DNA from: an uncultured delta proteobacterium
GTDB taxonomy: Bacteria > Desulfobacterota > Binatia > Binatales > Binataceae
Reading direction: 5' to 3'
Assembly (NCBI GenBank): GCA_963724765.1
Contig: CAVRVY010000001.1
Coordinates: 672,001 to 736,000 of the forward strand
Length of the DNA: 64,000 nt
Below are positions 1-64,000 of the stretch, piece after piece. The notes under the pieces were generated by a model, which saw nothing but the letters and a program-made list of their open reading frames with translations, ran no database searches and was not told where the DNA came from. Within the stretch, counting starts at the first letter, position 1. The number at the start of each line of letters is the position of its first letter. The position numbers were made by a program, and so were the translations under genes.

Positions 1-114
1 TCGCCTTCCGTTCGCCTGAAGGGCACGATGCCAGCAGCGCGGAAAATGACTGGCTGCGCGCCGGGAAACGAGCAATGTGTGTGTGTCTATCTTCTGAAGG
101 GAGCGATCAGCGGA

Positions 115-597
115 ATGACACATGGGTTGGCCGAAACCGGGCCGGAAAAACTTGCCCAGGATTTGAAGGATCTGGGAACGCGAGGCGACGACGAGCTAAA
201 AGAACGCTGGCGCAACTTGTACGAGACGGAGCCGCCCGGCAAAATTCATCGCTCTCTGCTGATCCCGGCAATCGCGTATCGAATGCAGCAGAATGCTCTG
301 GGCGCGCTCAAGGCTTCGATCCGCCGTCACCTAATGCGCGTCGGCAGAAACACAGCGGATGGCCGACAAGCACCGGGTTATCCGAGTCTCAGTCCTAAAC
401 CGGGAACTGTGTTGGTACGCGACTGGGGCGGAGTCACCCATCAGGTGAAGGTGCTCGAATCCGGGGTCCTATTTCGTGGCAAACGATACAAATCACTTTC
501 CGAGGTCGCGCGTCTCATCACCGGCGCGCGTTGGTCGGGACCACTGTTCTTCGGCCTCAAATCCGCAGCCAAGGAGCAAAGTCATGGAACCCGGTAG
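115..597 (+). CDS. DUF2924 domain protein (companion of large serine recombinase elements)
   Basis: Motifs 'LKERWRNLY..PP...RSLL..AIAYRMQ', 'PGTVLVRDWGG..HQV' and 'SLSEVARLITGARWSGPLFFGL' are typical of DUF2924. ATG 115 chosen after a purine-rich tract (ORF track starts at 28). Overlaps the recombinase start. Confidence 0.85.
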   Translation: MTHGLAETGPEKLAQDLKDLGTRGDDELKERWRNLYETEPPGKIHRSLLIPAIAYRMQQNALGALKASIRRHLMRVGRNTADGRQAPGYPSLSPKPGTVLVRDWGGVTHQVKVLESGVLFRGKRYKSLSEVARLITGARWSGPLFFGLKSAAKEQSHGTR

Positions 598-2272
598 AGC
601 CTCGAGTCGGCGCTGCGCGATCTACACACGCAAATCATCTGAAGAGGGCCTCGAACAGGACTTTAATTCTCTACATGCGCAGCGCGAAGCCTGCGGGTCC
701 TACATCAAAAGTCAGCACGGCGAGGGCTGGCGCCCGGTCAAGACCGCATATGATGACGGCGGCCTGTCGGGCGCCACGATGAACCGGCCGGCTTTGCAAC
801 GTCTACTGTCGGATATCCGCGAACGCCTGATCGATGTGGTGGTCGTCTACAAAGTAGATCGGCTTACCCGCTCCCTGGCTGACTTTGCCAAGATGGTGGA
901 GACCTTTGACGCTCACGGTGTCTCTTTTGTAGCGGTAACCCAGCAGTTCAATACAACGACGTCGATGGGGCGCCTGACTCTCAACGTCCTGCTGTCCTTC
1001 GCCCAGTTCGAGCGCGAGGTGACGGGCGAGCGGATCCGCGACAAGATCGCCGCGTCCAAGCAGAAAGGAATGTGGATGGGCGGCTTCGTCCCGTTAGGCT
1101 ATGAGGTCTGCGACCGTCGAGTTGTGATCGACGAAGGTGAGGCGGAGACCGTCCGGTATATTTTGCGACGCTACCAGGAGCTTGGGTGCGTTCGACTGCT
1201 TAAAGAAGATCTGGACCGCAGCGGTATCCTTTCCAAGCGGCGAACTTCCAAGGGGGGTATCGAGTCAGGCGGCCGCTCGTTCTCGCGTGGCGCACTTTAC
1301 GCGCTGCTCTCGAATCCGATTTACGTCGGTGAAATTCGTCACAAAAAGCTCTGCCATCCCGGTCAGCACGAAGCAATCCTGGATCGCGCAGTATGGGAGC
1401 AAACGCAGCAGCAGCTCCGTGAGCATAGGGTTCGCAGCAAGAGCCGCGATGCCAGCGTCGAAAAAAATCCTCTGACCGGACGCTTATTCGATGAGAATGG
1501 CGACGGGCTTACGCCCAGTCACGCGCGCAAAGGAGAACGAAAGTACCGTTATTACGTCTCGCGCAACTTCCTGGCCCAGGGATCTACGCCATCGCGCGGC
1601 GGCTGGCGTTTGCCTGCGCGAGAGCTCGAAAAGCGAGTAGCGGCTGCTGTCCGGGAAATGCTCGATGACCAAGCAGCAGTTCTTGAGGCCGCTCAAAAAA
1701 CTGACATCGACTCCCGCCAGATCGACCGGGTACTCCACGCGGCCCGCACCTGGAGTCACCGTCTTCAATCCGAAGCCGAACAGACGGCCGCGATTGCCGC
1801 GCTCGTGGATCGGGTGGAACTCAAATGTGACGGCATGGGCGTGTCGATCAAGTTGCCCATAGGTGGCACGGAAAAGTCGCGGGCTCAGCTTTCGGACGCG
1901 GTCGCGATCACGCGATCGTTTCCAATGCAGCTGAAACGGCGTGGTGCTGAGTTGCGGCTAATCGTAGGCGATCACAATCGTTCCGCGGCGACCGTCGATC
2001 TGCCGCTGTTAAAAGCTGTCGCCCGGGCACATCGCTGGTTCGACGAGATCAGCACCGGAAAGGCGAACTCTCTGGCCGAGATCGCTGCACGCGAGGGGCT
2101 CGCCGTGCGCTATGTTGGCCGCTTGATCCGCCTGGCTTTCCTGGCACCGGTTATCGTTGAGTCCATCGTGGAGGGCCGGCAGCCGACCAGTCTTACTGCA
2201 GAAGCACTCACCCGGCACATCGAGATGCCGCTCGACTGGCGCTCGCAGAGGACCGCTCTGAACATTCAGTAA
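584..2272 (+). CDS. Large serine recombinase (resolvase + recombinase domain; SpoIVCA/PinR-like)
   Basis: 'RCAIYTRKSS' catalytic Ser motif, 'VYKVDRLTRS', 'FAQFEREVTGERIRDKIAASK.KG.WMGG..PLGY'. AAGGAG RBS at 571-576 precedes ATG 584. Confidence 0.95.
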   Translation: MEPGRASSRRCAIYTRKSSEEGLEQDFNSLHAQREACGSYIKSQHGEGWRPVKTAYDDGGLSGATMNRPALQRLLSDIRERLIDVVVVYKVDRLTRSLADFAKMVETFDAHGVSFVAVTQQFNTTTSMGRLTLNVLLSFAQFEREVTGERIRDKIAASKQKGMWMGGFVPLGYEVCDRRVVIDEGEAETVRYILRRYQELGCVRLLKEDLDRSGILSKRRTSKGGIESGGRSFSRGALYALLSNPIYVGEIRHKKLCHPGQHEAILDRAVWEQTQQQLREHRVRSKSRDASVEKNPLTGRLFDENGDGLTPSHARKGERKYRYYVSRNFLAQGSTPSRGGWRLPARELEKRVAAAVREMLDDQAAVLEAAQKTDIDSRQIDRVLHAARTWSHRLQSEAEQTAAIAALVDRVELKCDGMGVSIKLPIGGTEKSRAQLSDAVAITRSFPMQLKRRGAELRLIVGDHNRSAATVDLPLLKAVARAHRWFDEISTGKANSLAEIAAREGLAVRYVGRLIRLAFLAPVIVESIVEGRQPTSLTAEALTRHIEMPLDWRSQRTALNIQ

Positions 2273-2567
2273 CCCGGGACGCTCGTACCATCGCGCAGTT
2301 GGGTTTTCTGATATGGGCGGTAATTTCTCCCATCAGAAACGAGACAATGGCGCTCCTCCGCACCACTCGCGATGTCCGCAGATCTCTACCATGCAATGTG
2401 CTCGCCCAGGGCATCGGCACCGAATTCCTCGCCCACAGAGAGAAAATCGAAGTGACGCGGCACGGCTCGCCATGTCCGCGCTCTCCGGTGCCGATGGGCC
2501 GTGCGCATCGCCACCACCCGCGCGCAGTTTGCGCACTTCCCCGAAGAATGCCTCAAACCTGAGACTC

Positions 2568-2661
<94 letters not shown>

Positions 2662-2907
2662 GCAGGCTCGGGAAAAGCCCTGGGAGACAATTTTTACGCG
2701 CTCATCGTGAGACTGGCAACCTTGCCTCCCCGGGTATCCAGCGGGTCTGCGGCCAGTGTGACATTATGCGGGGCGTCGTCAGGCGGCGCGTCTCCAACTC
2801 GACCGACCGTACGGCGAGGGAAGGCCGCCTCTTGCTGAAAGTTCACGAGACTCCCGGTATCGTCATTCAATAAGCTGGATTGGCGGCTGGCCACGGGGTT
2901 ATCGCCG

Positions 2908-4104
2908 ATGTCGCTTCGATTGAACCGTCGTCAAATTCTGATCGCCGGACTTGGCGCGATAGCCGGGGCCGCAATTCTTATACGCGCAGATGTGGACGAC
3001 GATTCACCGCGCGGCGACGCATACGCGCCGTGGCGCGACTGGCGCGGCGCTCCGGGGGGAGGATCGCGATCATTGATCGGCACGGCAATTCTGGCGGCAA
3101 ATGCGCACAACACGCAGCCATGGATATTCTGTGTTCGTCCCGACCGGATCGATCTCTACGCCGACGAGGGCCGCAATCTGGGCGCGATGGATCCGTTTCG
3201 GCGCGAGATGCGGGTTAGTCTCGGCTGCGCGCTGGAGAATCTTTGCCTGAGAGCCCGCGCGGACGGTTACGCCACGCGGGTCACGATCGAGCGCGCAACC
3301 CTGTCCCAGCCTGCACCGGCGAGCGGGACGCATCGCGTCGCCTCGATTGCGCTCACGCGCGGTGAGGCCGAGATTTCTCCGCTTTACGCCGCGATACCGG
3401 CGCGCCACACTAATCGCGGCCCCTACGACCGCGACCGCCCGATTCCCCTGCAAGTGCTGGCGAAGCTCGCGACACTCGCGACCGACGAGCCCGGCGTCAA
3501 ATTATTCCTGTTGACCGATTCTGGCCCGCGCTCCGAATTTGCCGCGGCAACGGCGGCCGCGACCGAAGCGATCATCGGCGACACGACGATGATCCACGAC
3601 AGCGATGCGTGGTTTCGCGGGACCGATGCCGAGATAGCGGCGCATCGCGACGGCCCCACGATCGGGGCGGCCGGCCTGTCGCCATTTGTCACCTTGATGG
3701 CGAAAATTCTTCCCGCGCCCTCGCCGGAGCGGACCCATCGCATCTGGCTCGCCCAGACTCGCAACGTGCAGCTTGCGACGGCGGCGGTGTTCGGCCTGAT
3801 CGCGGTGCGCGATTTGTACGATCAGGAGCAGGCGTTACGGGCCGGGATGCTCTGGCAGCGCCTGCATTTGCAATTAACGCGGACGGGCTTGGCGGCGCAA
3901 CCGTTGAACCAGCTTCCGGAAAGAGTGGATCGCGAAAAGCAGCTTGGTCTGCCGGCAACTACGTGCAAGGTGCTTGCGTCGCTTGCTGGCGATGCGGGCT
4001 GGCTGCCGACGTTCGCGTTTCGGCTCGGCTTTCCGGTACGTCCAGCGCCGGCGAGCCCGCGCCGCGATCCGCAATCAGTGATTTCCGCTGTCGGATGCGC
4101 CTAG
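2908..4104 (+). CDS. Acg-family FMN-binding nitroreductase-like protein with a Tat-like signal
   Basis: 'AILAANAHNTQPW', 'DPFRREMRVSLGCALENL', 'RHTNRGPY', 'AGMLWQRLHL', 'PASPRR'. N-terminal 'NRRQIL' is followed by a hydrophobic stretch. Confidence 0.85.
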   Translation: MSLRLNRRQILIAGLGAIAGAAILIRADVDDDSPRGDAYAPWRDWRGAPGGGSRSLIGTAILAANAHNTQPWIFCVRPDRIDLYADEGRNLGAMDPFRREMRVSLGCALENLCLRARADGYATRVTIERATLSQPAPASGTHRVASIALTRGEAEISPLYAAIPARHTNRGPYDRDRPIPLQVLAKLATLATDEPGVKLFLLTDSGPRSEFAAATAAATEAIIGDTTMIHDSDAWFRGTDAEIAAHRDGPTIGAAGLSPFVTLMAKILPAPSPERTHRIWLAQTRNVQLATAAVFGLIAVRDLYDQEQALRAGMLWQRLHLQLTRTGLAAQPLNQLPERVDREKQLGLPATTCKVLASLAGDAGWLPTFAFRLGFPVRPAPASPRRDPQSVISAVGCA

Positions 4105-4155
4105 CCGGTCCTTCGATCGGCTAGGCACATCCGTCGCTGCTTCGTAGGAGAAAGC

Positions 4156-4605
4156 TCAGATATCGGTCCGCTCCGCCTTGAGCTCTCGGCGCTCCTGCAT
4201 GTTGAAGCGGTCCTGGTAGATCGGCCGGCCGCCCGTCGTCGGCCCCGGGTACTGCACGATTACCATCAATCCGCCCGTTTCAGTCGAAAGCTCGTCCTCG
4301 GAGTGCGGATCACCGTGGTAGAGCATCGTGCCCGGACCGCACAGGCGTCCGGCGATGCGGAACTCACCTTCCAGGATGTACCAGACTTGCGCGAAGTCGT
4401 GCCGGTGCCATGGATGGTGGCTGCCGGGAGTAAAGCGCAGCAGCCCCGCGTTGGGCGCGGTTGGTTGGTCCACGCTGGGATGGAATAGCATCTTGCCAGT
4501 TTCGCCGGGCCAGCGGATAGTCTCCCATTCCATATCATCGATATGACGTATGGTTGCTGGCCGATCCGACTCCGTTACCGGCGAATTCGTAGCCTTTTGC
4601 GTCAT
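4156..4605 (-). CDS. Cupin domain protein
   Basis: 'HPWHRHDFAQVWYILEGE' and 'GPGTMLYHGDPHSE' cupin motifs. GGGAG RBS upstream. Confidence 0.85.
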   Translation of the reverse strand: MTQKATNSPVTESDRPATIRHIDDMEWETIRWPGETGKMLFHPSVDQPTAPNAGLLRFTPGSHHPWHRHDFAQVWYILEGEFRIAGRLCGPGTMLYHGDPHSEDELSTETGGLMVIVQYPGPTTGGRPIYQDRFNMQERRELKAERTDI

Positions 4606-4694
4606 TGGCTGATCTCCCTTCTAAGCCACCACTCGTGCTGCTGTTAGCGTTCACGACCACGGCTGTCGCGGCTGCCCGCGGCCGGGCACAGATG

Positions 4695-4919
4695 TCAGCG
4701 ATCCGCGATCAACCAGGCGACGATCATCATAGCGAACACTACCACGATCGTCAGGCCGTGGGCTCTCAGCCAACGACGCAATTGGCGGCGCGTCATGCGC
4801 ACGCTCGAGGGCAAAATCCTGTTGACGAATGGAATGAGCCGCCCGCCGAGACTCTGAACGTTCGCGCCACCGTGGCGCAAACGGAGACTGGAGGTCTCAC
4901 GTTCTTCGTTGTTACTCAT
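4695..4919 (-). CDS. Small hypothetical protein with a C-terminal TM helix
   Basis: 74-aa ORF from ATG 4919 ending in 'LTIVVVFAMMIVAWLIADR'. Same strand as the cupin. No family recognised. Confidence 0.4.
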   Translation of the reverse strand: MSNNEERETSSLRLRHGGANVQSLGGRLIPFVNRILPSSVRMTRRQLRRWLRAHGLTIVVVFAMMIVAWLIADR

Positions 4920-5255
4920 GTGCAGATCGATGCAATCGCTGCGGTTTGGCCCTACGCGGCGTGTGTTTATAAGAATACCACAACGCACGTTATAAGTAAA
5001 TTAAGCAATTATTAAGAGACTATAAGCCGCGCGTCCGAATTCGATCGCGCTGCGCTGTATCTGACCACCTGTCTCTGGAACAAACCACTTTACTATTTGA
5101 CGGGACTTCCCTTTCAAGGCGATTCGCTTGGCGGATGACAACTGTACGCTGGCGCACCGTCGCGCCACGGCCATGTCGCACTCCAAGGCATCGCTCTTGC
5201 TCCCCTTGAGGGAAGGGTAGATGCGGGCATTTTGCGCACTGCGGCTATCGCAAAA

Positions 5256-8200
5256 ATGACTCAACAGATGAACGGGAACTCCCGAGAGAATGGCCTGCGG
5301 CAGTCCGACGGTGCGCCTGCCATTGCGCCGGCGCACTGGCTCGAGCGGTTTATGGCCGCGCTGGCATGTGCGTCGGAATCCGACATGTCGCAACTCAACG
5401 CGCTGCTCCGGACCGGCCTCGCCGTGGTGTTCTTCTTTGAAGTGGCCACCTGGTTGGAGGTCGCGCGATTCCAACCCGCGCTCCTGCATGCGGAGCGGCC
5501 CTTCTTCATCTTCGACATCGCGCTGGTGAGCGGCGGTCTCAGTCTGACCTATTTCAAATGGTTCAGCCGTAATTGGCGCACGGTGGCGATGACTTTCTGT
5601 CTCATCCTGCTTGCCAGCCGCATGCTGTCGACGTTCGCGATCAGTGAGGACGAGCCATTGATGCTGGTGCTCTTTGTGCTTGCGCTGGGTACCGCTGTGC
5701 TGGTGCCGTGGGGCGTGCGCTGGCAGGGCATCCTCACATTGGCAGGCCTGATTGCGTTTGCGATCGCCGGCGTGGAGGGTGTGGTCCAGCCAGTGGACCT
5801 GCATCGATGGCTTGTGCTGGCAGCCGTGGGAGCCTTCGCGTTGAGCTTCACGGCGCTGAAAGATCACTATCGATCCCAAGCCATCCTGATCGAAGCCCTG
5901 TTATACAACGAAAAGTGTCTGGCCCGGAGCGAGACGATGTTGCGTACGGTCTTCGATGCCGTGCCGGACATCGTGACCCTGACCAGGTTCGTCGACGGAA
6001 AGTTATTCGAGGTCAACGCGGAGTTTCTCAAATGCGCCGGGCTCAGCCGAGAGCAGGCGCTTGCGACCACGGTGCTCGAAGTCGCGGCATGGAAAAGCGC
6101 CCAATTGCGGCACGAGTACATCGAGGAACTGAAGGAGAAGGGCCACGTCCGGAATTTCGAGACCGAATTTCGGATTCACGGGGTGCTCGTACCGCATCTC
6201 CTGTCATCCGTGGTGGTCGAGATCGATGGCGAGCTTTACGCGCTCAACGTCGCGCGCGATGCCACCAGCATCAAGGAAAATGAATGCGCGCTGCGCGAGG
6301 CCCAGGAACGGCTCCGCACGCAGGTCGAGGAGTTGACCGCGACGCAGGGCCGCCTGCGCGCCGAAGTCGTTGAACGCGAAGCCGCTGAGCGCGTCGCCCG
6401 CGAGCGCGAGACCACGGTGCTGAAGGTTTTTGAGGCCAGCCCCGACATCATCACTGTCTCAAGCCGGCGCGATTTTCGGCTTATCCGGGCCAACAGCGTG
6501 TTTTTCCGGGAGACAGGGTACGCTCCGGAGGAAATCCTCGGAAGGCCAATCCACTCGAAGTTCTGGGCCAACCGCGATCAGCGCGAGCGGTTCAAAGAGG
6601 CGCTGGATCGCGACGGCCTCGCACACAACATGGAGGCCGACCTCAAGATGCAGGACGGCACCATCAATTCTTACCTGCTCTCCTCGGTGGCGGTTGAGCT
6701 GAGCGGTGAACCGTGCAGGGTATCCTTCTGGCGCAACGTTACCGAAGCCAAACGTGCGGCGCAGCGAGTTGCCGACAGCGAGGCGACGCTGCGCAGGATG
6801 TTCGAGGCCACGCCCGATATAATCATCACTCGGCGCGCAGACGGGCCGATCCTCGACGTCAACGACGAGTTTGTAAAGCGTACCGGGATCACGCGCGAGC
6901 AGGCGTTGGGATCCTCGATGGACGATGTCCGCCTTTTTCTCCGGCCCGAAGATCGCGCGGAATTCCTTCGCCGGGTTCAGGCCGACGGCATCATCCAGGA
7001 TTTCGAGGCGGACTTTAGCCTCAAAGGCGTCGCGGTGCCGTACCTGGTTTCGGGCGCAGTGGTCGAATCCGAAGACGGGCCCCTCATTTTTGGTATCTCG
7101 CGCGACATCGGCGCACGCAAGCAGATGGAACGCGAGCTTATCGCGGCGCGCGAGGCGGCGCTGGCCGCGTCCCGCGCCAAATCCGAGTTTCTTTCCAGCA
7201 TGTCGCATGAGATCCGCACCCCCATGAACGCGATCCTCGGGATGGTGGATCTGTTGAGCGATGGCGCGCTCGGCGCCGAGCAACGACACTATCTCGACAC
7301 CATGCGCTCCAACGGCAACGCTCTGATGCATCTGATCAACGACATCCTCGACGTTGCCAAGATCGAAAGCGGCCGCCTGAGCCTGGAGTCGCTTAGCTTC
7401 GACCTTGAAGACGTGGTCGACAAGGCGATCGAAACGATGAGCGTGCGCGCGCATGCCAAGGGCCTGGAACTGATGGCGCGTATTCCGCCGCACGTGCCGC
7501 CTAATCTGATCGGCGACCCGCTGAGGCTGCGTCAGATTTTAATCAACCTGGCAGCCAACGCGATCAAGTTCACCGAACAAGGCGAGGTCGCGTTGACGGT
7601 CGAAAGCCTCTCGCCGGCCGAGGCTCTGCGCCTCGGCTTTTCGGCCGACCCGGCCCAAGGCGAGGGCGGCCATCCGGGCGCCCCCGTCGCCTGGCTGCGC
7701 TTCTCAGTGGCCGACACCGGGATCGGAATCGCTGCCGGCCATCTGGGCGCGATCTTCTCCAGCTTCACCCAGGCCGATGCGTCCGTCTCGCGCCGCTTTG
7801 GCGGCTCCGGGCTAGGGCTTACGATCGTGCGGCGCCTGTGCGAGATGATGAGCGGGCGGGTCGAGGTGGAAAGCGAAGTCGGCCGCGGTTCGATTTTCCG
7901 GGTTACGGTCCCTCTGGGTATCGACACCCGGCCGCTGGCGGCCGAAGGGCGCGGCGCGGAAGTCAACCTCGACGGCGTTCGGATACTCGTGGTCGATGAC
8001 AACGACACCAACCGCCTGATCCTGCGCGAAATGCTTGTGCGCAATCGCGCCGTGGTGACCGAGGCCGCCAGCGGCGCGGCGGCGCTCGCCGAACTCGCCC
8101 GCACCCGCGCGGCCGGCCGCCCGTACCGGCTGATGCTGCTCGATTACCGGATGCCGGGCATGGACGGAGTGGAGGTAGCGCGCAAAGCGATCGACCATGG

Positions 8201-8891
8201 CTTCGCACGGTCGTCCGCCGGCGGCCAGGACACCATCATCCTGATGCTGACCTCTGACGACCTGAATTTCAGGCTCGCCCGGTTGCGTGAAGTGGGCCTG
8301 CATACGTATCTGATCAAACCGGTCAAGCGGGCCGAGTTGCTCGAGAAGATCAAAGACCTGTTAAGCGATGTCGGTGCGGGACAATCGCTTTCGGAACCCC
8401 CCGACCTGTCAGCGGCGCCCGACGACACGGCGCCTCTGCGGATCCTGCTCGCCGAGGATGCGCCCGATAATCGCTTTCTCATCCAGGCTTACCTGAAGAA
8501 GTTTCCCTACCAGATCGATATTGCCGAAAACGGCCGCGTCGCGATCGAGAAGTTCAAGGCCGCGCGTCCCGACCTGGTGTTGATGGATGTGCAAATGCCG
8601 GAGATGGATGGGTTGGCTGCCACGCGCGCGATTCGCCAGTGGGAAAACGAGCAGGGTTTCCCGGCCACGCCGATAATCGCGCTCACCGCATCGGCGCTCG
8701 ACGAGGACGTGAGGCGCAGCCTGGACGCCGGCTGCGATGAGCACGTTAACAAACCGGTCAAGCGGCCGGTGCTGCTGGCCGCGATTCGCAGGGCGGAGGC
8801 GATGCGCCGAGCCATGGCCGCCGAGTCCGAGCCCGTCGCCGCCGACCCACAGTCGCCCGGCGAGTCAGCGGTGGATACACCGCTTGCCTAG
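5256..8891 (+). CDS. Membrane-bound hybrid histidine kinase (TM region, 3 PAS, HisKA, HATPase, 2 REC)
   Basis: H-box 'SHEIRTPMN', N-box 'NLAANAIKFT', G-boxes 'DTGIGI' and 'GSGLGL', two receivers ('LLDYRMP', 'LMDVQMP'), three 'F(D/E)A.PDI' PAS starts. Confidence 0.95.
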   Translation: MTQQMNGNSRENGLRQSDGAPAIAPAHWLERFMAALACASESDMSQLNALLRTGLAVVFFFEVATWLEVARFQPALLHAERPFFIFDIALVSGGLSLTYFKWFSRNWRTVAMTFCLILLASRMLSTFAISEDEPLMLVLFVLALGTAVLVPWGVRWQGILTLAGLIAFAIAGVEGVVQPVDLHRWLVLAAVGAFALSFTALKDHYRSQAILIEALLYNEKCLARSETMLRTVFDAVPDIVTLTRFVDGKLFEVNAEFLKCAGLSREQALATTVLEVAAWKSAQLRHEYIEELKEKGHVRNFETEFRIHGVLVPHLLSSVVVEIDGELYALNVARDATSIKENECALREAQERLRTQVEELTATQGRLRAEVVEREAAERVARERETTVLKVFEASPDIITVSSRRDFRLIRANSVFFRETGYAPEEILGRPIHSKFWANRDQRERFKEALDRDGLAHNMEADLKMQDGTINSYLLSSVAVELSGEPCRVSFWRNVTEAKRAAQRVADSEATLRRMFEATPDIIITRRADGPILDVNDEFVKRTGITREQALGSSMDDVRLFLRPEDRAEFLRRVQADGIIQDFEADFSLKGVAVPYLVSGAVVESEDGPLIFGISRDIGARKQMERELIAAREAALAASRAKSEFLSSMSHEIRTPMNAILGMVDLLSDGALGAEQRHYLDTMRSNGNALMHLINDILDVAKIESGRLSLESLSFDLEDVVDKAIETMSVRAHAKGLELMARIPPHVPPNLIGDPLRLRQILINLAANAIKFTEQGEVALTVESLSPAEALRLGFSADPAQGEGGHPGAPVAWLRFSVADTGIGIAAGHLGAIFSSFTQADASVSRRFGGSGLGLTIVRRLCEMMSGRVEVESEVGRGSIFRVTVPLGIDTRPLAAEGRGAEVNLDGVRILVVDDNDTNRLILREMLVRNRAVVTEAASGAAALAELARTRAAGRPYRLMLLDYRMPGMDGVEVARKAIDHGFARSSAGGQDTIILMLTSDDLNFRLARLREVGLHTYLIKPVKRAELLEKIKDLLSDVGAGQSLSEPPDLSAAPDDTAPLRILLAEDAPDNRFLIQAYLKKFPYQIDIAENGRVAIEKFKAARPDLVLMDVQMPEMDGLAATRAIRQWENEQGFPATPIIALTASALDEDVRRSLDAGCDEHVNKPVKRPVLLAAIRRAEAMRRAMAAESEPVAADPQSPGESAVDTPLA

Positions 8892-9151
8892 AGACTACGC
8901 TCGTCGAATGGCTCGACGGTCAGTCGCGACGGCCAGCTCGACGCCGTCAGTGCAACGCGCGCCTGCCTCGTCCGCGATGGCATCCGCCGCGCCGGTCATG
9001 GCCGCATCTCGGGAACCGATGGCTTTCTGCCGGTAGCATCCCGCCCCCGCGCTGGCAAATAGCGCCGCGCGCGCCGGCGATCAATCTTGTCCGATCGCCC
9101 GCGCGCCCGCGCTACACAGCCCTGCCGGTGATCGGGTAGACTCGTGAGCCC

Positions 9152-10456
9152 GTGAAAGCAATCGCGCAAGACCGATCGCTGCGGACGCCGTGGGACAGCT
9201 TTGAGCGCGAGGCGCTCGAGTACCTGCGCGCGCTCATCCGTTTCGATACCAGCAATCCGCCCGGCAACGAACGCGTCGCGACCGATTTTCTGGCCGCTCG
9301 ACTTGGCGCCGAAGCAATCGCGTCCGTGCTGCTCGAGAAAGAGCCGGGCCGCGCCAACCTGGTCGCGCGCCTTAAGGGCGGAGGCGCTGGTGCGCCGCTG
9401 ATGCTGTCCTCGCATACGGATGTCGTGCCGGTTGAGCCCGCGCGATGGAGTCGCGCGCCCTTCGGCGCCGAGGTGGCCGAGGGCTGCGTATGGGGCCGCG
9501 GCGCGATCGACATGAAGGCCAAGACTGCGATGGACCTGGGCTTGGTGCTCGCGCTCAGCCGGGCCGGTGTCGCGCTCAACCGCGACCTGCTGCTGGCGGC
9601 GGTGGCCGACGAGGAGGCCGGCTCGGAACTCGGCTCCCGCTTCCTGGTCGAGCGTCATCCGGAACTGGTGCGCGCGGGATGGGTGCTGAACGAGGCTGGC
9701 GGGTTCACCCTGCATCTCGGCGGCCGGCGCTATTATCCGATCCAGGTCGCCGAGAAGGGATACGTGACGGTGAAGATGACGGTCAACGGGGCCCCCGGTC
9801 ACGGCTCGATCCCGCGCCCGGACAGCGCGATCACGGTACTGGCGGAGCTCGTGATAAAGATCAGCCGGACCCCGATGCGGCTGCGGCTGACGCCGTTGAT
9901 GCGGCGCACGCTCAACCAGCTCGGCATCGATCCGCAAAATTCGCCGCCGCTGTTTCGTGCGATAATGGCCAACACAGTCGTACCCACCATCCTGCGCGCC
10001 GGCTACAAGGACAACGTTATCCCGGGCGAGGCCTCAGTCGTGCTCGACGGCCGCACCTTGCCGGGTGAGACGGCCGAGAGCCTGCTAGGCGAGTTGCGCG
10101 AGATGGTGGGACCGGAGCCCGCGTTCGAGGTGTTGAAGTGCGCGCCACCGGCCGAGAGCAGCGCGGACACGCCGCTTTTCCGGCTGATCGAGCATCATGT
10201 CGAGCTGGCCGACCCGGGCGCGCAGGCGATTGCCTGGATGCTGCCCGGGGCGACCGACAGCAAGTTCTACGCGCAACTCGGTGCGACCTGCTATGGGTTT
10301 GCGCCGGTCCGGATCGGTCCGCGGATGCCCTACGGGGCGCTCTACCACGGCAACGACGAGCGCATCCCGATCGACGGTTTTCTGTGGGGCCTGCGGCTCT
10401 ACGCGGAAGTGGTGCTGAACTTTCTGGGCCTGCGCTTCGACCAGGTATTCAACTAG
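9152..10456 (+). CDS. M20/M25/M40 family metallopeptidase / ArgE-like deacylase
   Basis: 'SHTDVVP', 'WGRGAIDMK', 'ADEEAG', 'NEAGG', 'HGNDERI'. Confidence 0.93.
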   Translation: MKAIAQDRSLRTPWDSFEREALEYLRALIRFDTSNPPGNERVATDFLAARLGAEAIASVLLEKEPGRANLVARLKGGGAGAPLMLSSHTDVVPVEPARWSRAPFGAEVAEGCVWGRGAIDMKAKTAMDLGLVLALSRAGVALNRDLLLAAVADEEAGSELGSRFLVERHPELVRAGWVLNEAGGFTLHLGGRRYYPIQVAEKGYVTVKMTVNGAPGHGSIPRPDSAITVLAELVIKISRTPMRLRLTPLMRRTLNQLGIDPQNSPPLFRAIMANTVVPTILRAGYKDNVIPGEASVVLDGRTLPGETAESLLGELREMVGPEPAFEVLKCAPPAESSADTPLFRLIEHHVELADPGAQAIAWMLPGATDSKFYAQLGATCYGFAPVRIGPRMPYGALYHGNDERIPIDGFLWGLRLYAEVVLNFLGLRFDQVFN

Positions 10457-10493
10457 CGCGGGGCTAAGCTCGCGCCGCCCCTGCCATGTATTA

Positions 10494-10644
10494 ACCTCTC
10501 TTTGACAAAGGAGAGGTCGCCACGAGCAGCGCGAGCGGCGGAAGAGGCCCGTCTGAATTCTCTTGCGCCACAGCGACTTCGAGAAGGTTGCGAAAGCCGG
10601 CCATTAGACCTCTGCCTAACCCTCTCCTTGGACAAGGAGAGGTC
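10494..10644. repeat. Pair of REP-like palindromes between convergent genes
   Basis: ACCTCTCTTTG-A-CAAAGGAGAGGT (10494-10517) and CCTCTCCTTG-GA-CAAGGAGAGG (10621-10642) are near-identical hairpins. Confidence 0.7.
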
Positions 10645-10698
10645 ATCGGAGGGGACGGGGGAGGAGTCAGAACAACGAGCGACTAACTATTCGGAATC

Positions 10699-12165
10699 CT
10701 AGTCTATCGAATTGGTATCGCCGTTCGGCTCGCTTGCGCCCGCCGGCTGCTGATCCTCCGGCGTAAACGTTACCAGCAGGCGCGGCGGAGCATTGAGTGG
10801 CACCACCGCGAAGCGCGACACCGGCGAAGTATTCACGGTCACCGTGGTCCCGCCGGCATCGGTCTGGATATCGCAGTCGTGGAAGATCGAGCGGTCGAAT
10901 ACCATGTGAGTCGCAAGGCCGTGGGCCGGCTTGGTCTCCTTCAGGTGGATGGTCAGCGTCGATGAACTGGAGCCGCCCTCGAGCTGGTTGTCGTAGGCGA
11001 CCGGGCCCGTCAGATCGAAGATTACCGAAAGTGGCGGATCGGCCGAGGAGAGCCTGACCTTGTTGAGTGTGGCAGGTCCGGTGCGGTCCGCCGCATTTGT
11101 TGCGCCGGTTGCCGCGGCCGCGGCAGGAGCCGCCGGACTTATTCCGGCCGCGCCCCCTTCGGTTGCTCCAGACGACATGGAACTGGGCGCATCAGCAGCG
11201 GGCGCGCCGTCAGCGGACGCGATCGGACCTGTCGAACCTGTGGAAGGGCCAGCATCAGGCGACGCCGGCGGTGATGGGGGCGCCTTGAGGATCGGCAGCG
11301 GAGGATATGCGTCGGCCGAAGCCAGCGCCGTTTCGTCACCCTGACGCACCCTTACCTGGTCGGTGTCGTCGCCGAATCCGCTCTCGGTCAACACCAGATG
11401 CAACGGATCCTCTTCGGTGTCGACCGGCTGATGCAGTTTATTGAGTTCGGACTTGGCTTTGCTGGCATACATGGTGCCGGGGTAGTGCAGCACCACCGCG
11501 GTGAAGGCCTGCGCGGCGGAATATTTTTTGCCTTCCTTCTCCAGCGTGGTGCCGAGCTGGTAGAGCGCCTCGTCACCCACCGGGGTGTCGGGCCATTTTT
11601 GCATCAACTCGGCCAGACGAGATTCGGCGGCGCGGAAGTTGGCCCGCTGGTAGTAGAAGTCTCCGATCAGTAGCTGATGGCGCGCGAGCATTTCGCGGCA
11701 GACGGAAATCTGCTGATGGGCCAGTGCAGCGAAGCCCGTTTCAGGAAAGCGCCGTTCGATTATCTCGAACTGCTGCAGCGCCTGCTCGGTGTTGCTCTGA
11801 TCCTGGTCGGGGCGGCCGATCTGATCGTAGTGCGCCATCGCCAGGTAGTACGAGGCCAGCTCGATTTCCTTGCTAGTCGGATGCATCTTCTCGAAATCGC
11901 CCAGCGAAGCGATCGCCTCGGCGTAGTGCTTTTGCTGGTAATCGGAAAGTCCGATCTTTAGCTCGGCGTCTTCGGCGTAGGGGCTGAAGGGATACTGGTC
12001 GATCAGCTTCTGAAAGTAGATGGACGCGCCTTTGTAGTCGTGCGTGGCAAAGGCCTGCTGTCCTAGCGCATAGTAGTTCTCGCCAGTCGGGGTCTGCTGA
12101 TGCAGACCACAAGCCGCCGCGCAGAGCGCGAGACCAGCCGCCAGTACGAAAGCCAAACGCCGCAT
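10699..12165 (-). CDS. bamD: Outer membrane assembly lipoprotein BamD with an Ala/Pro/Gly linker and C-terminal AMIN-like domain
   Basis: Lipobox 'AAAC', TPR motifs 'YPFSPYAEDAEL', 'DQDQSNTEQALQQF', 'LARHQLLIGDFY'. The tail 'VIFDLTGPV...PLNAPPRLLVTF' resembles AMIN. Confidence 0.88.
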   Translation of the reverse strand: MRRLAFVLAAGLALCAAACGLHQQTPTGENYYALGQQAFATHDYKGASIYFQKLIDQYPFSPYAEDAELKIGLSDYQQKHYAEAIASLGDFEKMHPTSKEIELASYYLAMAHYDQIGRPDQDQSNTEQALQQFEIIERRFPETGFAALAHQQISVCREMLARHQLLIGDFYYQRANFRAAESRLAELMQKWPDTPVGDEALYQLGTTLEKEGKKYSAAQAFTAVVLHYPGTMYASKAKSELNKLHQPVDTEEDPLHLVLTESGFGDDTDQVRVRQGDETALASADAYPPLPILKAPPSPPASPDAGPSTGSTGPIASADGAPAADAPSSMSSGATEGGAAGISPAAPAAAAATGATNAADRTGPATLNKVRLSSADPPLSVIFDLTGPVAYDNQLEGGSSSSTLTIHLKETKPAHGLATHMVFDRSIFHDCDIQTDAGGTTVTVNTSPVSRFAVVPLNAPPRLLVTFTPEDQQPAGASEPNGDTNSID

Positions 12166-12254
12166 AATAGAAACTTGGGGTCAGGTTAGACGCTACCTGA
12201 TGCCAAGGCAAGCTCGTCGCGAAACAGATGACAACAGCGGGAGACTAAGACGGG

Positions 12255-12890
12255 CTAGGCCAGCGCGAAAGAGGCCGAAAATACCGCCTTGCCCTGGGCG
12301 AGATACTTCAGGCCGAAGCCCGAGGCTCGCGCGCCCGGCGCCACGACTTCGACTCGGCGAAACCCCGCGCCCGCGAGCATCGCGAACATTTCCATCGCGT
12401 AGGGCTCAACGTCGGTCGCTACGTGGACGATCGCTCCGGGGGCCAGCACGCGCTTTAGGCGCTCGGCAAAACCTGCCGAGAACATCCGATGCTTCTGTTG
12501 CGAGAGCGTGAGCCAGGGGTCGGGAAAGTAGACGTGGCACGCGCTCAGGCTCCCGGTCGGCACCATCAGGTTGACCAGCGTGCGCGCGTCCATCCGTGCC
12601 ACGCGCAGGTTGTCGAGTCCACGGCGAGCGACGCGAAGCGCCAGCACCCGTGCGACCGAGGCCGCCAGCTCGACCGCGAGAAAGTCGCGCTCGGGACGCT
12701 GGGCCGCGTATTCGATGATGAAGTCGCCGCGGCCGGCGCCCAGTTCGACCTCCAGTGGCGCGCGCCGTCCGAAAAGACGCTCGGGATCGATCGCATATAG
12801 AGGGCCGTCCTCGGCGACCAGCACGCTCGTCGCGAGCGCGCGCTTTTCCGGATCGCGCCACATGCGCGCCGCCTTGCGCAGCCGTGCCAT
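12255..12890 (-). CDS. trmB: tRNA (guanine-N7)-methyltransferase
   Basis: 'EVELGAGRGDF', 'FLAVEL', 'YFPDPW', 'ATDV..Y'. Confidence 0.88.
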   Translation of the reverse strand: MARLRKAARMWRDPEKRALATSVLVAEDGPLYAIDPERLFGRRAPLEVELGAGRGDFIIEYAAQRPERDFLAVELAASVARVLALRVARRGLDNLRVARMDARTLVNLMVPTGSLSACHVYFPDPWLTLSQQKHRMFSAGFAERLKRVLAPGAIVHVATDVEPYAMEMFAMLAGAGFRRVEVVAPGARASGFGLKYLAQGKAVFSASFALA

Positions 12891-12923
12891 CAGAGGGGGG
12901 CCGACGAGGTCGCTCGGCGCGGC

Positions 12924-14366
12924 CTAGTCGGTGCGCGCCATGAAATTCTTGACTCGCTGCACCAGCGGTGCGAGGTCCGTGTTGTCAACCAGCGCACTGG
13001 CCATCCTGACCGGGTCGCCGAAGAAGAAGCGCTCGTAGAGCACCTGGCGGCCGGCGAACGAGCTGCCGGCGGCGTCCCAAGCCAGCCGATAGAGCGCCAC
13101 GCGCTCGCGCGCGCCGGCGTCGGCTTGGCCGAAATAGCGTTCGATCTCGGGCGCCAGGGGGCTTTTGAAATCGCGCTCCGACGGCGTCGCCATCAAACTC
13201 GAAGAGCTGTTGAGCTGGATGATCTCGGCCAGGCGCGGATACAGCTTGGGAAAAAGATTGCGCGCGGTGTCGAGCGGCGGGCGCGCCGGCATGTACTCGC
13301 CCCACTTGTCGGCCGCGGCGTCGGCCTCGGCGGCGCGCAGGCATGAGCGCATCAGCTCGGTCGTGATGATCATCTCGGCCAGCCGCTCGCGCACGTGCGG
13401 CAGGCTCATCGCGTCGCTTACCTGCGCGATTCGGGTCGCGAGGCCGAGCATGAACTCGCTCTTGACCGCGTTTTTTACCACCACCTGATGCATCATATTG
13501 ACGACGGCGCCGGTCTCGGCATAGAGCGCGTTGCATCGCGCCATGTCGCCGCATACGAACACGCGCTCCCACGGCACGGTCACGTTGTCAAAGATGACGA
13601 CGCAATCCATCTCCTCGAAACGCGAGGCGAGGGGATGGTCGAAATGCGATCGTTCGGAGTCGAACGGATCGCGACAGAGAAATTTCAGTCCCGGCGCGTT
13701 GCATTGCACCGCAAACGCTAGCGCGAAGGGCTTCTGGCTCGGGTCCTCCTTGAGCACGGTGGAAGGAAAGACCAGCAATTCCTCGGAGGCCGGCCCGAGC
13801 GTGGCGAGCATGCGCGCGCCGTTGACGACGATTCCGTCGCGGGTCTCCTCGACGAGGCGCAGGGCGAGGTCGGCGTCGGTCTGGCCGGCCCATCCTGCGG
13901 CGCGGCTGGCGCGCGGGTTGAGCAGCGTGTGAGTCGCGCACCAATCGTTGCGGCGCGCGGCGCGGTAATACTCCACGATATTGTCGCCGAAGCGCTTGTC
14001 GGCGGCGGCGAAGAACTCGTGCGCGGCCGCCATAGCCGCGATGCTGGCATTGAGGTAGTCAGGCGTGCGCCCGAGCATCCCGCCGCTGAATTCGGCCCAT
14101 CGCCGCATCATCGCGCCGCGCTTGCGTACGTCGTCGCCGCTTTGCGGCTGGATGAAGGAGAGGCCGGCACGCTCGCCGCCCTCGACGCGATAGGTCATCG
14201 CCTCGGGGTGCTCGATCTGCATGTCGTAGAGCGAAGCGAGCGAGCGCGTGACCGGCTTGAGCGCGGGATGGGTGGTCGGGTCGGCGACGCGCTCGCCGCC
14301 GATCCAGACTTCGCTCTTGAGCTTGCGCATCGCGCTCAAATAATTGTTGCCCGAGCGCGCACCCAT
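12924..14366 (-). CDS. hpaB: 4-hydroxyphenylacetate 3-monooxygenase, oxygenase component
   Basis: 'MGARSG..YL', 'GMLGRTPDYLN', 'HTLLNP', 'GARMLATL', 'SRFEEMD', 'RQVLYERFFFGDP'. ATG 14366 overlaps the upstream TGA. Confidence 0.93.
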   Translation of the reverse strand: MGARSGNNYLSAMRKLKSEVWIGGERVADPTTHPALKPVTRSLASLYDMQIEHPEAMTYRVEGGERAGLSFIQPQSGDDVRKRGAMMRRWAEFSGGMLGRTPDYLNASIAAMAAAHEFFAAADKRFGDNIVEYYRAARRNDWCATHTLLNPRASRAAGWAGQTDADLALRLVEETRDGIVVNGARMLATLGPASEELLVFPSTVLKEDPSQKPFALAFAVQCNAPGLKFLCRDPFDSERSHFDHPLASRFEEMDCVVIFDNVTVPWERVFVCGDMARCNALYAETGAVVNMMHQVVVKNAVKSEFMLGLATRIAQVSDAMSLPHVRERLAEMIITTELMRSCLRAAEADAAADKWGEYMPARPPLDTARNLFPKLYPRLAEIIQLNSSSSLMATPSERDFKSPLAPEIERYFGQADAGARERVALYRLAWDAAGSSFAGRQVLYERFFFGDPVRMASALVDNTDLAPLVQRVKNFMARTD

Positions 14367-15253
14367 CAGAGGATCTCCTGCAACTGCGGCAGCCGTTTGC
14401 GCAGCCGCTCGGCGGCGTCTTCGGGCGCCATGTAGGGCGGTCGCGCGGGTCCCATGTCGATCCCGGTCGCGACCGAGGCGGTGACCTTGGTGACGCCCAG
14501 GTGGCCGAGCGCTTCTTCGCCGCCGCGCGGGAAGCATCGGTTGAGCCGGCGCTGGATTTCCTGGGCGCGCATGATGTCGCCGGCGCGGTAGGCCTTGAGC
14601 AGCGCCGCGGAGGCCGGCACGGCGAAAATGTTGATGAAGCCGCCGGCCGCGCCGAGCATCAGGCCGCTCAGCAGTGCGCGGAAGGTGTTGTAGATTTCGA
14701 TCCGCGAGCCGATCTGATCGTAAAGTTCCTCGAGATGCTGTAGGTCGGTGAGGACTTCCTTCATCGCGACCACGCCGGGAATCGTCGCCAGGCGCGCGGC
14801 GAACTTCGGCGTGATATTGAACTTGCTCAGCGCCGGATTGTGATAGACCACCAGCGGCAGATCGCCGGCCTCGGCAATCATCCGGTAGTGGCGCTCGACC
14901 TCGGCCTCGCCGCAGCGCCAGTAGTAAGGCGGGATCACCTGCTGGGCGTCGTAGCCCATCTTTGCCGCGATCTTGGCGAAGTGCAGGGCCTCCAGCGTGG
15001 TCGCGCCTGAGGTCATCGCGGTGGCGGGAACCCCGGGACGCTTGCGCGTCTCCTCCAGCGTCACTTCAAACGCCCGCGTGCGCTCGGCTTCGCTCAGGTG
15101 CAGGAACTCGCCGATACTGGGAGTGGCGACGATACCGTCGGCGCCGTTGTCGAGCGCCCATCGCACCTCGTTGCGCAATGCCTCTTCGTTGAGCTTGTAG
15201 TCCGCGGTGAACGGCGTCACCAGCATCGCATGGATTCCGTGCACGAGTTTCAC
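14366..15253 (-). CDS. DapA/dihydrodipicolinate synthase-family aldolase (HpaI-like candidate)
   Basis: 'AMLVTPF', 'PSIGEF', 'IPPYY', 'VYHNP', Schiff-base 'AMKE'. GTG 15253 follows GGAGGG. Confidence 0.85.
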   Translation of the reverse strand: MKLVHGIHAMLVTPFTADYKLNEEALRNEVRWALDNGADGIVATPSIGEFLHLSEAERTRAFEVTLEETRKRPGVPATAMTSGATTLEALHFAKIAAKMGYDAQQVIPPYYWRCGEAEVERHYRMIAEAGDLPLVVYHNPALSKFNITPKFAARLATIPGVVAMKEVLTDLQHLEELYDQIGSRIEIYNTFRALLSGLMLGAAGGFINIFAVPASAALLKAYRAGDIMRAQEIQRRLNRCFPRGGEEALGHLGVTKVTASVATGIDMGPARPPYMAPEDAAERLRKRLPQLQEIL

Positions 15254-15254
15254 T

Positions 15255-16172
15255 TCACTTCCCTCCGCCCGCTGGCGCCTGCGCGCTCTGATGCGCCGCG
15301 GCGGTGGGCCGGGCGAAATAGAAAATTGCCTGTCCGGTTCCGAGCGCCGCTTCATAGCGCCCGAATTGTTCTCCGCGCCAGTTCCACTCCCCACCGCCGA
15401 GCGCACCCGCCATCATCAGGTAGTGCGAGAAGCGTCCTTCAGGCGAACATTCGGCGCGGTATTCGGGGGCGGCGCGCAGAATCTCATCGTGCCGGCCGGA
15501 CTTAAACCATTCCATCAATTTTTCGTCGTACAGGCGGTTGGCGAGCGAGCTGATGTCGTTGGGCGAGGCCGAGGCGTGTTGCAATACGTTGTCGTAGTCC
15601 CAGAAGCGATGGGACATGCCGCCTGCCGCGATAAGCACGACGCGGCGGCCGGACGCGCGGATCGCGGCGCCCATCGCGACGCCGAAAGCGACGTCATTGG
15701 AGATTCGCGCCGTCTGGCAAACTCCCATCGACAATATGCGCCGCGTCGCGCCTAGGTTAAAGTAATGCATGACGTTTAACGTCGGATAATGCAGCGGCAG
15801 GGTGGGGTAGCCCGACGCTATCGCGCGCAGTCCGCCGGCGCGAGCCGCTTCGACGATTGCCGCGGCCAGTTCCGGATCGCCCGGGTAGTCGTAGGCGTAC
15901 TCATGGATCATCTGCGGCAATTCCTCAGAGGTATAGAGGCCGCGCAGACGCTCTTGTGCATTGAGCACGTATTCCAGCGTGGTGAACCAGTGCGTGTCGA
16001 TCAGCACGAAGGTATCGAACTTGAGCGCGCGCAGCCGCTCGCGCTCGAGCGACTCCATCGCGTCGTAAAAGGTGGTGACGTTTTTGCCCATGTAAGCGCG
16101 GCGTGCTTCGGGATCGTGAATCATCAGACGCGGCACGTGAGTGGTGAAAATTGCGGCTACGATCTCGCCCAT
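15255..16172 (-). CDS. hpaD: 3,4-dihydroxyphenylacetate 2,3-dioxygenase (LigB-type extradiol dioxygenase)
   Basis: 'MGEIVAAIFTTHVP', 'DTHW', 'YPGDPELA', 'GGMSHRFW', 'GTGQ'. AAGGAGG RBS. Confidence 0.88.
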   Translation of the reverse strand: MGEIVAAIFTTHVPRLMIHDPEARRAYMGKNVTTFYDAMESLERERLRALKFDTFVLIDTHWFTTLEYVLNAQERLRGLYTSEELPQMIHEYAYDYPGDPELAAAIVEAARAGGLRAIASGYPTLPLHYPTLNVMHYFNLGATRRILSMGVCQTARISNDVAFGVAMGAAIRASGRRVVLIAAGGMSHRFWDYDNVLQHASASPNDISSLANRLYDEKLMEWFKSGRHDEILRAAPEYRAECSPEGRFSHYLMMAGALGGGEWNWRGEQFGRYEAALGTGQAIFYFARPTAAAHQSAQAPAGGGK

Positions 16173-16197
16173 CGCGGGCCTCCTTTGGCGCGGCAAT

Positions 16198-17673
16198 TCA
16201 TCGCGATGCCTGGTGTTCGGGATAGGTCAGGCAGACCAGCTTGGGCTCGGTCCAGAACTCCAGGCTGAAGCGCCCGCCCTGACGGCCGACTCCGCTCTGG
16301 CCCGAACCGCCGAACGGCGTGCGCAGATCGCGCAGGAAGAAACTGTTGACCCACACCATCCCGGTCTTGATGCGCGCGGCCACGCGCAGCGCGCGCTCCA
16401 GTTCGCTAGTCCAGATGTAAGCGGCAAGACCGTAGTGCGTCGCGTTGGCCATCGCGGCCGCCTGTTCTTCGTCCTCGAAGCGCTCGACGCTCAGCACCGG
16501 GCCGAAAATTTCCTCGCGCACCGCGCGCGCGTCGGGCCGCAGGCGATCGAGCACGGTCGGCAGATAGTAGTAGCCGGGACGGGGATACTCGGGAATCGCG
16601 CCGCCGGCCAACAGCTCCGCGCCGCCGGCAACCGCCTCCTTGACGAAGGCGTCGACGCGGCTGCGATGAGCGGCCGAGATCAGCGGGCCGTATTCGGTCT
16701 CGTCGTTAAGCGGGTCGCCGATTTTCAGCTTGCGCATGTCGTCGAGGACCATCGCGATGAATTCGTCGGCGATTTTCCGCTCGACCAGTAATCGCGAACC
16801 CGCGACGCACGACTGTCCCTGGCTGCGAAAGATCGAGCGCGCGACGCCGGCGGCGGTGCGTTTCAGGTCCGTGTCGGCGAATACCAAATTGGGCGACTTG
16901 CCGCCGAGCTCCAGCGTCACCCGCTTGAGCGACTCGGCCGCCGCCGCCATCACGCGCTTTCCGGTCGCGACGCCGCCCGTAAACGCGATCCCGTCGACGC
17001 CAGGATGCGCCACCAGTGCGGCGCCGGCCACGCCCTGGCCGGGCAGGATATTGAGCACGCCCGGCGGAAGCCCAGCCTCATTTGCGATTTCGCCCAGCGC
17101 GATCGCGGTCAGCGGCGCGAGTTCCGAGGGTTTGTAGATGCACGCGTTGCCGGCGGCGAGGCACGGTCCGAGGTTCCACGTGCCGAGCATCAGCGGCGAG
17201 TTCCACGGGATAATGATCGCGCCGACGCCGAGCGATGCGCGCTCGGTCAGGCTGACCAGCTTGAGGTCGGCGCCGAGAAACTTGGCGTCGCCGTAGCTCG
17301 CCTCCTGGGTCCACGCCTCGGCCGCGTTGGCGAAGAAGCGCAGGTTGCGTGCGGCGCGCGCGACATCGTGGTTGACGCATTCGCTGACCGGCTTGCCGAC
17401 GTCGCGCGCCTCGAGCCGTCCCAGGTCGCGGGCTCGCTTTTCGATCCCGTCCGCCATGCGGCCGATGATACGGCCGCGCGCCTCGGCGCTCATCTTCGGC
17501 CATGGGCCACGGTCGGCGGCCTCGCGCGCCGCGGCGACCGCACGCTCGATGTCCTCGGTGCCGGCGTTGGCCACCTGAGCGAGTTCGCGTTCGGTGGCGG
17601 GCTCCACATCCGCAAAGCGCGCGCCATCAGCCGCCGCAACGTACTTGCCTCCGATGAACAGATTGGTTTCCAT
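16198..17673 (-). CDS. hpaE: Aldehyde dehydrogenase, HpaE/2-hydroxymuconate semialdehyde dehydrogenase-like
   Basis: 'IIPWN', 'LELGGKSP', 'GQSCVAGSR', 'EEIFGPV', 'FFLRDLRTPFGG'. First gene of the hpa-type cluster. Confidence 0.82.
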   Translation of the reverse strand: METNLFIGGKYVAAADGARFADVEPATERELAQVANAGTEDIERAVAAAREAADRGPWPKMSAEARGRIIGRMADGIEKRARDLGRLEARDVGKPVSECVNHDVARAARNLRFFANAAEAWTQEASYGDAKFLGADLKLVSLTERASLGVGAIIIPWNSPLMLGTWNLGPCLAAGNACIYKPSELAPLTAIALGEIANEAGLPPGVLNILPGQGVAGAALVAHPGVDGIAFTGGVATGKRVMAAAAESLKRVTLELGGKSPNLVFADTDLKRTAAGVARSIFRSQGQSCVAGSRLLVERKIADEFIAMVLDDMRKLKIGDPLNDETEYGPLISAAHRSRVDAFVKEAVAGGAELLAGGAIPEYPRPGYYYLPTVLDRLRPDARAVREEIFGPVLSVERFEDEEQAAAMANATHYGLAAYIWTSELERALRVAARIKTGMVWVNSFFLRDLRTPFGGSGQSGVGRQGGRFSLEFWTEPKLVCLTYPEHQASR

Positions 17674-18012
17674 GTTGGCCGGCCGGTTTACCGATTTATT
17701 CGAACGATACGCCGCGATGCGTCAGACACAACTGAATTTCCTCGAATTCCATCCGCAAGACAACTGAGGTCATCTGTGAATCGCCAGCGGCACGGTTCTC
17801 CTACGACCTGGTGAGCAACTCTTTCGCCGCAGTGGCGTCCACGGCGTCGATGAGTGGTCCGCGCGAGTTTGCCACCGCCACGCCGCTATGCAATGGCAAA
17901 GTGCCTCGTTGTGCCGGTTTTAGAGTAAGCGGCGATGTAAAAATGCTGCAAAACAATAAAGACTGTGCTAAGCTCAGCGGCCGGCGGGGGCGGCTTAACG
18001 CGGGCCGGTGAA

Positions 18013-20007
18013 ATGCCAATGGCGCATCGTTGGACGAACAGGATGATACGTGCGTGTCTGGCGGCGCTGGCGGCGGCCGTCGCGCTTGTGGGCTCGCCCT
18101 GGGGTCCCATCAACGCTGCACGGGCTGGTCTGGTGCCGAGCGGCGTCGCTGTGATTCCGCATCGGATCATGCTGTCCGGCGCCGCGGTGCAGGGTCCGAT
18201 GGCCGCGAGCAAGGTTGCGCTCTATACCATTAATCCCAAGACCGGGGCGTCAGTTGCACTTGTCAGCACGGGCACGACCGATGACTCGGGCAGCTTCGCG
18301 ATAGTTTTACAGGCCCACAGTGGCCCGCTGCGGTTGATGGCTAAGGGCGGTTCGTTTACCAGCGAGATGGACGGCTCCACGATCGGCAAGCCCGGCACGA
18401 TATCATTGCTGCTGCCGGGTGCGGCCACGAGCCTCGCCGGCATATCGATCAATCCGCTGACGACGTTTATTGATGCGCTGGCGATCGCCAGGCTCAAGGC
18501 GGGCGGAACGACTTTGAGCGCGGCACTCGCGAACGCGACCGCGACGATCGAATCGTACTATGGATTGTCCACCGATCCGGGAACGCTCGCGCCCGACTAC
18601 ACGATGGCTGGTGTGGGGACGGATGCCGGCAACCTCGGCCTCGTGCTGGGCGCATCGATCAACGAAGACCAGCACCTGTGCCCGGGCGCACCGGGCGGAC
18701 TGGTAGCGGCGCTCGCCGCCGACCTTTCTGACGGAGTCTTCGACGGCAGAAAGGCGGGAACGGCGGTAGCGTACTGTGGGGCAAAGCTGCCGGCGATCGC
18801 CGGGACGAGCGATTTCCAGGACGCACTCTCGGGCGTGCAACAGCTTCAATACGTGAGCGCGGGGTTCGCGTTCGGCGGCCTGTATGGCCCCGTCGGCAAT
18901 ATCCTGCTGAACCAGGATCCGCCGGTCACGCCCGACCTGTTGCTGTCGCCGCTGGCGATGATCAATGCCGCAGTGACCAAAGCGGCGCCGTCGACATCCA
19001 GTACCTCGAGTCCGCCGATGACGATGGCGCGCGGTTCCGCAACTGCCACGCTGCTGCCCAATGGCAAGGTGTTAATCGCGGGCGGATTTGACGGCAGCAC
19101 CACCACCACAAATGGCACCGAACTATATGATCCTGCTACCAACACCCTCAGCGCCGGGCCGCCGCTGAGGCACGCGCGCGGTGAGGCGACGGCCACGTTG
19201 TTGCCCAACGGAAAGGTTCTTGTCGCCGGGGGCAACGATGGCACCAATCCTTTGATGAGCACGGAGCTCTACGACATCGCGACCAACACTTTCTCTCCGG
19301 GGCCGTCGATGGTCGCTGCTCGTTTTGCCGCCGGAGCCACGTTGTTGGCCAACGGAAAGATGCTCATCGCAGGCGGCAACGGCCTTACCTCCGGGGGCTT
19401 GAGCAGCACCGAGCTATACGACCCCTCGGCCAACTCGTTTGCCGCTGGCCCCTCGATGAGCGTCGCGCAGGGTCCATGCACGGCCATCCTAATGCCGAAC
19501 GGCAAGGTACTGATCGTCGGAGATGGCTTTAACATCGACCCCAACGTGAGCGTGGCGGAACTTTACGATCCTGCAGATAATTCCATGGCCGAGCGGTCGC
19601 TCGATACGTTTCGCCAATACCCAGCCGTCGCTCTGCTGCCTGACGGCAAGGTGTTGATCGCCGGAGGCGTCGGGGCCTCTGGTGTCATGAGCAGCACGCA
19701 GATTTACGACCCGGCGCAGGACGCGTTCACCGACGGTCCATCAATGAGCAATGGCCATTGGTTTGCCACGGCTGCGCCGACCGCCAATGGGAAGATTCTC
19801 ATAATCGGCGGCAACGGCAACGATATTGAGGGCATCGATAGCGTCGACGTGTACGATTCGGTAACCAATTCCTTCAGCGCGGGCACGCCGATGAACGATC
19901 CGCGCGTGTTTGCCACTGCAACCCTGCTGCCCAACGGCCGCGTATTAATCGCGGGCGGCTGGGACGGATCAGGCCCGCTCGCCAGCACGGAGTTTTACAC
20001 ACCCTGA
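18013..20007 (+). CDS. Secreted Kelch-repeat (7-blade, galactose-oxidase-like propeller) protein with an unknown N-terminal domain
   Basis: Seven 'ATLLPNGKVLIAGG...ELYDP' type repeats in the C-terminal half. Hydrophobic signal 'RACLAALAAAVALVG'. Confidence 0.88.
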   Translation: MPMAHRWTNRMIRACLAALAAAVALVGSPWGPINAARAGLVPSGVAVIPHRIMLSGAAVQGPMAASKVALYTINPKTGASVALVSTGTTDDSGSFAIVLQAHSGPLRLMAKGGSFTSEMDGSTIGKPGTISLLLPGAATSLAGISINPLTTFIDALAIARLKAGGTTLSAALANATATIESYYGLSTDPGTLAPDYTMAGVGTDAGNLGLVLGASINEDQHLCPGAPGGLVAALAADLSDGVFDGRKAGTAVAYCGAKLPAIAGTSDFQDALSGVQQLQYVSAGFAFGGLYGPVGNILLNQDPPVTPDLLLSPLAMINAAVTKAAPSTSSTSSPPMTMARGSATATLLPNGKVLIAGGFDGSTTTTNGTELYDPATNTLSAGPPLRHARGEATATLLPNGKVLVAGGNDGTNPLMSTELYDIATNTFSPGPSMVAARFAAGATLLANGKMLIAGGNGLTSGGLSSTELYDPSANSFAAGPSMSVAQGPCTAILMPNGKVLIVGDGFNIDPNVSVAELYDPADNSMAERSLDTFRQYPAVALLPDGKVLIAGGVGASGVMSSTQIYDPAQDAFTDGPSMSNGHWFATAAPTANGKILIIGGNGNDIEGIDSVDVYDSVTNSFSAGTPMNDPRVFATATLLPNGRVLIAGGWDGSGPLASTEFYTP

Positions 20008-20079
20008 CGCGGGCGTCGCGAGGCGCTGACGGGGGTCGCCTTGACCGGCCTTCGGCGTGCCCATAACGTTAGGGCCACG

Positions 20080-20730
20080 ATGGCCGAGTTGCCGGACATC
20101 ATTCCGATCTTCCCGTTGCCCAATTTCGTGCTCTTTCCCGGGGTGACGGTGCCGCTGCATATTTTCGAGCCGCGCTATCGCGAGATGGTCGCCGAGGTCG
20201 CCGAGAGCCACGCCACCGTCGGGATGATAATGCTCAAGGGCGACTGGGAGCGCGAGTACTACGCGTATCCCGATATCTTCACCATCGGATGTGCGGGCCG
20301 TATCACCTCGCTGGAGAAGCTTCCCGACGGCCGCTACAACCTCCAGCTTGAAGGAATCAGCGAATTCCAGGTCGTGCGCGAAATCCGTGCCCATTCCTAT
20401 CGCCAGGCCGAAGTACAATGGTGTCCGTCGGGCCGCAGACTGCTCGGCCTGGAGCCTTCCGAGATGAACTCGCTGCGCGATCTTTTGGTCGGGTTCCTGG
20501 GCGAGAACGCCGATGCAGCCTGGCGCGGATTGGTCGACGAGCAGGGACTGCGCGACGCCGACCTGATCAATTTCCTGTGTTTTCACCTCGACGTGACGCC
20601 GCTGGAGAAGCAGACCCTGCTCGAGGCGCTCGACGACCGCATCGCCTGCCTGTTCGATGTGCTGACCTTCAAGATCGAGGAACGCAAGCTCGGCCCCTCC
20701 GGCCCGCGCGGCGGCGGCCCCGTCAACTAG
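20080..20730 (+). CDS. Lon peptidase substrate-binding (N-terminal) domain protein
   Basis: 'IPIFPL..VLFPG..PLHIFEPRYREMV', 'LPDGRYNL.L.G', 'EKQ.LLE'. Confidence 0.92.
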   Translation: MAELPDIIPIFPLPNFVLFPGVTVPLHIFEPRYREMVAEVAESHATVGMIMLKGDWEREYYAYPDIFTIGCAGRITSLEKLPDGRYNLQLEGISEFQVVREIRAHSYRQAEVQWCPSGRRLLGLEPSEMNSLRDLLVGFLGENADAAWRGLVDEQGLRDADLINFLCFHLDVTPLEKQTLLEALDDRIACLFDVLTFKIEERKLGPSGPRGGGPVN

Positions 20731-21010
20731 CAGTTCGAAGGTCGCAGCCGGCCTGGACGGAAGTCTTTGACCGCGCGGCGGCGGTTGTCGGACAACGGAC
20801 CGAATTAACCATCTGGTGCCCAGATTTGCAGCACCTGTCCAATTTTTTCCTGACACAATTCACAAAATACTCAAGTTGACTCGCTAACAGACGCTGCCAA
20901 CAGGCGGCTGTCCGGCTCCGAGTCACGGATTCAGGGTAAATTCCCGCTGAAATCGGCGATCTACGCGCTTGTGCTCGACTTTGTGCTCACAAGGGCATCG
21001 CGCCGCATCT

Positions 21011-21026
21011 CGGCACAACCGTTGCT
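21011..21026 (+). promoter_or_regulatory. Candidate sigma54 (-24/-12) promoter
   Basis: CGGCACAACCGTTGCT has exact GG-N10-GC spacing, about 60 bp upstream of ATG 21087. Confidence 0.6.
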
Positions 21027-21086
21027 CATACAGATTCAGTCAATGCCTTGAGCGGCTCGCTGACGTAAACCATAGGGCGAAGAACG

Positions 21087-21683
21087 ATGCAATTGGAAAG
21101 TAGCGCGATCGCGGCCATCATGATCCCTGATGCCTTGACCCCAGGGCAGTATTACGACGGCATGCGCGCGGACGATTCCCTCGGCCGCCCGATCAAACGT
21201 TTAATGCTGGCGGTGCTGGAAGACGCGATGCGTTGCTATCAGAACTACACCAGCTCGCGCAGCCGCGCCCAGCGCCGCCTGTTCGTCGAGGCCGAGGCAT
21301 GGCTCATGGATCGCAAAGCCGACGGTGCTTTTGCCTTCGAAACCGTCTGCGAGAACCTCGGAATCGATCCCAGTTGCCTGCGCGAGGGCTTGCGCCGGTG
21401 GCGCGCGCAGCAACTCGATGGCAAGAATCCGTTCCGCCTGGCGCGCCGATCGCCGGTGACCCGCGTCGGCCGGATAAGCGCGCCGCTTAAGCGCCGTAAG
21501 CGCAAGCTTGACGGCGGCATCGCGGTCGCGATCAATGGCCATGGCCTTGCCCATCACGTCAACACCGTTGCGCATGAGATCGTCGCCTACGACGGCGAAA
21601 TGGAAAACGTCAACGGCGCCGCGTCGGGCGCCGACGTGAACGTTCCAGCGCCGATCGAGATCCAGGAAGTCGCTCTGGCCTAA
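21087..21683 (+). CDS. Hypothetical protein ('LMLAVLEDA...EAEAW...F.FE.VC..LGIDP' type)
   Basis: Clean 198-aa ORF with host-like codon usage. Function unknown. Confidence 0.75.
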   Translation: MQLESSAIAAIMIPDALTPGQYYDGMRADDSLGRPIKRLMLAVLEDAMRCYQNYTSSRSRAQRRLFVEAEAWLMDRKADGAFAFETVCENLGIDPSCLREGLRRWRAQQLDGKNPFRLARRSPVTRVGRISAPLKRRKRKLDGGIAVAINGHGLAHHVNTVAHEIVAYDGEMENVNGAASGADVNVPAPIEIQEVALA

Positions 21684-21795
21684 GCGGCCTCGCGGGAAAT
21701 CCGAAACAAACAAATTTGCTCGCCTGCTCCCTGGGGAGAGCGTTGCAATACTGTGATCGGATAGTTACCTACGCAACGCTGGTCGGCGAAGCCGC

Positions 21796-22791
21796 TTATC
21801 GGGCCTGCCACAAGATGCGCCCGCTCTGTTCGACGCGGCGCGCGCGCCCTTCGACGCGCGAGTACTCCAGGTGCGCGAGGGTCTCGAACGTCGCCGCCAT
21901 CACGTGGAAAATCGGCCGGTCCTCGTCGCCGAAGATTTCCTGCGCCACCTCAAAGGCGGTGTGCGGCGTGCGCTTGATCAGGTCGAGCATCTCGGCCTCG
22001 CGATAGCGATGATGTTCGATGAGTTGGTTGGCGCGATGGCGATGGTCCTGGTAGACGGCGCCGTGAGCGGGCAGCACCAGTTCGACCTCAAAGTTCTGTA
22101 CCTTGAGTTGCGAGTCGATGAAGTCGCTCAGCGGATTGGTCGGGCCCGAGGGATAGATGCCGACGTGCGGGGTGATGCGCGGCAGCAGATGGTCGCCGAC
22201 GATCATCACCTTCTCCTTGCGCAGGTAAATCACGCTATGCCCGGGCGCGTGGCCCGGCGTCCAGATGATCTCGAAGCGCCGCTCGCCCACGGCGATCACG
22301 TCGCCGTCATGCAGGAACTCGTCGGGCTGCGGCACCGGGTTGTACTGCTCGGTGCCCATCCACGCCGGCCGCATTCCTTCCAACGGATAGCGATCGATCG
22401 GAAATCCGTGGCCGGTGAAAAACGCGTGTACCGCAGGATCGGCCGACGGCGTCGCCATCAGGTTAAGCATCCGGTTGACCCGCTCGACTTCGAGGTCGTG
22501 CAGGTAGGTGCGGGCGTGGCTCAGCCCCTTGATCGTTGCCGAGGCGCCGAAATGGTCGACGTGATGATGGGTGCCGAGCAAAACCGTGAGGTCTTCCACT
22601 CTGGTCCCTGCCTGCGCAAAGGCGTCCTTCAGCGTGGCCACGCTGTCGGCCGTGTTCATGCCGGTATCGACCAGCACCCATTGGCCGCCGCCGCAATCAA
22701 TCAGGTAGACGTTGACGATCGTCGGCCGCATCGGCAGCGGCAGAAAGAGTTCGTAGATCCCGCGCTGTACTTCTGAGATCTTGGCTGGCAT
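21796..22791 (-). CDS. MBL-fold metallo-hydrolase with a C-terminal winged helix
   Basis: 'THHHVDH', 'TPGHAPGH', 'GDH', 'PAHG', 'ETLAHL'. Confidence 0.92.
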   Translation of the reverse strand: MPAKISEVQRGIYELFLPLPMRPTIVNVYLIDCGGGQWVLVDTGMNTADSVATLKDAFAQAGTRVEDLTVLLGTHHHVDHFGASATIKGLSHARTYLHDLEVERVNRMLNLMATPSADPAVHAFFTGHGFPIDRYPLEGMRPAWMGTEQYNPVPQPDEFLHDGDVIAVGERRFEIIWTPGHAPGHSVIYLRKEKVMIVGDHLLPRITPHVGIYPSGPTNPLSDFIDSQLKVQNFEVELVLPAHGAVYQDHRHRANQLIEHHRYREAEMLDLIKRTPHTAFEVAQEIFGDEDRPIFHVMAATFETLAHLEYSRVEGRARRVEQSGRILWQAR

Positions 22792-22942
22792 CGCTTCAGG
22801 TCTTCAGGGCGGCCCTTGCGCGTGGCCGCGTGAATTGTCGGCCCGCTGCCGCCCGGCCAGAGCCCGGCGCCTTAATCTATTCCTTTCCGATCTTGCGCGC
22901 CGGCAAAATGACCGATCGCGGAACCGGAGGCGCTCGGGCGGG

Positions 22943-23155
22943 TTACTCGTGGAGCTGATCCTTTACCTGGAAGGTAAGCTTAACCGTCACCTTCCAGCGT
23001 GTCACCTTGTTGTGCTCGACCTCGGCCGCGATGTTGGTTACCTGGGCCGTGTGCACGCCGGAGATCGTCACCGCGGCGCGCGCGACCGCCAGGTCCACCG
23101 CGTGCTCGATCGACTCGGTCGAACTGCCGGTGAGCTCGATTGTCTTTTCAACCAT
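22943..23155 (-). CDS. Dodecin family flavin-binding protein
   Basis: 'KTIELTGSSTESIEHAV..AV.RA..T' and 'WKVTVKLTF'; 70 aa. Confidence 0.9.
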   Translation of the reverse strand: MVEKTIELTGSSTESIEHAVDLAVARAAVTISGVHTAQVTNIAAEVEHNKVTRWKVTVKLTFQVKDQLHE

Positions 23156-23279
23156 GGAGGTCCTCGCTCCTTGAGCGCCGCGGCACTGCCATTTGACGCG
23201 CCCGCACGCGCGGCGTTAGGGTTGAGCCCTGCGCGACTCATTACGTCACACAGGGAACCCAAAGACAAGGCGGACATTC

Positions 23280-25415
23280 ATGAGCTACGATCGTTCGGCG
23301 GTACGGGCAGTAATCGAGGCGGCAAGAGGGGACGGGCGAAACGCGCTTTCGCCGGCCGAATGCAGGACGCTATGCGAAGCTTGCGCCATCGTGCTGCCCA
23401 TGACGGCCACGGCATCGTCCGCCGCCGAGGCCGGCCGCGCCGCCGGCGCGCTCGGCTTTCCGGTGGTGATGAAAATCGTCTCACCCGACATCCTGCACAA
23501 GACCGAAGCTGGAGGTGTCGTACTCAACGTGCGGAGCGCGGCCGAAGCCGAGCGGGCCTATGAAAAGATCGTCGCCGGCGCGCGCGCTTACAAGCCTGAG
23601 GCCAAGATCGCCGGAGTCGAAATCCAGCAGATGCTCTCCGGCGGCCAGGAGGTGATCGTCGGCGCCACGGCCGATCCAAGCTTCGGCAAGGTAGTGGCCT
23701 TCGGGCTGGGCGGCGTGCTGGTCGAAGTGCTCAAGGACATCACGTTTCGCCTGGCGCCGGCGAGCCGCGACGAGGCGCTCTCGATGATAAACGGGATCGC
23801 GGCGGCCGAGATCCTTAACGGCGTGCGCGGCGCAGCCGCAGTCGACAAGCGCGCGCTCGCCGCGATCATCGAGACCGTGTCGATTCTCGCCGCCGACTTT
23901 CCGGAAATTACCGAACTCGACCTCAACCCGGTGCTGGCGCGGCCCGACGGCGCGGTGGCGCTGGACGTGCGCGTGCTGCTCGACTTCGCGCCGCCCGCCG
24001 AGCGCTTCAGGCCCTCGCGCGAGGAAATCCTGCGCGCGATGAACCGGATCATGCGCCCGCAGGCGATCGCGGTGATCGGCGCGTCGGCCGAAGACGGCAA
24101 GATCGGCAACTCGGTGATGAAGAACCTCATCAACGGCGGTTTCGAGGGCAAAATTTATCCGATTCATCCCAAGCTGCCGGAAGTGATGGGGTGCAAGGCT
24201 TATCGCAGCGTGAAAGAGGTGGCCGGCGCGATCGACGTCGCGGTGTTTGCGATTCCGGCGCCGCTAGTCGCGGGCGCGCTCAAGGAGTGCGGCGAGAAAA
24301 AAATTCCCGGCGCGGTGCTGATCCCCTCGGGCTTCGCCGAGACCGGCAACGTCGAGCTGCAGAACGAGATCGTCAAAATCGGACGCCAATACAACGTGCG
24401 CCTGATGGGCCCGAACATCTACGGCTTCTACTACCTGCCGCGCAGGCTGTGCGCGACCTTCTGCACGCCCTACGACGTGCTGGGCAAGGCGGCGCTCTCC
24501 TCGCAAAGCGGCGGCGTCGGGATGGCGATCGTCGGGTTTAGCCGCTCGACCCGGATGGGCGTCTCGGCGATCGTCGGCCTGGGCAACAAGTCCGACCTCG
24601 ACGAGGACGACCTGCTGACTTTTTTCGAGCAGGACGACGACACCCAGGTGATCGCGATGCACGTCGAGGACTTAAAGGACGGCCGCTCGTTCGCCGAAGT
24701 CGCCAAACGCGTGTCGCGCAAAAAGCCGGTGATCGTGCTCAAGGCCGGCCGCACCGCGCTCGGCGCGCGCGCCGCGCGCTCGCACACCGCGGCGCTGGCC
24801 GGCAACGATCGTATCTACGAGGACGTGCTGCGCCAGTCCGGCGTGGTGCGCGCCCGCGCGCTCAACGACATGCTCGAGTTCGCACGATGCCTGCCGATCA
24901 TGGCGGCGCCCAAGGGCGAGAACGTGCTGATCATCACGGGCGCCGGCGGCTCCGGCGTGCTGCTCTCGGATGCCTGCGTCGATAATGGCCTCAAGCTGAT
25001 GGAGATGCCGCCCGACCTCGACGCGGCCTTTCGCAAGTTCATCCCGCCCTTCGGCGCGGCCGGCAACCCGGTCGACATCACCGGCGGCGAGCCTCCCGCA
25101 ACTTACCGCAATACGCTTCGCTTGGGGTTGGAGGAGCCGCGCATCCACGCGCTCATCCTCGGCTACTGGCACACCATCATCACGCCGCCGCTGGTATTCG
25201 CAAAACTTGTGACCGAAGTAGTCGAGGAGATGCGCGCCAAGGGAATCGACAAGCCGATCGTGGCCTCGCTGGTCGGCGACGTCGAGGTCGAACAGGCGTG
25301 CCGCGTGCTGTTCGAGCACAATATCCCTGCGTATCCGTACACGACCGAGAAGCCGGTGATGGTGCTGGGGGCGAAGTATCAATGGGCGCGCTCCGCGGGT
25401 CTGGTCGGGAGCTGA
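23280..25415 (+). CDS. ADP-forming acetate/acyl-CoA ligase family protein (ATP-grasp N-terminal, CoA-binding C-terminal)
   Basis: 'KIVSPDILHKTEAGGV', 'LDLNPV', 'IAVIGAS', 'SQSGG', phospho-His 'SHTAALAG', 'NPVD'. Confidence 0.92.
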   Translation: MSYDRSAVRAVIEAARGDGRNALSPAECRTLCEACAIVLPMTATASSAAEAGRAAGALGFPVVMKIVSPDILHKTEAGGVVLNVRSAAEAERAYEKIVAGARAYKPEAKIAGVEIQQMLSGGQEVIVGATADPSFGKVVAFGLGGVLVEVLKDITFRLAPASRDEALSMINGIAAAEILNGVRGAAAVDKRALAAIIETVSILAADFPEITELDLNPVLARPDGAVALDVRVLLDFAPPAERFRPSREEILRAMNRIMRPQAIAVIGASAEDGKIGNSVMKNLINGGFEGKIYPIHPKLPEVMGCKAYRSVKEVAGAIDVAVFAIPAPLVAGALKECGEKKIPGAVLIPSGFAETGNVELQNEIVKIGRQYNVRLMGPNIYGFYYLPRRLCATFCTPYDVLGKAALSSQSGGVGMAIVGFSRSTRMGVSAIVGLGNKSDLDEDDLLTFFEQDDDTQVIAMHVEDLKDGRSFAEVAKRVSRKKPVIVLKAGRTALGARAARSHTAALAGNDRIYEDVLRQSGVVRARALNDMLEFARCLPIMAAPKGENVLIITGAGGSGVLLSDACVDNGLKLMEMPPDLDAAFRKFIPPFGAAGNPVDITGGEPPATYRNTLRLGLEEPRIHALILGYWHTIITPPLVFAKLVTEVVEEMRAKGIDKPIVASLVGDVEVEQACRVLFEHNIPAYPYTTEKPVMVLGAKYQWARSAGLVGS

Positions 25416-25456
25416 TCGCGACGGACCTGGCCGCTGTGCGGAACGAACAAAGGTGA

Positions 25457-25485
25457 TTGACGCAATCCGGTATGGAAGATAATTT
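25457..25485 (+). promoter_or_regulatory. Candidate sigma70 promoter
   Basis: TTGACG-N17-TAATTT, about 50 bp upstream of the beta-helix gene, which has a GGAGG RBS. Confidence 0.4.
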
Positions 25486-25535
25486 CTGCCCAATTTGAAA
25501 CGGGACGCGTGTCATGACTCCGGGGAGGTCAGGCG

Positions 25536-26708
25536 ATGCGTTGGATTGGGGGAAAGGAGTTCTCGCGGCGAACCCGCCTCGGAATCTGGTTTTTCGCACG
25601 AAGAAGTTGGCGAGCAGTGGCGGCCGTCGCTGTCATGTGGACGGCCGTCGCGATGCTCGTGGTGCAGCCGGCCGAGGCGCTGCCGGTCTGCCATCACAGC
25701 TTCAGCACCTGCTGTGAGATCACGAGCGGCGGGACTTATTCGCTCACGAGCAGTATTTCCACCAGTGCCAGCACGGACTGTATCGTCGTCAATGCCGCCA
25801 GCGTCTCGCTCTATCTGGACGGGAATAACGTGCAGTCGTCGGCGAATTCCGGCATTGGAGTGCACGTGATGCCAACCGCCTCCGCGGTGGTTGTAGTCGG
25901 CGGCGGGCTCTTGTCGTCTATCGTGTCAGGTTTCGCCACGGGACTCGAGAACGATGCGCCCGGCACGCTGGTCTACGACTTTGCGACCGAAAACAACCAT
26001 CTGGGGATCGTCAACAGCGGGGCCAACGCGATTTTCCTGTTAGTCGGCGCGCAGAGTAACACGGGCAATGGCATCGTGATCAGCAATGGTACCGGCGTCC
26101 GCCTCAACAATTTCGAAACGGACAGCAACACCGGCAACGGGGTCGTGCTGTACAACGCAAGTGGCGCAGTGCTGTCGGCGTTTGATGCCAGCAGCAACTT
26201 CGCCGGGGTCAAAATTTACGGGGGCGGCTCGAACACGCTCGCTTCCTTTACCAGCGACAACAACCGGGCGAGCGGCGTCTGGATCGACGGCGGTGGGGAA
26301 AACACCGTCACCGCCTTTGACTCCAGCAACAATTCCGAAGGCGCGGGAATCCAGATATACGCGAGCGACCACAACAGTATCAGTGGTTATGCCGGGCTCG
26401 GCAGTCCGTTCACCGCGAACGGCAACGGGCGGAGCGGAGTTTATATTGGATGCTCGGCGAGCGCCACGCCGAGCAGTGTGACGTGCGCGTCAATGGGGCT
26501 CCCGCCAAGCAACGGCAACAGCGTCCTGGACGGTGAGGTCGGCAACAACAGCTCTGCGGGGGTTGGCATCGATAAGGGCAACGGCGGGAATAAGATCGTG
26601 TCCGTCAGCAGCTCGGGCAACCATCCCGACGACTCCGTGGACGACAACCCGACCTGCGTGAACGTCTTCCTCAACGACAGTTTCACAACCTCCACCGGCC
26701 CCTGCTGA
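25536..26708 (+). CDS. Secreted right-handed parallel beta-helix repeat protein
   Basis: Signal ending 'AEA'. Repeated 'SN..NGI.I' / 'N..SGV.I' Asn-ladder motifs and several Cys. Confidence 0.8.
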   Translation: MRWIGGKEFSRRTRLGIWFFARRSWRAVAAVAVMWTAVAMLVVQPAEALPVCHHSFSTCCEITSGGTYSLTSSISTSASTDCIVVNAASVSLYLDGNNVQSSANSGIGVHVMPTASAVVVVGGGLLSSIVSGFATGLENDAPGTLVYDFATENNHLGIVNSGANAIFLLVGAQSNTGNGIVISNGTGVRLNNFETDSNTGNGVVLYNASGAVLSAFDASSNFAGVKIYGGGSNTLASFTSDNNRASGVWIDGGGENTVTAFDSSNNSEGAGIQIYASDHNSISGYAGLGSPFTANGNGRSGVYIGCSASATPSSVTCASMGLPPSNGNSVLDGEVGNNSSAGVGIDKGNGGNKIVSVSSSGNHPDDSVDDNPTCVNVFLNDSFTTSTGPC

Positions 26709-26756
26709 GCCGCGGGCACCACCGGGCAAGGCGATCGTGGTCTCGCGCCGACGTGT

Positions 26757-27158
26757 CTACTTTTCTTTCTTCTCGAACTTCAGCGACGCCGAATTCATGC
26801 AATAGCGCAGTCCCGTCGGGTTCGGGCCGTCGTCGAAGACGTGTCCCAGATGCGCGCCGCAGCGGCTGCACGTCACCTCCGTCCGCACCATCCCGTAACT
26901 CTCGTCCACCGCGTTTTCGACCTTGCTCTCGTCCTTGGGAGCATAGAAGCTCGGCCATCCGCATCCCGAATCGAATTTGGTCTCGGAGTTGAACAGTTCG
27001 TTGCCGCAACAGACACAGAGATAAATGCCCTGGTCATGAAAATCCCAGTATTGACCGGTAAATGCGCGCTCGGTGCCTTTCTTGCGCGTGACCTCGAACT
27101 GCTCGGAGGTTAGGAGCTTTTTCCACTCCTCATCGGTTTTGACGATCTTCTCGGCCAT
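26757..27158 (-). CDS. msrB: Peptide-methionine (R)-S-oxide reductase
   Basis: 'GTERAFTG', '[11 protein letters not shown]', '[25 protein letters not shown]'. Confidence 0.97.
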
Positions 27159-27240
27159 ATGCTTTTACCTCCACGGCGATGAAGCCCACACGCCAATTCC
27201 AGCACATCGCTGCGCCGTGCGTAAGTGAAAGCGAAAAGGC

Positions 27241-27270
27241 AAAAAGAAGCCGCGAGTTTCCGCCCGCGGC
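27241..27270 (-). terminator. Rho-independent terminator
   Basis: Minus strand GCCGCGGG-CGGAAA-CTCGCGGC followed by TTCTTTTT, just downstream of the 27298 stop. Confidence 0.7.
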
Positions 27271-27297
27271 CGTTTGCAATCCCTGGCAGTCGAAAAA

Positions 27298-27765
27298 TCA
27301 GTGCAACGCCGGCTGCGCGGGAGGCGTGGTAAGAGGCGCCAGCGGCGGAGGCACCGCGACCGGACCGACCGGCGTGCGTTCGATGTAAGTCGGGGGCGCG
27401 GAACCCTCGACCGCCGAACTTGACGAAGCCGTGTTGGCCGGCGGCACCGGCTCGATCGGCGCGACATTCGAGCCCGGGTTGTACATTTCGCTGTACTCGG
27501 TATCGCCGCTCAATACCGGCGCGAGCGCGGTCTTGGTCGCGAGGTAGTGCAGCGGGCGCGTCACGCCCCACTCCAGCGCGTAGCCAAGCGGCGCAAGGAT
27601 ATAGCTGAACACCTTGAGCGGCTGGCCGTCCTCGGTGTCGGTGTACTCTTGGGGATTCTGCTTATCGTTGTATGGGCCCTGCTGCGCGAGCGCCCTGGCG
27701 GTCATCGTCACCGCCGGGATTGTCATCGACAGGACCACGACCATGCAAAACATTAAACGCCGCAT
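27298..27765 (-). CDS. Secreted hypothetical protein with a Pro-rich tail
   Basis: Signal peptide ending 'ALA', core 'PL...SYILAPLGYALEWGVTRPLHY', followed by a terminator. Confidence 0.75.
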   Translation of the reverse strand: MRRLMFCMVVVLSMTIPAVTMTARALAQQGPYNDKQNPQEYTDTEDGQPLKVFSYILAPLGYALEWGVTRPLHYLATKTALAPVLSGDTEYSEMYNPGSNVAPIEPVPPANTASSSSAVEGSAPPTYIERTPVGPVAVPPPLAPLTTPPAQPALH

Positions 27766-27863
27766 AACAATAGTTTGTGTCCCACGTATGGTTTATGTCA
27801 ATGGTCGAAAGGCGCCGCCGGTCATCAGAGCTTTCGCCGCGCGCCCGCGATACCAGGCCTAAA

Positions 27864-28706
27864 ATGCGCAGCTACTCGGCGACGCCGACAACTCGCGCGC
27901 TCACTGCGACCGGCGGGTTCCTGGACGGCTTCAGTTACTCGCTCAACCCCTACGTTGGATGCGCCTTCGGCGATCGCGGCGGATGTCCATTCTGTTACGT
28001 GCGAGCGCTGCCGGTGGCGCGCGCGCAGGCGGGGCCGTGGGGCGCGTGGGTAATCGCGAAGTCCAATCTGCTCGAATTGCTCGCGCGCGAGCTTCGCGCG
28101 CTGGAACAATCGGGAAAGCTCGAGCGCGCGGCCGTCTTCATGTCGAGCGCGACCGATCCGTACCAGGGGATGGAGCGGCGGATGCGCCTGACGCGCGGCG
28201 CCTTGGAGTTGTTCGTGCGGCGGCCGCCGCGCCGCGTGCTGTTGCAGACCCGGAGCCCGATGATCGAGCGCGACCTCGATTTGCTCGTGCAGCTCGGCCC
28301 GCGGCTCATCGCCTCGATAACCGTCGAGACCGACGACGAGCAGGTGCGCCGCGCGGTCACGCCGACCTCGCCGTCAATTGCGCGGCGGCTGGCGGCGGCG
28401 CGCCGGCTGCGCGCAGCCGGCGTGTTCGTCCAGCTCGCGGTGGCGCCGATGATGCCCAATCATCCGGAGCGCCTGGCCGCGCTGGCTGACGGCGCAGCCG
28501 ACCGCGTCGTGGTCGATACGTACTTCGACGGCGACGGCTCGGGCGGCCGGCGCTCGCGAGCGCTTAAGATGGGCGAGCTGTATGCGCGGCTGGGCTACGA
28601 GGGATGGTTCCAGCCGGGCGCGGAGCGCGATTTGATGGCGGCGATGCGCGCGCGGCTGGGCGAGGAGCGGGTGCTGTTCAGCCGCGAGGGATTTAACGCG
28701 GTGTAG
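27864..28706 (+). CDS. Radical SAM protein, SplB/spore photoproduct lyase-like family
   Basis: 'SLNPYVGC..C..CY', 'FMSSATDPYQ..E', 'QTRSP...RD'. The Cys motif is CX7CX2C. Confidence 0.88.
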   Translation: MRSYSATPTTRALTATGGFLDGFSYSLNPYVGCAFGDRGGCPFCYVRALPVARAQAGPWGAWVIAKSNLLELLARELRALEQSGKLERAAVFMSSATDPYQGMERRMRLTRGALELFVRRPPRRVLLQTRSPMIERDLDLLVQLGPRLIASITVETDDEQVRRAVTPTSPSIARRLAAARRLRAAGVFVQLAVAPMMPNHPERLAALADGAADRVVVDTYFDGDGSGGRRSRALKMGELYARLGYEGWFQPGAERDLMAAMRARLGEERVLFSREGFNAV

Positions 28707-28811
28707 GAACCCTTCGTTGCGGACATTACCCGGCGCGCGCCCACTTGTGGCATAAGGACGGGACCAACGAACGGAGTCAACGCTCCGCATCCGATTAGGG
28801 AGAGTGCGCCG

Positions 28812-29849
28812 ATGGACTTTGGAATCCTATTGCCGTTTCGAAACCCCGCGCAATGGAACCGGCCGATAACTGAAGTTTACGACCAGCATCTTGAGGAAGC
28901 CGTGCTGGCGGAAGAACTGGGATACGATCACGTCTGGACCACCGAGCATCATTTCTACGACGACGCCTGGTCGCCGTCGCTGTTGCCGATTCTCTCCGCC
29001 ATCGCCCAGCGCACCAGCCGCATCCGTTTGGGCACCTTCATCATCATCCTGCCCTTTCATCATCCGGTCCGCGTGGCCGAGGATGCTGCGACGGTCGATA
29101 TCCTCTCAAAGGGGCGATTGGACCTGGGCGTTGGCCAGGGCTACGTAGTCAGCGAGTTCGATAGCTTCCGTATTCCGCGCAGTCAGCGTGGCGGACGAGT
29201 CGAGGAGGGCGTGGAGCTGATCAGGCGCTGCTTCACCGAAGAGAATTTTTCTTTCGAGGGCAAGTACTACCAGATGAAAAACGTGAATCTGACGCCCAAG
29301 CCGGTGCAGAAGCCCTATCCGCCAATCTGGATCGCGGCGATGGCGGAAAAGTCGGTCTCACGCGTGGCACGCACGGGATATCATCTGGCCGGCAGTGGCG
29401 GAGTCGATCTCCAGAAGATGTACGATGCGGGACTGCGCAGCCACGGCCATGACGTCGCGAGCCATTACATCGCGCAACTGCGCGCGGTCTATGTGGCCGA
29501 GACGCGCGAGCAGGCGTGGGACGACGCTGAGGAGCATCTGTACTACATGATGACGGCGTACGACCGCCGCTTTAAGGAAGCCAACGATCTGCCGTGGAGC
29601 GAGGCGGTTTTCTCGCGCTCGGACGTTCCGCCGCCGGGCGAGATGCGCAACACGCCGGGCCTTAGTTTCTTTCAGGCGCCGCTCGCGGTTGGAACTCCCG
29701 ATGACGTGGTGCGGGATTTGCGCCGATACAGCGAGGCGGGCCGGGTGACGCATCTGGTGATGTGGATGCAGTTGCCCGGGATGCCGGCGCACAAGGCGCG
29801 CCGCTCGATGGAATTGTTTGCGAAAGAAGTGATGCCGCGACTGCGCTGA
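28812..29849 (+). CDS. LLM-class flavin-dependent oxidoreductase
   Basis: 'AEELGYDHVWTTEHH', 'HPVRVAEDAATVD.LS.GR', 'PKPVQKPYPPIW', 'FAKEVMP'. Confidence 0.93.
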   Translation: MDFGILLPFRNPAQWNRPITEVYDQHLEEAVLAEELGYDHVWTTEHHFYDDAWSPSLLPILSAIAQRTSRIRLGTFIIILPFHHPVRVAEDAATVDILSKGRLDLGVGQGYVVSEFDSFRIPRSQRGGRVEEGVELIRRCFTEENFSFEGKYYQMKNVNLTPKPVQKPYPPIWIAAMAEKSVSRVARTGYHLAGSGGVDLQKMYDAGLRSHGHDVASHYIAQLRAVYVAETREQAWDDAEEHLYYMMTAYDRRFKEANDLPWSEAVFSRSDVPPPGEMRNTPGLSFFQAPLAVGTPDDVVRDLRRYSEAGRVTHLVMWMQLPGMPAHKARRSMELFAKEVMPRLR

Positions 29850-29905
29850 CGCAGGCGGTTACTGCGACGACGCGAGGCGACGCGTTCCTTGTGGTCTTGC
29901 GCCAG

Positions 29906-30154
29906 TCAGTGCTGCGGCGATGGGCTCTTGACCAGATGCACGATGCCGACCAGGACGATCGCGCCCACCGTCGCCATCGCCAAGTGCCCGAGTCCGCTGT
30001 AAACCGGAATATTGAGCGCGCCGAAGATCCAGTTGCCGATTACCGCGCCTACCAGGCCGAGCAGAATGTCGGCGAACATCCCATAACCCTTGCCGCGGAT
30101 TATCTTGCCCGCCAGCCATCCCGCGATTAATCCGATAATGATTGCGCCGATCAT
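29906..30154 (-). CDS. GlsB/YeaQ/YmgE (transglycosylase-associated) membrane protein
   Basis: 'IIGLIAGWLAG.I..G.G.G...DILLG.VGA.IG...ATVGAIVL'. GGAGG RBS. Confidence 0.92.
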   Translation of the reverse strand: MIGAIIIGLIAGWLAGKIIRGKGYGMFADILLGLVGAVIGNWIFGALNIPVYSGLGHLAMATVGAIVLVGIVHLVKSPSPQH

Positions 30155-30326
30155 GCGATGGAGCCTCCTTGTGATGAAAGGTCTGTGTATGACGAAAACG
30201 CCGGAGCTCGCACCGGCCACGATCTATTCGAAGCCGCGAACGACCTGACCCGCAGCACCTTTCCTAAACGGAAAGGGAGTAAAGCTTTTTTGCTCCTCTC
30301 AGTTCGGTGCGCGTCGCCAATCACGC

Positions 30327-30968
30327 TCAGGCGGCCGTGTACTGGTCAACTGGAAACATCAGGCGACCGCGCAGGATCGGTACGCACGCAGGTGGAAAGT
30401 CCTGCACGATTTCGCCCCCCGCGTCGCGCAGGAGCCCGATGAAGCGCTCAAGATGGAGCATCGCGCCGGTCGGCAGGTCATGCAGCACGACCACGCTCCA
30501 CGACGTGGCGCAGCACTGCACGAGCGCCCGCTCGACCCATCCGTGGGGGTCCTCCCAATCGCGCGGGACGCAATTCCAGAGCACGCAGGTGAAGCCGCCG
30601 GCGCATAGGTAGTCGACCACCTTGCGATTGAGCAGGCCCGAATCGAGCGCGCCGCCGCCGCCGAAGGGGCGGAAGAGTCGGTCGGGATGCGCGAGCGCGC
30701 CGAGCATCCGCTGGGCGCGGCCGATTTCGTCCTCGGCGCCGTCGTGGTCTTCGCGCCGGCCGAACGGCTTCGTATGGGTCAGGCTGTGATTGCCGATCCA
30801 GTGGCCTTCGGCGTGAGCCCGCTCCGCACGCGCGCGGCGCTCGGGGTCGCCGAGCTTCTCTCCGATCACGAAGAAGGTCGAGCGCACATCCGCGGCGCCG
30901 AGCACGTCGAGGACCTGGGCGGTCACTTCGGGCTCGGGTCCGTTGTCGAAGCTGAGCGTGATTTTCAC
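30327..30968 (-). CDS. Polysaccharide deacetylase (NodB/CE4) family protein
   Basis: 'LSFDNGP', 'TFFVIG', 'GNHSLTH', 'FRP.G', 'RDW', 'VLHD'. Confidence 0.88.
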   Translation of the reverse strand: MKITLSFDNGPEPEVTAQVLDVLGAADVRSTFFVIGEKLGDPERRARAERAHAEGHWIGNHSLTHTKPFGRREDHDGAEDEIGRAQRMLGALAHPDRLFRPFGGGGALDSGLLNRKVVDYLCAGGFTCVLWNCVPRDWEDPHGWVERALVQCCATSWSVVVLHDLPTGAMLHLERFIGLLRDAGGEIVQDFPPACVPILRGRLMFPVDQYTAA

Positions 30969-31063
30969 TTCACTTCGACCATCCTTGACGCCGGTTCCGC
31001 CGGGCGTCACGCCCCCCCGGCATCGCGCGGCTCGTGTTTGGCGCTCGGCGGCGCTCGCCCCGT

Positions 31064-31183
31064 CTACTTCTTTTGTTCCATCGGGGCGCCGCAGCACTTG
31101 AGCGCGCCCGCGCCGCCCTTGGTGACGATTACCTGCGAGCCGCACTTGCCGCAGATGTAAACTTTTCCGAGCTGATTAGCCAT
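31064..31183 (-). CDS. Desulforedoxin-like 39-aa metal-binding protein (copy A; not in the ORF track)
   Basis: Hand translation MANQLGKVYICGKCGSQVIVTKGGAGALKCCGAPMEQKK*. CxxC-x15-CC matches desulforedoxin spacing. GGAG RBS upstream. Confidence 0.88.
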   Translation of the reverse strand: MANQLGKVYICGKCGSQVIVTKGGAGALKCCGAPMEQKK

Positions 31184-31230
31184 CGTTGTTGGTTGCTCCG
31201 TTAAGTTGATGTGATGCGCCGCGCACAGCC

Positions 31231-32025
31231 TCAGGCGCCGCGAAACAGCGGCTTGCGCTTGTCCAGGAAGGCCCGTACGCCTTCGGCGCGGTCGGCTGTG
31301 GTTTGTAGCAAGGCGTACAGATCCTCTTCAAGCCTTATACCTTGATCCAGGGTCAGGTCGTATCCCTTGCGCACGGCTTCCTTGGCCAGACGCGCGGCGA
31401 CCGGGCCGCGGCTGATGACTGCACGCACGACTTCGGCGGCCACGCGTTCGAGCGCGGCGCGGCCGGTTGCGGCATAAGTCACGAGCCCCACGCGCAGCGC
31501 CTCGCCGCCATCGATCGTCGCGCCGGTCAGCAGCAGCCGGAGCGCATGGGCCGCGCCGATAAGCCGCGGCAGGCGCTGGGTGCCGCCAAAGCGTGGCAAC
31601 CGGCCGCGCCCGAGCTGGCTCATCGTGAAGCGCGCGGATCGCGCTGCGACGCGAAGATCCGCCGCGAGCGCCAGTTCCATCCCTTCATCGGCGGCGACGC
31701 CGTCGATAATCGCCAGCGTTGGCTTGGCGAGCACCGCGATCGATTCGACCACCATCGGCACAATCGAATCGACGTCATCGTCGAAGCCCGCGCAGAAGTT
31801 GCCGCCCGCGCCGCGAATCACCAGCATCAACGCGTCCGCGTCGTCTTCGACCTCCTCGGCTAGCTCGACCAGCCTGAGCGCCATCGCGGCATCAAGCCGG
31901 TTGCGCGCGGCCGGCCGCACGAGCGTCGCGGTGACGCATCCGCCGGCGCGCGCGACTTCGACCTGGCCGGCCGCGGCGCGCGCCGGACGCGGGCGCTCAG
32001 GGCTGCGGCGTGTCGCCCTTGTCAC
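31231..32025 (-). CDS. Enoyl-CoA hydratase/isomerase (crotonase) family protein with a degenerate active site
   Basis: 'NFCAG', 'KPTLAIIDG', 'GGTQRLPRLIG', 'EGVRAFLDKRKP.F.G'. The canonical GGG and PE motifs are replaced by 'DEG' and 'SQ'. Confidence 0.88.
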   Translation of the reverse strand: MTRATRRSPERPRPARAAAGQVEVARAGGCVTATLVRPAARNRLDAAMALRLVELAEEVEDDADALMLVIRGAGGNFCAGFDDDVDSIVPMVVESIAVLAKPTLAIIDGVAADEGMELALAADLRVAARSARFTMSQLGRGRLPRFGGTQRLPRLIGAAHALRLLLTGATIDGGEALRVGLVTYAATGRAALERVAAEVVRAVISRGPVAARLAKEAVRKGYDLTLDQGIRLEEDLYALLQTTADRAEGVRAFLDKRKPLFRGA

Positions 32026-33550
32026 GCAGCTCCTTGCGAAGGATTTTGCCGAGCGGATTCTTGGGCAGCGCCTCGATGAACTCGATCGCCTCGGGCCGCT
32101 TGAAGCTCGCCAGACGCGTGCGACAGAACTCGCTGATGTCGGCCGCGGTGACGTTCTGCCCCGGCCGCGGGACGACGAAGGCCTTGACCGTCTGTCCCCA
32201 TTCGACCGACGGCACGCCGATCACCGCAGCCTCGTCGATCGCCGGATGGCTCATCAGGACGGCTTCGATCTCGGCGGGCGCGATATTTTCGCCGCCGCGG
32301 ATGATCATGTCGTCCTTGCGTCCGGCGAAGAACACGTAGCCCTCTTCGTCGATCCATCCAAGGTCGCCGGTCGCGCGCCATCCCTCGGGCAGACGGGAAT
32401 CGTCCTCGCGTCCGGCGTAGCCCTTCATGATGCGCGGGGTGCGGATGAGGATTTCGCCGATCTGGCTCGGCGCCAGCAGGTTGCCCTCGTCGTCGCGCAC
32501 GGCGACCTCGACGTCGGGCAGCGGGCGGCCGATCGAGTTGAGCCGCTTGAGCTTCAGCTCGACGGTTTTGCTGTCGCCGTCAATACGATGGTCGTCGGGA
32601 CCGAGCACGGTCAACGAGGAGGTGGTTTCGGTCTGGCCGTAGGCGTTGACGAAGCCGACGGTTTTGGGGAACGCCTCGATCGCGCGGCGGATGGTCTGAA
32701 TCGGCATCGCCGCGCCGCCATACGCGAGATTGGTAAGGCTCGAGAGATCGGTGTTGGCGAACGACGGCTCGTCGAGCAACTGCTTCATCATCGTCGGCAC
32801 GACGAAGGCGTGCGTGACCTTCTCGCGCGCGACCAGTTGCAGCCAAGTCTTCGGATCGAACTGCGGCATCACCACCATCCGCCGCCCGGTCCACAGGTTG
32901 GTCATCATCGCGGTGGTTCCAGCGATGTGGTAAAACGGCACGCACACTAACGCGACGCCGCGATCGCTGCCGTCGGCCATCTCAACGTTGGCCGTGACGT
33001 AGGCGGCGAAATCGCGAAAACGCAACATCACGCCCTTGGGCAGCGAAGTCGTGCCGCTGGTGTACATCAGCACCGAGACATCCTCGTCGTCGACCTCGAC
33101 TTCGCCCTCATCGACCTCGGCTGCCTTGGCCAGGTCCGCGAGCCGCGGCACCCCGGCCTTGCCCTCGCCCCAGGCCACCACCTTGGCGGTATTGAGCTTG
33201 GGCGACACGCGCGCCATGAGGTCGAGGTAGCGGTCGCCGGCCAGGAGCACCTTGGCCCCGGCGGTGTTGATCATGTACTCGAGCTCGGCGTCCTTGGCGC
33301 GGTAGTTGAGCGGCAGCCAGGTGAGTCCGGCCTTGGCAGCGGCGTAGTAGCCGGCGATGTAGTTGTCGGAGTTGGTGTCGAGCGCGGCGATTATGTCGCG
33401 AGGTTTGAGCCCGAGCGTCTTGAAGGACGAGCTCAGACGCCCGACCAGTTCGTTGAGTTGCGCGTAGTTGAGCCTGCGATCGCCGAAGACCAGGATTTCC
33501 TGATCGGGAGCGATCGAGCCCGGGATGCTGATGAAACTGACGGTGTTCAC
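31997..33550 (-). CDS. Long-chain acyl-CoA ligase / AMP-binding enzyme
   Basis: 'YTSGTTSLPKG', 'AYGQTET', 'TGDLG', 'GRKDDMIIRGGENI', 'LPKNPLGK'. Confidence 0.95.
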   Translation of the reverse strand: MNTVSFISIPGSIAPDQEILVFGDRRLNYAQLNELVGRLSSSFKTLGLKPRDIIAALDTNSDNYIAGYYAAAKAGLTWLPLNYRAKDAELEYMINTAGAKVLLAGDRYLDLMARVSPKLNTAKVVAWGEGKAGVPRLADLAKAAEVDEGEVEVDDEDVSVLMYTSGTTSLPKGVMLRFRDFAAYVTANVEMADGSDRGVALVCVPFYHIAGTTAMMTNLWTGRRMVVMPQFDPKTWLQLVAREKVTHAFVVPTMMKQLLDEPSFANTDLSSLTNLAYGGAAMPIQTIRRAIEAFPKTVGFVNAYGQTETTSSLTVLGPDDHRIDGDSKTVELKLKRLNSIGRPLPDVEVAVRDDEGNLLAPSQIGEILIRTPRIMKGYAGREDDSRLPEGWRATGDLGWIDEEGYVFFAGRKDDMIIRGGENIAPAEIEAVLMSHPAIDEAAVIGVPSVEWGQTVKAFVVPRPGQNVTAADISEFCRTRLASFKRPEAIEFIEALPKNPLGKILRKELRDKGDTPQP

Positions 33551-34380
33551 AGTACTCCGTTTCCTCCAGGGCGGCGCGCCCTCTTGGGGGCGGACATGGC
33601 CGCCGGTGCTCGCTCTTCGAGCCTTAGATTTTCGAGCCTGCGTGCGAGCCGACGCTCCATCGCCAGCCCTTCATTGAGCGGCAGGTCCAGGCCGTCCCAG
33701 ACCGCCAGCTTCGCCATCGCAACCCGCTCGCGCGGCAAGCGGGCCAGGCGGCGTGCCAGCACTCCGGCCGCGCGCATCAGCGCCGCGCCAGGCACGACTT
33801 CGGCGACCAAACCTATTGCTAAAGCCTCCTTTGCGTCAATCCAACGGCCCGTCAGGCAAAGATCGAGCGCCCACCCGGGTCCCAGGCGGCGCGAGGCGGT
33901 CTGCGTGCCGGCCACTCCGGGAATCATTCCCAGCCCCGTTTCGGGCAGGCAGAACGACGCATCATCGGTTGCGATTGCGATATCGCACAGCAGCATCATC
34001 TCGAGGCCGCCGCCCACCGCGTAGCCGTGAACCGCGGCGACGGTCGGGATTGTCAGCGCGCGCAGCCGGCCCCATACGTCACGCCGAAAGCGGACCCATC
34101 GCGCGACCGTCGGCGAGGGCGCAGTGCCGAACTCGCTCACGTCGCCGCCGGTGGAGAACGCCGGACCTGCGCCGGAAAGCACCATCGCGCGGACTTCGGG
34201 ATCGTCGTGGATAGCACTGAGCGCGCCGAACAGATCGTCGCGCATTGCCACGTTGTAGGCATTGAGCTGGCGCGGCCGGTTGAGCGTTATCCATGCGATC
34301 CGGTCGCGCTTTTCGAAACGAATCGTGCTGAAGCCCGGCGACGGGGGCGATGGGCGGATGGCATGCGATGATTGCGCCAT
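33547..34380 (-). CDS. Enoyl-CoA hydratase/isomerase family protein
   Basis: 'ITLNRP..LNA', 'AFSTGGD', 'AVGGGLE', 'F.LPE..LG.IPG'. Both catalytic Glu positions are present. Confidence 0.92.
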   Translation of the reverse strand: MAQSSHAIRPSPPSPGFSTIRFEKRDRIAWITLNRPRQLNAYNVAMRDDLFGALSAIHDDPEVRAMVLSGAGPAFSTGGDVSEFGTAPSPTVARWVRFRRDVWGRLRALTIPTVAAVHGYAVGGGLEMMLLCDIAIATDDASFCLPETGLGMIPGVAGTQTASRRLGPGWALDLCLTGRWIDAKEALAIGLVAEVVPGAALMRAAGVLARRLARLPRERVAMAKLAVWDGLDLPLNEGLAMERRLARRLENLRLEERAPAAMSAPKRARRPGGNGVL

Positions 34381-34413
34381 GGGAGCGATGACCGCGCGAG
34401 CGGACCGGCGGAC

Positions 34414-35967
34414 TCAGGCGGAGAACAAGTCTGCGCCGGGGCTGGCCGCGACCTCGGGGCGCCCGCGCTCGAAGATAACGCGTCCGCCGACGATCGTGAT
34501 ATCGACCGGCAGGTTCATCAGCTCGGCGGGCTTGAGTGCCATCGGACCGCGCGGCAGCACCATAAGGTCGGCAAGGCGCCCGAGCGCGATCTCGCCCGCT
34601 TCAAGCCGGGCCAGGCGGGCCGCCTGCGTGGTGAAGAGCCTGAAGCCCTGCTCGATCGAAATCCGTTCGCTAAGGGAGATTTCGTAGCCCTCGATCGAAA
34701 CGCGCATCGCGGCGGCGGCGATCGCGGCCAGCGGCCGCGCCGGCGTGACCGGCGCGTCGGTGGCGCCGGCGATCTCGAGGCCGGCCTCCAGCAGGCTTCG
34801 CGCCCGATACAGGTAGGGCAGCAGGCCCGGCTCGGTGACGTACTTGGCGCCGCGATAGTAGGAGAAGCCCGGGTTGGTCACCACCCACGCGCCCAAGGCT
34901 TTGAGGCGCTCGAGATGCTCCGGCGTGATCACACCGCCATGCTCGATACGAAAAAACGGACCGCCGTCGAGCGCGGGCGACATCCCACGCGCGGCGGTCT
35001 CCAGCGAGTTGAGCGCGAGTTCGAGTTCTTCGACCTCGGTGCAATGGAAGGCCGAATCGAGTCCGGCCTGGCGCGCCCGCGCGACCCATCGCGCGATCGG
35101 GCGATAGTCGGTCTGGGGACTCTCGACGAACTTGACCGCGGCGAGCGTGATCCCGGCCGGCTGCGCGGCCCGCGCCGCCTCGGCAAGGGCGTCCAGGTAG
35201 GGCGCGCCAAGCATCATCGCCACCCGCTGCGTCACGGCGCGCCCGCTCACCAGCCGCGCCATCAGCGCGACTTCCTCGGGGCCGTTGCGCACGGTCGCGT
35301 CGGTGAACGCGGTGACGCCTGCGGCGGCCAGTTCGCGACTGAACAGACGCGCGCGAGATTCCAGCTCGGCCGGTGTGACGCGCGGCAACCGCCGCGAAAT
35401 ATAGCTTTCCATCCCGGCCACCAGACCGCTTAGCCGGCCCGTGGCGTCGCGCATCAGGACGGCGCCTTCGGGCGGCTTGAAGTCGGGCGCCTCGAGACCG
35501 AGTGCGGCGATCGCGCGCGAGTTGAGCCACGAGGCATGAAGTGTCTGATGGCGCAGACGGAGCGGATTCTTGGGCACCGCCGCGTCGAGTTCCGCGCGGG
35601 TGGGTCCGCGCCGCCCGGCGAGCAGCGCCTCGTCGCATCCGAACGCGCGCAGCCAGTTGCCCGGCGGCGTCTTGCCCGCGGCCACGCGCAACTCCGCCAT
35701 CAGGTCGTCGAGCTGGCGGCATCGCCACAGACTAAGCCCGGCCGCCGCCGACGCGGCCTCGAGGAAATGGAGATGCGAATCGATCAGGCCGGGCGCGACG
35801 ACGCGTCCGGCGAGCCGAATCAGATGCGTGCGCGGGCCGACCAGCGGCTTGAGTTCGCTATACGGCCCGAGGGCGAGGATGGTGCCCCCGGCGACCGCAA
35901 TCGAATCGCCGCCGGGATAGCCCAGGATCACTCCTTCATGCAGAACCAGGTCAGCCTTGAGGGCCAT
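34414..35967 (-). CDS. YtcJ-like amidohydrolase (Amidohydro_3)
   Basis: 'PGLIDSHLH', 'PTRAELD', 'H..WLNS.A', 'FHC', 'RIEH', 'TDAP', 'G.LADL.VL'. Confidence 0.92.
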   Translation of the reverse strand: MALKADLVLHEGVILGYPGGDSIAVAGGTILALGPYSELKPLVGPRTHLIRLAGRVVAPGLIDSHLHFLEAASAAAGLSLWRCRQLDDLMAELRVAAGKTPPGNWLRAFGCDEALLAGRRGPTRAELDAAVPKNPLRLRHQTLHASWLNSRAIAALGLEAPDFKPPEGAVLMRDATGRLSGLVAGMESYISRRLPRVTPAELESRARLFSRELAAAGVTAFTDATVRNGPEEVALMARLVSGRAVTQRVAMMLGAPYLDALAEAARAAQPAGITLAAVKFVESPQTDYRPIARWVARARQAGLDSAFHCTEVEELELALNSLETAARGMSPALDGGPFFRIEHGGVITPEHLERLKALGAWVVTNPGFSYYRGAKYVTEPGLLPYLYRARSLLEAGLEIAGATDAPVTPARPLAAIAAAAMRVSIEGYEISLSERISIEQGFRLFTTQAARLARLEAGEIALGRLADLMVLPRGPMALKPAELMNLPVDITIVGGRVIFERGRPEVAASPGADLFSA

Positions 35968-36061
35968 CAGGGTATTAATCGCCGGAGCATCGAGGGCGAA
36001 GAGAGCAACCGCGAAGCATCCTCGCTTGTAGCCCGGACTCTAGCCAGACCTTGACCGGACT

Positions 36062-36205
36062 CTAGTCCGAGGACGGAAGCGCCTTGGCTTCCTTAATTTT
36101 CATTTCCGCCTCGCAACACTCGATCGCGCCGGTGCCCGGCTTGTTGCACAGCACCTCGGTGCCGCACTTCTCGCACAGGTAACGCTTGCCCAATTGGTTA
36201 GCCAT
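36062..36205 (-). CDS. Desulforedoxin-like 47-aa protein with a C-terminal KEAKALPSSD tail (copy B; not in the ORF track)
   Basis: Hand translation MANQLGKRYLCEKCGTEVLCNKPGTGAIECCEAEMKIKEAKALPSSD*. GGGAG RBS upstream. Paralog of 31064-31183. Confidence 0.9.
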   Translation of the reverse strand: MANQLGKRYLCEKCGTEVLCNKPGTGAIECCEAEMKIKEAKALPSSD

Positions 36206-36340
36206 CGTTGAATACTCCCATGATCGTCGCCAGCCGTTGCCGGTCCGGTGGTGAAATTCGTCTGAGGACCGCTGGCTGAAAATTCAAGCCGTATGGTCCC
36301 CGGCACTTCTTTAGAGCATCGGACGCATTTCTTCAATCAG

Positions 36341-37468
36341 TTACTTCATCAATTGCACCGGTTGTGCGTCGCTTGCAAACGGCAGCTCGCTCACTGCCGC
36401 CGCGAGTTCGCCGTCCGCGTCATCGATACGCACCACCGCGCCCGGCGTCCATGCGCTGTGATGCAGGATCGCGAGGGCGAGCACGCCGAGCCGTGGCGAG
36501 CGGAGCGGGCTCGTGAGACGGCCGACCTCTTTGCCCGCGAGCATCACGCGCGCGTCGGCGGCCGGAACGCGGTCGCCTTCAATCCTGAGCCCCATCAGCC
36601 GCCGCTTCAACGCGCCGCGCGCGGTCGCCCGCTCGACGGTTTCCTGCCCGATGTAGCATCCCTTGTTGAACGAGATCGCCGGTTCCATCCGTGCTTCGAG
36701 CGCGATCGTTTTGTCGTTGGTGTCGACCCCGACCCGTGCAGTGCCGCTCTCGACCCGCAGGATCTCGGCCGCTTCGATACTGATCTCTCTGACTTCGCAC
36801 CGGTCTTCGCGGCGAATTTCGCCGTGCTCGCCGCCCGCCGCGACCAGCCGCGCAACGATTTCTGGCGCGCTCTCATGCCGGGCGAGAATGGTGAAAGCCG
36901 GCGCGTCCCATCGCGTCACCTGCGCGACCAGCGCGCCTCCCTCGGCCTCGCCAAATCGCCACGCGCCGGTGAGCGCCGCCGGCTCGCCCAAAACCGCGGC
37001 TACCGCTAGCGCCGCGTGCGGCCCGTCTATTTGAATCACGTCTATTTGAATCACGTCCTGCTGAATCACGTCCTGGACCACGCCGTCGTCAACAGCGCCG
37101 CCGCTTTCTTCCAACTCGACGTCGTCGGCGACCAGGAAGCGCTCGAGGTGGGCGCGCACGGCCGGCCACAGCGAGCGTTCCATTTCGAGCAGCAGTGCGT
37201 CGGCGGTGGCCCACACGTTCGCCTCGGCAATCAGATGGGCGCGCTCGGTCAGGAACAGCGCCGCGACGAGGTCGCCCGGCTTGAGTCCTTTGATGTCGTT
37301 GCTGCACATCCCGTGAAGGAATGACGCGCGGTCGTCCCCGCGCATTCGGATAATGACGCGCTCGGCGCACAGCCGCACGCCCGCGCCTTCCGTGAGCGCG
37401 CGGTAATCGGCCTCAAGGCCGCCGGTGGCGTGGCGCTCTGGCGCCATCGTGGAACTGATGTAGTCCAA
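36341..37468 (-). CDS. ygfZ: YgfZ/GcvT-family folate-binding protein (Fe-S cluster maturation/repair)
   Basis: Signature 'KGCYIGQE' and 'G.DRASFLHG..SND'. The start may be ATG 37448. Confidence 0.9.
   Translation of the reverse strand: MDYISSTMAPERHATGGLEADYRALTEGAGVRLCAERVIIRMRGDDRASFLHGMCSNDIKGLKPGDLVAALFLTERAHLIAEANVWATADALLLEMERSLWPAVRAHLERFLVADDVELEESGGAVDDGVVQDVIQQDVIQIDVIQIDGPHAALAVAAVLGEPAALTGAWRFGEAEGGALVAQVTRWDAPAFTILARHESAPEIVARLVAAGGEHGEIRREDRCEVREISIEAAEILRVESGTARVGVDTNDKTIALEARMEPAISFNKGCYIGQETVERATARGALKRRLMGLRIEGDRVPAADARVMLAGKEVGRLTSPLRSPRLGVLALAILHHSAWTPGAVVRIDDADGELAAAVSELPFASDAQPVQLMK
37024..37082. repeat. 15-bp in-frame tandem repeat inside ygfZ (3 copies plus a partial)
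   Basis: CGTCTATTTGAATCA x2, CGTCCTGCTGAATCA, CGTCCTGGACCA. Encodes VVQ-DVIQQ-DVIQI-DVIQI-D. Confidence 0.85.
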
Positions 37469-37574
37469 TTTCTGATTCGACTCCCTGCCAATTCGGCCGT
37501 CGCCGGCCCTGACGATTCCAATTCTATCATCGCCGGGGATTGCGTATACTGTTCCCGGAGGCGCGAAACGTCCT

Positions 37575-37718
37575 ATGGGTACATTTGTTTTCGGACTTGT
37601 AGTGGGGTTCGGCGCGGCGCTTGCGTTCTTCGTCTACGACGAGGGCGAAGTCTTTCTCAACCTGTCGCGGCAAATCAAGCTGGTCGCCGGCAAGTACAAG
37701 CAGGAGCATCGCGCGTAA
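37575..37718 (+). CDS. 47-aa single-TM small protein (not in the ORF track)
   Basis: MGTFVFGLVVGFGAALAFFVYDEGEVFLNLSRQIKLVAGKYKQEHRA*. GGAGG upstream. Ends 29 bp before the next gene. Confidence 0.7.
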   Translation: MGTFVFGLVVGFGAALAFFVYDEGEVFLNLSRQIKLVAGKYKQEHRA

Positions 37719-37747
37719 CCGGGCACCGTCGCACGGGGGACTTTTTG

Positions 37748-39430
37748 ATGTTCCGGCGGACGAGAGAGCCGGCTGCTGGCGCGCCGGTGCGAGGGCGTCG
37801 CCGCTGGCAGCGAGCGCAAAAGGGCGCCCTGCTCGGCGCTCTTTTGTGTGGGATGGCGTGTGCGATTATTCCCGCGGCGCGCGCCGCCGATGATCCCGGG
37901 GGCGCCTCTGCCGCACTCAGCAACCAGGCCTTCGCGCTGCTGAACTCGCTGAATGCGCCGGACGCCGACGGTAACGCGAACCCGGGCGCCAAGGCGCTTT
38001 TGGGACCGGTCGCGAGCTTCGCCGGTGATGCGCAGACGCTCAGCCAGGCGCTTGGCGCCGGTGACAATGCCGGCGCGCGGCGCGCCACGGCCTCGCTTGA
38101 CGCCGACGCCGCGTCGGTTGACGCTGCGCTGAAAACGCATGGCGGGGCGATTAAGGCGGATCGATGGGACGCGCTCAAGCAACAGCTCGCCGCGATCGAA
38201 AAGAGCGTTCCACCTGCGCCTGCATCCGCCGCGCCTGCATCTGCCGCGCCGCCCGCATCAGGCGAGCCCGCAAACGCGAGCGCGGCGGCCGCTCCAGGAG
38301 CGGCTCCGGTACCGGCGCCGGCAGCGGACAGCGCCGCGGCGCCGAGCGCGCCCGCGCCTGGGGCTGCGGATAGCGGCGGACCCACGATCAAGATTGAGTC
38401 GCGCAGCGTGGTCGGCGACGTTACATATCTGAAGGGATACTTCGAAGGTTCCGCGCTCCAGTCGGCCGGCATCTACGAAGGCGCGCAGAGCGTCAAGCCG
38501 ATCAAGGTGGACGACGTGATCGGGCGCCAGAAGGTTGAATTCCAACTTTCGCTGCGCGACGCCGATATTGCGACCAACCTTCGCGTCATCGACCAGGCCG
38601 GGCGCGTAGCGACGGCCTCCGTCTTCGCTGAGGACTCGACGGCGATGGCAAGCACTGGCACGGAATCGGGAGTCGAGGTCGACCGCGGCGCCGGCTCAAC
38701 CTCCGGCAGCAACACCGCCGAGATTCCGAGCGCGAGCGCGTCATCTCCTGGCATGGGTGAGGGTGGACCGGAGGAGTCGGCGCCGGGCGCGGATGAAGGC
38801 CTGGGCAGCGCCGGCATAGGCGGCGGACTCGTTGGCGGCGGGCTGGGCGGAGGAATCGGCGCTCCGATCGGTAACGTCCAGATCAACATCGAGGCGGTAA
38901 ACCCGGTGAACCCGCTCTCGCACGTCTACCAGGTGGTCGGTCAGATAATCGGACACGGCGTGCATGCCGCGGGAATCTATGTCGACGGCCGGCTGGTCAA
39001 GCGACTACCCGTCAGCCGCGGCGCCAACGTGAGTAACTTCCACACGACCTTCATGATGAACGGCGGCACGGCGACGATTCGCGCGTTTAGCGAGGGCAAT
39101 CAGTACGTCGAGACGTCGATCGCGATGCCGCCGGCGGTGGCGTCGGCGCCGCCGATCGTGGTCGCGCCCTATGGGATGAACCCCTACAGCCCGTACCCGA
39201 TGGATCCTTACGGAGGTCTTTACGGCAGTCCTTATGGCGTCCCGTATGGAACTCCTTACGGCGCGAGCCCTTCCTACGGCTACAACATCAGCCCCTACGG
39301 AATCACGCGCTACCCGATCAGTCCGTACGGCGCGAGTCCGTATGGTGCGGTTCCGTTCGGCGTCAACCCGTATGTCACGCCGATCAATCCCTACCGCAAC
39401 GCGCTGCCGATGGTCCCCTTGGGCCGCTAA
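37748..39430 (+). CDS. Secreted hypothetical protein with low-complexity linkers and a Pro-Tyr-Gly repeat tail
   Basis: Signal ending 'AARA', helical domain, two similar beta domains ('AGIYEG', 'AGIYVDG') and a PYG-rich C-terminus. Confidence 0.8.
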   Translation: MFRRTREPAAGAPVRGRRRWQRAQKGALLGALLCGMACAIIPAARAADDPGGASAALSNQAFALLNSLNAPDADGNANPGAKALLGPVASFAGDAQTLSQALGAGDNAGARRATASLDADAASVDAALKTHGGAIKADRWDALKQQLAAIEKSVPPAPASAAPASAAPPASGEPANASAAAAPGAAPVPAPAADSAAAPSAPAPGAADSGGPTIKIESRSVVGDVTYLKGYFEGSALQSAGIYEGAQSVKPIKVDDVIGRQKVEFQLSLRDADIATNLRVIDQAGRVATASVFAEDSTAMASTGTESGVEVDRGAGSTSGSNTAEIPSASASSPGMGEGGPEESAPGADEGLGSAGIGGGLVGGGLGGGIGAPIGNVQINIEAVNPVNPLSHVYQVVGQIIGHGVHAAGIYVDGRLVKRLPVSRGANVSNFHTTFMMNGGTATIRAFSEGNQYVETSIAMPPAVASAPPIVVAPYGMNPYSPYPMDPYGGLYGSPYGVPYGTPYGASPSYGYNISPYGITRYPISPYGASPYGAVPFGVNPYVTPINPYRNALPMVPLGR

Positions 39431-39809
39431 CGTCGGGCCAATTCGAATGTCACGGAGGAACAAGAACAAGCGGCTTGCGGAAGGTGGCGACAAACTTCCA
39501 GCGCCGCTGCATGTGGCCTCGAGCATACCGTGGTATCAGTCACCATCAACCTCGGCGACAGACGCTCTGTTCAAAATCTTAAGGCGCTTGTTCGGCCGAC
39601 GGCGCAAACCACTTTTCGAAGACTGCCCGCTTGAGTGACTTATATCACCACGAAACCGCCGAACTCGACCGAATTCCCGTTCATCGAAAGTCCTCTGCGG
39701 CCTGAGCGCGTAACACCCCCTTACTTGCCGCGCCCTCTCCGAGTCCGTTAGAGTTAAAAGTTCAACCGAGAATTTCCAAGCCAACCGATACTTCGCGAGT
39801 GCACCGACG

Positions 39810-40373
39810 ATGCTGATTCAGGCGACGCAATTACGCCCCGGGATGATCCTGGAGTACAACAACGGGCTGTGGCGGGTGATGGCGATAAGCCATATCACGC
39901 CCGGCAACTGGCGCGGGATGGTCCAGACCAAACTGCGCAACGTCAAGACCGGCACCCAGACCGAAAACCGCTTCCGCTCTGAAGATCGCGTCGAGCGCAT
40001 CATCCTGAGCCAGATCGAGATGGAATTCCTCTACCAGGAAGGCGACGACTTCCATTTCATGAACACCGAGACCTACGACCAGATCACGATTCCCAAGGAA
40101 CTGATCGAGGACGTGGTCGGGTTTCTCACACCCAATCTTAAAGTGGAAGTTGAATTTCACGAAACCACGCCGCTCAACGTCTCACTGCCCAAGACGGTCA
40201 ATCTCAAGGTCGTGCAGACGGACCCCGGGATGAGATCCGCGGCGGTTACCAACACGCTCAAGCCGGCCACGATGGAGACCGGACTGACGGTGCAGGTGCC
40301 GCACTTCGTCCAGGAAGGGGAGACAATCACGATCAACACCGAGACGCGCGAGTACATGGCGCGCGCCAAGTAG
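39810..40373 (+). CDS. efp: Elongation factor P (PGNWRG loop variant)
   Basis: 'QLRPGM', 'VQTKLRN', 'FMNTETYDQ', 'KPATMETGL.VQVP.F', 'Y..R'. Confidence 0.96.
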   Translation: MLIQATQLRPGMILEYNNGLWRVMAISHITPGNWRGMVQTKLRNVKTGTQTENRFRSEDRVERIILSQIEMEFLYQEGDDFHFMNTETYDQITIPKELIEDVVGFLTPNLKVEVEFHETTPLNVSLPKTVNLKVVQTDPGMRSAAVTNTLKPATMETGLTVQVPHFVQEGETITINTETREYMARAK

Positions 40374-41990
40374 GTGCGCCGCATGCCCCGCCCCGGCCGG
40401 GGCGCCAATTCTCCGCCGCCGAACGATTCGAGAGCCGCAGGCGAGCGCCGAGTCCGGCGCGATTGGCCTACAGGCCCCGAGCGCTCGGCTAAGCCTTTCC
40501 AGTCCGCTAAGCCGTTCCAGTCCGGCAAGCCCGTCAGGTTCGATAAATCGGCCAGGTTCGATAACCTCACCAAATCTGGCAGGTTCGAGAAGCCTTATTT
40601 CGCCAAGTCCGATAAGCCTGGCAAGCCCGACAGGTCCGACAGATTCGACAAGCCGGCCAAGTCCGCCAATTTTGCCAAGCCCGATCAGGGCGACAAGCCG
40701 GTCAGACGCGACAAGCCAGTCAGACGCGAAAAAAGGCCGGTCAGGTTCGACCGGCGCGACAAGCCGGCCAATTTCGTCAAGTCCGCTAAATTCGTCAAGT
40801 CTGCCAAATTCGCCAAATTTGGCCAGCCCGACAGCTTCACCGAGCGCGCCGCCGTAGCGCCAACCGGCCCCGCGCTGCGGCTTACCCCGAACATCTATAT
40901 CGCCCACACGCAGCCCGGTTTCGAGGGCGTCGCCGCCGAAGAGATCGCCGCGCGCTACGCGGCGGCCTCAGGCGGACGTGGCGGCGGCGGTCCCGCGATG
41001 CGCGAGTTGGGGCGGCGGACGGTGCCCGAGCGCGCCGGGATGACAATCTTCAGCGCGCCGCGCCCCGACACGCTGAGCGCAGCGCGCACGATCGAGGATT
41101 TGTTCGCGCTCGTTGGCTATCGCGACGCTCTGGGCACGGCGCCCGCGACGCTGGAGAAAGTTCGCACGGTCGCGCACGAGGCGCCCTACGTCGAAGAGGC
41201 GCTGGAGGCGCGGGTGCGGATGACTCCCGGCAGCCGCGCCGGGCGCAAGCTGGGTTTTCGCGTGATCGCGCGCATCGCGGGCGAGCATGAGTTTCGCCGG
41301 CTCGACTTCCAGCGCGCCGTCGAACGCGGCATCGCCGATCGCGGCGATCGTTCATGGCGCATCGCGGGCGACGACGCCGACGTCGAGTTCTGGGCGACGC
41401 TGCTCGGCGGCGAGATGTTCCTCGCTCTGCGGCTGGTCGACGAGCGGATGCGCCATCGCGAGTACAAAGTCGCGCATCGGCCCGGCTCGCTGCGCGCCTC
41501 GGTCGCCGCCGCAATGGGGTGGCTGAGCCAACCGGGCGTGGATGACCGCGTGGTCGATCCGATGTGCGGCGCGGGGACGATCCTGATCGAGCGCGCGCAC
41601 CTGGGGCGCTATGCGATGCTGGCCGGATTCGACCGCGACTCGGATGCGATCGCGGCGGCGCACGAAAATATCGGTCCGCGCTATCGGCCGATCGGCCTTG
41701 CGCAGGGCGACGCGTTGCGCCTGCCGCTCGGCAATAACGCGGCGACCCATCTCGTCACCAATCTGCCGTGGGGAACGAAATACGGCTCGCACGGGGAAAA
41801 CCGCCGCCTCTATCCGCGTCTGGTCGAGGAGTTCGCGCGCGTGGTGCGCCCGGGCGGACGGCTGGTGATGCTGACGGCGGAGCGGATGTTGATGCGCGAG
41901 GTCGCTAACCGCGGCTTCGTGCGGGTCGAGTCGGTCAGGCGGGTGACGATCCTCGGCGCCCCAGCGGTCATTTATCTCTGCCGTGCGTAA
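40374..41990 (+). CDS. THUMP + SAM-dependent RNA methyltransferase (Trm14/TrmN/RlmL-like) with a basic repeat N-terminus
   Basis: 'R.Y....PGSLR..VAAAM', 'DPMCGAGT', 'TNLPWG'. GTG directly follows the efp stop; alternative start ATG 40383. Confidence 0.85.
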   Translation: MRRMPRPGRGANSPPPNDSRAAGERRVRRDWPTGPERSAKPFQSAKPFQSGKPVRFDKSARFDNLTKSGRFEKPYFAKSDKPGKPDRSDRFDKPAKSANFAKPDQGDKPVRRDKPVRREKRPVRFDRRDKPANFVKSAKFVKSAKFAKFGQPDSFTERAAVAPTGPALRLTPNIYIAHTQPGFEGVAAEEIAARYAAASGGRGGGGPAMRELGRRTVPERAGMTIFSAPRPDTLSAARTIEDLFALVGYRDALGTAPATLEKVRTVAHEAPYVEEALEARVRMTPGSRAGRKLGFRVIARIAGEHEFRRLDFQRAVERGIADRGDRSWRIAGDDADVEFWATLLGGEMFLALRLVDERMRHREYKVAHRPGSLRASVAAAMGWLSQPGVDDRVVDPMCGAGTILIERAHLGRYAMLAGFDRDSDAIAAAHENIGPRYRPIGLAQGDALRLPLGNNAATHLVTNLPWGTKYGSHGENRRLYPRLVEEFARVVRPGGRLVMLTAERMLMREVANRGFVRVESVRRVTILGAPAVIYLCRA

Positions 41991-42011
41991 CCATCGCCCA
42001 CGCCGTCACTG

Positions 42012-42796
42012 CTAACGCATCGGCTTGGCCAGCGCGTAAGTCACTCCCGTGTGGCTGAACCAGATTTGTCCGTCCTGGCGGCGCACTTTGAGCCCCGAAC
42101 GATCGGCCGCGAGCGACGCTCCATCATCTCGATGATCTGCGCGCGGCGCTCGGGCGGCGGCCCGCCATGCGCCATCCACGATTCCAGTTCGTAGCTGGTC
42201 TCGCGTCCGCCACGATACGCAATCTCCAACCCCGTCTCGGCGATCATCCGTTCCCACTCGGAGACCGGGATCGCGCGGGCATGCGAGGGATCGCACAGCC
42301 GCTCGACGCGATTGTGATAATCCGACTTCGCCGGATCCTCGGAGGTCGTCTGGTCGACGATCACCATTCGCGCGCCCGGCTTCAGCACGCGCGCCATCTC
42401 CGCCAACACCTCGCGCGGATGGGCGAAATGATGGAACGCGAAGCGGCAGGTGGCGAGGTCGAACTCGCCGGTCCGAAACGGCATCCGCTCGACATTGCCG
42501 AGCGCGAAGGTGACGTTGGAGATTCCGCGGCGCCTCGTCTCGGCGCGTGCGCGCACGACCAGGGTGTCGGTGGCGTCGATCCCGAGCACGCTTTGGCACT
42601 TGGGCGCGAACGCCATCGCGACGAACCCCGGCCCGCACGCCACGTCGAGCACGCGCGAGTCCGGCCGCACCTCCGAAATCTCCACCATGTTGTCGAGGAT
42701 GCGCGGGTCGGTGACGACCTTCATGGTCGAGTACGCCTCGGCCTGGCGGCGGAACTGCTGTTGCACCAAGGTCAGATTGTCAGCTTGATTTTTCAT
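42012..42796 (-). pseudogene. Class I SAM methyltransferase (type 11) with a 1-nt frameshift near 42119
   Basis: 'VLDVACGPG' and 'CRFAFHH'. The paralog-like C-terminus '...SGLKVRRQDGQIWFSHTGVTY' is in a different frame. Confidence 0.75.
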
Positions 42797-42806
42797 TCGT
42801 GGGTTC

Positions 42807-43610
42807 TCATTCAGTTCGTTCGAGGACGAAGCTCACGCCGGTGTGCATCAGGCGGATAGTGCCGGCGTCGCGCTGGAGTTCAAGCCCCGGCAAATCTTCA
42901 TCAACCGCGTTTTCAAGTATCGCACGGATGGCCGCGAGGTTTTCCGGCGGCGCGGGTCCGAAGCTTGTCCATTCCTCGACCGTGCTGACCGACTTGCGCG
43001 CGATCTTCATCGCGACCGTGAAACCCCCGGCGGCGAAAATCCGCTCGAATTCCGAGGCCGTGAGCGTTCGCACATGGGTCGGATCGCATAGCCGCTCCAG
43101 TTCGTTGTGCAGCGCGGCCTTGGCGGGATTCTCCGAGGCCGTCACGTCGACGATCACCATCCATCCCCGTGGCCCGACCACCCGCGCCATCTCGGCGAAG
43201 ACGCGCGCGGGATTGGTGAAGTGATGAAACGAGAAGCGGCACACGACCGCGTCGAAGGAGCCGTCGCGAAACGCCATCCGCTCGACTTCGCCCACCATGA
43301 ATGCCGCGTTGCCGGCACCGCGGCGCGCCGCCGCCTCCCGCGCCTGCGCGACCAGTTCGGGCGAGGGGTCGAGGCCAACCGCGCGGCGGCATCGCTCGGC
43401 AAACGCGAGCGTGCACGCGCCCGGGCCGCAGGCGACGTCGAGCACGCGGTCCTCGCGCGCAACGCCCGAGATCGAGACCATGTAGTGGAGAAACTTGACG
43501 TCGGCGCTGGAGGACATCAGCGCCGACATCCGCGCGAACGATTCGGGGTTGCGGCGGAACTGCTCGGATACGGACCGCAACGTTTCGCCCGGCTGCGCGG
43601 CGTCGCTCAT
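42807..43610 (-). CDS. Class I SAM methyltransferase (type 11), tandem paralog
   Basis: 'VLDVACGPG', 'FD.VVCRFSFHH', 'ERLCDPTH'. Confidence 0.9.
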   Translation of the reverse strand: MSDAAQPGETLRSVSEQFRRNPESFARMSALMSSSADVKFLHYMVSISGVAREDRVLDVACGPGACTLAFAERCRRAVGLDPSPELVAQAREAAARRGAGNAAFMVGEVERMAFRDGSFDAVVCRFSFHHFTNPARVFAEMARVVGPRGWMVIVDVTASENPAKAALHNELERLCDPTHVRTLTASEFERIFAAGGFTVAMKIARKSVSTVEEWTSFGPAPPENLAAIRAILENAVDEDLPGLELQRDAGTIRLMHTGVSFVLERTE

Positions 43611-43832
43611 CGGCGCTCCGTTTCGAGCGGTTGATAGGGCGCGCGAGGTCCCTCCCTGGTCCATAACGCGATGTTAGCGCCGGCGGCGTCCCAATGACCA
43701 GCCGTGCGCGCGTGGCCATCGCAGACCCCGGCAACCCTTGCAGGACGCGCTCGAACGCCGCACAATCGGCGCGTATCAGGCGCGGTGGGGCGCTTGACGA
43801 ATTCACGTTGCATGCGAAGGGAGTCCGACCCG

Positions 43833-44660
43833 ATGACCCAGATGACACAGTGGAAAACCGAACTCGTCCCGCCCGCACCCAGGATCGCAGTCGATCACAT
43901 GGGCGAGGGCAAGCTGGTCATCTGCATGCACGGGATCGGCGGCAATCGCACCAACTGGCACGACCAGCTTCCCGAGTTAGGCCGTCATTTCCATGCCGCG
44001 TCGTGGGACGCGCGCGGCTATGGGATGAGCGACGATTACGAAGGGCCGCTCGACTTCCACGACTTCGCCCGCGACCTCGTGCGAGTGTTCGATCATTTCG
44101 GCGCGCGCAAAGCGCATCTGGTCGGCCTCTCGATGGGCGGCCTCATTGCGATGAATTTCCATGCGCTCTTTCCCGAGCGCGTGGCGACCCTGACCCTTTG
44201 CGATACGCTGCCCGGCTTTAGCCATCTCAGCCCCGAACAGGCCCGCGAGTTCATCCGGCTGCGCCTGGAGCCGTTGCGTGCGGGCAAAGAGCTGAAAGAC
44301 ATCGCAGAGGGCGTTGCGCAGTCGCTAGTCAGCAAGTCCTCGCCGCGCACGGCATTTCAGCGCATGGTCGAGAGCATGTGCGCGTTGCACAAGACCTCCT
44401 ACATGAAGACCATCGAGGGCAGCGCCAGGCCGGACGTGCAGATCGAGCTCGAGAAGATTCGCGTTCCGGCGCACGTGGTGGTGGGCGAGGAGGACCTGCT
44501 CACGCCGCCGTCGTTGGCGCGCTCGATCGCCGAGCGGATCGCGGATGCGCGGCTGACGATCATCAAAAGCGCGGGCCATCTGCCGAACATCGAGCGGCCG
44601 CGCGAGTTCAATGATGCGGTGCTGTCGTTTTTGCTGGAGCATCGCGACGCCGCGGTATGA
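43833..44660 (+). CDS. Alpha/beta hydrolase (PcaD/MhpC-like)
   Basis: 'HGIGG', 'DARGYG', nucleophile 'GLSMGG', 'GEED', 'GHLPNIE'. Confidence 0.92.
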   Translation: MTQMTQWKTELVPPAPRIAVDHMGEGKLVICMHGIGGNRTNWHDQLPELGRHFHAASWDARGYGMSDDYEGPLDFHDFARDLVRVFDHFGARKAHLVGLSMGGLIAMNFHALFPERVATLTLCDTLPGFSHLSPEQAREFIRLRLEPLRAGKELKDIAEGVAQSLVSKSSPRTAFQRMVESMCALHKTSYMKTIEGSARPDVQIELEKIRVPAHVVVGEEDLLTPPSLARSIAERIADARLTIIKSAGHLPNIERPREFNDAVLSFLLEHRDAAV

Positions 44661-44785
44661 GCTGGCATAAGGCGGGCTAGGCGGCGGCGCTATGTCGGAA
44701 GGAACCTCGCTGATTTCTCTTCCGGCATACGCCTCCCGCTAAGCCAGAGTGCGGCGATGCCGCACCCTGGCACCCGATTCCTCCG

Positions 44786-46558
44786 TCACGGAGACGGGGT
44801 TGGGCTTGGAACGGGACCGAAGGTAACGGTCATATTGACCTGGCTTCCGCTTGTGCAATCAAGTCCGCCTGAGTGGTCGTCGTACTGAAATGCGTACTCA
44901 TGAGGGCAGGCCGCGGAGAACGTCTCGTACCACGGGGTGGTGCCACCGCCTGCCTGAGTCGTCGCGGTAAGCCACGCCGGGTTAATCGGGCATCCCTCGC
45001 CCGTGTATAGCGGTGTTTGCCCGCTCGGCTGCTCCAGGGTGCCGAGGGCGGTTATAGGAGGATTGTACTGCGGCACGCATACATACTGAGTGCCGTGGTA
45101 TGTCGCGGTCGTACAAACGTAACCGAGGGCATCCGTGGGATATCCGGCGAGGTAATTGCCACAGGGCTTGCCGACATCGCCTGCGCCGCTGCAACCCGCT
45201 TGCGGCGCGAAATAAAGGCCCCCGATTGGGGGATCCCATGCGCATATTCCGAGGCCACCGGGAAAGCCCGCAATCGCGCCCGTCACACAAGTCTCAACGT
45301 TCGGCGCGCAATCCTCAGGACCCCAGCAGGTTGGTGTAGCCTGACCGCAGGAGGACATGGAATTACCGTCAGGGCCCTTGGCCGTGTACATGTTTTGGTA
45401 AGTGGGCGTAGGCGTGGCATTGGGACCAGGAGGCCCAACGAAGCTGTCGCACATGAGGCCCGCGGGGGGCGTAGTCTGCGCACACTGGTCGCCGGGATCG
45501 TTGCACCCGATTACGCACGTGCCGCTGTCGCAGAATCCGCTCTGGCAGTACTTGCCGCTGCCGCAGGGGATTGTGCTCACCGTCGTTGTGGGAGCTTGGG
45601 TGACGCGAAGATCTGCCGGACAGGTCGCGTTCAGATCGCTCACGCATGACGGCACATAGCAATTCGCGCCCGGCGATGCGGCTGCTGAGGGTGCGACCTG
45701 TATCTGGGTGTTGTATCCAGAAACCAAACTCGCGTCGTAATTGACATTATTTGTGCCATTTGAGGTGGGCTCGAAGAGCGATGCGGGCGCGGCGCCCGAC
45801 TGCTTCGAAATGACTGACGTGCCGCTGTCATCCCACACACCCGTACACTGGTACAATCCTGAGCAATCGCCGGTCTTGCAGACTGTGCCTGCGGAAAAGC
45901 TGCAGACGCTTACACCAAGGGCCTCGTAACAAGTCGCGTTCGTATTGTTAAGGCCGGTTTTTCCCTGGCAGTATGGCGTTCCGCCAGTGCTGCAGTCGAG
46001 CAGACATCTTCCGCCGACGCAAATACTCCCCGCGTCGCAGTCGGCGGTGGCGGTGCAGGATTTGAAATGAGACCCCTCATTGGAGAATAGGCCGAAGTCG
46101 CACTCTGTGCGTGCCCAGAAGCGTCCGCTCCAGAGCGACGGCATGCACAAAGCAACGGACTTGTCAGGAGCTATCCGCCAATCATTGCCGGGTGGTGCGA
46201 TCGTGTTAGACGCGAGGTCGCCGGTCCCTTGGTATTCCTCGGCCAGCCAGACCGGGTACGGATTGTTGTTCACGAAGGTGTACTCATTACCCGAATCACA
46301 GGCGATGGGTGTCGGACTCGGCGTGGGACTGGCGGTCGATGTCGGAGTGCCTGTCGGACCCGGCGTGATAGTGGCGGTCGATGTCGGAGCGACCGTCGGC
46401 GCCGGGGTGACCGTCGGCGCCGGCGTGACAGTGGCGGTTGCAGTGTGCCTGACGGGCGTCGAATTGCTATCGCTCGAGCACGCCGTGAGAACCGCAACCA
46501 TCGTCACGAGAACGCAGGCTAAAACAAGTTGCCCTGGACAACTCCTGAACCTGGTCAT
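44786..46558 (-). CDS. Thaumatin/PR-5-like Cys-rich lipoprotein
   Basis: Lipobox 'LTAC', Thr/Pro linker, then 'F.NN.PYPVW', 'WSGRFWARTEC', 'C.TGDC.G..QC', 'YDASLVSGYN', 'DLNATCP..L', 'F..ACP.EY.F.YDD'. Confidence 0.85.
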   Translation of the reverse strand: MTRFRSCPGQLVLACVLVTMVAVLTACSSDSNSTPVRHTATATVTPAPTVTPAPTVAPTSTATITPGPTGTPTSTASPTPSPTPIACDSGNEYTFVNNNPYPVWLAEEYQGTGDLASNTIAPPGNDWRIAPDKSVALCMPSLWSGRFWARTECDFGLFSNEGSHFKSCTATADCDAGSICVGGRCLLDCSTGGTPYCQGKTGLNNTNATCYEALGVSVCSFSAGTVCKTGDCSGLYQCTGVWDDSGTSVISKQSGAAPASLFEPTSNGTNNVNYDASLVSGYNTQIQVAPSAAASPGANCYVPSCVSDLNATCPADLRVTQAPTTTVSTIPCGSGKYCQSGFCDSGTCVIGCNDPGDQCAQTTPPAGLMCDSFVGPPGPNATPTPTYQNMYTAKGPDGNSMSSCGQATPTCWGPEDCAPNVETCVTGAIAGFPGGLGICAWDPPIGGLYFAPQAGCSGAGDVGKPCGNYLAGYPTDALGYVCTTATYHGTQYVCVPQYNPPITALGTLEQPSGQTPLYTGEGCPINPAWLTATTQAGGGTTPWYETFSAACPHEYAFQYDDHSGGLDCTSGSQVNMTVTFGPVPSPTPSP

Positions 46559-47122
46559 GAAGCCCCCCGCTTGAGAGTAACTGGGAAAGTTAGATCGGCA
46601 TTTCCGGCCGCCGCCGGGAAAGCCGCTCCGTGTCGTTCACATTTCGCGCAGCCAGCCAGGAAGGCTGAAGACCGACTGTCGAACGAGTTCGGTCAACAGC
46701 GATTGGGGGTGCTGTCCATCACCGCGCACAAGGTGGCGAGTCGATGCATTGGCCGAATCCCAGAGGTTCGCCACACGCCCGCGGCGAATCGCCGCCGGAC
46801 GTAACGAGCGCCCTGGAATCAACTCATGGCCAGTTATTGAATGAGAGACGAGAGAAATATTCCTGCCGTCTGCCACCGCCGCGCCCCCCAAGAGCCTCCT
46901 AACGCATGCAAATCGTCGCAATTAGGAGTCTTACGCCGAAACAACTTATAACTTTAGAATCTATTATGCAATCAGACCTCTATTCTTTATATTCGGCTCC
47001 GATAAGCGGTTTTATGAGAAATTGAGCACCGATTAGCAGTTTTAAACTATGAAAATGAAATCCGCATGGCACAGTCATGCGTACTGTTTCCTGATGGTAG
47101 ACGCGGGGCGGGCGGGAGGCGT

Positions 47123-47512
47123 TCAGCCGAGCGCGCGCAGGCGGAGATCGCGCGCCTGGCTGCGATACGGCTCGGGCAGCGGAACTTCGGTCGCGTCGAG
47201 CCAGTTGCGCTCCAGGCGGTAGAACTCACGCGTTTCTTCGAAGAAGATGTGCACCACGACGTCGTTGAAGTCGAGCACCGCCCAGTGGCCGTGGCCGGTG
47301 CCCTCGATCGACAGCGCACGCTCGCCCTCGAGGTCCATGCGTTCCTCGATACCGCGGGCGATCGCGCGCACCTGCACGTCGGAGCGGCCGGTCGCGATCA
47401 GGAAATAGTCCGCGATCGAGCTCAGGTGCCCGACCTGAAGCACGACCAGGTCGTAGGCCTTTTTCTCGAGCGCCGCCTGTGCGGCGGCAATGGCCTTCTC
47501 TCGCGAATTCAC
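47123..47512 (-). CDS. rsfS: Ribosome silencing factor
   Basis: 'EKKA.D', 'ADYFLIATG.S..QVRAI', 'W..LDF.DVVVHIF...R.FY.LE..W'. Confidence 0.95.
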   Translation of the reverse strand: MNSREKAIAAAQAALEKKAYDLVVLQVGHLSSIADYFLIATGRSDVQVRAIARGIEERMDLEGERALSIEGTGHGHWAVLDFNDVVVHIFFEETREFYRLERNWLDATEVPLPEPYRSQARDLRLRALG

Positions 47513-47603
47513 GCGGGACGCGGCGATAAACGGAGCCGCCGATCGACGGCAGACATGGAACAAATCGCTTTGTGGGATCCTGCTGCTGAAATCACTGGCG
47601 CCG

Positions 47604-48242
47604 TCAGTACAGCCCGTGCCGCTGGATATAGTCGACCACGTCGCCCGGGATCAGATAACGCACGGAGCGTTGGCGCTGAAGCTTTTCACGAATGAGCGTT
47701 GCGGAAACCGGGAAGATTGTCGTGGCTACGAATGACAGTGTCTGGCCGCCGGGATGCACGTAATGATCGTCCTCCCTAATGTAACCAAAGCGTTTGAGCG
47801 CGGCAAGCGAGATTCGCGGCGGCTCCTGTTCGCCCGCCGGCTGGCGCGTATGCACCACCACCGAGCTCAAGCGCACCAGTTCGTCGCAGTCCTTCCAGGT
47901 GTCCAGTTCGGCAAAAGCGTCGGAGCCCATCATCAGGAATATCGTCGAGGGCGCGCGCAACGTCGCAAGAAAATGGCGCACCGTGTCGATCGTGTATGAG
48001 CGGCCGGCGCGCCGAATCTCGACGTCCGAGACCATGAAGTAGCGGTTACCCTTGGTCGCCAGCCGCACCATCGCGAGCCGATGCTCGGGCGGAGCGAGTC
48101 CTTCGGCCGATTTATGCGGTGGCACTGCCGCAGGCACGAAATAAACGAGGTCGAGCGCGAGCGCCTCGCGCACCTCCTCGGCCGCGCGCAGATGGCCGAA
48201 GTGGATCGGATTGAAACTGCCGCCTAGAAGTCCTACGCGCAT
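47604..48242 (-). CDS. nadD: Nicotinate-nucleotide adenylyltransferase
   Basis: 'GGSFNPIHFGHL', 'SYTIDT', 'VSAT.IR', 'YI....LY'. Confidence 0.96.
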   Translation of the reverse strand: MRVGLLGGSFNPIHFGHLRAAEEVREALALDLVYFVPAAVPPHKSAEGLAPPEHRLAMVRLATKGNRYFMVSDVEIRRAGRSYTIDTVRHFLATLRAPSTIFLMMGSDAFAELDTWKDCDELVRLSSVVVHTRQPAGEQEPPRISLAALKRFGYIREDDHYVHPGGQTLSFVATTIFPVSATLIREKLQRQRSVRYLIPGDVVDYIQRHGLY

Positions 48243-48339
48243 GATGTGGGGCCGTTCAACTTAAGTGGGACACGCGCGGACGCGGCGCCTAGGACGGATA
48301 CGGCACTGGCGTCGCGGCGCATCGGGGTTCGCATGAGCT

Positions 48340-49593
48340 TCAATTACGCACCTGTCCATTACCGGCGATGAGGTATTTGTAGATCGTCAGTTCGCGCAGG
48401 CCCATCGGACCGCGCGCGTGGAGGCGATTGGTCGAAATTCCGGTCTCGGCGCCGAAACCGAACTCGAAGCCGTCGGTGAAGCGGGTCGACGCGTTGACGT
48501 AAACCGTCGCCGAGTCGACTTCATGTTGAAAACGTGCGGCGGCCTCGTGGTCGCTAGTCACGATCGCATCGGCGAGGCCCGAGCCATGGCGCGCGATATG
48601 CTCCAGCGCCTCGTCGAGCGAGTCGACGATCCTAACCGCCAGAATCAGGTCGAGAAACTCGGTGTCCCAATCGGCATCGCTGGCCGGCTTCGCGCCGGGC
48701 ACGATCGCGCGAGTCCGCTGGCAGCCGCGCAACTCGACGCCCGCGCGTTCCATCCGCGCGGCCAGCGGCGGTAGAAAACTCGGCGCGGCCTCGCGATGCA
48801 CCAGCAGGGTTTCCATCGCGTTGCACACCGAGGGCCGGCTGCACTTCGCGTTGAAGCAGATCTCTTCGGCCATTTTCAGATCCGCGGTGCGATCGACGTA
48901 GGTGATGCAGAGGCCATCGAAATGCGGCAGCAGTGGAACCGCCGATCCGGACAGCGCCGCCTTAAGCGTCTTGCCGCCGCGCGGGATGATCAGATCGATC
49001 GCCTCGGGATGGCGCTTGAGAACCTGGATAACCTCGCGATCGGGATTTTCGACGAAGGTAAGAGCGTCGCGTGCGATGCCGGCGCCTTCCAGGGCGCGGA
49101 CGATCAGCCCGGCCAGAAACGCATTGGAGGCGAGCGCCTCTTTGCCCCCGCGCAGCACCACCGCGTTGCCGGCCTTCAGCCCCAGCACGCCGGCGTCGAC
49201 GGTGACGTTGGGCCGCGACTCGTAGATTATCGCGAGAACGCCGATCGGCACGCGGACCTGCGAAATCTCCAGGCCGTTGGGCCTCCGCCATCGGGCAATT
49301 ACTTCGCCGACCGGGTCGGGCAGGGCCGCGACCTCCTCGACGCTGCGGGCCATCGCTTCCACCCGCGCCTCGTTGAGCGTGAGCCGCTCGACCAACGCTC
49401 CCGCCATGCCGGAGCCGCGCGCGCGATCGAGGTCGGCGGCGTTGGCGGCCAGGATTGCGCCGCGCTCCGCGCGCAGCATCGCGGCGAGCGACACGAGCGC
49501 CTGGTTTTTGCGCGCGCTCGGGCATAGCGCCAGCGTGCGCGCGGCGGCGCGCGCGCGTTTGAGCGCGTCGAGGGTTTCGGTTTCGAGGCTCAC
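48340..49593 (-). CDS. proA: Gamma-glutamyl phosphate reductase
   Basis: 'IYESRPNVT', 'LRGGKEA', 'CNAMETLLVH', 'NASTRFTDG..FG.GAE.GIST..LHARGP.GL'. Confidence 0.97.
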   Translation of the reverse strand: MSLETETLDALKRARAAARTLALCPSARKNQALVSLAAMLRAERGAILAANAADLDRARGSGMAGALVERLTLNEARVEAMARSVEEVAALPDPVGEVIARWRRPNGLEISQVRVPIGVLAIIYESRPNVTVDAGVLGLKAGNAVVLRGGKEALASNAFLAGLIVRALEGAGIARDALTFVENPDREVIQVLKRHPEAIDLIIPRGGKTLKAALSGSAVPLLPHFDGLCITYVDRTADLKMAEEICFNAKCSRPSVCNAMETLLVHREAAPSFLPPLAARMERAGVELRGCQRTRAIVPGAKPASDADWDTEFLDLILAVRIVDSLDEALEHIARHGSGLADAIVTSDHEAAARFQHEVDSATVYVNASTRFTDGFEFGFGAETGISTNRLHARGPMGLRELTIYKYLIAGNGQVRN

Positions 49594-49614
49594 GTCAGCG
49601 ACTCATGCCTGAGT

Positions 49615-50760
49615 TCATGCCAGTTCTTCGATCAGCGCGAAGTTGTCGCGATGGATGATCTCGTCGGCGACCTTGTAGCCGAGCGTGCGCGAGATATCGT
49701 TGGAGCGCCTGCCCTTCACCTTCAGTATATCGGCGGCGGGATAATTGACCAGCCCGCGTCCGAACTCGACGCCTTCGTGATCGAGCAGGCTCACGCAGTC
49801 GCCGCTTTTGAACTCGCCGGCGACCTCGCGGATGCCCGAGGGCAGCAGGCTGCGGCCTTTTTTTCGCAGCGCCTCGGCGGCGCCGCGGTCGACGGTCAAC
49901 GCGCCGGCCGGGCGTAGCGCAAACGCGATCCAATGTTTGCGGCTCTTGAGCCTGGTCCGCGTGGGCAGCACCAGCGTCCCGCACTCGCGCGCCGGATCGA
50001 GCGCGGTGGCGAGCGCATGCTCGGCGCGGCCCGGCGCGATGATCACCGCGATTCCGGCGCGTGCCGCCTGCTGCGCCGCCTTGAGCTTGGTCGCCATCCC
50101 GCCGCTTCCGAGCGGCCCCGCGCTGTCGGCCACCAGCCCGCGCATCCCGGCCTCAGGGTCGGTGATGAGCGGGATCAGTTGCGCGTCGGGCCGCTTGCGC
50201 GGATCGCCGGTGAGCACGCCGGCCACGTCGCTCAGGATCACCAGGAGCTGCGCCTGCGCCATCCCGGCCACCAGTGAGGAGAGCACGTCGTTGTCGCCCA
50301 TGCGAATTTCTTCGACCGCGACGGTGTCGTTCTCGTTGACGATCGGCACCACGCCGGCTTCGAGCAGGGTCTGGATGGTGTGAATCGCGTTGTTGCGCCG
50401 CGCGCGCTCGGCCAGGTCCTGATGGGTGAGCAGGAGTTGCGCGACCGTGCGTCCGACGGCGCCGAACGCGCGCGCCCATTCGCCCATCAGCTCGATCTGT
50501 CCGGTTGCCGCCGCCGCCTGGCGCGCCGACACGCCTGCGCCGCCAAGCTTTTCCAGCCGCGCGCGCCCGGCCACGATCGCGCCCGAGGTCACCACCACGA
50601 CTTCGCGTCCCGCGCGCACGATCGCGTCGATCTCGGCGGCCAGGCGCGCGATAACCTCGGGCCGCAAACCGTCGGCATCCGAGAGCACGGCGCTCCCGAC
50701 CTTGACCACGACCCGGCGCGCGTACGCGACGTGCTCCTGCTTGTAGCTCACCTGAGACAT
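49615..50760 (-). CDS. proB: Glutamate 5-kinase with PUA domain
   Basis: 'VVKVGS', 'NEND', 'GDND', 'GGMATK', 'SLLPSG', 'IHRDN'. Confidence 0.97.
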   Translation of the reverse strand: MSQVSYKQEHVAYARRVVVKVGSAVLSDADGLRPEVIARLAAEIDAIVRAGREVVVVTSGAIVAGRARLEKLGGAGVSARQAAAATGQIELMGEWARAFGAVGRTVAQLLLTHQDLAERARRNNAIHTIQTLLEAGVVPIVNENDTVAVEEIRMGDNDVLSSLVAGMAQAQLLVILSDVAGVLTGDPRKRPDAQLIPLITDPEAGMRGLVADSAGPLGSGGMATKLKAAQQAARAGIAVIIAPGRAEHALATALDPARECGTLVLPTRTRLKSRKHWIAFALRPAGALTVDRGAAEALRKKGRSLLPSGIREVAGEFKSGDCVSLLDHEGVEFGRGLVNYPAADILKVKGRRSNDISRTLGYKVADEIIHRDNFALIEELA

Positions 50761-50762
50761 TG

Positions 50763-51773
50763 CTACTTAGTCCCGCCGAGATCGAGCAGCCGCGCTATCG
50801 CCGCCACCAGGGGTTCAAGTCCCACGCGCTGCTCGGCCGAGATGACGAAGACGGAGTCGATCGCGTGTTCGGCCGCGAGCGGCGCGATCGCACGCGTTGT
50901 CTCATCCGCGCGCTCGGCGCCGACAAGATCGAGCTTGTTGAGCACGATCAGCGCCGGGCGCGCCGAGAGCATCGGGTCGAACGCCGCGAGTTCGCCGCGC
51001 ACCGTGAGGAAATCGCGCTTCGGATCGGCGCTCAGGTCGAGCACGTAGACCAGCACGCGCGTGCGCGCGAGATGGCGCAGAAAGCGGATACCCAGGCCGT
51101 GGCCGAGATGAGCGCCTTCGATAAGGCCCGGGATATCGGCGACGCTGAAACCGGAACCGTCGGCAAGCTGGACGCGGCCCAAATTGGGCGTGAGCGTGGT
51201 GAAGGGGTAGGGCGCGATCTTCGGGTGCGCCGCGCTGATGGCCGCGAGCAGCGTCGACTTGCCGGCGTTGGGCAGGCCGACCAGCCCGGCGTCGGCCACC
51301 AGCCGCAATTCGATTTTGACCCAGCGCTGCTCGGCCGGCCCGCCCGGCGTCGCGATTCGCGGCGCGCGGCGCGTCGAGGTAGTGAAGTGCATGTTGCCCT
51401 TGCCGCCCATCCCGCCGTGCGCGACGATTGCTCGCGCGCCCGGCATCACGAGGTCGGCGAGCATCTCGCCGCTTTCCTCGTCGAAGACCATCGTGCCGGG
51501 CGGGACTCGCACCACGAGGTCGCCACCGGCGTGGCCGTATTGCTGTTTGCCGCGGCCGGCTTCTCCGTCGCGCGCGATCAGGCGCGGGTTGTATTTGAAA
51601 TCGAGCAGCGTCGCGAGGCCCTCGTTGACCTCGAAGATCACGTCGCCGCCGCGGCCGCCGTCGCCGCCGGCCGGTCCACCGAAGGGGCGATACTTCTCGC
51701 GTAAAAACGCGATCGCGCCGTCGCCGCCCTTGCCGGCGGCCACGAAAACCCGTGCTTCATCGACGAACTTCAT
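50763..51773 (-). CDS. obgE: GTPase ObgE/CgtA
   Basis: 'FVDE', 'FLREKY.PFGGP.GGDGG', 'GLPNAGKST', 'YPFTTL.PNLG', 'DIPGLIEGA', 'NKLD'. Confidence 0.98.
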   Translation of the reverse strand: MKFVDEARVFVAAGKGGDGAIAFLREKYRPFGGPAGGDGGRGGDVIFEVNEGLATLLDFKYNPRLIARDGEAGRGKQQYGHAGGDLVVRVPPGTMVFDEESGEMLADLVMPGARAIVAHGGMGGKGNMHFTTSTRRAPRIATPGGPAEQRWVKIELRLVADAGLVGLPNAGKSTLLAAISAAHPKIAPYPFTTLTPNLGRVQLADGSGFSVADIPGLIEGAHLGHGLGIRFLRHLARTRVLVYVLDLSADPKRDFLTVRGELAAFDPMLSARPALIVLNKLDLVGAERADETTRAIAPLAAEHAIDSVFVISAEQRVGLEPLVAAIARLLDLGGTK

Positions 51774-51807
51774 CGCTCAACGCGGCGCTTGCGATTGCGC
51801 GCGGCGG

Positions 51808-52830
51808 CTACAGGAGCAGCTCGGCCAGCACGCGGACGGCTTCGACCTGGCGCGTCCCGATAAGCATCGTTCTGACCGGCGAGGCCTTCCAGGCGGCGAC
51901 GCGCTCGGCGATCCGCTCGCGTGGTCCGACGAGGGCGACCTCGTCGACCAGCTTGTCAGGCACCGCGGCGACGGCCTCGTCGCGCTTGCCGGAGAGAAAC
52001 AGGTCCTGAATTTTTCTCGCCGCTTCATCGTAGCCTGCGCGCCGCGCGTAGTCGTTGTAGAAGTTTTTGTCGCGCGCGCCCATCCCGCCGATATAGAGCG
52101 CCAGGGTTTGTTTGATCGGCTCGCGGCATTTTGCCACGTCGGGGCCCATCACGCAGGTTACGAACGGTGCGAGGTCGAATTTCGCCGGATTGCGCGCGGC
52201 GCCGGCCTTTTTGAATCCGCGCTCGAGGCTCGGCTTGAACAGGTCCCATCGCTCCGGATTCATCCAGACCGGAATTACGCCGTCGGCGATTTCGGCCGCG
52301 AGCGCCACACCGCTCGGCGTGATCGACGCCATGTAGATTTCCATGTCGCGCCGGCCGTGCAGGATCGAACGCAGCGGCTTGCCAAGCCCGGTCGAACCGG
52401 GGCCGCGGTATGGGATCTGGTATTCGGAGCCTTGGAACTCAAGCGGCGCCTCGCGCGCGAAAATTTTGCGCAGGATCGCGATGTACTCGCGATAACGCAC
52501 CAGCGGCTTGCCGTACGGCACCCCGTGCCATCCCTCGACTACCTGCGGCCCCGACGGTCCGACCCCGAGGATGAAGCGTCCGCCCGACATCGCATCCAGC
52601 GTCATCGCAGTCATCGCCGTCATCGCGGGCGTGCGCGCCGGCATCTGCATGATTGCCGTGCCGAGGCGGATGTTTTTGGTCAGTGCGCCAACCCAGGCGA
52701 GCGGAACGATGGTGTCCGAGCCCCAGGCCTCGCCCGTCCACACCGAGTCGTAGCCCAACCGTTCGGCTTCGAGCACCAGTTCGAGCGAGTCATGGGAATG
52801 GGAAAAGCCGTATAGCAGTCCTAGTCGCAT
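51808..52830 (-). CDS. LLM-class, probably F420-dependent, oxidoreductase (Rv3520c-like)
   Basis: 'WTGEAWGSD', '[37 protein letters not shown]', '[13 protein letters not shown]'. Confidence 0.88.
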
Positions 52831-52888
52831 CGCGAGGTCCCTCCGAGAGTTCTCCAGCCGATTGCGCGAAGGCCACACCCATCGCCGT

Positions 52889-52926
52889 AAACAAACAAAA
52901 AGCCCCGCGGCGAGGCCGCGGGGCTT
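52889..52926 (-). terminator. Rho-independent terminator after rpmA
   Basis: 12-bp stem AAGCCCCGCGGC/GCCGCGGGGCTT followed by TTTGTTTGTTT on the minus strand. Confidence 0.9.
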
Positions 52927-52955
52927 GGAAGTCAAAACTCTAAGCCGTGCCGGCC

Positions 52956-53273
52956 CTAGGCTTGCGCTTCGGCCGGCGGCTCGTTTGCCGCTTCGGCCCG
53001 CTGTTCGCTCGCAGGCGCCTCCGCCGGTTCGATCCGCACGCGCCGCTTGTCGGTGCGGTAGGTCTCGTATTTGGCCACCCCGTCGACCAGTGCGTAAAGA
53101 GTGAAGTCTCGGCCCATCCCGACGTTGCGCCCCGGATGAACCCGCGTGCCGACCTGGCGGACCAGGATATTGCCGGCGCGAACGGTCTCACCGGCGTAGA
53201 TCTTGATGCCGCGGCGCTGTCCCGGACTGTCGCGGCCGTTGCGCGTCGAGCCTTGTCCTTTCTTATGCGCCAC
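52956..53273 (-). CDS. rpmA: 50S ribosomal protein L27 (with a short Ala/Glu tail)
   Basis: '[15 protein letters not shown]', 'GNILVRQ.GT', 'GRDFTL.A'. Confidence 0.98.
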
Positions 53274-53335
53274 TAACCTGTCTCCCTGTGATAGTGCCGG
53301 CGCGATAAGCCGGCGGCAAAAGCAGGATGCGAGCG

Positions 53336-53656
53336 CTACGCCGCGCCCCGCTTGATCTCCTCGATCTTGAGCACGGTCAGTTCCTGACGATGGCCGCGCT
53401 TGCGCCGGTAATTCTTGCGCTTTTTCTTTTTGAACACGATGACCTTGGTGCCGCGCGGCTGCTGCACGATTCGCGCGCGCACGGCCGCGTCGGGCACGGT
53501 GGGGGTGCCGATCACAGGCGTTTCGTCGCCGCCGATCGCGAGCACGTCGGCCAGTTCGATCTCGGCGCCGACGTCGCCCTCGATGCGCTCGACGGTTATC
53601 TGGTCGCCGACCCCGATCCGGTACTGTTTTCCGCCTGTTCTTACGATTGCAAACAT
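53336..53656 (-). CDS. rplU: 50S ribosomal protein L21
   Basis: '[12 protein letters not shown]', '[17 protein letters not shown]'. Confidence 0.98.
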
Positions 53657-53801
53657 GCCTTTAATCCGAACCTTCTTACCTACCGGACGCGGGCGGCCAT
53701 GTCAAATATGATCCGAATCAAATATGACCTGTGTCGATCGAAGCGATGCCCAATCGAGGCCGCGCTTCGTCACAAACGCCGCGATGAAACCGCTTTTGCG
53801 C

Positions 53802-54338
53802 TCAGTCGAGGCCCAGACGCTCGCGGCCTTCGGGAGAGATCATCTGCGGCGTCCACGGCGGATCCCAGACCAGGTCGACGTTGGCCTCCGCGACGCCGGG
53901 GAGCGACAGCAGCTTCTGGCGCGCGTCAATTGCGATCGACGCGCCCATCCCGCAGCCCTGCGCGGTGAGCGTCATCTTGACCTCGACCCGCTTGGCGCCC
54001 CCATCCGTCGGCGCAACTTCCATCGCGTAGACCAATCCGAGGTCGACGATGTTGACCGGAATCTCGGGGTCGTAACAGGTCTTGAGCTGCTCCCAGACCA
54101 TCGCCTCGAGATCGCCAGACGCGGCGGCCGGCGAAGCGGCGTCTTCGGAGCTTTTGCCGAGTGCGTCGGCGTCCTTGCCGGTTATGCGGTACAGCCCACC
54201 GTAGGCCGGCACCTGCACGGTGAAGCTGCCGCCGAGCGACTGGGTGATAAAAACCTCGAGGCCCTTCTCCAACGTGATCGGACTGCCGAGCGGCACCTGG
54301 ACCGCTTCACATTCGCGGGTGAGTTCAACTCGTTCCAT
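53802..54338 (-). CDS. sufT: Putative Fe-S cluster assembly protein SufT (DUF59/PaaD-like)
   Basis: 'ITQSLGGSFT', 'CYDPEIPVNIVDLGLVY', 'MTLTA.GCGMG', 'VWDPPW'. Confidence 0.92.
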   Translation of the reverse strand: MERVELTRECEAVQVPLGSPITLEKGLEVFITQSLGGSFTVQVPAYGGLYRITGKDADALGKSSEDAASPAAASGDLEAMVWEQLKTCYDPEIPVNIVDLGLVYAMEVAPTDGGAKRVEVKMTLTAQGCGMGASIAIDARQKLLSLPGVAEANVDLVWDPPWTPQMISPEGRERLGLD

Positions 54339-54472
54339 CGATAATTATCCTGTTCGTTATTCGCCCTTCGTTGAATTTGATTCTAGGCGCTCGGAGGCCC
54401 GAGCGCCAGTTGCCTGCTTTGGCTCCTGGCTGGGGTTCGGCGGGCGCACCCGTCGTGATAGAGAAAGGCCCT

Positions 54473-55180
54473 ATGGCGAAGATTCAGCTTTACCAGTTTG
54501 GTCCGCTGGGCGATCTGGAATCGGCGTCGCCCTTTTGCGTCAAGGTTCGCGACGCGATGCGTTACAAGCGCGTCCCGTTCGATACCGTCAACGCCACTTC
54601 CCCGATTCAGGTGCGCAGGCTCAACCCGCGCGGCAAGCTGCCAGTGATGATCGACGACGGAGTAAAGCTCGCCGATTCCACCGACATCATCCGCCATCTC
54701 GAAACGCATCATCCGGAGCCGCGGCTCTATCCGCAGGATCCGCGGACGCGCGCGATGGCTCTGTTGCTCGAAGACTGGGCCGACGAATCGCTCTACTGGC
54801 ACGTCGTCTATGAACGATGGCAAGTGTCCGAGCAGTTCGCGAAATTTGCCGAGGTCGTTTTCAGTCCGGTGCCGGCCGCGGTGAGGCCGATGGTACGGCT
54901 GCTTTTTGCGCGGCAGACGCGCGGGCAGTTGCGAGGGCAGGGGCTGGGACGGCTGGGAGTCGGCGAGCAGCGCGAGAAATTCAGGACCGCGCTGGATTGG
55001 CTGGACTCGATGGTCGACGGGCAATTTCTATGCGGTGCGGAATTGTCGATCGCCGACGTTGCGGTGGCAGCGCAGGTCGGGGCGCTCAATATCCCGTTCA
55101 CGCCGGTGGCCGAGGCGGAAATTCACGCCCACGCCAAGGTGATGCGATGGCTTGAGCGGACGGTCGAGGCTCTCGGCTGA
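54473..55180 (+). CDS. Glutathione S-transferase family protein
   Basis: 'SPFC.KV', 'NPRGKLPV', 'DS..II..LE', 'FL.G...SIAD'. Confidence 0.9.
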   Translation: MAKIQLYQFGPLGDLESASPFCVKVRDAMRYKRVPFDTVNATSPIQVRRLNPRGKLPVMIDDGVKLADSTDIIRHLETHHPEPRLYPQDPRTRAMALLLEDWADESLYWHVVYERWQVSEQFAKFAEVVFSPVPAAVRPMVRLLFARQTRGQLRGQGLGRLGVGEQREKFRTALDWLDSMVDGQFLCGAELSIADVAVAAQVGALNIPFTPVAEAEIHAHAKVMRWLERTVEALG

Positions 55181-55203
55181 GGGCTTCTTCCACTTCGCGA
55201 AAT

Positions 55204-55815
55204 CTACTTTGCAAAATCCTGCGTTATGTAGGCCGTGCCGTCGGCGGCGCGCGCGATTCCGACGCCGGTCGTCGCGAAATCGGGCGAGAGCATATTGGCG
55301 CGATGCTCGGGGCTGTTGAGCCATCCCTTTACCGCGCGCTCGGCCAGCTTCGCGCGGTCGGTGTCGCGGTCCATGTAGATATTTTCGCCCAGTGCCGCGG
55401 AGTCGACGCCAACGCCGCGCACGCGCTCGGCAGGCGTGTCGCCGGCGGGGCCGTTGTGCCCGAGGTAGTTGCGCAACGCCATGTCGTAGCTGTGACCGCG
55501 CGAGGCCAGCACCAGGCGCTGCGAGGATTTAAGCGCCGGCGCGCCCCCGCGCTTGCGCTCGTCGTTGACCAGCCGCAGAATTTCCGCCTCCTGCGCGCTC
55601 ATCCCGGCCGTCAGATCCGGCGCGAGCCCGATGAGCGGCACGAGGTAGAGCCAAACTAGGGCGGCGCCCGTCATCGCCATCCCCAGCGACGCCATTCCTA
55701 CGCCGACCATGCGCCGATAACGCCGGCGCCGCTGGCCGACCGGCAATGGAATCACCTTGGCGGGACCCTTGGGAATCCGCACCGATTTGCGCCCGCTTGC
55801 CGAATGGACACTCAT
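55204..55815 (-). CDS. CAP/SCP domain membrane-anchored protein
   Basis: 'LVN.ER', 'HS.DM', 'GENI', 'W.NSPEHRAN.L', 'TQDF'. One N-terminal TM helix. Confidence 0.92.
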   Translation of the reverse strand: MSVHSASGRKSVRIPKGPAKVIPLPVGQRRRRYRRMVGVGMASLGMAMTGAALVWLYLVPLIGLAPDLTAGMSAQEAEILRLVNDERKRGGAPALKSSQRLVLASRGHSYDMALRNYLGHNGPAGDTPAERVRGVGVDSAALGENIYMDRDTDRAKLAERAVKGWLNSPEHRANMLSPDFATTGVGIARAADGTAYITQDFAK

Positions 55816-55872
55816 CGCTTTACTTAATGAGCCTCCCGGAGTCTCCCTGCGCCGCGCTTGCGCCGGTTTTAC

Positions 55873-56616
55873 TTAGAATTTCTCCTTGAACGGGCGCACG
55901 TCCAACTCCTGAGTCCATGCGCTCGGATCCTGATTAGCGAGGTACCAGTAGGCTTCGGCGATCGCGGCCGGCTTGAGCACGTCCTCGTCCTTGAGCGACC
56001 GCATCTGGGTCCGGATGTGCGGAATGTCGATGATACCGTCGACGTTGACGTAGACGACGTGGATTCCGCGCGGACCGAGGTCGCGCGCGAGCGATTGCGC
56101 GAGTCCCCGCACCGCGAACTTGGCTGGTCCAAACGCAGCCGACATCGTCCCGGCCTTGATACCCGCCGTCGCGCCGGTGAACAGAATCACGCCGCGTCGC
56201 TTAGCGATCATGTCGGGCACGGCCTGTTTGGCGCACAGAAATGCGCCGTAGGCGTTGACCCGCCATGAGTCCTCATATTGCTCGGGTGTGATTTCGGTGA
56301 TCGTGCCCCATTTGCCGCCGCCGGCGTTGTACAGCAGCATCTCGGGCGCGCCGAGCTTCGAGCGCACGGCGTCGAAAGCGTGGCTGATCTGCTCCGCGTC
56401 GCCGACGTTCGCAATGACCGACAGGGTACGGCCGCCGGCCGCCTTGACCTCGGCGGCGAGCCCGTCCATGAACTCGCGCGAGCGCGCGACCATTGCGATT
56501 GCGTGTCCTCCTTGAGCGAAACGGCGCACCAGCGCGGCGCCGAGACCGGGCCCCACGCCGACGACGATCGCGACTCCAGCCTGCGCGACTCCGGGCTGAT
56601 TTGCTTGCGCGGCCAT
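55873..56616 (-). CDS. SDR family oxidoreductase
   Basis: 'GVGPGLG', 'YNAG', 'FTGATA', 'F..AKFAVR.LAQS.AR', 'WTQELD.RP..EKF'. Confidence 0.92.
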   Translation of the reverse strand: MAAQANQPGVAQAGVAIVVGVGPGLGAALVRRFAQGGHAIAMVARSREFMDGLAAEVKAAGGRTLSVIANVGDAEQISHAFDAVRSKLGAPEMLLYNAGGGKWGTITEITPEQYEDSWRVNAYGAFLCAKQAVPDMIAKRRGVILFTGATAGIKAGTMSAAFGPAKFAVRGLAQSLARDLGPRGIHVVYVNVDGIIDIPHIRTQMRSLKDEDVLKPAAIAEAYWYLANQDPSAWTQELDVRPFKEKF

Positions 56617-56656
56617 CAAATCTCCAACGGCCGCCGAGGCAGCCGATGTTCTGGCG

Positions 56657-57625
56657 CTAGGGTACCAATATCAGTTTACCGACTGATTTGCGCGATTGCA
56701 GCAGGCGATGCGCCTCGGCGGCCTGGGCGAGCGGAAAGCTTTTGCCGATCACCAGCTTGAGCTTCTTCTCGCGCATGAGCGCGAACGATTTCTCAATTCC
56801 CTCGCGCATCACGCCGGGCATCCCGACCACCACCGGCAGCACGAAGCCGCTCACCTTGACCGACTTCTGGAACAGCCGCAACACGTTGAGCGGGTCGGGC
56901 GATCCGCCGGCGCGTCCGTACAGCAGCAGATGGCCAAACGGGGCGAGGCACTTCAGGCCCGGCTCGAAGGTTGGCTTCCCCACCGCGTCGAGGATCAGGT
57001 CGGCGCCGCGCCCGTCCGTCAGGCGCATCGTTTCGGCGGCGAAGTCGGAACTTTCATAATTGATTACTTCGTCGGCGCCGTATTCCTTGACCAGCGCGGT
57101 CTTGGAATCGCTCGACACCGTGCCGATCACACGCGCGCCGGCCGCCTTGGCGATCTGCACTGCGACGATCCCGACGCCGCCGGCCGCCGAGTGCACCACC
57201 ACGGTCTGGCCGGGCTCCGTCTTATGCGCAGTATGCAGGATGTGCCAGGCGGTCAACACCTGGATCGGGAAGGCGGCGCCTTCCTCGAAGCTGACGAAGT
57301 CAGGCAGCGGGATCGCCTGCGCCGGATGGATGAGGCAGTACTCGGCGTATGCTTTGAGCGTGATCGAAGTCACGCGCATCCCGGGCTTCAGGTCCTTGAC
57401 GTCGGGCGCGACCGCCTCGATCACTCCGGCGGCTTCCATCCCCGGCGTATCGGGCAGCCGCGGTTTGATCATGTACTCGCCGCGGATGAAGAAGGTGTCG
57501 GCGAAATTGATTCCGGCGGCGTGCACCTTGACCAGCGCGGTGCCGGGCGTGAGTTCGGGCTTGGGCGTCTCGACGTACTTGAGCACGCTGGGGTCGCCGG
57601 TCTTTTCAAAGACGATCGCTTTCAC
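56657..57625 (-). CDS. NADPH:quinone oxidoreductase (MDR/Qor family)
   Basis: 'GINFAD', 'PGMEAAG', 'HSAAGGVG', 'D.ILDAVG', 'GKL.L'. Confidence 0.92.
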   Translation of the reverse strand: MKAIVFEKTGDPSVLKYVETPKPELTPGTALVKVHAAGINFADTFFIRGEYMIKPRLPDTPGMEAAGVIEAVAPDVKDLKPGMRVTSITLKAYAEYCLIHPAQAIPLPDFVSFEEGAAFPIQVLTAWHILHTAHKTEPGQTVVVHSAAGGVGIVAVQIAKAAGARVIGTVSSDSKTALVKEYGADEVINYESSDFAAETMRLTDGRGADLILDAVGKPTFEPGLKCLAPFGHLLLYGRAGGSPDPLNVLRLFQKSVKVSGFVLPVVVGMPGVMREGIEKSFALMREKKLKLVIGKSFPLAQAAEAHRLLQSRKSVGKLILVP

Positions 57626-57656
57626 CTGATGCGCTCCTTGCGCGATGGCTATCGCG

Positions 57657-57697
57657 AATCATTATCGGTTAATTCCGCAATCATTATCGGTTAATTC
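57657..57697. repeat. Perfect 19-bp direct repeat (22-bp period) in a divergent intergenic region
   Basis: AATCATTATCGGTTAATTC at 57657-57675 and 57679-57697. Confidence 0.9.
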
Positions 57698-57819
57698 AAT
57701 TGGAGGTTCCATCTTGCAGCCGCTACTCGGTTCCCGCGTGCGATATGCCTGCGATATGATTGTGCGCCCATCCGATGGGCTTACGAGAGACACGATACGC
57801 GAGGACGACGGAACTGGCG

Positions 57820-58446
57820 ATGCTTGAACTGGTTATCTTCGACGCCGACGGCGTGCTGTTCGAGTCGGCGGAGTCCAATGCAGCCTACTACAACGCGATT
57901 TTCGCCGAGATCGGCGAGCCGCCGCTCAATCCCGATGAGGAGCGCGCCGTCATTTTCATGGCCACGGCGCAGGTCTTCGAGTTGCGCGCGCGCGACGACG
58001 CGGCCAAGCTCGCGCGGATGCGCGAGATTGCGCGGACAATCGACTTCGCCCCGTTCTTTGCGCTGCTGCGCCCACCCTTCGAGCTGCGGCCGTTCCTGCT
58101 CGAATTGAAGCGCCGCTACCGCGTGGCGCTCGCGACCAACCGCTCGGCCACGACTCACGGACTGATCGAACACCTCGGCCTCGGCGGCGTGTTCGACGCG
58201 GTGGCGAGTGCACGCGACAAGGTCCGCCCCAAGCCCGCACCCGACATCGTGCGCCTGTGTCTGGAGCGCGCGGCCGTGGTCCCCGAGCGCGCGGTGTACG
58301 TCGGCGACAGTCAGATCGACGTCGAGGCGGCGAGCGGTGCGGGAGCGCATTTCCTCGGTGTCGGCGCGCGCGTCCTGCATCCGCATCGCGTGGCGAGTTT
58401 GGGTGAAGTGCCGGCCGCGCTGGAGCGGATGTTCAAGCGGCCGTAG
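57820..58446 (+). CDS. HAD-family hydrolase (phosphoglycolate phosphatase-like)
   Basis: 'FDADGVL', 'ATN', 'KPAPD', 'YVGDS..D'. Confidence 0.92.
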   Translation: MLELVIFDADGVLFESAESNAAYYNAIFAEIGEPPLNPDEERAVIFMATAQVFELRARDDAAKLARMREIARTIDFAPFFALLRPPFELRPFLLELKRRYRVALATNRSATTHGLIEHLGLGGVFDAVASARDKVRPKPAPDIVRLCLERAAVVPERAVYVGDSQIDVEAASGAGAHFLGVGARVLHPHRVASLGEVPAALERMFKRP

Positions 58447-58469
58447 CTGCTCGCGCGACTCCGCTCACC

Positions 58470-58500
58470 TACCCTCTCCCCCTGAAAGGGGGCGAGGGTA
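58470..58500. repeat. REP-like palindrome / bidirectional terminator between convergent genes
   Basis: TACCCTCTCCCCCT-GAA-AGGGGGCGAGGGTA, 13 of 14 bp paired. Confidence 0.7.
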
Positions 58501-58560
58501 TCGCGGAAACTCAGCGAGAAAACGTCTGCAACGAACGCCGGCGCAGAGGCTGCGCTGCAA

Positions 58561-59298
58561 CTAGATAGGCCGTGCCGGTCGGGCCGCCTCGGCCTCTGGC
58601 GATTCCGCCATCAGCGTTCGATAAAGCGATCCGCCCAGGATTGCGCCCGCGATGGGCGCTACCCAGAACAGCCACAGTTGCTGAACCGCCCATCCCCCCA
58701 CGAACAGCGCCGGCCCCGTGCTGCGCGCGGGATTAACCGAAGTGTTGGTCACCGGGATGCTGATCAGATGAATCAGCGTCAGCACCAATCCGATCGGAAT
58801 CGGTGCGAAGCCGGCCGGAACGCGCGGGTCGGTCGCTCCCATGATCACGAACAGGAACATCAGGGTCATCACGACCTCGCACACGAGCGCCGAGGGAAGG
58901 CTGTAGCCGCCCGGTGAGTGGGCGCCATAGCCGTTGGACGCGAAACCGCCGGCCAGGCTGAAGCCGGGTGCGCCGCTCGCGATGACGTAGAGCACGGCGG
59001 CGGCGAAGATTCCACCAAGCACCTGCGCGATCACGTAGGGCGCGAGTTCGCTACCCGGAAAGCGGCCGCCGGCCCACAATCCGAAGCTCACGGCGGGATT
59101 GATGTGGCATCCGGAGATGTGCCCGATAGCGTAAGCCATCGTTAGCAGCGTGAGACCGAAGGCCAGCGCCACTCCGGCGAAGCCGATTCCGAGATGAGGA
59201 AAGCCGGCGGCCAGCACCGCACTGCCGCATCCGCCCAAGACCAGCCAAAACGTTCCGATGAATTCTGCTCCAGCGCGCCGCGAGAGGCTCATGGCCAT
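58561..59298 (-). CDS. aqpZ: Aquaporin Z
   Basis: '[18 protein letters not shown]', 'SGCHINPAV', '[10 protein letters not shown]'. Confidence 0.97.
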
Positions 59299-59461
59299 AA
59301 GTGGTTCTCCTGCGATCTGACTTCAAGACGCAGCCTAGTTTCTTGGCAGGGTTATGTCTGCCGCTTATTTTTATCGGGCGGTTAACGCTTTAACCGACCT
59401 GATCGCCACTAAACACCGTGAAACTCAATGCGGCGTTTCATAACTGCGGACACTATTATGG

Positions 59462-61030
59462 CTATTGGATGATCATCTCGATCATTTTGGGGCCGGGCTC
59501 TTTGAGCGCGCGCTCCAGTTCTTGCGAAAGCGCCTCGGCCGTTTCGACGCGCACTCCCGGCACGCCCATTCCCTTGGCCAGCGCGACCCAGTCGAGATTC
59601 GGATTGCCCAGGCTGGTCAGCGAGCGTGCCTTGGGGCCGGGCTCCGTAACGCCGGCGCGCGCAAGCTCGACCTGCAAAATACGGTAGCGGCGGTTGTTGC
59701 ACAGAAGCGTCGTGACGTTCAGCCCCTCGCGCGCCTGCGTCCACAGCGCCTGCACGGTGTACATCGCACTGCCGTCGGCCTGGAACGAGATCACGCGGCG
59801 CTCTGGGCAGGCGACCGCTGCGCCGGTCGCGCATGGCAGGCCCTGGCCGATCGCGCCGCCTGTCAGCGCGAGGTAGGTATGCGCCGGCGCACTCGATGAA
59901 GCGCCGAAGAACGGCAATCCGGTGGTCGCCGCTTCGTCCATCACGATCGCGTGCTCGGGCATCAGGGCAGCGATCGCCGCGCCGATGGTCGTCGCATCGA
60001 GGGCGCCCGTCGGCCGCGCCGCCGCTTCCTTCGCAGCGGGCGCAGGCGTGCGCACTGGCACGGCTTTGGGCGCGCCGATAAGGTCGGCCAGCGCTTCGAG
60101 CGCGAGTGCGACGTCCTGTTCGAGCGTCGCCAGCGTGGTCACGGTTCGGCCCTCGGGAATCAGCACGCTCGGCGTATTGGGATAGCCGAAAAATGCGACC
60201 GGCGCGCGCGCGCCCGCCAGGATGACCGAACTGGATTTCGCGAACGCCTCGAGCGCCATCTCGGGAAAGTAGGGTAGCTTCTCCACCGGCGGCATCGCGC
60301 CGCCGCGCTCGACCCGCGCGGGAAACGTCTCGCACATCAGGCGGCATCCGCTCGCCGCGGCGATTCGCGCCGCAGCTTTGAGCCCGCGCTCGCGCACCGC
60401 CGGGCCGCCCATGAAGAGCACGACGCTGGCACCGTCGCGCCGCAGCATCTCGGCCGCCGCGCGCACGGCGCTATCCGGCGCTGCAGGCGGCGACACGGCG
60501 GGACGCGGCTGGGCTGGCGCGCCGGCCTCGCTCCATTGGCAATCGGAGGGAACGATAAGCGTGGAGGTATGGCCCGGCACACGCATCGCTTCGGCGATCG
60601 CCTCGGCCGTGTCGGCGGCGACCGCGCCCGCGCTCGCCGAGTGACGGACCCACGCGGAGACCGGGCGGGCGAGCGATTCGATATCGGACGTGAGCGGGGC
60701 GTCGGCCTTCAAATGCCAGGTCGCATGGTCGCCGATCACGTTGACGATCGGCGAGTGCGCGCGCCGCGCGTTGTGCAAGTTGGCGATCCCGTTGGCGAAA
60801 CCAGGTCCCAGATGGGTCAGCGTAAGCGCCGGCCGATCGGCCATCCGCGCGTAACCGTCGGCGGCGCCGGTGACGACGCCCTCGAACAGCGCCAGCACCG
60901 CGCGCATCCGATTGGCGCCGTCGAGCGCCGCGACCAGTGGCATTTCGGTCGTGCCCGGGTTGGCGAAGCAGACGTCGACTCCGCAATTAAGTGCGGTCAG
61001 GATCAGGCTCTCGGCTCCATTCATCTCCAT
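59462..61030 (-). CDS. TPP-binding acetolactate synthase large-subunit-like enzyme
   Basis: '[10 protein letters not shown]', 'GAADGYARM', 'LHNARRA', 'DGSAMYT.QALWT.ARE', 'NN..Y.IL'. Confidence 0.92.
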
Positions 61031-61076
61031 CAACTCCGCTTCGCTGTTACGTTTGGTCGCGGCCCGATGAATACCG

Positions 61077-62789
61077 TCAATGGCTGTTTTGCGAAACCGT
61101 GCGCATCACTTTGCCCGGCAGGCCGCCCTGGTATTCGTCATGCGCGAACAGAAGCTCGCCGCCGACGATCGTGTACTCGATTCCCTCGGAGCGCTCGATC
61201 AGCCGCGGCTCGCCGCCCGGCAGATCGTTGACCCACTCGGGCGCCAGCGGCTTTATCGTGGCCGGATCGAAGATCACGAGGTCCGCATCCATCCCCGGCG
61301 CGAGCCGCCCCTTGGTCCGCAGTTCGAGGAAGTCGGCCAGCTCCGAGGTCAGCCGCCGCACAGCTTCCTGCAGTGTCAGCACGCCGCGCCGATGCACCCA
61401 TTCGTGCAGCAGATAGGAGGTCAGGCCGGCATCGCAGTGCTGCGCGACGTGCGCCCCCGCGTCGCTAAGCCCGATCAGCGTGTTGGGCAGCTTGAGGATG
61501 CGGCTTACGATGTCGGGATTGACGTTGATCACCGAGAGCGTCACGCCCAGCTCCATTCGCTCATCGAGCGCGAGGTCGAGCAGCGCGTCGACGGGGTCCT
61601 TGCCGGTCGCGGCAGCTAGGTCGGCGACGCTCAGGTTGAGCGAGCGGCGGTTGTGCTGGTTTTCCACGCGCGCGATATGCACGCGATCCCATCGGCCGCG
61701 AAAAATCGCCTTGCCGCCGCCGTCTTTGATCTCGTTGCGAAACGCGGCGCGGAAATCCGCCGAGCCCACGAGCGCCATCTGCTCATCGGCGCCGCGGTTG
61801 AAAATTCCTTTCCACGAATCGAGCGCGGCAAAGATGAACGGCTCGCGCATCGTGTAGTACTGCTGGATCGGACGCGGCGTGACCTGCGGCAGAATCTTGA
61901 GCCCGCTTTGGACGAGCGGGGCAAGGCGCTCGACCGTGCGCTGATGCGCATCGGGCGGCGTGCCGGGCAGGTCGAGCAGCGCGAGCCAGGTCACCGGCCG
62001 CGTGCTCTCGCGCGCGAGCATGGTCAGCAAGTCGAGACCGCCCTCGTTGGGCACGCTGGTCGAGCCGCGGTTAGGCAGAATCTCGATAATGCCGCGGCCC
62101 AGCTCGCGCATCGCGCGGCAGAGCGCGCCGAGTTCCTCGTCGCTCGCCATCCGGCTCGCCAGCGGACGGGCCTGGAAGCCGATATGCTGCGGCGCGAGGC
62201 TCATCGAGAAGCCGGCCGCGCCGGCGCAGAGCGCCTCGCGATACAGACGCGCCATCTCGGCCGTCTCGGCCGCGGTCGCGGCGCGCTCGGCCGCCTCCTC
62301 ACCGATCACGTAAAAGCGCAACGCCGAGAGCGGCACCAGGAAGCCGACGTTGAGCGCGACGCCGCGCCGCTCGGTCGCCGCCATGTACTGCGGAAAGCTT
62401 TCCCAGTCCCACGCCACGCCGCGCATCAGCACGTCGTGCGGCAGCGCCTCGACGTTGACTAGGTCCCACGCCATCGTGGATTGCTGTCCGGGGCGGCACG
62501 GTGCGACGCCCACACCGCAATTGCCCATCAGCAGCGTGGTGACGCCGTGCCAGCACGAGCAGGTGAGCAGCGGGTCCCACGAAATCTGCGCGTCGTAATG
62601 CGTATGGATATCGATGAAGCCGGGCGCCAGCACCGCGCCGCCGGCGTCGATCTCGCGCCGCGCGGCGCCGCCGGTCTGCTCGCCGACCGCGGCGATTTTG
62701 CCATCCTTCACTGCGAGCGCGCCGTGGCGCACGGGCGCGCCGGTGCCGTCGCAGATGGTGGCGTTGCGGATCAGCAGGTCGTGGGCCAT
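61077..62789 (-). CDS. N-acyl-D-amino-acid deacylase family amidohydrolase
   Basis: '[15 protein letters not shown]', 'GNCGVG', 'SDAGAH', 'ADL..FDP'. Confidence 0.93.
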
Positions 62790-62981
62790 CGCGAGATCCT
62801 CCGGAGCGCGGAGGCGCACGAAAAACTCGGACGTGGGCGCGCGCGATTTTATCGATGCGCCCCGCGCCGCCCAAGCCATCGCGGGCCGCCGCGAACTCAG
62901 GTGAGCTTCGCGCCGGCTCTATGGAGTGTCAAGGCGCGTCTGGCGAACGAATTACCCGGGAATCAGAGGCGAGGTCGGGCG

Positions 62982-63016
62982 AGGAAGCGCCGGAGGTCTT
63001 TTCTCCGGCGCTTCCT
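62982..63016. terminator. Strong hairpin (terminator-like) downstream of the last gene
   Basis: AGGAAGCGCCGGAG-N7-CTCCGGCGCTTCCT, a perfect 14-bp stem. Confidence 0.6.
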
Positions 63017-63030
63017 TCCTTTAGTTTCTG

Positions 63031-63999
63031 TTAATGGGTTGGGCCAAAGATCATTTCAGCCGCGTACAGGGGCAGTCCAGTCAGGGTGATACGCGGCGTT
63101 GGAGAGCCGCTCGCGGTTAGCTGGACCGGGGCGTATTTGACCACATCACCAGACGTGTAATCGGATACCCATAGCCTGTTCGTCTCGTCAAATTGCAGTC
63201 CCCAGGGAGTGGGGCTGACCGAACCATCGTCTACAGTGATAACTACCGTCGCCGTAGGAGTACCTGAGGACGCAAGCTGAGTAGGAGTGAAATCGACCAC
63301 TGTTGAATTACCGGCATTCGCTACCCACAGATTGCCCGTATGGTCAAATGCTATTTGTCCCGGCGCATGGACGCTGGGACTGGTAATGATGACGTTGGGA
63401 ACCGGCGTCCCACCAGTAGTAAGCTGGCTGGCTGCGAATTCCACGATGTTGTTATTGCCTTCGCTCGAAATCCAGAGGTCGCCAGCTTTATCGAAAGTGG
63501 CAAAAGCGGGCGAGGCTAAATCAGTGCCGTCGGTGATTGTCACTGCGGGAGTGATGTCAGCGGTCCCAGCGGCCAACTGGGCAGGGGAAATCTCATGTAC
63601 AGCATTGTTCAGCGGATCAACGATCCAGAGATTTTTGTGCGCATCGAACACGCAACTGAGAATAAATCCAAAGGCAGAGCTCGTGATCGTCACAACTGGC
63701 TTCGGGTGGGGTTGTGCGACCAGATTATTCAGTTGTGCGGGGGTGAATTTCAGGAGGGTATTGTTAAGTGTGGTCACCCACAGGTCCCCAAAGGGATTGA
63801 ACGCGACGCCGGCCGCATTGGCTAAAGGCTCGGCACCCTCGACAATCTTCACCTGTTTAGCCGCGTGGCTCGTCAGCAACTGAGCGGGGCGCACCTCAAT
63901 TATCCCACCGACCGATCCAGTGACCCCGCTCTGTTGCGGGCTGGCCATCCAGATCGACGGACCTGTGGCGTGGACTGGTGACCACGCTCCGCCAATTGT
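63031..63999 (-). CDS. NHL/Vgb-like beta-propeller repeat secreted protein (5' end beyond the window)
   Basis: Repeats 'AFD..GNLWV.N..N.T...F..SQL..GTP.P.V.I'. The frame stays open past ATG 63948 to the window edge ('...SPVHATGPSIW'). Lower GC than flanks. Confidence 0.8.
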   Translation of the reverse strand, partial: TIGGAWSPVHATGPSIWMASPQQSGVTGSVGGIIEVRPAQLLTSHAAKQVKIVEGAEPLANAAGVAFNPFGDLWVTTLNNTLLKFTPAQLNNLVAQPHPKPVVTITSSAFGFILSCVFDAHKNLWIVDPLNNAVHEISPAQLAAGTADITPAVTITDGTDLASPAFATFDKAGDLWISSEGNNNIVEFAASQLTTGGTPVPNVIITSPSVHAPGQIAFDHTGNLWVANAGNSTVVDFTPTQLASSGTPTATVVITVDDGSVSPTPWGLQFDETNRLWVSDYTSGDVVKYAPVQLTASGSPTPRITLTGLPLYAAEMIFGPTH

Positions 64000-64000
64000 A

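Follow-up and report, generated by a model that had tools for sequence, protein, structure and literature searches.

A two-module desulforedoxin-like mini-protein suggests an unrecognised helper or carrier for a clade of AMP-forming acyl-CoA ligases

Two very small genes, here termed DxA and DxB, stand at either end of an operon for acyl-CoA breakdown in a Binataceae genome. They encode the halves of one conserved two-module mini-protein (A type, 47 aa; B type, 39 aa), which is found most consistently beside an AMP-forming acyl-CoA ligase. Taken together, the stretch of 64,000 nucleotides analysed here (the window) and the related loci found in genomes, metagenomes and plasmids suggest that this widespread and unnamed mini-protein is an unrecognised helper or carrier for the ligase.

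An earlier note on this DNA had drawn attention to the two mini-ORFs, both on the minus strand, and they were confirmed in the ORF list with the translations it gave. DxA (36062 to 36205) consists of a C-x2-C-x15-CC body followed by the C-terminal tail KEAKALPSSD, and DxB (31064 to 31183) is an orthodox desulforedoxin-like protein. The ribosome binding sites and common DNA context attributed to them were found as well, the former as a GGAG-type motif 5' of each ATG and the latter as the string CAACGATGGCTAA shared by both, along with the C-x2-C-x15-CC pattern in both peptides. The peptides share 22 of 39 residues (56%, E 1e-15), and both carry the four cysteine ligands characteristic of the PF06397 family (C11, C14, C30 and C31). 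Against the Pfam model of that family, Desulfoferrod_N, DxB scored 36.1 bits, above the curated cutoff of 23, and DxA 20.1 bits, below it; no other protein of the 5.4-Mb genome matched. A profile built from 76 A-type homologs recovered solved structures of desulfoferrodoxin (1.2e-5) and desulforedoxin (5.9e-5), and DxB matched solved desulforedoxin (1cfw/1dxg) at 2e-4. Both genes are under purifying selection, with pN/pS values of 0.142 for DxA (80 related loci) and 0.116 for DxB (58 loci), which places them beyond chance; these values and the conservation of the sequences rule out chance ORFs.

A search for homologs found 106 of 25 to 83 aa, and a profile search gave 1483 cluster representatives at E<=1e-3, or 364 at E<=1e-10. 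The description of the mini-proteins as unannotated holds in part, some database homologs being already named desulforedoxin or hypothetical protein. The fused form described below is covered by no Pfam or NCBIfam model, our literature searches on the module found no paper, and a search of the ESM Atlas returned clusters of its own kind only.

Between DxA and DxB lie, all on the minus strand and as previously noted, genes for an amidohydrolase, a crotonase, an AMP ligase and a second crotonase. The first product is a YtcJ-like metal hydrolase of an uncharacterised Amidohydro_3 subfamily (34414 to 35967, 517 aa; PF07969, 233.8 bits), in which H65, H67, K279, H308, H343 and D404 are invariant among 69 homologs and whose sole solved relatives, 3igh and 3icj, are both uncharacterised. 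It is followed by ECH1, a canonical crotonase or enoyl-CoA hydratase (33547 to 34380, 277 aa; PF00378, ECH_1, 178 bits), by the acyl-CoA ligase, a class I adenylate-forming (ANL) enzyme (31997 to 33550, 517 aa; PF00501 and PF13193) for which the best NCBIfam model, PRK06187, gave 467 bits against a cutoff of 476, and by ECH2, a divergent crotonase (31231 to 32025, 264 aa by the longest ORF; PF00378, 131.8 bits). The last three of these genes overlap, as had been claimed, by 4 nt between ECH1 and the ligase and by 29 nt between the ligase and ECH2, the latter provided that ECH2 starts at the GTG of its longest ORF. At the positions that we take to be the catalytic glutamates, assigned from the known crotonase motif, ECH1 retains both residues in 82 of 82 homologous matches; in ECH2 the second is absent, and Gln (His in distant copies) occupies it in every motif variant printed.

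Upstream of DxA, a 375-aa protein of the YgfZ/GcvT fold is encoded on the same strand (36341 to 37468; TIGR03317, 76.6 bits, cutoff 49). Its gene holds this position and strand in 76 of 77 related loci, but its conservation as an upstream gene is limited to this class; it also heads the Dx-less operon of genome G143. Luciferase-like monooxygenase genes are found close by in the window. The region from 29800 to 37800 gave no Rfam match at E<=0.1, a promoter scan returned no sites, and terminator-like sites were no commoner than in shuffled sequences. We also considered and discarded a RiPP precursor as an explanation of the mini-genes: what would be its 'core' is conserved and forms a folded domain, and the window cluster, with its amidohydrolase, two crotonases and ligase, contains no RiPP-type maturase. 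The nearest radical-SAM ORF to the cluster (27777 to 28706) is unlinked.

The proposal that the two paralogs act as a pair is backed by the existence of tandem B-A genes and of natural B-A fusions. Among 60 loci of Binataceae-like MAGs, namely those with at least 5.6 kb downstream, 55 have the order DxA-Amido-ECH1-Lig-ECH2-DxB of the window and 58 possess DxB. Elsewhere the halves are neighbours: tandem B-A genes occur in loci L113 to L123, B stands immediately 5' of A in 78 of 80 metagenome loci, and many proteins bear both domains within 81 to 122 aa (the fused forms measure about 80 to 120 aa). One such fusion was modelled by AlphaFold2 as two packed modules (pLDDT 87, pTM 0.75); when this model was compared with the PDB by Foldseek, a method that copes poorly with domains of this size, nothing matched at E<=0.001, and superoxide reductase 2ji1 was the best relevant entry (TMq 0.40, E 1.2). 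The genes are real and follow a logic of pairing, and the A and B halves probably associate as a desulforedoxin-like heterodimer. In Binatia the two genes have moved to opposite ends of the operon, and in other lineages they stand in tandem, B then A, or are fused. No credible case of an enzyme fused past the tail of the module was found, only garbled run-on gene calls. Gene calls that seem to join DxA to Amidohydro_3 (P0259), the mini-protein to the ligase (P0284) or a CoA-transferase to the mini-protein (P0283 and P0286) all contain out-of-frame stretches; we take the four as errors of gene calling or sequencing that do no more than repeat the adjacency of the genes.

The module is linked to the ligase, the crotonases and the amidohydrolase, and the search for recurrent linkage to the same clades of these enzymes, which had been put forward as a check, came out positive. 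In other, distant families of the same phylum, nine of 12 loci have the order ECH2-ECH1-Lig-DxB-DxA, and the ligase and ECH1 of these loci are reciprocal best matches of the window genes: the ligase match from locus L115 reached 518 bits versus 163 for the next paralog, and with ECH1 from a tandem-type locus the window ECH1 was the best of 23 crotonase matches in the genome, at 243 versus 186 bits. Across 401 profiled genomes the module was present in 18 of the 19 with a ligase match of at least 494 bits, a count that includes related genomes and hence not independent observations, and that rests, like the 125-bit threshold used below for the amidohydrolase, on a value chosen after gaps had been seen in the score lists. 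The nineteenth genome, G340, has only a remnant of the module (...QPKPLPSSD followed by a stop) after its ligase, and G143 keeps the Amido-ECH1-Lig-ECH2 operon with a fused module on a different contig.

A tblastn search of plasmids with one fusion matched 12 records, and all 11 of those that were fetched had the fused mini-protein gene directly adjoining that of an AMP-binding enzyme, with 37 to 40% identity to the window ligase (tblastn). Annotated gaps between the two genes range from 2 to 59 nt, being 2 to 16 nt in seven of the eight annotated loci, and the mini-protein lies upstream in nine loci. The hosts are megaplasmids of cultured Rhodococcus, Sphingobium, Sphingomonas and Streptomyces, among them Rhodococcus opacus, Rhodococcus sp. 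DK17, Sphingobium sp. RAC03 and Streptomyces strains. This tight translational coupling suggests stoichiometric co-production rather than regulation, and it bears on the idea that the module is a regulatory mini-protein of the kind suggested for zinc ribbons like FmdB, or an inhibitor whose tail blocks the active site of an enzyme. Small zinc-ribbon proteins of the FmdB family are found in amidase operons, and the conserved tail could mimic a substrate; yet the module has no DNA-binding domain, and the one match to the FmdB model (TIGR02605), by fusion P0115 alone, stayed at 17 bits and E 0.0045, below the cutoff of 31.3 bits. We regard a regulatory or inhibitory role as highly unlikely.

The association with the ligase has exceptions. 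In locus L117 a two-subunit class I CoA-transferase occupies the position of the ligase, so a strict reading of the module as a ligase subunit cannot be universal. In the 80 metagenome loci, which carry Dehalococcoidia-like A types, the flanks hold no orthologue of the ligase or crotonases, the nearest to one being a single 30% ligase match on the opposite strand and a single 39% ECH match 5 kb off; in several of the 19 annotated ones, ribosomal protein S21 or YqeY is encoded downstream of the pair.

The amidohydrolase, which the earlier note had made a partner in the pathway, proved to be a frequent partner but not a universal one. The subfamily of the window gene was detected at 125 bits or more in 20 of 22 module-bearing genomes, G076 and G341 being the two in which it was not found, and of the 80 metagenome loci 13 have it in the flank of the pair, the share being eight of 18 where 3.5 kb or more of downstream sequence is present. 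These module-linked copies belong to the window's subfamily, since they match the window gene at 102 to 230 bits and the other paralogs in its genome at no more than 44. Such co-occurrence and adjacency with one Amidohydro_3 subfamily, in which the H-x-H / K / H / H / D ligand set is complete, would fit a pair that serves the binuclear amidohydrolase as a Zn or Fe chaperone or as a factor that spares metal; a third A-type copy, found in G204 just 5' of ABC-3 and ABC_tran genes of the type that takes up Zn or Mn, points the same way, and the coexistence of Cys-rich and Cys-poor versions resembles that of zinc-dependent and zinc-independent paralogs in other families. However, Cys-poor forms cannot chelate through ligands they have lost, most amidohydrolases are known to self-assemble their own metal site, and in cultured bacteria no partner is linked as tightly as the ligase, the linked amidohydrolase having been detected in only one of the 11 plasmid loci (L240). 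Metal handling therefore seems to us very improbable.

The variation of the metal site itself is informative. The cysteine pattern had been identified with the Fe(Cys)4 site of desulforedoxin, and this centre turned out not to be the conserved core of the family, many members having lost most of the cysteines. Of 113 A-type domains, 64 have CCCC as their ligands, 24 CCCH, five CCCD and 20 some other combination, so that 49 lack the full Cys4 site. In the plasmid forms no Cys is found at three or four of the four A-module ligand positions, with LGKRY and the tail still kept; the ligand cysteines of the A module are lost in loci L125 and L126, beside the same ligase clade, and in L127 the whole fusion is nearly Cys-free. 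What is invariant is the glycine and arginine of LGKRY and the terminal Asp of the tail (K-x-L-P-S-S-D, with a free C-terminus), rather than the metal ligands. The terminal Asp, D47 in DxA, is the last residue in 113 of 113 A-type domains, a set itself defined by a C-terminal Asp or Glu, and it is equally invariant in the 76 A-type sequences and the 41 fusions, whose alignments were not defined by that residue. To judge from these sequences, the function of the module is probably not redox, since the ligands vary or vanish while LGKRY, the tail and the terminal Asp persist.

These observations weigh against A and B being ordinary desulforedoxin-type Fe(Cys)4 proteins that feed electrons to oxidoreductases of the pathway or to a respiratory chain, a role for which several neighbours could speak. 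DxA and DxB retain all four cysteines at desulforedoxin spacing and match solved desulforedoxin and desulfoferrodoxin; genes for FMN-type NMO (PF03060) lie just 3' of the pair in seven scanned tandem loci (L113, L115, L116, L117, L118, L120 and L123); luciferase-like monooxygenases are encoded nearby in L125, L126 and the Rhodococcus and Streptomyces loci, as they are in the window; and a Rieske or cupredoxin-type respiratory gene stands 5' of the pair in 11 of the 19 annotated Dehalococcoidia-like loci, several of them also with cytochrome b. Against this, the incomplete ligand sets, 20 of which are not even CCCH or CCCD, and the loss of ligand cysteines in forms that still stand beside the same ligase clade make an electron carrier unlikely.

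We lean, with slightly better than even confidence, towards the module being a dedicated, non-catalytic and non-redox heterodimeric partner of one AMP-ligase clade and of its pathway, in which two crotonases would often be joined by a YtcJ-like amidohydrolase and CoA-transferases. Such a partner may act through its conserved LGKRY surface and its tail ending in Asp, with the Cys4 site, where present, presumably holding a structural metal; physical binding, the enzyme contacted, the metal and the role of the tail are all inferred here from genes and sequences. The invariant free terminal Asp exceeds the needs of a simple docking partner and counts against this reading. A rival reading makes the module a covalent carrier like LysW. 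The ligase would activate the free C-terminal Asp of the A half, or a Ser of its tail, by adenylating it, or a CoA-transferase would load it; the resulting amine- or acyl-linked intermediate would ride the module through the crotonase steps until the YtcJ-like amidohydrolase cleaved it off the A half. The constant final position of the Asp and the lack of credible enzyme fusions after the tail agree with this. So does the finding that the neighbour of the module is the ligase in certain lineages but the amidohydrolase in different ones, as expected of a shuttle that is loaded and unloaded; moreover, non-homologous activators (ligase, class I CoA-transferase and class III CoA-transferase) replace one another beside it. 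On the other hand, an ANL ligase that works on the C-terminus of a protein is, to our knowledge, without precedent; the crotonases, acyl-CoA dehydrogenases and CoA-transferases encoded around the module are enzymes of CoA esters; and the linked amidohydrolase was detected in just one of the plasmid loci and not found in G076 and G341. Neither DxA nor DxB matched the LysW models (PF21344, TIGR01206) at E<=0.01, and the best matches, both from fusion P0115 only and below the cutoffs, were at E 0.009 and E 0.015, respectively. We consider a covalent carrier quite unlikely; if it existed, a LysW-style carrier would have arisen from a desulforedoxin fold and an acyl-CoA-ligase-type enzyme, with a distribution from Binatia to Rhodococcus and Streptomyces.

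FadD-type acyl-CoA ligases are generally regarded as stand-alone enzymes. If the dedicated-partner reading is correct, one clade of them is co-inherited with a mini-protein of its own in at least five phyla (by record names, the module is found in Binatia and their phylum relatives, Chloroflexota, Actinomycetota, Pseudomonadota and Bacillota), and routinely annotated catabolic clusters contain an unrecognised component that appears as a hypothetical protein and falls below ORF cutoffs. In this family a desulforedoxin fold is also seen in reuse, its iron site diminished or gone, a caution that not every C-x2-C...CC mini-protein is a redox centre. A bench test is feasible, because the fused form occurs in cultured Rhodococcus, Sphingobium and Streptomyces.

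Among known systems, the closest in sequence are desulforedoxin (Dx of Desulfovibrio gigas; PDB 1cfw/1dxg) and the N-terminal domain of desulfoferrodoxin (PF06397, TIGR00319), with about 36 aa per module and the same C-x2-C-x15-CC pattern. Desulforedoxin is a two-chain unit, as the two paralogous halves would be here, but it is a homodimer and not a hetero-pair or fusion; in addition, the A half carries a conserved 11-residue tail with its invariant final Asp, the cysteine ligands are dispensable in much of the family, and the module is encoded among acyl-CoA enzymes and an amidohydrolase rather than with superoxide reductase. In the way its genes are arranged, the module resembles the MbtH-like proteins, small non-catalytic partners of NRPS adenylation domains: as far as the genes tell, it too is a small protein whose gene lies next to that of an adenylate-forming enzyme and is inherited along with it. 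The adjacency was seen in 11 of 11 plasmid loci and nine of 12 tandem loci, and the module was present in 18 of the 19 genomes that have this ligase. The fold is different, however, neither the window proteins nor the fusions gave a Pfam match to the MbtH family, even at E<=1, and the partner is a stand-alone acyl-CoA-ligase-like enzyme. A DUF35-type OB-fold/zinc-ribbon protein, which is encoded within the same Rhodococcus, Streptomyces and Sphingobium loci, is likewise a small zinc-ribbon protein accompanying a CoA-ester enzyme in catabolic clusters, but it belongs to another family, has a thiolase or lipid-transfer protein as its partner and possesses no tail with a terminal Asp. With LysW and ArgW the module shares a tiny metal-ribbon body, a flexible C-terminal tail with a conserved last acidic residue, and a ligase and a metal hydrolase encoded nearby, whereas its tail lacks acidic character and has Asp, not Glu, as the final residue, its ligase is of the ANL and not the ATP-grasp type of LysW, and its hydrolase belongs to Amidohydro_3 and not, as that of LysW, to M20.

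The two short minus-strand genes that flank the catabolic operon, DxA (36062-36205, 47 aa) and DxB (31064-31183, 39 aa), are present with the coordinates and translations given in the earlier note. As it also described, a ribosome binding site could be recognized for each (a GGAG-type motif ahead of both ATGs), the sequence CAACGATGGCTAA spans the start in both, and both peptides carry the C-x2-C-x15-CC pattern. They are 56% identical (22/39) and are the only PF06397 matches in a genome-wide scan of the 5.4-Mb genome; DxB lies above the Pfam cutoff of 23 bits for Desulfoferrod_N (36.1 bits) and DxA below it (20.1 bits). Between them, all on the minus strand, are the genes for a YtcJ-like Amidohydro_3 protein (34414-35967), a crotonase (ECH1, family ECH_1; 33547-34380), an AMP-binding acyl-CoA ligase (31997-33550) and a second ECH_1 crotonase (ECH2; 31231-32025), the last three of which do overlap, by 4 nt (ECH1/ligase) and by 29 nt when the longest ORF is considered (ligase/ECH2). 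A protein search gave 106 homologs of 25-83 aa, mostly of exactly 47 aa. Of 550 stretches matched in species-representative genomes, 528 were confirmed to contain a relative. The top 80 of those 528 were retained; nearly all carry titles of Binataceae, Binatia or delta-/proteobacterial MAGs, and three are labelled otherwise. Across these loci DxA has a pN/pS of 0.142 (80 loci) and DxB one of 0.116 (58 loci). DxA and DxB are real genes.

In the 60 loci that extend 5.6 kb or more past DxA on its downstream side, the order Amido-ECH1-Lig-ECH2-DxB follows DxA in 55, and DxB is present in 58. The five deviating loci have the amidohydrolase alone (two), no amidohydrolase (one), no detected ECH1 (one) or ECH2-DxB alone (one). 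The same split order was found in two further families of the class (genome G110, and G076 minus the amidohydrolase). A polysaccharide-deacetylase (NodB-type) gene downstream of DxB (30327-31145, minus strand) is found in 15 of the 60 loci, closest relatives only, and its long 5' ORF extension, which overlaps DxB in another frame, is probably not translated. A YgfZ/GcvT-fold gene precedes the operon in 76 of 77 loci. In the window it occupies 36341-37468 (minus strand) and its product holds the short peptide repeat VVQDVIQQDVIQIDVIQID; the gene keeps this position across the class, including genome G143, from whose operon the Dx genes have moved away. There, YgfZ-Amido-ECH1-Lig-ECH2 is kept without a Dx gene, and a single protein holding both domains (a fusion) is encoded on a separate contig.

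A search across 401 genomes from the GTDB phylum gave a match in 299; most of the matches fall in open frames of around 125-160 aa, as long as fused desulfoferrodoxin. Stand-alone pairs in other families are in tandem, with B immediately upstream of A, an order also seen in 78/80 loci of a second, independent metagenome set built around Dehalococcoidia-like A types. When 1.84 billion cluster representatives were searched with a profile, 1483 matched at E<=1e-3 (364 at E<=1e-10), and many of these are chains of 81-122 aa with both domains, B then A. The AlphaFold2 model of one natural fusion (P0107), built from an alignment with 46 fusions, shows two modules of four strands each, with a linker of low confidence between them (pLDDT 87, pTM 0.75); this model is small, and Foldseek found no significant match for it in the PDB. 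The A and B halves belong together as one module. In a third architecture (P0166, P0171, P0173, P0208 and P0215), an N-terminal domain of about 65 aa, without any Pfam match, precedes one A-type domain with an LPSSD tail and appears to replace the B half. Another protein, P0240 (195 aa), consists of four consecutive desulforedoxin-like repeats without this tail.

Of twelve loci fetched in five further families of the phylum, nine (L113-L116, L118-L121, L124) show the order ECH2-ECH1-Lig-DxB-DxA, the contig of L124 terminating after DxB. The other three are L123, which begins with Lig-DxB and carries a second B-A pair, L122, which terminates at the B-A pair, and L117, where a two-subunit class I CoA-transferase occupies the ligase position. 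The ligase of L115 matches that of the window with 518 bits (in the window's genome the next-best paralog reaches 163), and its ECH1 finds the window's ECH1 as best match (243 vs 186 bits, among 23 crotonase matches), so these are orthologues rather than generic paralogs. With a threshold of at least 494 bits, chosen after the gap in scores had been seen (the next score is 410), the ligase is present in 19/401 genomes, 18 of which have the module. The recurrent linkage to the same ligase and crotonase clades that the earlier note named as support is observed. In the 19th genome (G340), ECH2-ECH1-Lig is followed by a remnant, ...QPKPLPSSD and a stop, directly 3' of the orthologous ligase (locus L242, contig C308, around 6770-6810), which suggests that a mini-protein pair was deleted or has decayed there. 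Four module-bearing genomes lack a top-tier ligase: G182, whose contig terminates at DxB, G152, with a CoA-transferase in place of the ligase, G389, where the ligase adjoining the module scores 344 bits, and G341. Regarding the crotonases, both positions that we take to be the catalytic Glu residues are kept in all 82 ECH1 homologs, while the second is Gln in ECH2, or His in distant copies, in each motif variant printed. ECH2 and its orthologues also have DEG replacing GGG ahead of the first Glu, and ECH2 is unlikely to be a simple hydratase.

PF07969 is matched eight times in the window's genome. Each of the 13 amidohydrolases linked to the module at distant loci matches the window's copy with 102-230 bits and the other paralogs with 44 bits at most. 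This subfamily (at least 125 bits) is present in 23/401 genomes and the module in 22 (21 with a tail-reaching match at E<=2e-11, plus G298; the weaker-matching G176 was left out). The two coincide in 20, in line with the expected recurrence of one amidohydrolase clade; G076 and G341 have only the module, and G212, G322 and G210 only the subfamily. It flanks the B-A pair in 13/80 metagenome loci, and in 8 of the 18 that continue for 3.5 kb or more downstream; in several low-GC genomes its neighbours are instead two or three genes for CoA-transferase III. Residues H65, H67, K279, H308, H343 and D404, the binuclear amidohydrolase ligand set, are kept in the alignment, and the solved relatives are all uncharacterised. 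A second Amidohydro_3 paralog in the window (61077-62879, minus strand; G000:C1:733149-734657) is unrelated and unlinked to the module. Overall, one ligase clade and one Amidohydro_3 subfamily are inherited together with the module, as are, within this phylum, the crotonases of the ligase clade.

A role purely as a ligase subunit does not fit the G143 operon or the metagenome loci, since ligase/crotonase orthologues are essentially absent from the flanks of the 80. In 11 of the 19 with annotation, a respiratory gene of the Rieske or cupredoxin type precedes the pair, accompanied in several by cytochrome b, and S21, YqeY or 7TM-HD genes are common downstream. Other pairs have CTP synthase/transaldolase on one side and a class I CoA-transferase with the amidohydrolase on the other, or are flanked by methylmalonyl-CoA mutase and, opposite, by two genes for CoA-transferase III. 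In the same family as the window's organism, genome G204 (contig C10) has a third A-type copy (L130, 7995-8114, minus strand; ...CCGEPMKIREAKLSLPSSD), located just upstream of a transporter gene pair, ABC_tran and ABC-3, of the Zn/Mn-uptake type; this position may indicate a link to metal supply.

The pairing of two paralogs proposed in the earlier note is supported by the tandem B-A genes and the B-A fusions, but its Cys4 site does not extend to the whole family: the ligand positions of 113 A-type domains from cluster representatives are CCCC in only 64, CCCH in 24, CCCD in five and other combinations in 20. A less probable electron-carrier role could apply to the Cys4 forms. Of the 113 domains, 73 have a fifth Cys (position 20) and 52 the LPSSD tail; the terminal residue is Asp in all 113 and Glu in none, in a set selected by C-terminal Asp or Glu. 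D47 is invariant across 76 A-type sequences, and in 41 aligned fusions the sole invariant residues are the terminal Asp and, within LGKRY, Gly and Arg. Among longer proteins no credible enzyme fusion was found, the candidates being rejected as frame-shifted run-on gene calls.

Fused forms are also found in cultured bacteria. With P0107 as query, tblastn against 72,556 plasmids identified 12 records (seven Rhodococcus, two Sphingobium, two Streptomyces, one Sphingomonas), and 11 were analyzed, leaving out the DK180 record. In 11/11 a gene for a 96-103 aa mini-protein directly adjoins that of an AMP-binding/class I adenylate-forming enzyme, upstream in nine and downstream in two (L233, L238). 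The gap is 2-59 nt in the eight loci with annotation, and exactly 11 or 16 nt in six of them; the mini-protein is labelled 'hypothetical protein' in all eight. The ligases are 37-40% identical to that of the window (tblastn). The six mini-proteins translated follow the pattern ...(L/I/M/V)GKRY...K(P/A)LP(S/A)SD and lack cysteine at three or all four of the A-module ligand sites. Pfam and NCBIfam models all stay below their cutoffs on the fused form (best, Desulfoferrod_N with 19.1 bits, in one protein). Neighbours include CaiB/BaiF CoA-transferases, acyl-CoA dehydrogenases, crotonases, thiolase and OB-fold/zinc-ribbon pairs, F420-type LLM oxidoreductases and phosphotransferase-family proteins. 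A gene of this last, kinase-like family lies within a few genes of the fusion in L231 (Rhodococcus opacus plasmid), L234 (Streptomyces sp. NBC_00080) and L235 (Sphingomonas paeninsulae), where the tails end in Ser-Ser-Asp or Ala-Ser-Asp. Cys-poor fusions exist as well in class-mates of the window's organism: LLM-ECH-[fusion]-ligase-ECH in L125, with the ligase start one codon past the fusion stop, LLM-ECH-[fusion] in L126, and a nearly Cys-free protein in L127.

In full-text searches of the openly accessible literature, no paper was found that joins desulforedoxin with enoyl-CoA hydratase or amidohydrolase, or with zinc and heterodimer. Among the matches listed, LPSSD appears only in unrelated work and 'desulforedoxin-like' only in work on oxidative stress in Clostridioides difficile; the main text of the Binatota genome paper (PMC8262859) contains one unrelated 'desulfo' mention and none of rubredoxin, amidohydrolase or enoyl-CoA hydratase. 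We propose that the module acts as a heterodimeric, non-redox partner, in which the C-terminal tail (K-x-L-P-S-S-D) would be the working part and the metal would have a structural role. Less probably, the module could function as a covalent carrier similar to LysW.

Follow-up and report, generated by a model that had tools for sequence, protein, structure and literature searches.

The locus described here raises the question of the role of a 47-aa mini-protein (copy B), which is encoded within the analyzed stretch of 64,000 nucleotides (the window) and terminates in a short acidic peptide. An earlier note on this DNA had interpreted this tail as the possible arm of a LysW-like carrier, loaded with substrate by a neighboring ligase. 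Our analysis supports this interpretation in part: the mini-protein is probably a small enzyme partner and not a LysW-type carrier.

Translation of the minus-strand ORF at positions 36,062-36,205 yields MANQLGKRYLCEKCGTEVLCNKPGTGAIECCEAEMKIKEAKALPSSD (47 aa). In agreement with the earlier description, this protein ends with LPSSD directly before the stop codon and contains a fifth cysteine, C20, in addition to C11, C14, C30 and C31. A second mini-protein of the window (copy A) is 56% identical to B over 39 residues (gapless alignment, E 1e-15), and B, said to be longer by about 8 residues, exceeds it by exactly 8. A promoter and terminator scan revealed neither a promoter-like site nor, behind B, a terminator on the minus strand; the genes of the locus are probably co-transcribed. 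Of 21 sequencing runs listed, none is recorded as RNA. The features of the locus are presented in Table 1.

Table 1. Positions of the features of the B locus within the window
Feature	Position	Strand	Basis and remarks
Copy A, canonical 39-aa desulforedoxin-type mini-protein, presumed other half	31064..31183	-	PF06397, 36.1 bits (cut-off 23)
Crotonase (enoyl-CoA hydratase family), downstream copy	31231..32025	-	ECH_1, 3.5e-38
AMP-forming acyl-CoA ligase (ANL superfamily)	31997..33550	-	AMP-binding and AMP-binding_C domains
Crotonase (enoyl-CoA hydratase family), upstream copy	33547..34380	-	ECH_1, 2.6e-52
Amidohydro_3 metal hydrolase, accessory cluster member	34414..35967	-	PF07969, 7.8e-69
Copy B, tail-bearing desulforedoxin-fold mini-protein (predicted), 47 aa	36062..36205	-	ORF; 106 homologs
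Tail KEAKALPSSD, residues 38-47	36065..36094	-	LPSSD at 36065-36079; stop codon at 36062-36064
Fifth cysteine, C20 (VLC; VLCNK in B)	36146..36148	-	Homolog alignments
GGGAG box, ribosome-binding/Shine-Dalgarno-like	36215..36219	-	9 nt upstream of the B start codon (ATG); direct sequence reading
YgfZ/CAF17-like folate-binding protein, directly upstream of B	36341..37468	-	GCV_T; TIGR03317, 76.6 bits (cut-off 49)

A and B may be regarded as the two halves of one mini-protein. Fusions of the two, which the earlier note had proposed to look for, were found: P0107 and P0122 consist of A followed by B, with both Cys4 sets kept. The note had also mentioned hypothetical proteins of roughly 100 aa with (K/Q)PLP(S/A)SD ends, and these indeed constitute a large family encoded beside ligase and crotonase genes, with records from Actinomycetota and Pseudomonadota. 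A profile search retrieved 1303 cluster representatives at E<=1e-3, and most of the 145 newly listed ones are two-half proteins, A-like and B-like, from which most of the metal cysteines have gone. The fused forms (~100 aa) are annotated as "hypothetical protein" in the records, whose carriers include Rhodococcus, Mycobacterium, Streptomyces, Sphingomonas and Sphingobium. The ESM Atlas returned only unnamed "hypothetical protein" clusters, with Actinomycetota as the commonest phylum among the few members with a record. The fused family is covered by no Pfam or NCBIfam model, a full-text literature search found no paper on it, and the matches listed for the Binatota/desulforedoxin literature held nothing on this mini-protein family. 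The term "desulforedoxin-like" appears in the literature on the oxygen tolerance of C. difficile.

The recurrence of the tail among homologs of B is far above chance. The motif [LVIM][PA]x[SAT]D terminates 101 of the 106 homologs (25-83 aa), in the form of LPSSD (93), LPSAD (6), LPASD (1) or LPTSD (1); the five exceptions are a frameshift-like end, an extension by two residues, a different C-terminal part, a 30-aa fragment and an A-type protein. L43, P44 and D47 are invariant in 46 split-form B sequences. The A proteins (n=34) have the consensus end MEQKK, with Q37, K38 and K39 invariant. In a set of 99 fused forms (34-61% identity to the first sequence), the corresponding counts are L 97, P 99, penultimate S 96 (T 2) and terminal D 99, and the other near-invariant block of the family, G-K-R-Y, has counts of G 98, K 98, R 99 and Y 97. 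Moreover, 142 of the 145 newly listed representatives end with x[SAT]D. The invariance of the terminal residues, suggested earlier as a check, therefore holds in both split and fused homologs. The same is true of the fifth cysteine only in part: C20 is present in B, is invariant in the 46 split-type proteins and occurs in 105 of the 106 near-length homologs, but it is not a family-wide feature, since this position in the 99 fused forms is occupied by C in 68, V in 27 and other residues in 4.

B was compared in 81 different DNA versions, that of the window and those of 80 further loci, and every one encodes the ...SSD-stop end. L43 is specified by six codons (Leu in 80 versions, Val in 1) and P44 by four, S45 and S46 each by all six Ser codons (TCN and AGY), D47 by both Asp codons, and all three stop codons occur. 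Such synonymous turnover at constant residues points to selection on the peptide and not on the DNA, and led us to reject any element at the DNA or RNA level beneath the tail; the tail is under strong protein-level selection. A sortase-type or secretion signal was rejected in view of the cytosolic CoA-metabolism context and the location of the motif at the extreme end, and a RiPP precursor in view of the absence of maturation enzymes and the folded domain.

B scores 20.1 bits against PF06397, i.e. below the cut-off of 23 (E 5e-4), and many of its homologs have precomputed matches to this model; by score, we classify B as a divergent relative and not as a clean member. Its AF2 model (pLDDT 80.6) matches desulforedoxin 1dxg_A (prob 1.00, TM 0.81 on the target, rmsd 1.2 Å over 33 columns, 36% identity), although this Foldseek row has an E value of 0.024 and no row was obtained for B at E<=0.001. 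The fused protein is modeled with confidence (pLDDT 93.9, pTM 0.83), and its C-terminal half superimposes on all 36 residues of 1cfw_A (Z 3.5, rmsd 1.0 Å). A Foldseek search of the fused model against the PDB gave nothing at E<=0.001, and the fused-family profile produced a chance-level match alone (E 0.22) against PDB sequences. According to the models, B has a desulforedoxin fold and not a LysW fold.

B shares this small fold and the CxxC...CC ligand pattern with desulforedoxin (Dx) of Desulfovibrio gigas (1dxg/1cfw) and with the N-terminal domain of desulfoferrodoxin (PF06397). C11, C14 and C30 are invariant in the 46 sequences, and some split B forms have D, E or H in place of C31, the latter half of the CC pair. 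Dx is a tail-less protein of about 36 aa, whereas B adds an extra Cys and a conserved C-terminal extension of 8 residues; furthermore, B and the fused family adjoin acyl-CoA enzymes, and the metal ligands are lost in most fused members. Dx is redox-active, with Fe in a distorted tetrahedral Cys4 site, and is a homodimer, a role that would fall here to two different halves or to one fused chain. The Cys4 sites of A and B in the window probably bind a structural metal. The function of the family cannot depend on a Cys4 metal center, because most fused forms keep only 2-3 Cys.

We also considered whether the mini-protein belongs to the LysW type. LysW carries its substrate on the C-terminal Glu (PMC12998189), at the side chain of this residue. 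LysW (TIGR01206; LysX/ArgX) resembles B in that it is a very small metal-ribbon protein, rich in Cys and acidic at its conserved C-terminus, and is encoded together with the enzymes that it serves. Nevertheless, membership fails on every feature tested. Besides the desulforedoxin fold of the model, the terminal residue is Asp and not Glu in 46/46 split and 99/99 fused sequences, and TIGR01206 has no match at E<=1 in the whole 5.4-Mb genome, A and B included; in 10 of 14 control genomes this model did find matches, three of them above the cut-off. The LysW system employs an ATP-grasp ligase, along with lysZ/Y/J/K-type genes in the cluster, whereas the ligase of the window is of the ANL type and is accompanied by genes of a CoA-dependent pathway; a Pfam scan of the eight ORFs at 30,327-37,468 detected no ATP-grasp (LysX/ArgX-type) domain. 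The domains that it did detect are AMP-binding, ECH, Amidohydro_3, Polysacc_deac_1 and GCV_T. The nearest NCBIfam model of the ligase is PRK06187 (467 bits; cut-off 476).

The gene neighborhood was examined in the best 80 of more than 560 genome loci and the best 80 of more than 560 metagenome loci. Among the 64 Binatia loci with at least 5.6 kb downstream of B, which are kin, so that the counts are not independent, the ligase, the upstream crotonase and the downstream crotonase were each found in 60, and the order ECH-ligase-ECH-A after B in 57. A lies downstream of B in 59 of these loci, and the two are separated by 3-4 genes in Binatia. The Amidohydro_3 gene is present in 57/64, and the more divergent Binatia loci lack it. 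L170 and L173 contain only partial matches of 32% identity, on the opposite strand. A ygfZ-like gene precedes B in 79/79 Binatia loci and was not seen in loci of other families of the same GTDB phylum; the YgfZ-B adjacency is a lineage-specific synteny.

The AMP-forming ligase is the constant neighbor of the mini-protein. Of six genomes representing other families of the phylum, four contain the arrangement ECH-ECH-ligase-A-B, with a ligase of 45-47% identity, the fifth carries ECH-ECH followed by tandem A-B with no ligase match, and the sixth has a ligase and then an extra copy of A approximately 2.3 kb before tandem A-B. A fused form of the Cys-less type (one Cys) from the same class (L177) has no ligase within 4.5 kb. 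The metagenome loci, found by a scan with 12 fused-form sequences, include a ligase in at least 49 of 80 cases, usually less than 70 bp away: 45 have it on the same strand with an implied gap of -9 to 70 bp, two more at 171 and 236 bp, and two further loci were recognized by Pfam. Where both sides are visible, the ligase is adjacent in 33 of 51 loci. It is likewise present on plasmids of Mycobacterium branderi, Sphingomonas paeninsulae and Rhodococcus sp. DK17 (3/3 annotated loci). In about one-third of the fused-form loci whose two flanks can both be seen, no ligase is adjacent; in seven loci of one lineage the fused gene directly follows an acyl-CoA dehydrogenase gene, and others adjoin genes of family III CoA-transferases.

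In a phylogenetic tree, all 28 associated ligases, including that of the window, form a clade on one side of a branch that separates them from six other ANL enzymes, the entire outgroup, four of which are paralogs from this genome (UFBoot 100, SH-aLRT 98, 100% of 200 bootstrap trees). Twenty-one positions, including R84, R223, H321 and R322, are conserved in at least 27 of the 28 partner ligases and in at most one of the six others; with an outgroup of this size, these residues are only a lead. A complex prediction for A, B and the window ligase, made from their own alignments and without controls, scored 0.18 in both runs (mark 0.32), a result that speaks neither for nor against binding.

We propose that A and B constitute a dedicated, non-catalytic partner of the ligase/crotonase module, with the free ...SSD-COOH end as the docking element, a reading to which we attach about an even chance. 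B would be the specialized, tail-bearing half and A the canonical half of a two-part mini-protein of the desulforedoxin fold, which other lineages encode as tandem genes or as one fused protein of ~100 aa. The pair would serve a single clade of AMP-forming acyl-CoA ligases, in most cases accompanied by two crotonases. The functional hallmark, ...(L)(P)-S/A-S-D-COOH, must end exactly at Asp and would thereby present the free alpha-carboxylate and the Asp side chain together. Most likely, this end would dock, without a covalent bond, into a pocket on the ligase or on a complex of ligase and crotonase. Docking into the crotonase, as the earlier note had suggested, is judged less likely than docking onto the ligase, because the ligase persists where crotonases were not seen nearby. 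Once bound to the ligase, the mini-protein might affect catalysis as an activity, stability or hand-over factor, as MbtH-like proteins do for NRPS adenylation domains. The adjacency of ygfZ and B and the separation of B from A are unexplained by this partner model, and the loci that lack an adjacent ligase, L177 among them, also weigh against it.

Several known systems offer parallels. MbtH-like proteins (~70 aa) are non-catalytic, are encoded beside ANL adenylating enzymes and are needed for their activity or solubility; they have conserved Trp residues, no metal site and no conserved C-terminal peptide. The analogy is functional only, with no relation to A or B in sequence or fold, and the MbtH family model is matched by neither (a Pfam scan at E<=0.01 gives PF06397 only). 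DUF35 Zn-ribbon/OB-fold proteins, of about 130 aa, are non-catalytic scaffolds of thiolase-type enzymes. They are similar in possessing a small rubredoxin-like metal ribbon, an acyl-CoA enzyme as partner and a location in comparable catabolic clusters, and differ in their OB fold, their thiolase partners and the lack of an SSD tail. At L083, a gene for an "OB-fold domain-containing protein" adjoins a thiolase gene. The C-terminal EEVD-COOH of Hsp70/Hsp90 is bound by TPR "carboxylate clamps", which read both carboxylates of the last residue; this is likewise a recognition peptide ending in Asp, although the resemblance is mechanistic only, the proteins and partners are unrelated, and no TPR protein was seen at the locus. 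ThiS/MoaD-type sulfur carriers have a C-terminal Gly-Gly and a beta-grasp fold; this type was ruled out, as B ends with Ser-Asp and is predicted to have the desulforedoxin fold.

It is less probable, though still worth weighing, that the tail serves within the mini-protein as a structural or ligand-binding element, e.g. one pairing with GKRY, and that the protein binds CoA, an acyl-CoA or the acid substrate, or regulates the pathway, with no insertion of its tail into the ligase. The near-invariant GKRY is basic and complementary to the acidic ...SD-COOH end, and the pLDDT of the tail in the model of the fused protein is about 80, so that the tail might lie against its own domain instead of forming a free arm; in addition, the ligase is not next door in some loci. 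However, the tail has low confidence in the model of B alone (mean pLDDT 59 for residues 41-47), and the co-inheritance of one ligase clade with the mini-protein argues for a protein partner.

We consider it improbable that the tail is a covalent carrier or substrate arm, i.e. an ANL-dependent analogue of LysW/ThiS in which the ligase adenylates the terminal Asp or acylates the penultimate Ser, and the crotonases act on a protein-tethered intermediate. The exact end at Asp, together with a hydroxyl at -2 (S 96, T 2 of 99), has the look of a chemically used terminus, and the small gene is tightly coupled to that of an adenylate-forming enzyme (gaps of -9 to 70 bp); the penultimate Ser (96/99) and terminal Asp (99/99) are possible loading sites. 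The Ser at -3 cannot be an obligatory acylation site, because it is replaced by Ala, Thr or Lys in 22 of the 99 fused forms. We know of no ANL enzyme that adenylates a protein C-terminus. The ligase has kept the motifs typical of acyl-CoA synthetases, the C-terminal GK lysine among them, and is found among CoA-dependent enzymes such as crotonases, acyl-CoA dehydrogenases and CoA-transferases, and therefore free CoA thioesters are the expected intermediates. A precedent is LysW (PMC12998189), a tiny metal-ribbon protein with intermediates on its C-terminal residue, but the absence of a LysW-model match, the desulforedoxin fold and the lack of an ATP-grasp ligase among the neighbors weigh against this parallel. 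A chemically used ...SSD-COOH, for which the chance is small, would constitute a new and widespread carrier-protein system, combining a desulforedoxin fold with an acyl-CoA-synthetase-type enzyme, parallel to LysW/LysX and ThiS/ThiF but unrelated to either; if the tail is used covalently, this would be new carrier-protein chemistry.

It is very improbable that A and B are free electron carriers, Fe(Cys)4 proteins of the desulforedoxin type feeding a redox enzyme of the pathway. In favor of this reading, the CxxC...CC set is retained in the window, P0150, a member of the family, starts with a part resembling a 2Fe-2S ferredoxin, L083 and L085 have ferredoxin genes close to the fused gene, and the seven loci mentioned above follow an acyl-CoA dehydrogenase. 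Against it, most fused forms have 2-3 Cys (only 2 in the dehydrogenase-adjacent ones, one in L177), some split B forms have lost the second Cys of the pair, none of the conserved core neighbors in the window (ligase, crotonases, hydrolase) is a redox enzyme, and a strictly conserved C-terminal peptide would be needless.

The strictly conserved LPSSD tail marks a large family of tiny proteins, as yet without a name, whose genes lie next to those of a single clade of acyl-CoA ligases in many soil bacteria. If the proposed partner is obligatory, expression of these catabolic ligases without it may give inactive or insoluble enzyme, as is the case for NRPS adenylation domains without MbtH-like proteins, and the family would in addition illustrate how the fold of a redox protein can be put to new use in an adaptor without metal.

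The mini-protein B is encoded by an ORF preceded, 9 nt upstream, by a GGGAG box. It can be aligned without gaps with a second mini-protein, A, across the full length of the latter (56% identity), and corresponds to A extended by eight C-terminal residues, with the end LPSSD-stop. B also contains a fifth cysteine (C20), additional to the CxxC...CC set. The ORF reading and the A/B alignment thus confirmed every element of what the earlier note had observed (the KEAKALPSSD tail, the extension past A and the extra Cys), and the tail is far beyond chance. A genome search revealed that A and B are the sole two genes of their kind in the 5.4-Mb genome.

Location of B, A and neighbouring features in the window
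Feature	Position	Strand	Description
B	36062-36205	-	ORF, 47 aa, MANQLGKRYLCEKCGTEVLCNKPGTGAIECCEAEMKIKEAKALPSSD
A	31064-31183	-	second mini-ORF, 39 aa
Ligase	31997-33550	-	AMP-forming acyl-CoA ligase (ANL superfamily)
Upstream crotonase	33547-34380	-	
Downstream crotonase	31231-32025	-	
Amidohydrolase	34414-35967	-	Amidohydro_3
YgfZ/CAF17-like folate-binding protein	36341-37468	-	directly upstream of B; TIGR03317, 76.6 bits (cut-off 49)
Repeated stretch in the ygfZ-like ORF	about 37016-37080		VVQDVIQQDVIQIDVIQID
Ala/Pro/Gly-rich ORF	37430-39430	+	666 aa, divergent from the ygfZ-B cluster
Polysaccharide-deacetylase-family ORF	30327-31145	-	after A, whose end is overlapped by the listed GTG start

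By score, A belongs to the desulforedoxin fold class (36.1 bits against Pfam PF06397, Desulfoferrodoxin N-terminal / desulforedoxin; cut-off 23), while B, at 20.1 bits, stays under the cut-off and is related through its fold and ligand pattern. A sequence search of the PDB with B gave desulfoferrodoxin and desulforedoxin as the top matches (E 0.014-0.047), and its AlphaFold2 model (mean pLDDT 80.6; only 59 for residues 41-47) could be superimposed on desulforedoxin 1dxg_A with an rmsd of 1.2 Å over 33 columns (probability 1.00). Based on these scores, matches and models, B is predicted to be a divergent desulforedoxin-fold protein, whose C-terminal extension is modelled at low confidence. What sets the pair apart from desulforedoxin is the tail, the additional Cys, an architecture that is heterotypic or fused, and the acyl-CoA context.

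The earlier note had interpreted the tail as a possible LysW-like carrier arm, which could be loaded by the neighbouring ligase or docked into a crotonase. The LysW model TIGR01206, which gives hits in 10 of the 14 control genomes (above its cut-off in 3), found nothing at E≤1 across the whole genome; B lacks the LysW terminal residue, and the eight ORFs scanned around it include no cognate ATP-grasp ligase. With these results and the desulforedoxin fold, a LysW/AmCP identity of B was ruled out, although the terminal invariance, the A-B fusions and the ligase/crotonase context put forward in the same note were all found.

A search with B for near-length homologues identified 106 proteins, 101 of which end in [LVIM][PA]x[SAT]D (LPSSD in 93, LPSAD in 6, LPASD and LPTSD in one each). 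The five exceptions comprise (i) a frameshift-like end, (ii) two extra residues, (iii) a different C-terminal part, (iv) a 30-aa fragment and (v) an A-type protein. The invariant columns in an alignment of 46 proteins (46-48 aa; 60-96% identical to B) are G6, R8, C11, C14, L19, C20, C30, M35, L43, P44 and D47. We also compared the codons of B in 81 distinct DNA versions (the window and 80 genome loci). Position L43 is encoded by 6 codons (80 Leu, 1 Val), P44 by 4, S45 and S46 each by all 6 Ser codons and D47 by 2, the last four residues being the same throughout, and all 3 stop codons occur. This codon turnover with constant residues reveals that the tail peptide of B, its exact end included, is under purifying selection at the protein level. 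The end of A is fixed too, with Q37, K38 and K39 invariant in 34 sequences (consensus MEQKK).

The sole case seen with an internal tail is P0116 (408 aa, one metagenome contig), in which B reads through ...LPSSD into an Amidohydro_3 protein as a single ORF, due either to loss of the stop codon or to an assembly error. In P0144 (122 aa, a single representative) the halves are reversed, B-like then A-like, and the protein ends in MELKK, as in A; its internal B tail is degenerate (PVPSG...), as would be expected if the tail persists only as a free C-terminus.

Among longer proteins we identified P0107 (92 aa), a literal A-then-B fusion with both Cys4 sets intact and the end PLPSSD, as well as proteins of about 100 aa with halves similar to A and B, which lack most of the cysteines and end in KALPSSD. 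When 1.84 billion cluster representatives were searched with a profile, 1303 proteins were retrieved at E≤1e-3 (554 at E≤1e-10). Of 145 newly listed representatives, 105 are 100-109 aa long and 142 have an x[SAT]D end, the last five residues being LPSSD (101), LPASD (29), LPTSD (3), LPSAD (2), LPKTD (2) or others (8). The hypothetical proteins of this size and ending, mentioned in the earlier note, therefore exist, and form a large unannotated family: no Pfam or NCBIfam model covers them, the ESM Atlas holds them in unnamed clusters only, and the gene is a "hypothetical protein" in three annotated plasmid loci and likewise in the plasmid records annotated under the match.

In an alignment of 99 fused forms (34-61% identity to the first sequence) only four residues are invariant: the GKRY Arg, a single Gly and, in the tail, the Pro and the Asp. 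The tail Leu (-5) is present in 97, position -3 is occupied by S (77), A (17), T (3) or K (2), position -2 by S (96), T (2) or A (1), and the fifth-Cys position by C (68), V (27) or other residues (4). The metal ligands have been lost in most of the family. The fold of the fused protein was modelled with high confidence (pLDDT 93.9, pTM 0.83), and its C-terminal half matches desulforedoxin 1cfw_A to within 1.0 Å over all 36 residues (Z 3.5). One protein, P0150 (234 aa), carries a 2Fe-2S ferredoxin-like part ahead of the two-half mini-protein, the only redox hint found.

The genome scan detected 571 related loci, the best 80 of which were kept; where the title names a lineage, these are mostly of Binataceae or Binatia, many others being of uncultured delta proteobacterium or Proteobacteria. 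Because the Binatia loci are related to each other, their counts reflect a stable gene order and cannot be taken as independent events. Of the 64 loci in which 5.6 kb or more follow B, the upstream-type crotonase, the ligase and the downstream-type crotonase each occur in 60, A in 59, all four in this order in 57, and the amidohydrolase, absent from more divergent Binatia loci, in 57; the YgfZ/CAF17-like gene precedes B in all 79 Binatia loci with sufficient upstream sequence. The YgfZ/CAF17-like family is linked to Fe-S cluster maintenance, and the gene was not seen at the A/B loci from other families of this GTDB phylum; its position next to B is either mere synteny or a tie to the metal site of B.

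The short repeated stretch within the ygfZ-like ORF looks like a small in-frame tandem repeat, around which YgfZ tblastn matches in related loci are often partial. The Ala/Pro/Gly-rich ORF, with a PYG-like repeat run at its C-terminus, has homologues (30-82% identity) in the same position at many Binatia loci. In related loci, similarity to the deacetylase-family ORF usually begins about 40-50 bp past A (it overlaps the end of A in loci L004 and L042), and its true start is therefore probably further downstream than the listed GTG.

A/B loci were also read in six genomes of other families of the phylum (L170-L172, L174-L176). Four have the order crotonase-crotonase-ligase-A-B, with A and B in tandem and a ligase 45-47% identical to that of the window; in L174, a pair of crotonases is followed by tandem A-B and a ligase match is lacking, and in L176, about 2.3 kb ahead of tandem A-B, there are a ligase and an additional copy of A. 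A seventh locus, L173, ends just beyond A. The tails are PVPSSD, PLPSSD, PLASSD, PMASSD or KKPSSD, SSD-COOH being the only part shared by all of these loci. A further locus, L177 (G143:C8), of the window's own class, encodes a 97-aa fused form (minus strand, from locus position 5051) with one Cys only, no metal-ligand set and the end PLPSSD; around it there is no ligase match up to about 4.5 kb away.

Among the best 80 of 562 metagenome loci with the fused form, 47 have an adjoining same-strand ligase, 36-43% identical to that of the window (33 of the 51 loci in which 500 bp or more are visible on each side; 43 of the 67 in which this much is visible downstream). For 45 of these ligases the implied distance to the small gene is -9 to 70 bp, and for the remaining two it is 171 and 236 bp; two further loci, L127 and L154, contain AMP-binding genes, identified by Pfam and missed by tblastn. 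In all three annotated plasmid loci (Mycobacterium branderi, Sphingomonas paeninsulae and Rhodococcus sp. DK17) a gene annotated as "class I adenylate-forming" or "fatty acid-CoA ligase" is located 11-59 bp from the fused gene, surrounded by crotonases, CoA-transferases, acyl-CoA dehydrogenases and thiolases, and the ligase/crotonase neighbourhood that the earlier note gave for these proteins is thus real. Neighbours in loci without an adjacent ligase include acyl-CoA dehydrogenase (seven loci, one closely related group), family III CoA-transferase, and SDR or 3-hydroxyacyl-CoA dehydrogenase. Four metagenome loci (L096, L097, L103, L104), whose nearly identical small proteins indicate one lineage, share, in this order, an acyl-CoA dehydrogenase, the fused gene, an opposite-strand SDR, a Pfam-less ORF and a molybdopterin-binding (xanthine-dehydrogenase-family) subunit.

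The ligase of the window contains AMP-binding and AMP-binding_C domains and the C-terminal PxxxGK lysine; with 467 bits against PRK06187 (cut-off 476), it looks like an ordinary acyl-CoA synthetase. A maximum-likelihood tree was constructed for 34 ANL enzymes: 28 associated with the mini-protein (11 with a split form as neighbour, 16 with a fused form as neighbour and one at a distance of 1.5 kb from a fused form) and six for comparison (four paralogues from the window's genome, the second ANL gene of the Rhodococcus locus and the opposite-strand ANL gene of L151). All 28 lie on one side of a branch (UFBoot 100 / SH-aLRT 98; 100% of 200 bootstrap trees). The mini-protein genes are tightly coupled to this one ligase clade, often with crotonases; since the comparison set is small and its members are on long branches, the tree shows that a ligase lineage has been inherited together with the mini-protein, no more.

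The reading to which we give roughly even chances is that the A+B pair serves, without catalytic activity of its own, as a partner to the ligase or to an assembly of ligase and crotonase. A and B would pair as two halves of a desulforedoxin-like dimer, as suggested by their tandem genes, by the literal fusions and by the two-half fold of the fused protein. Docking would be through the free ...SSD-COOH end, with the partner reading both carboxylates of the last residue, and the Cys4 sites of the window's A and B would be structural.

Alternatively, the tail may be an element internal to the mini-protein or one that binds a ligand, and pair with the basic GKRY motif, the other near-invariant block; this is unlikely, even though the tail reaches a pLDDT of about 80 when the fused protein is modelled. 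Use of the tail in a covalent manner, through adenylation or acylation, would account for so exact an end beside an adenylating enzyme, but every surrounding enzyme works on free CoA thioesters and no LysW feature was found, which makes it improbable. Least probable is a free electron carrier, suggested by the intact Cys4 sets of the window's A and B and the single ferredoxin fusion, since most family members are unable to bind such a metal.

MbtH-type proteins are partners of adenylating enzymes, and DUF35 proteins are scaffolds. As a non-catalytic partner of the ligase, the A+B pair may be akin to either, by analogy and not by homology; the feature is a variant of a known fold in a new, uncharacterised role.
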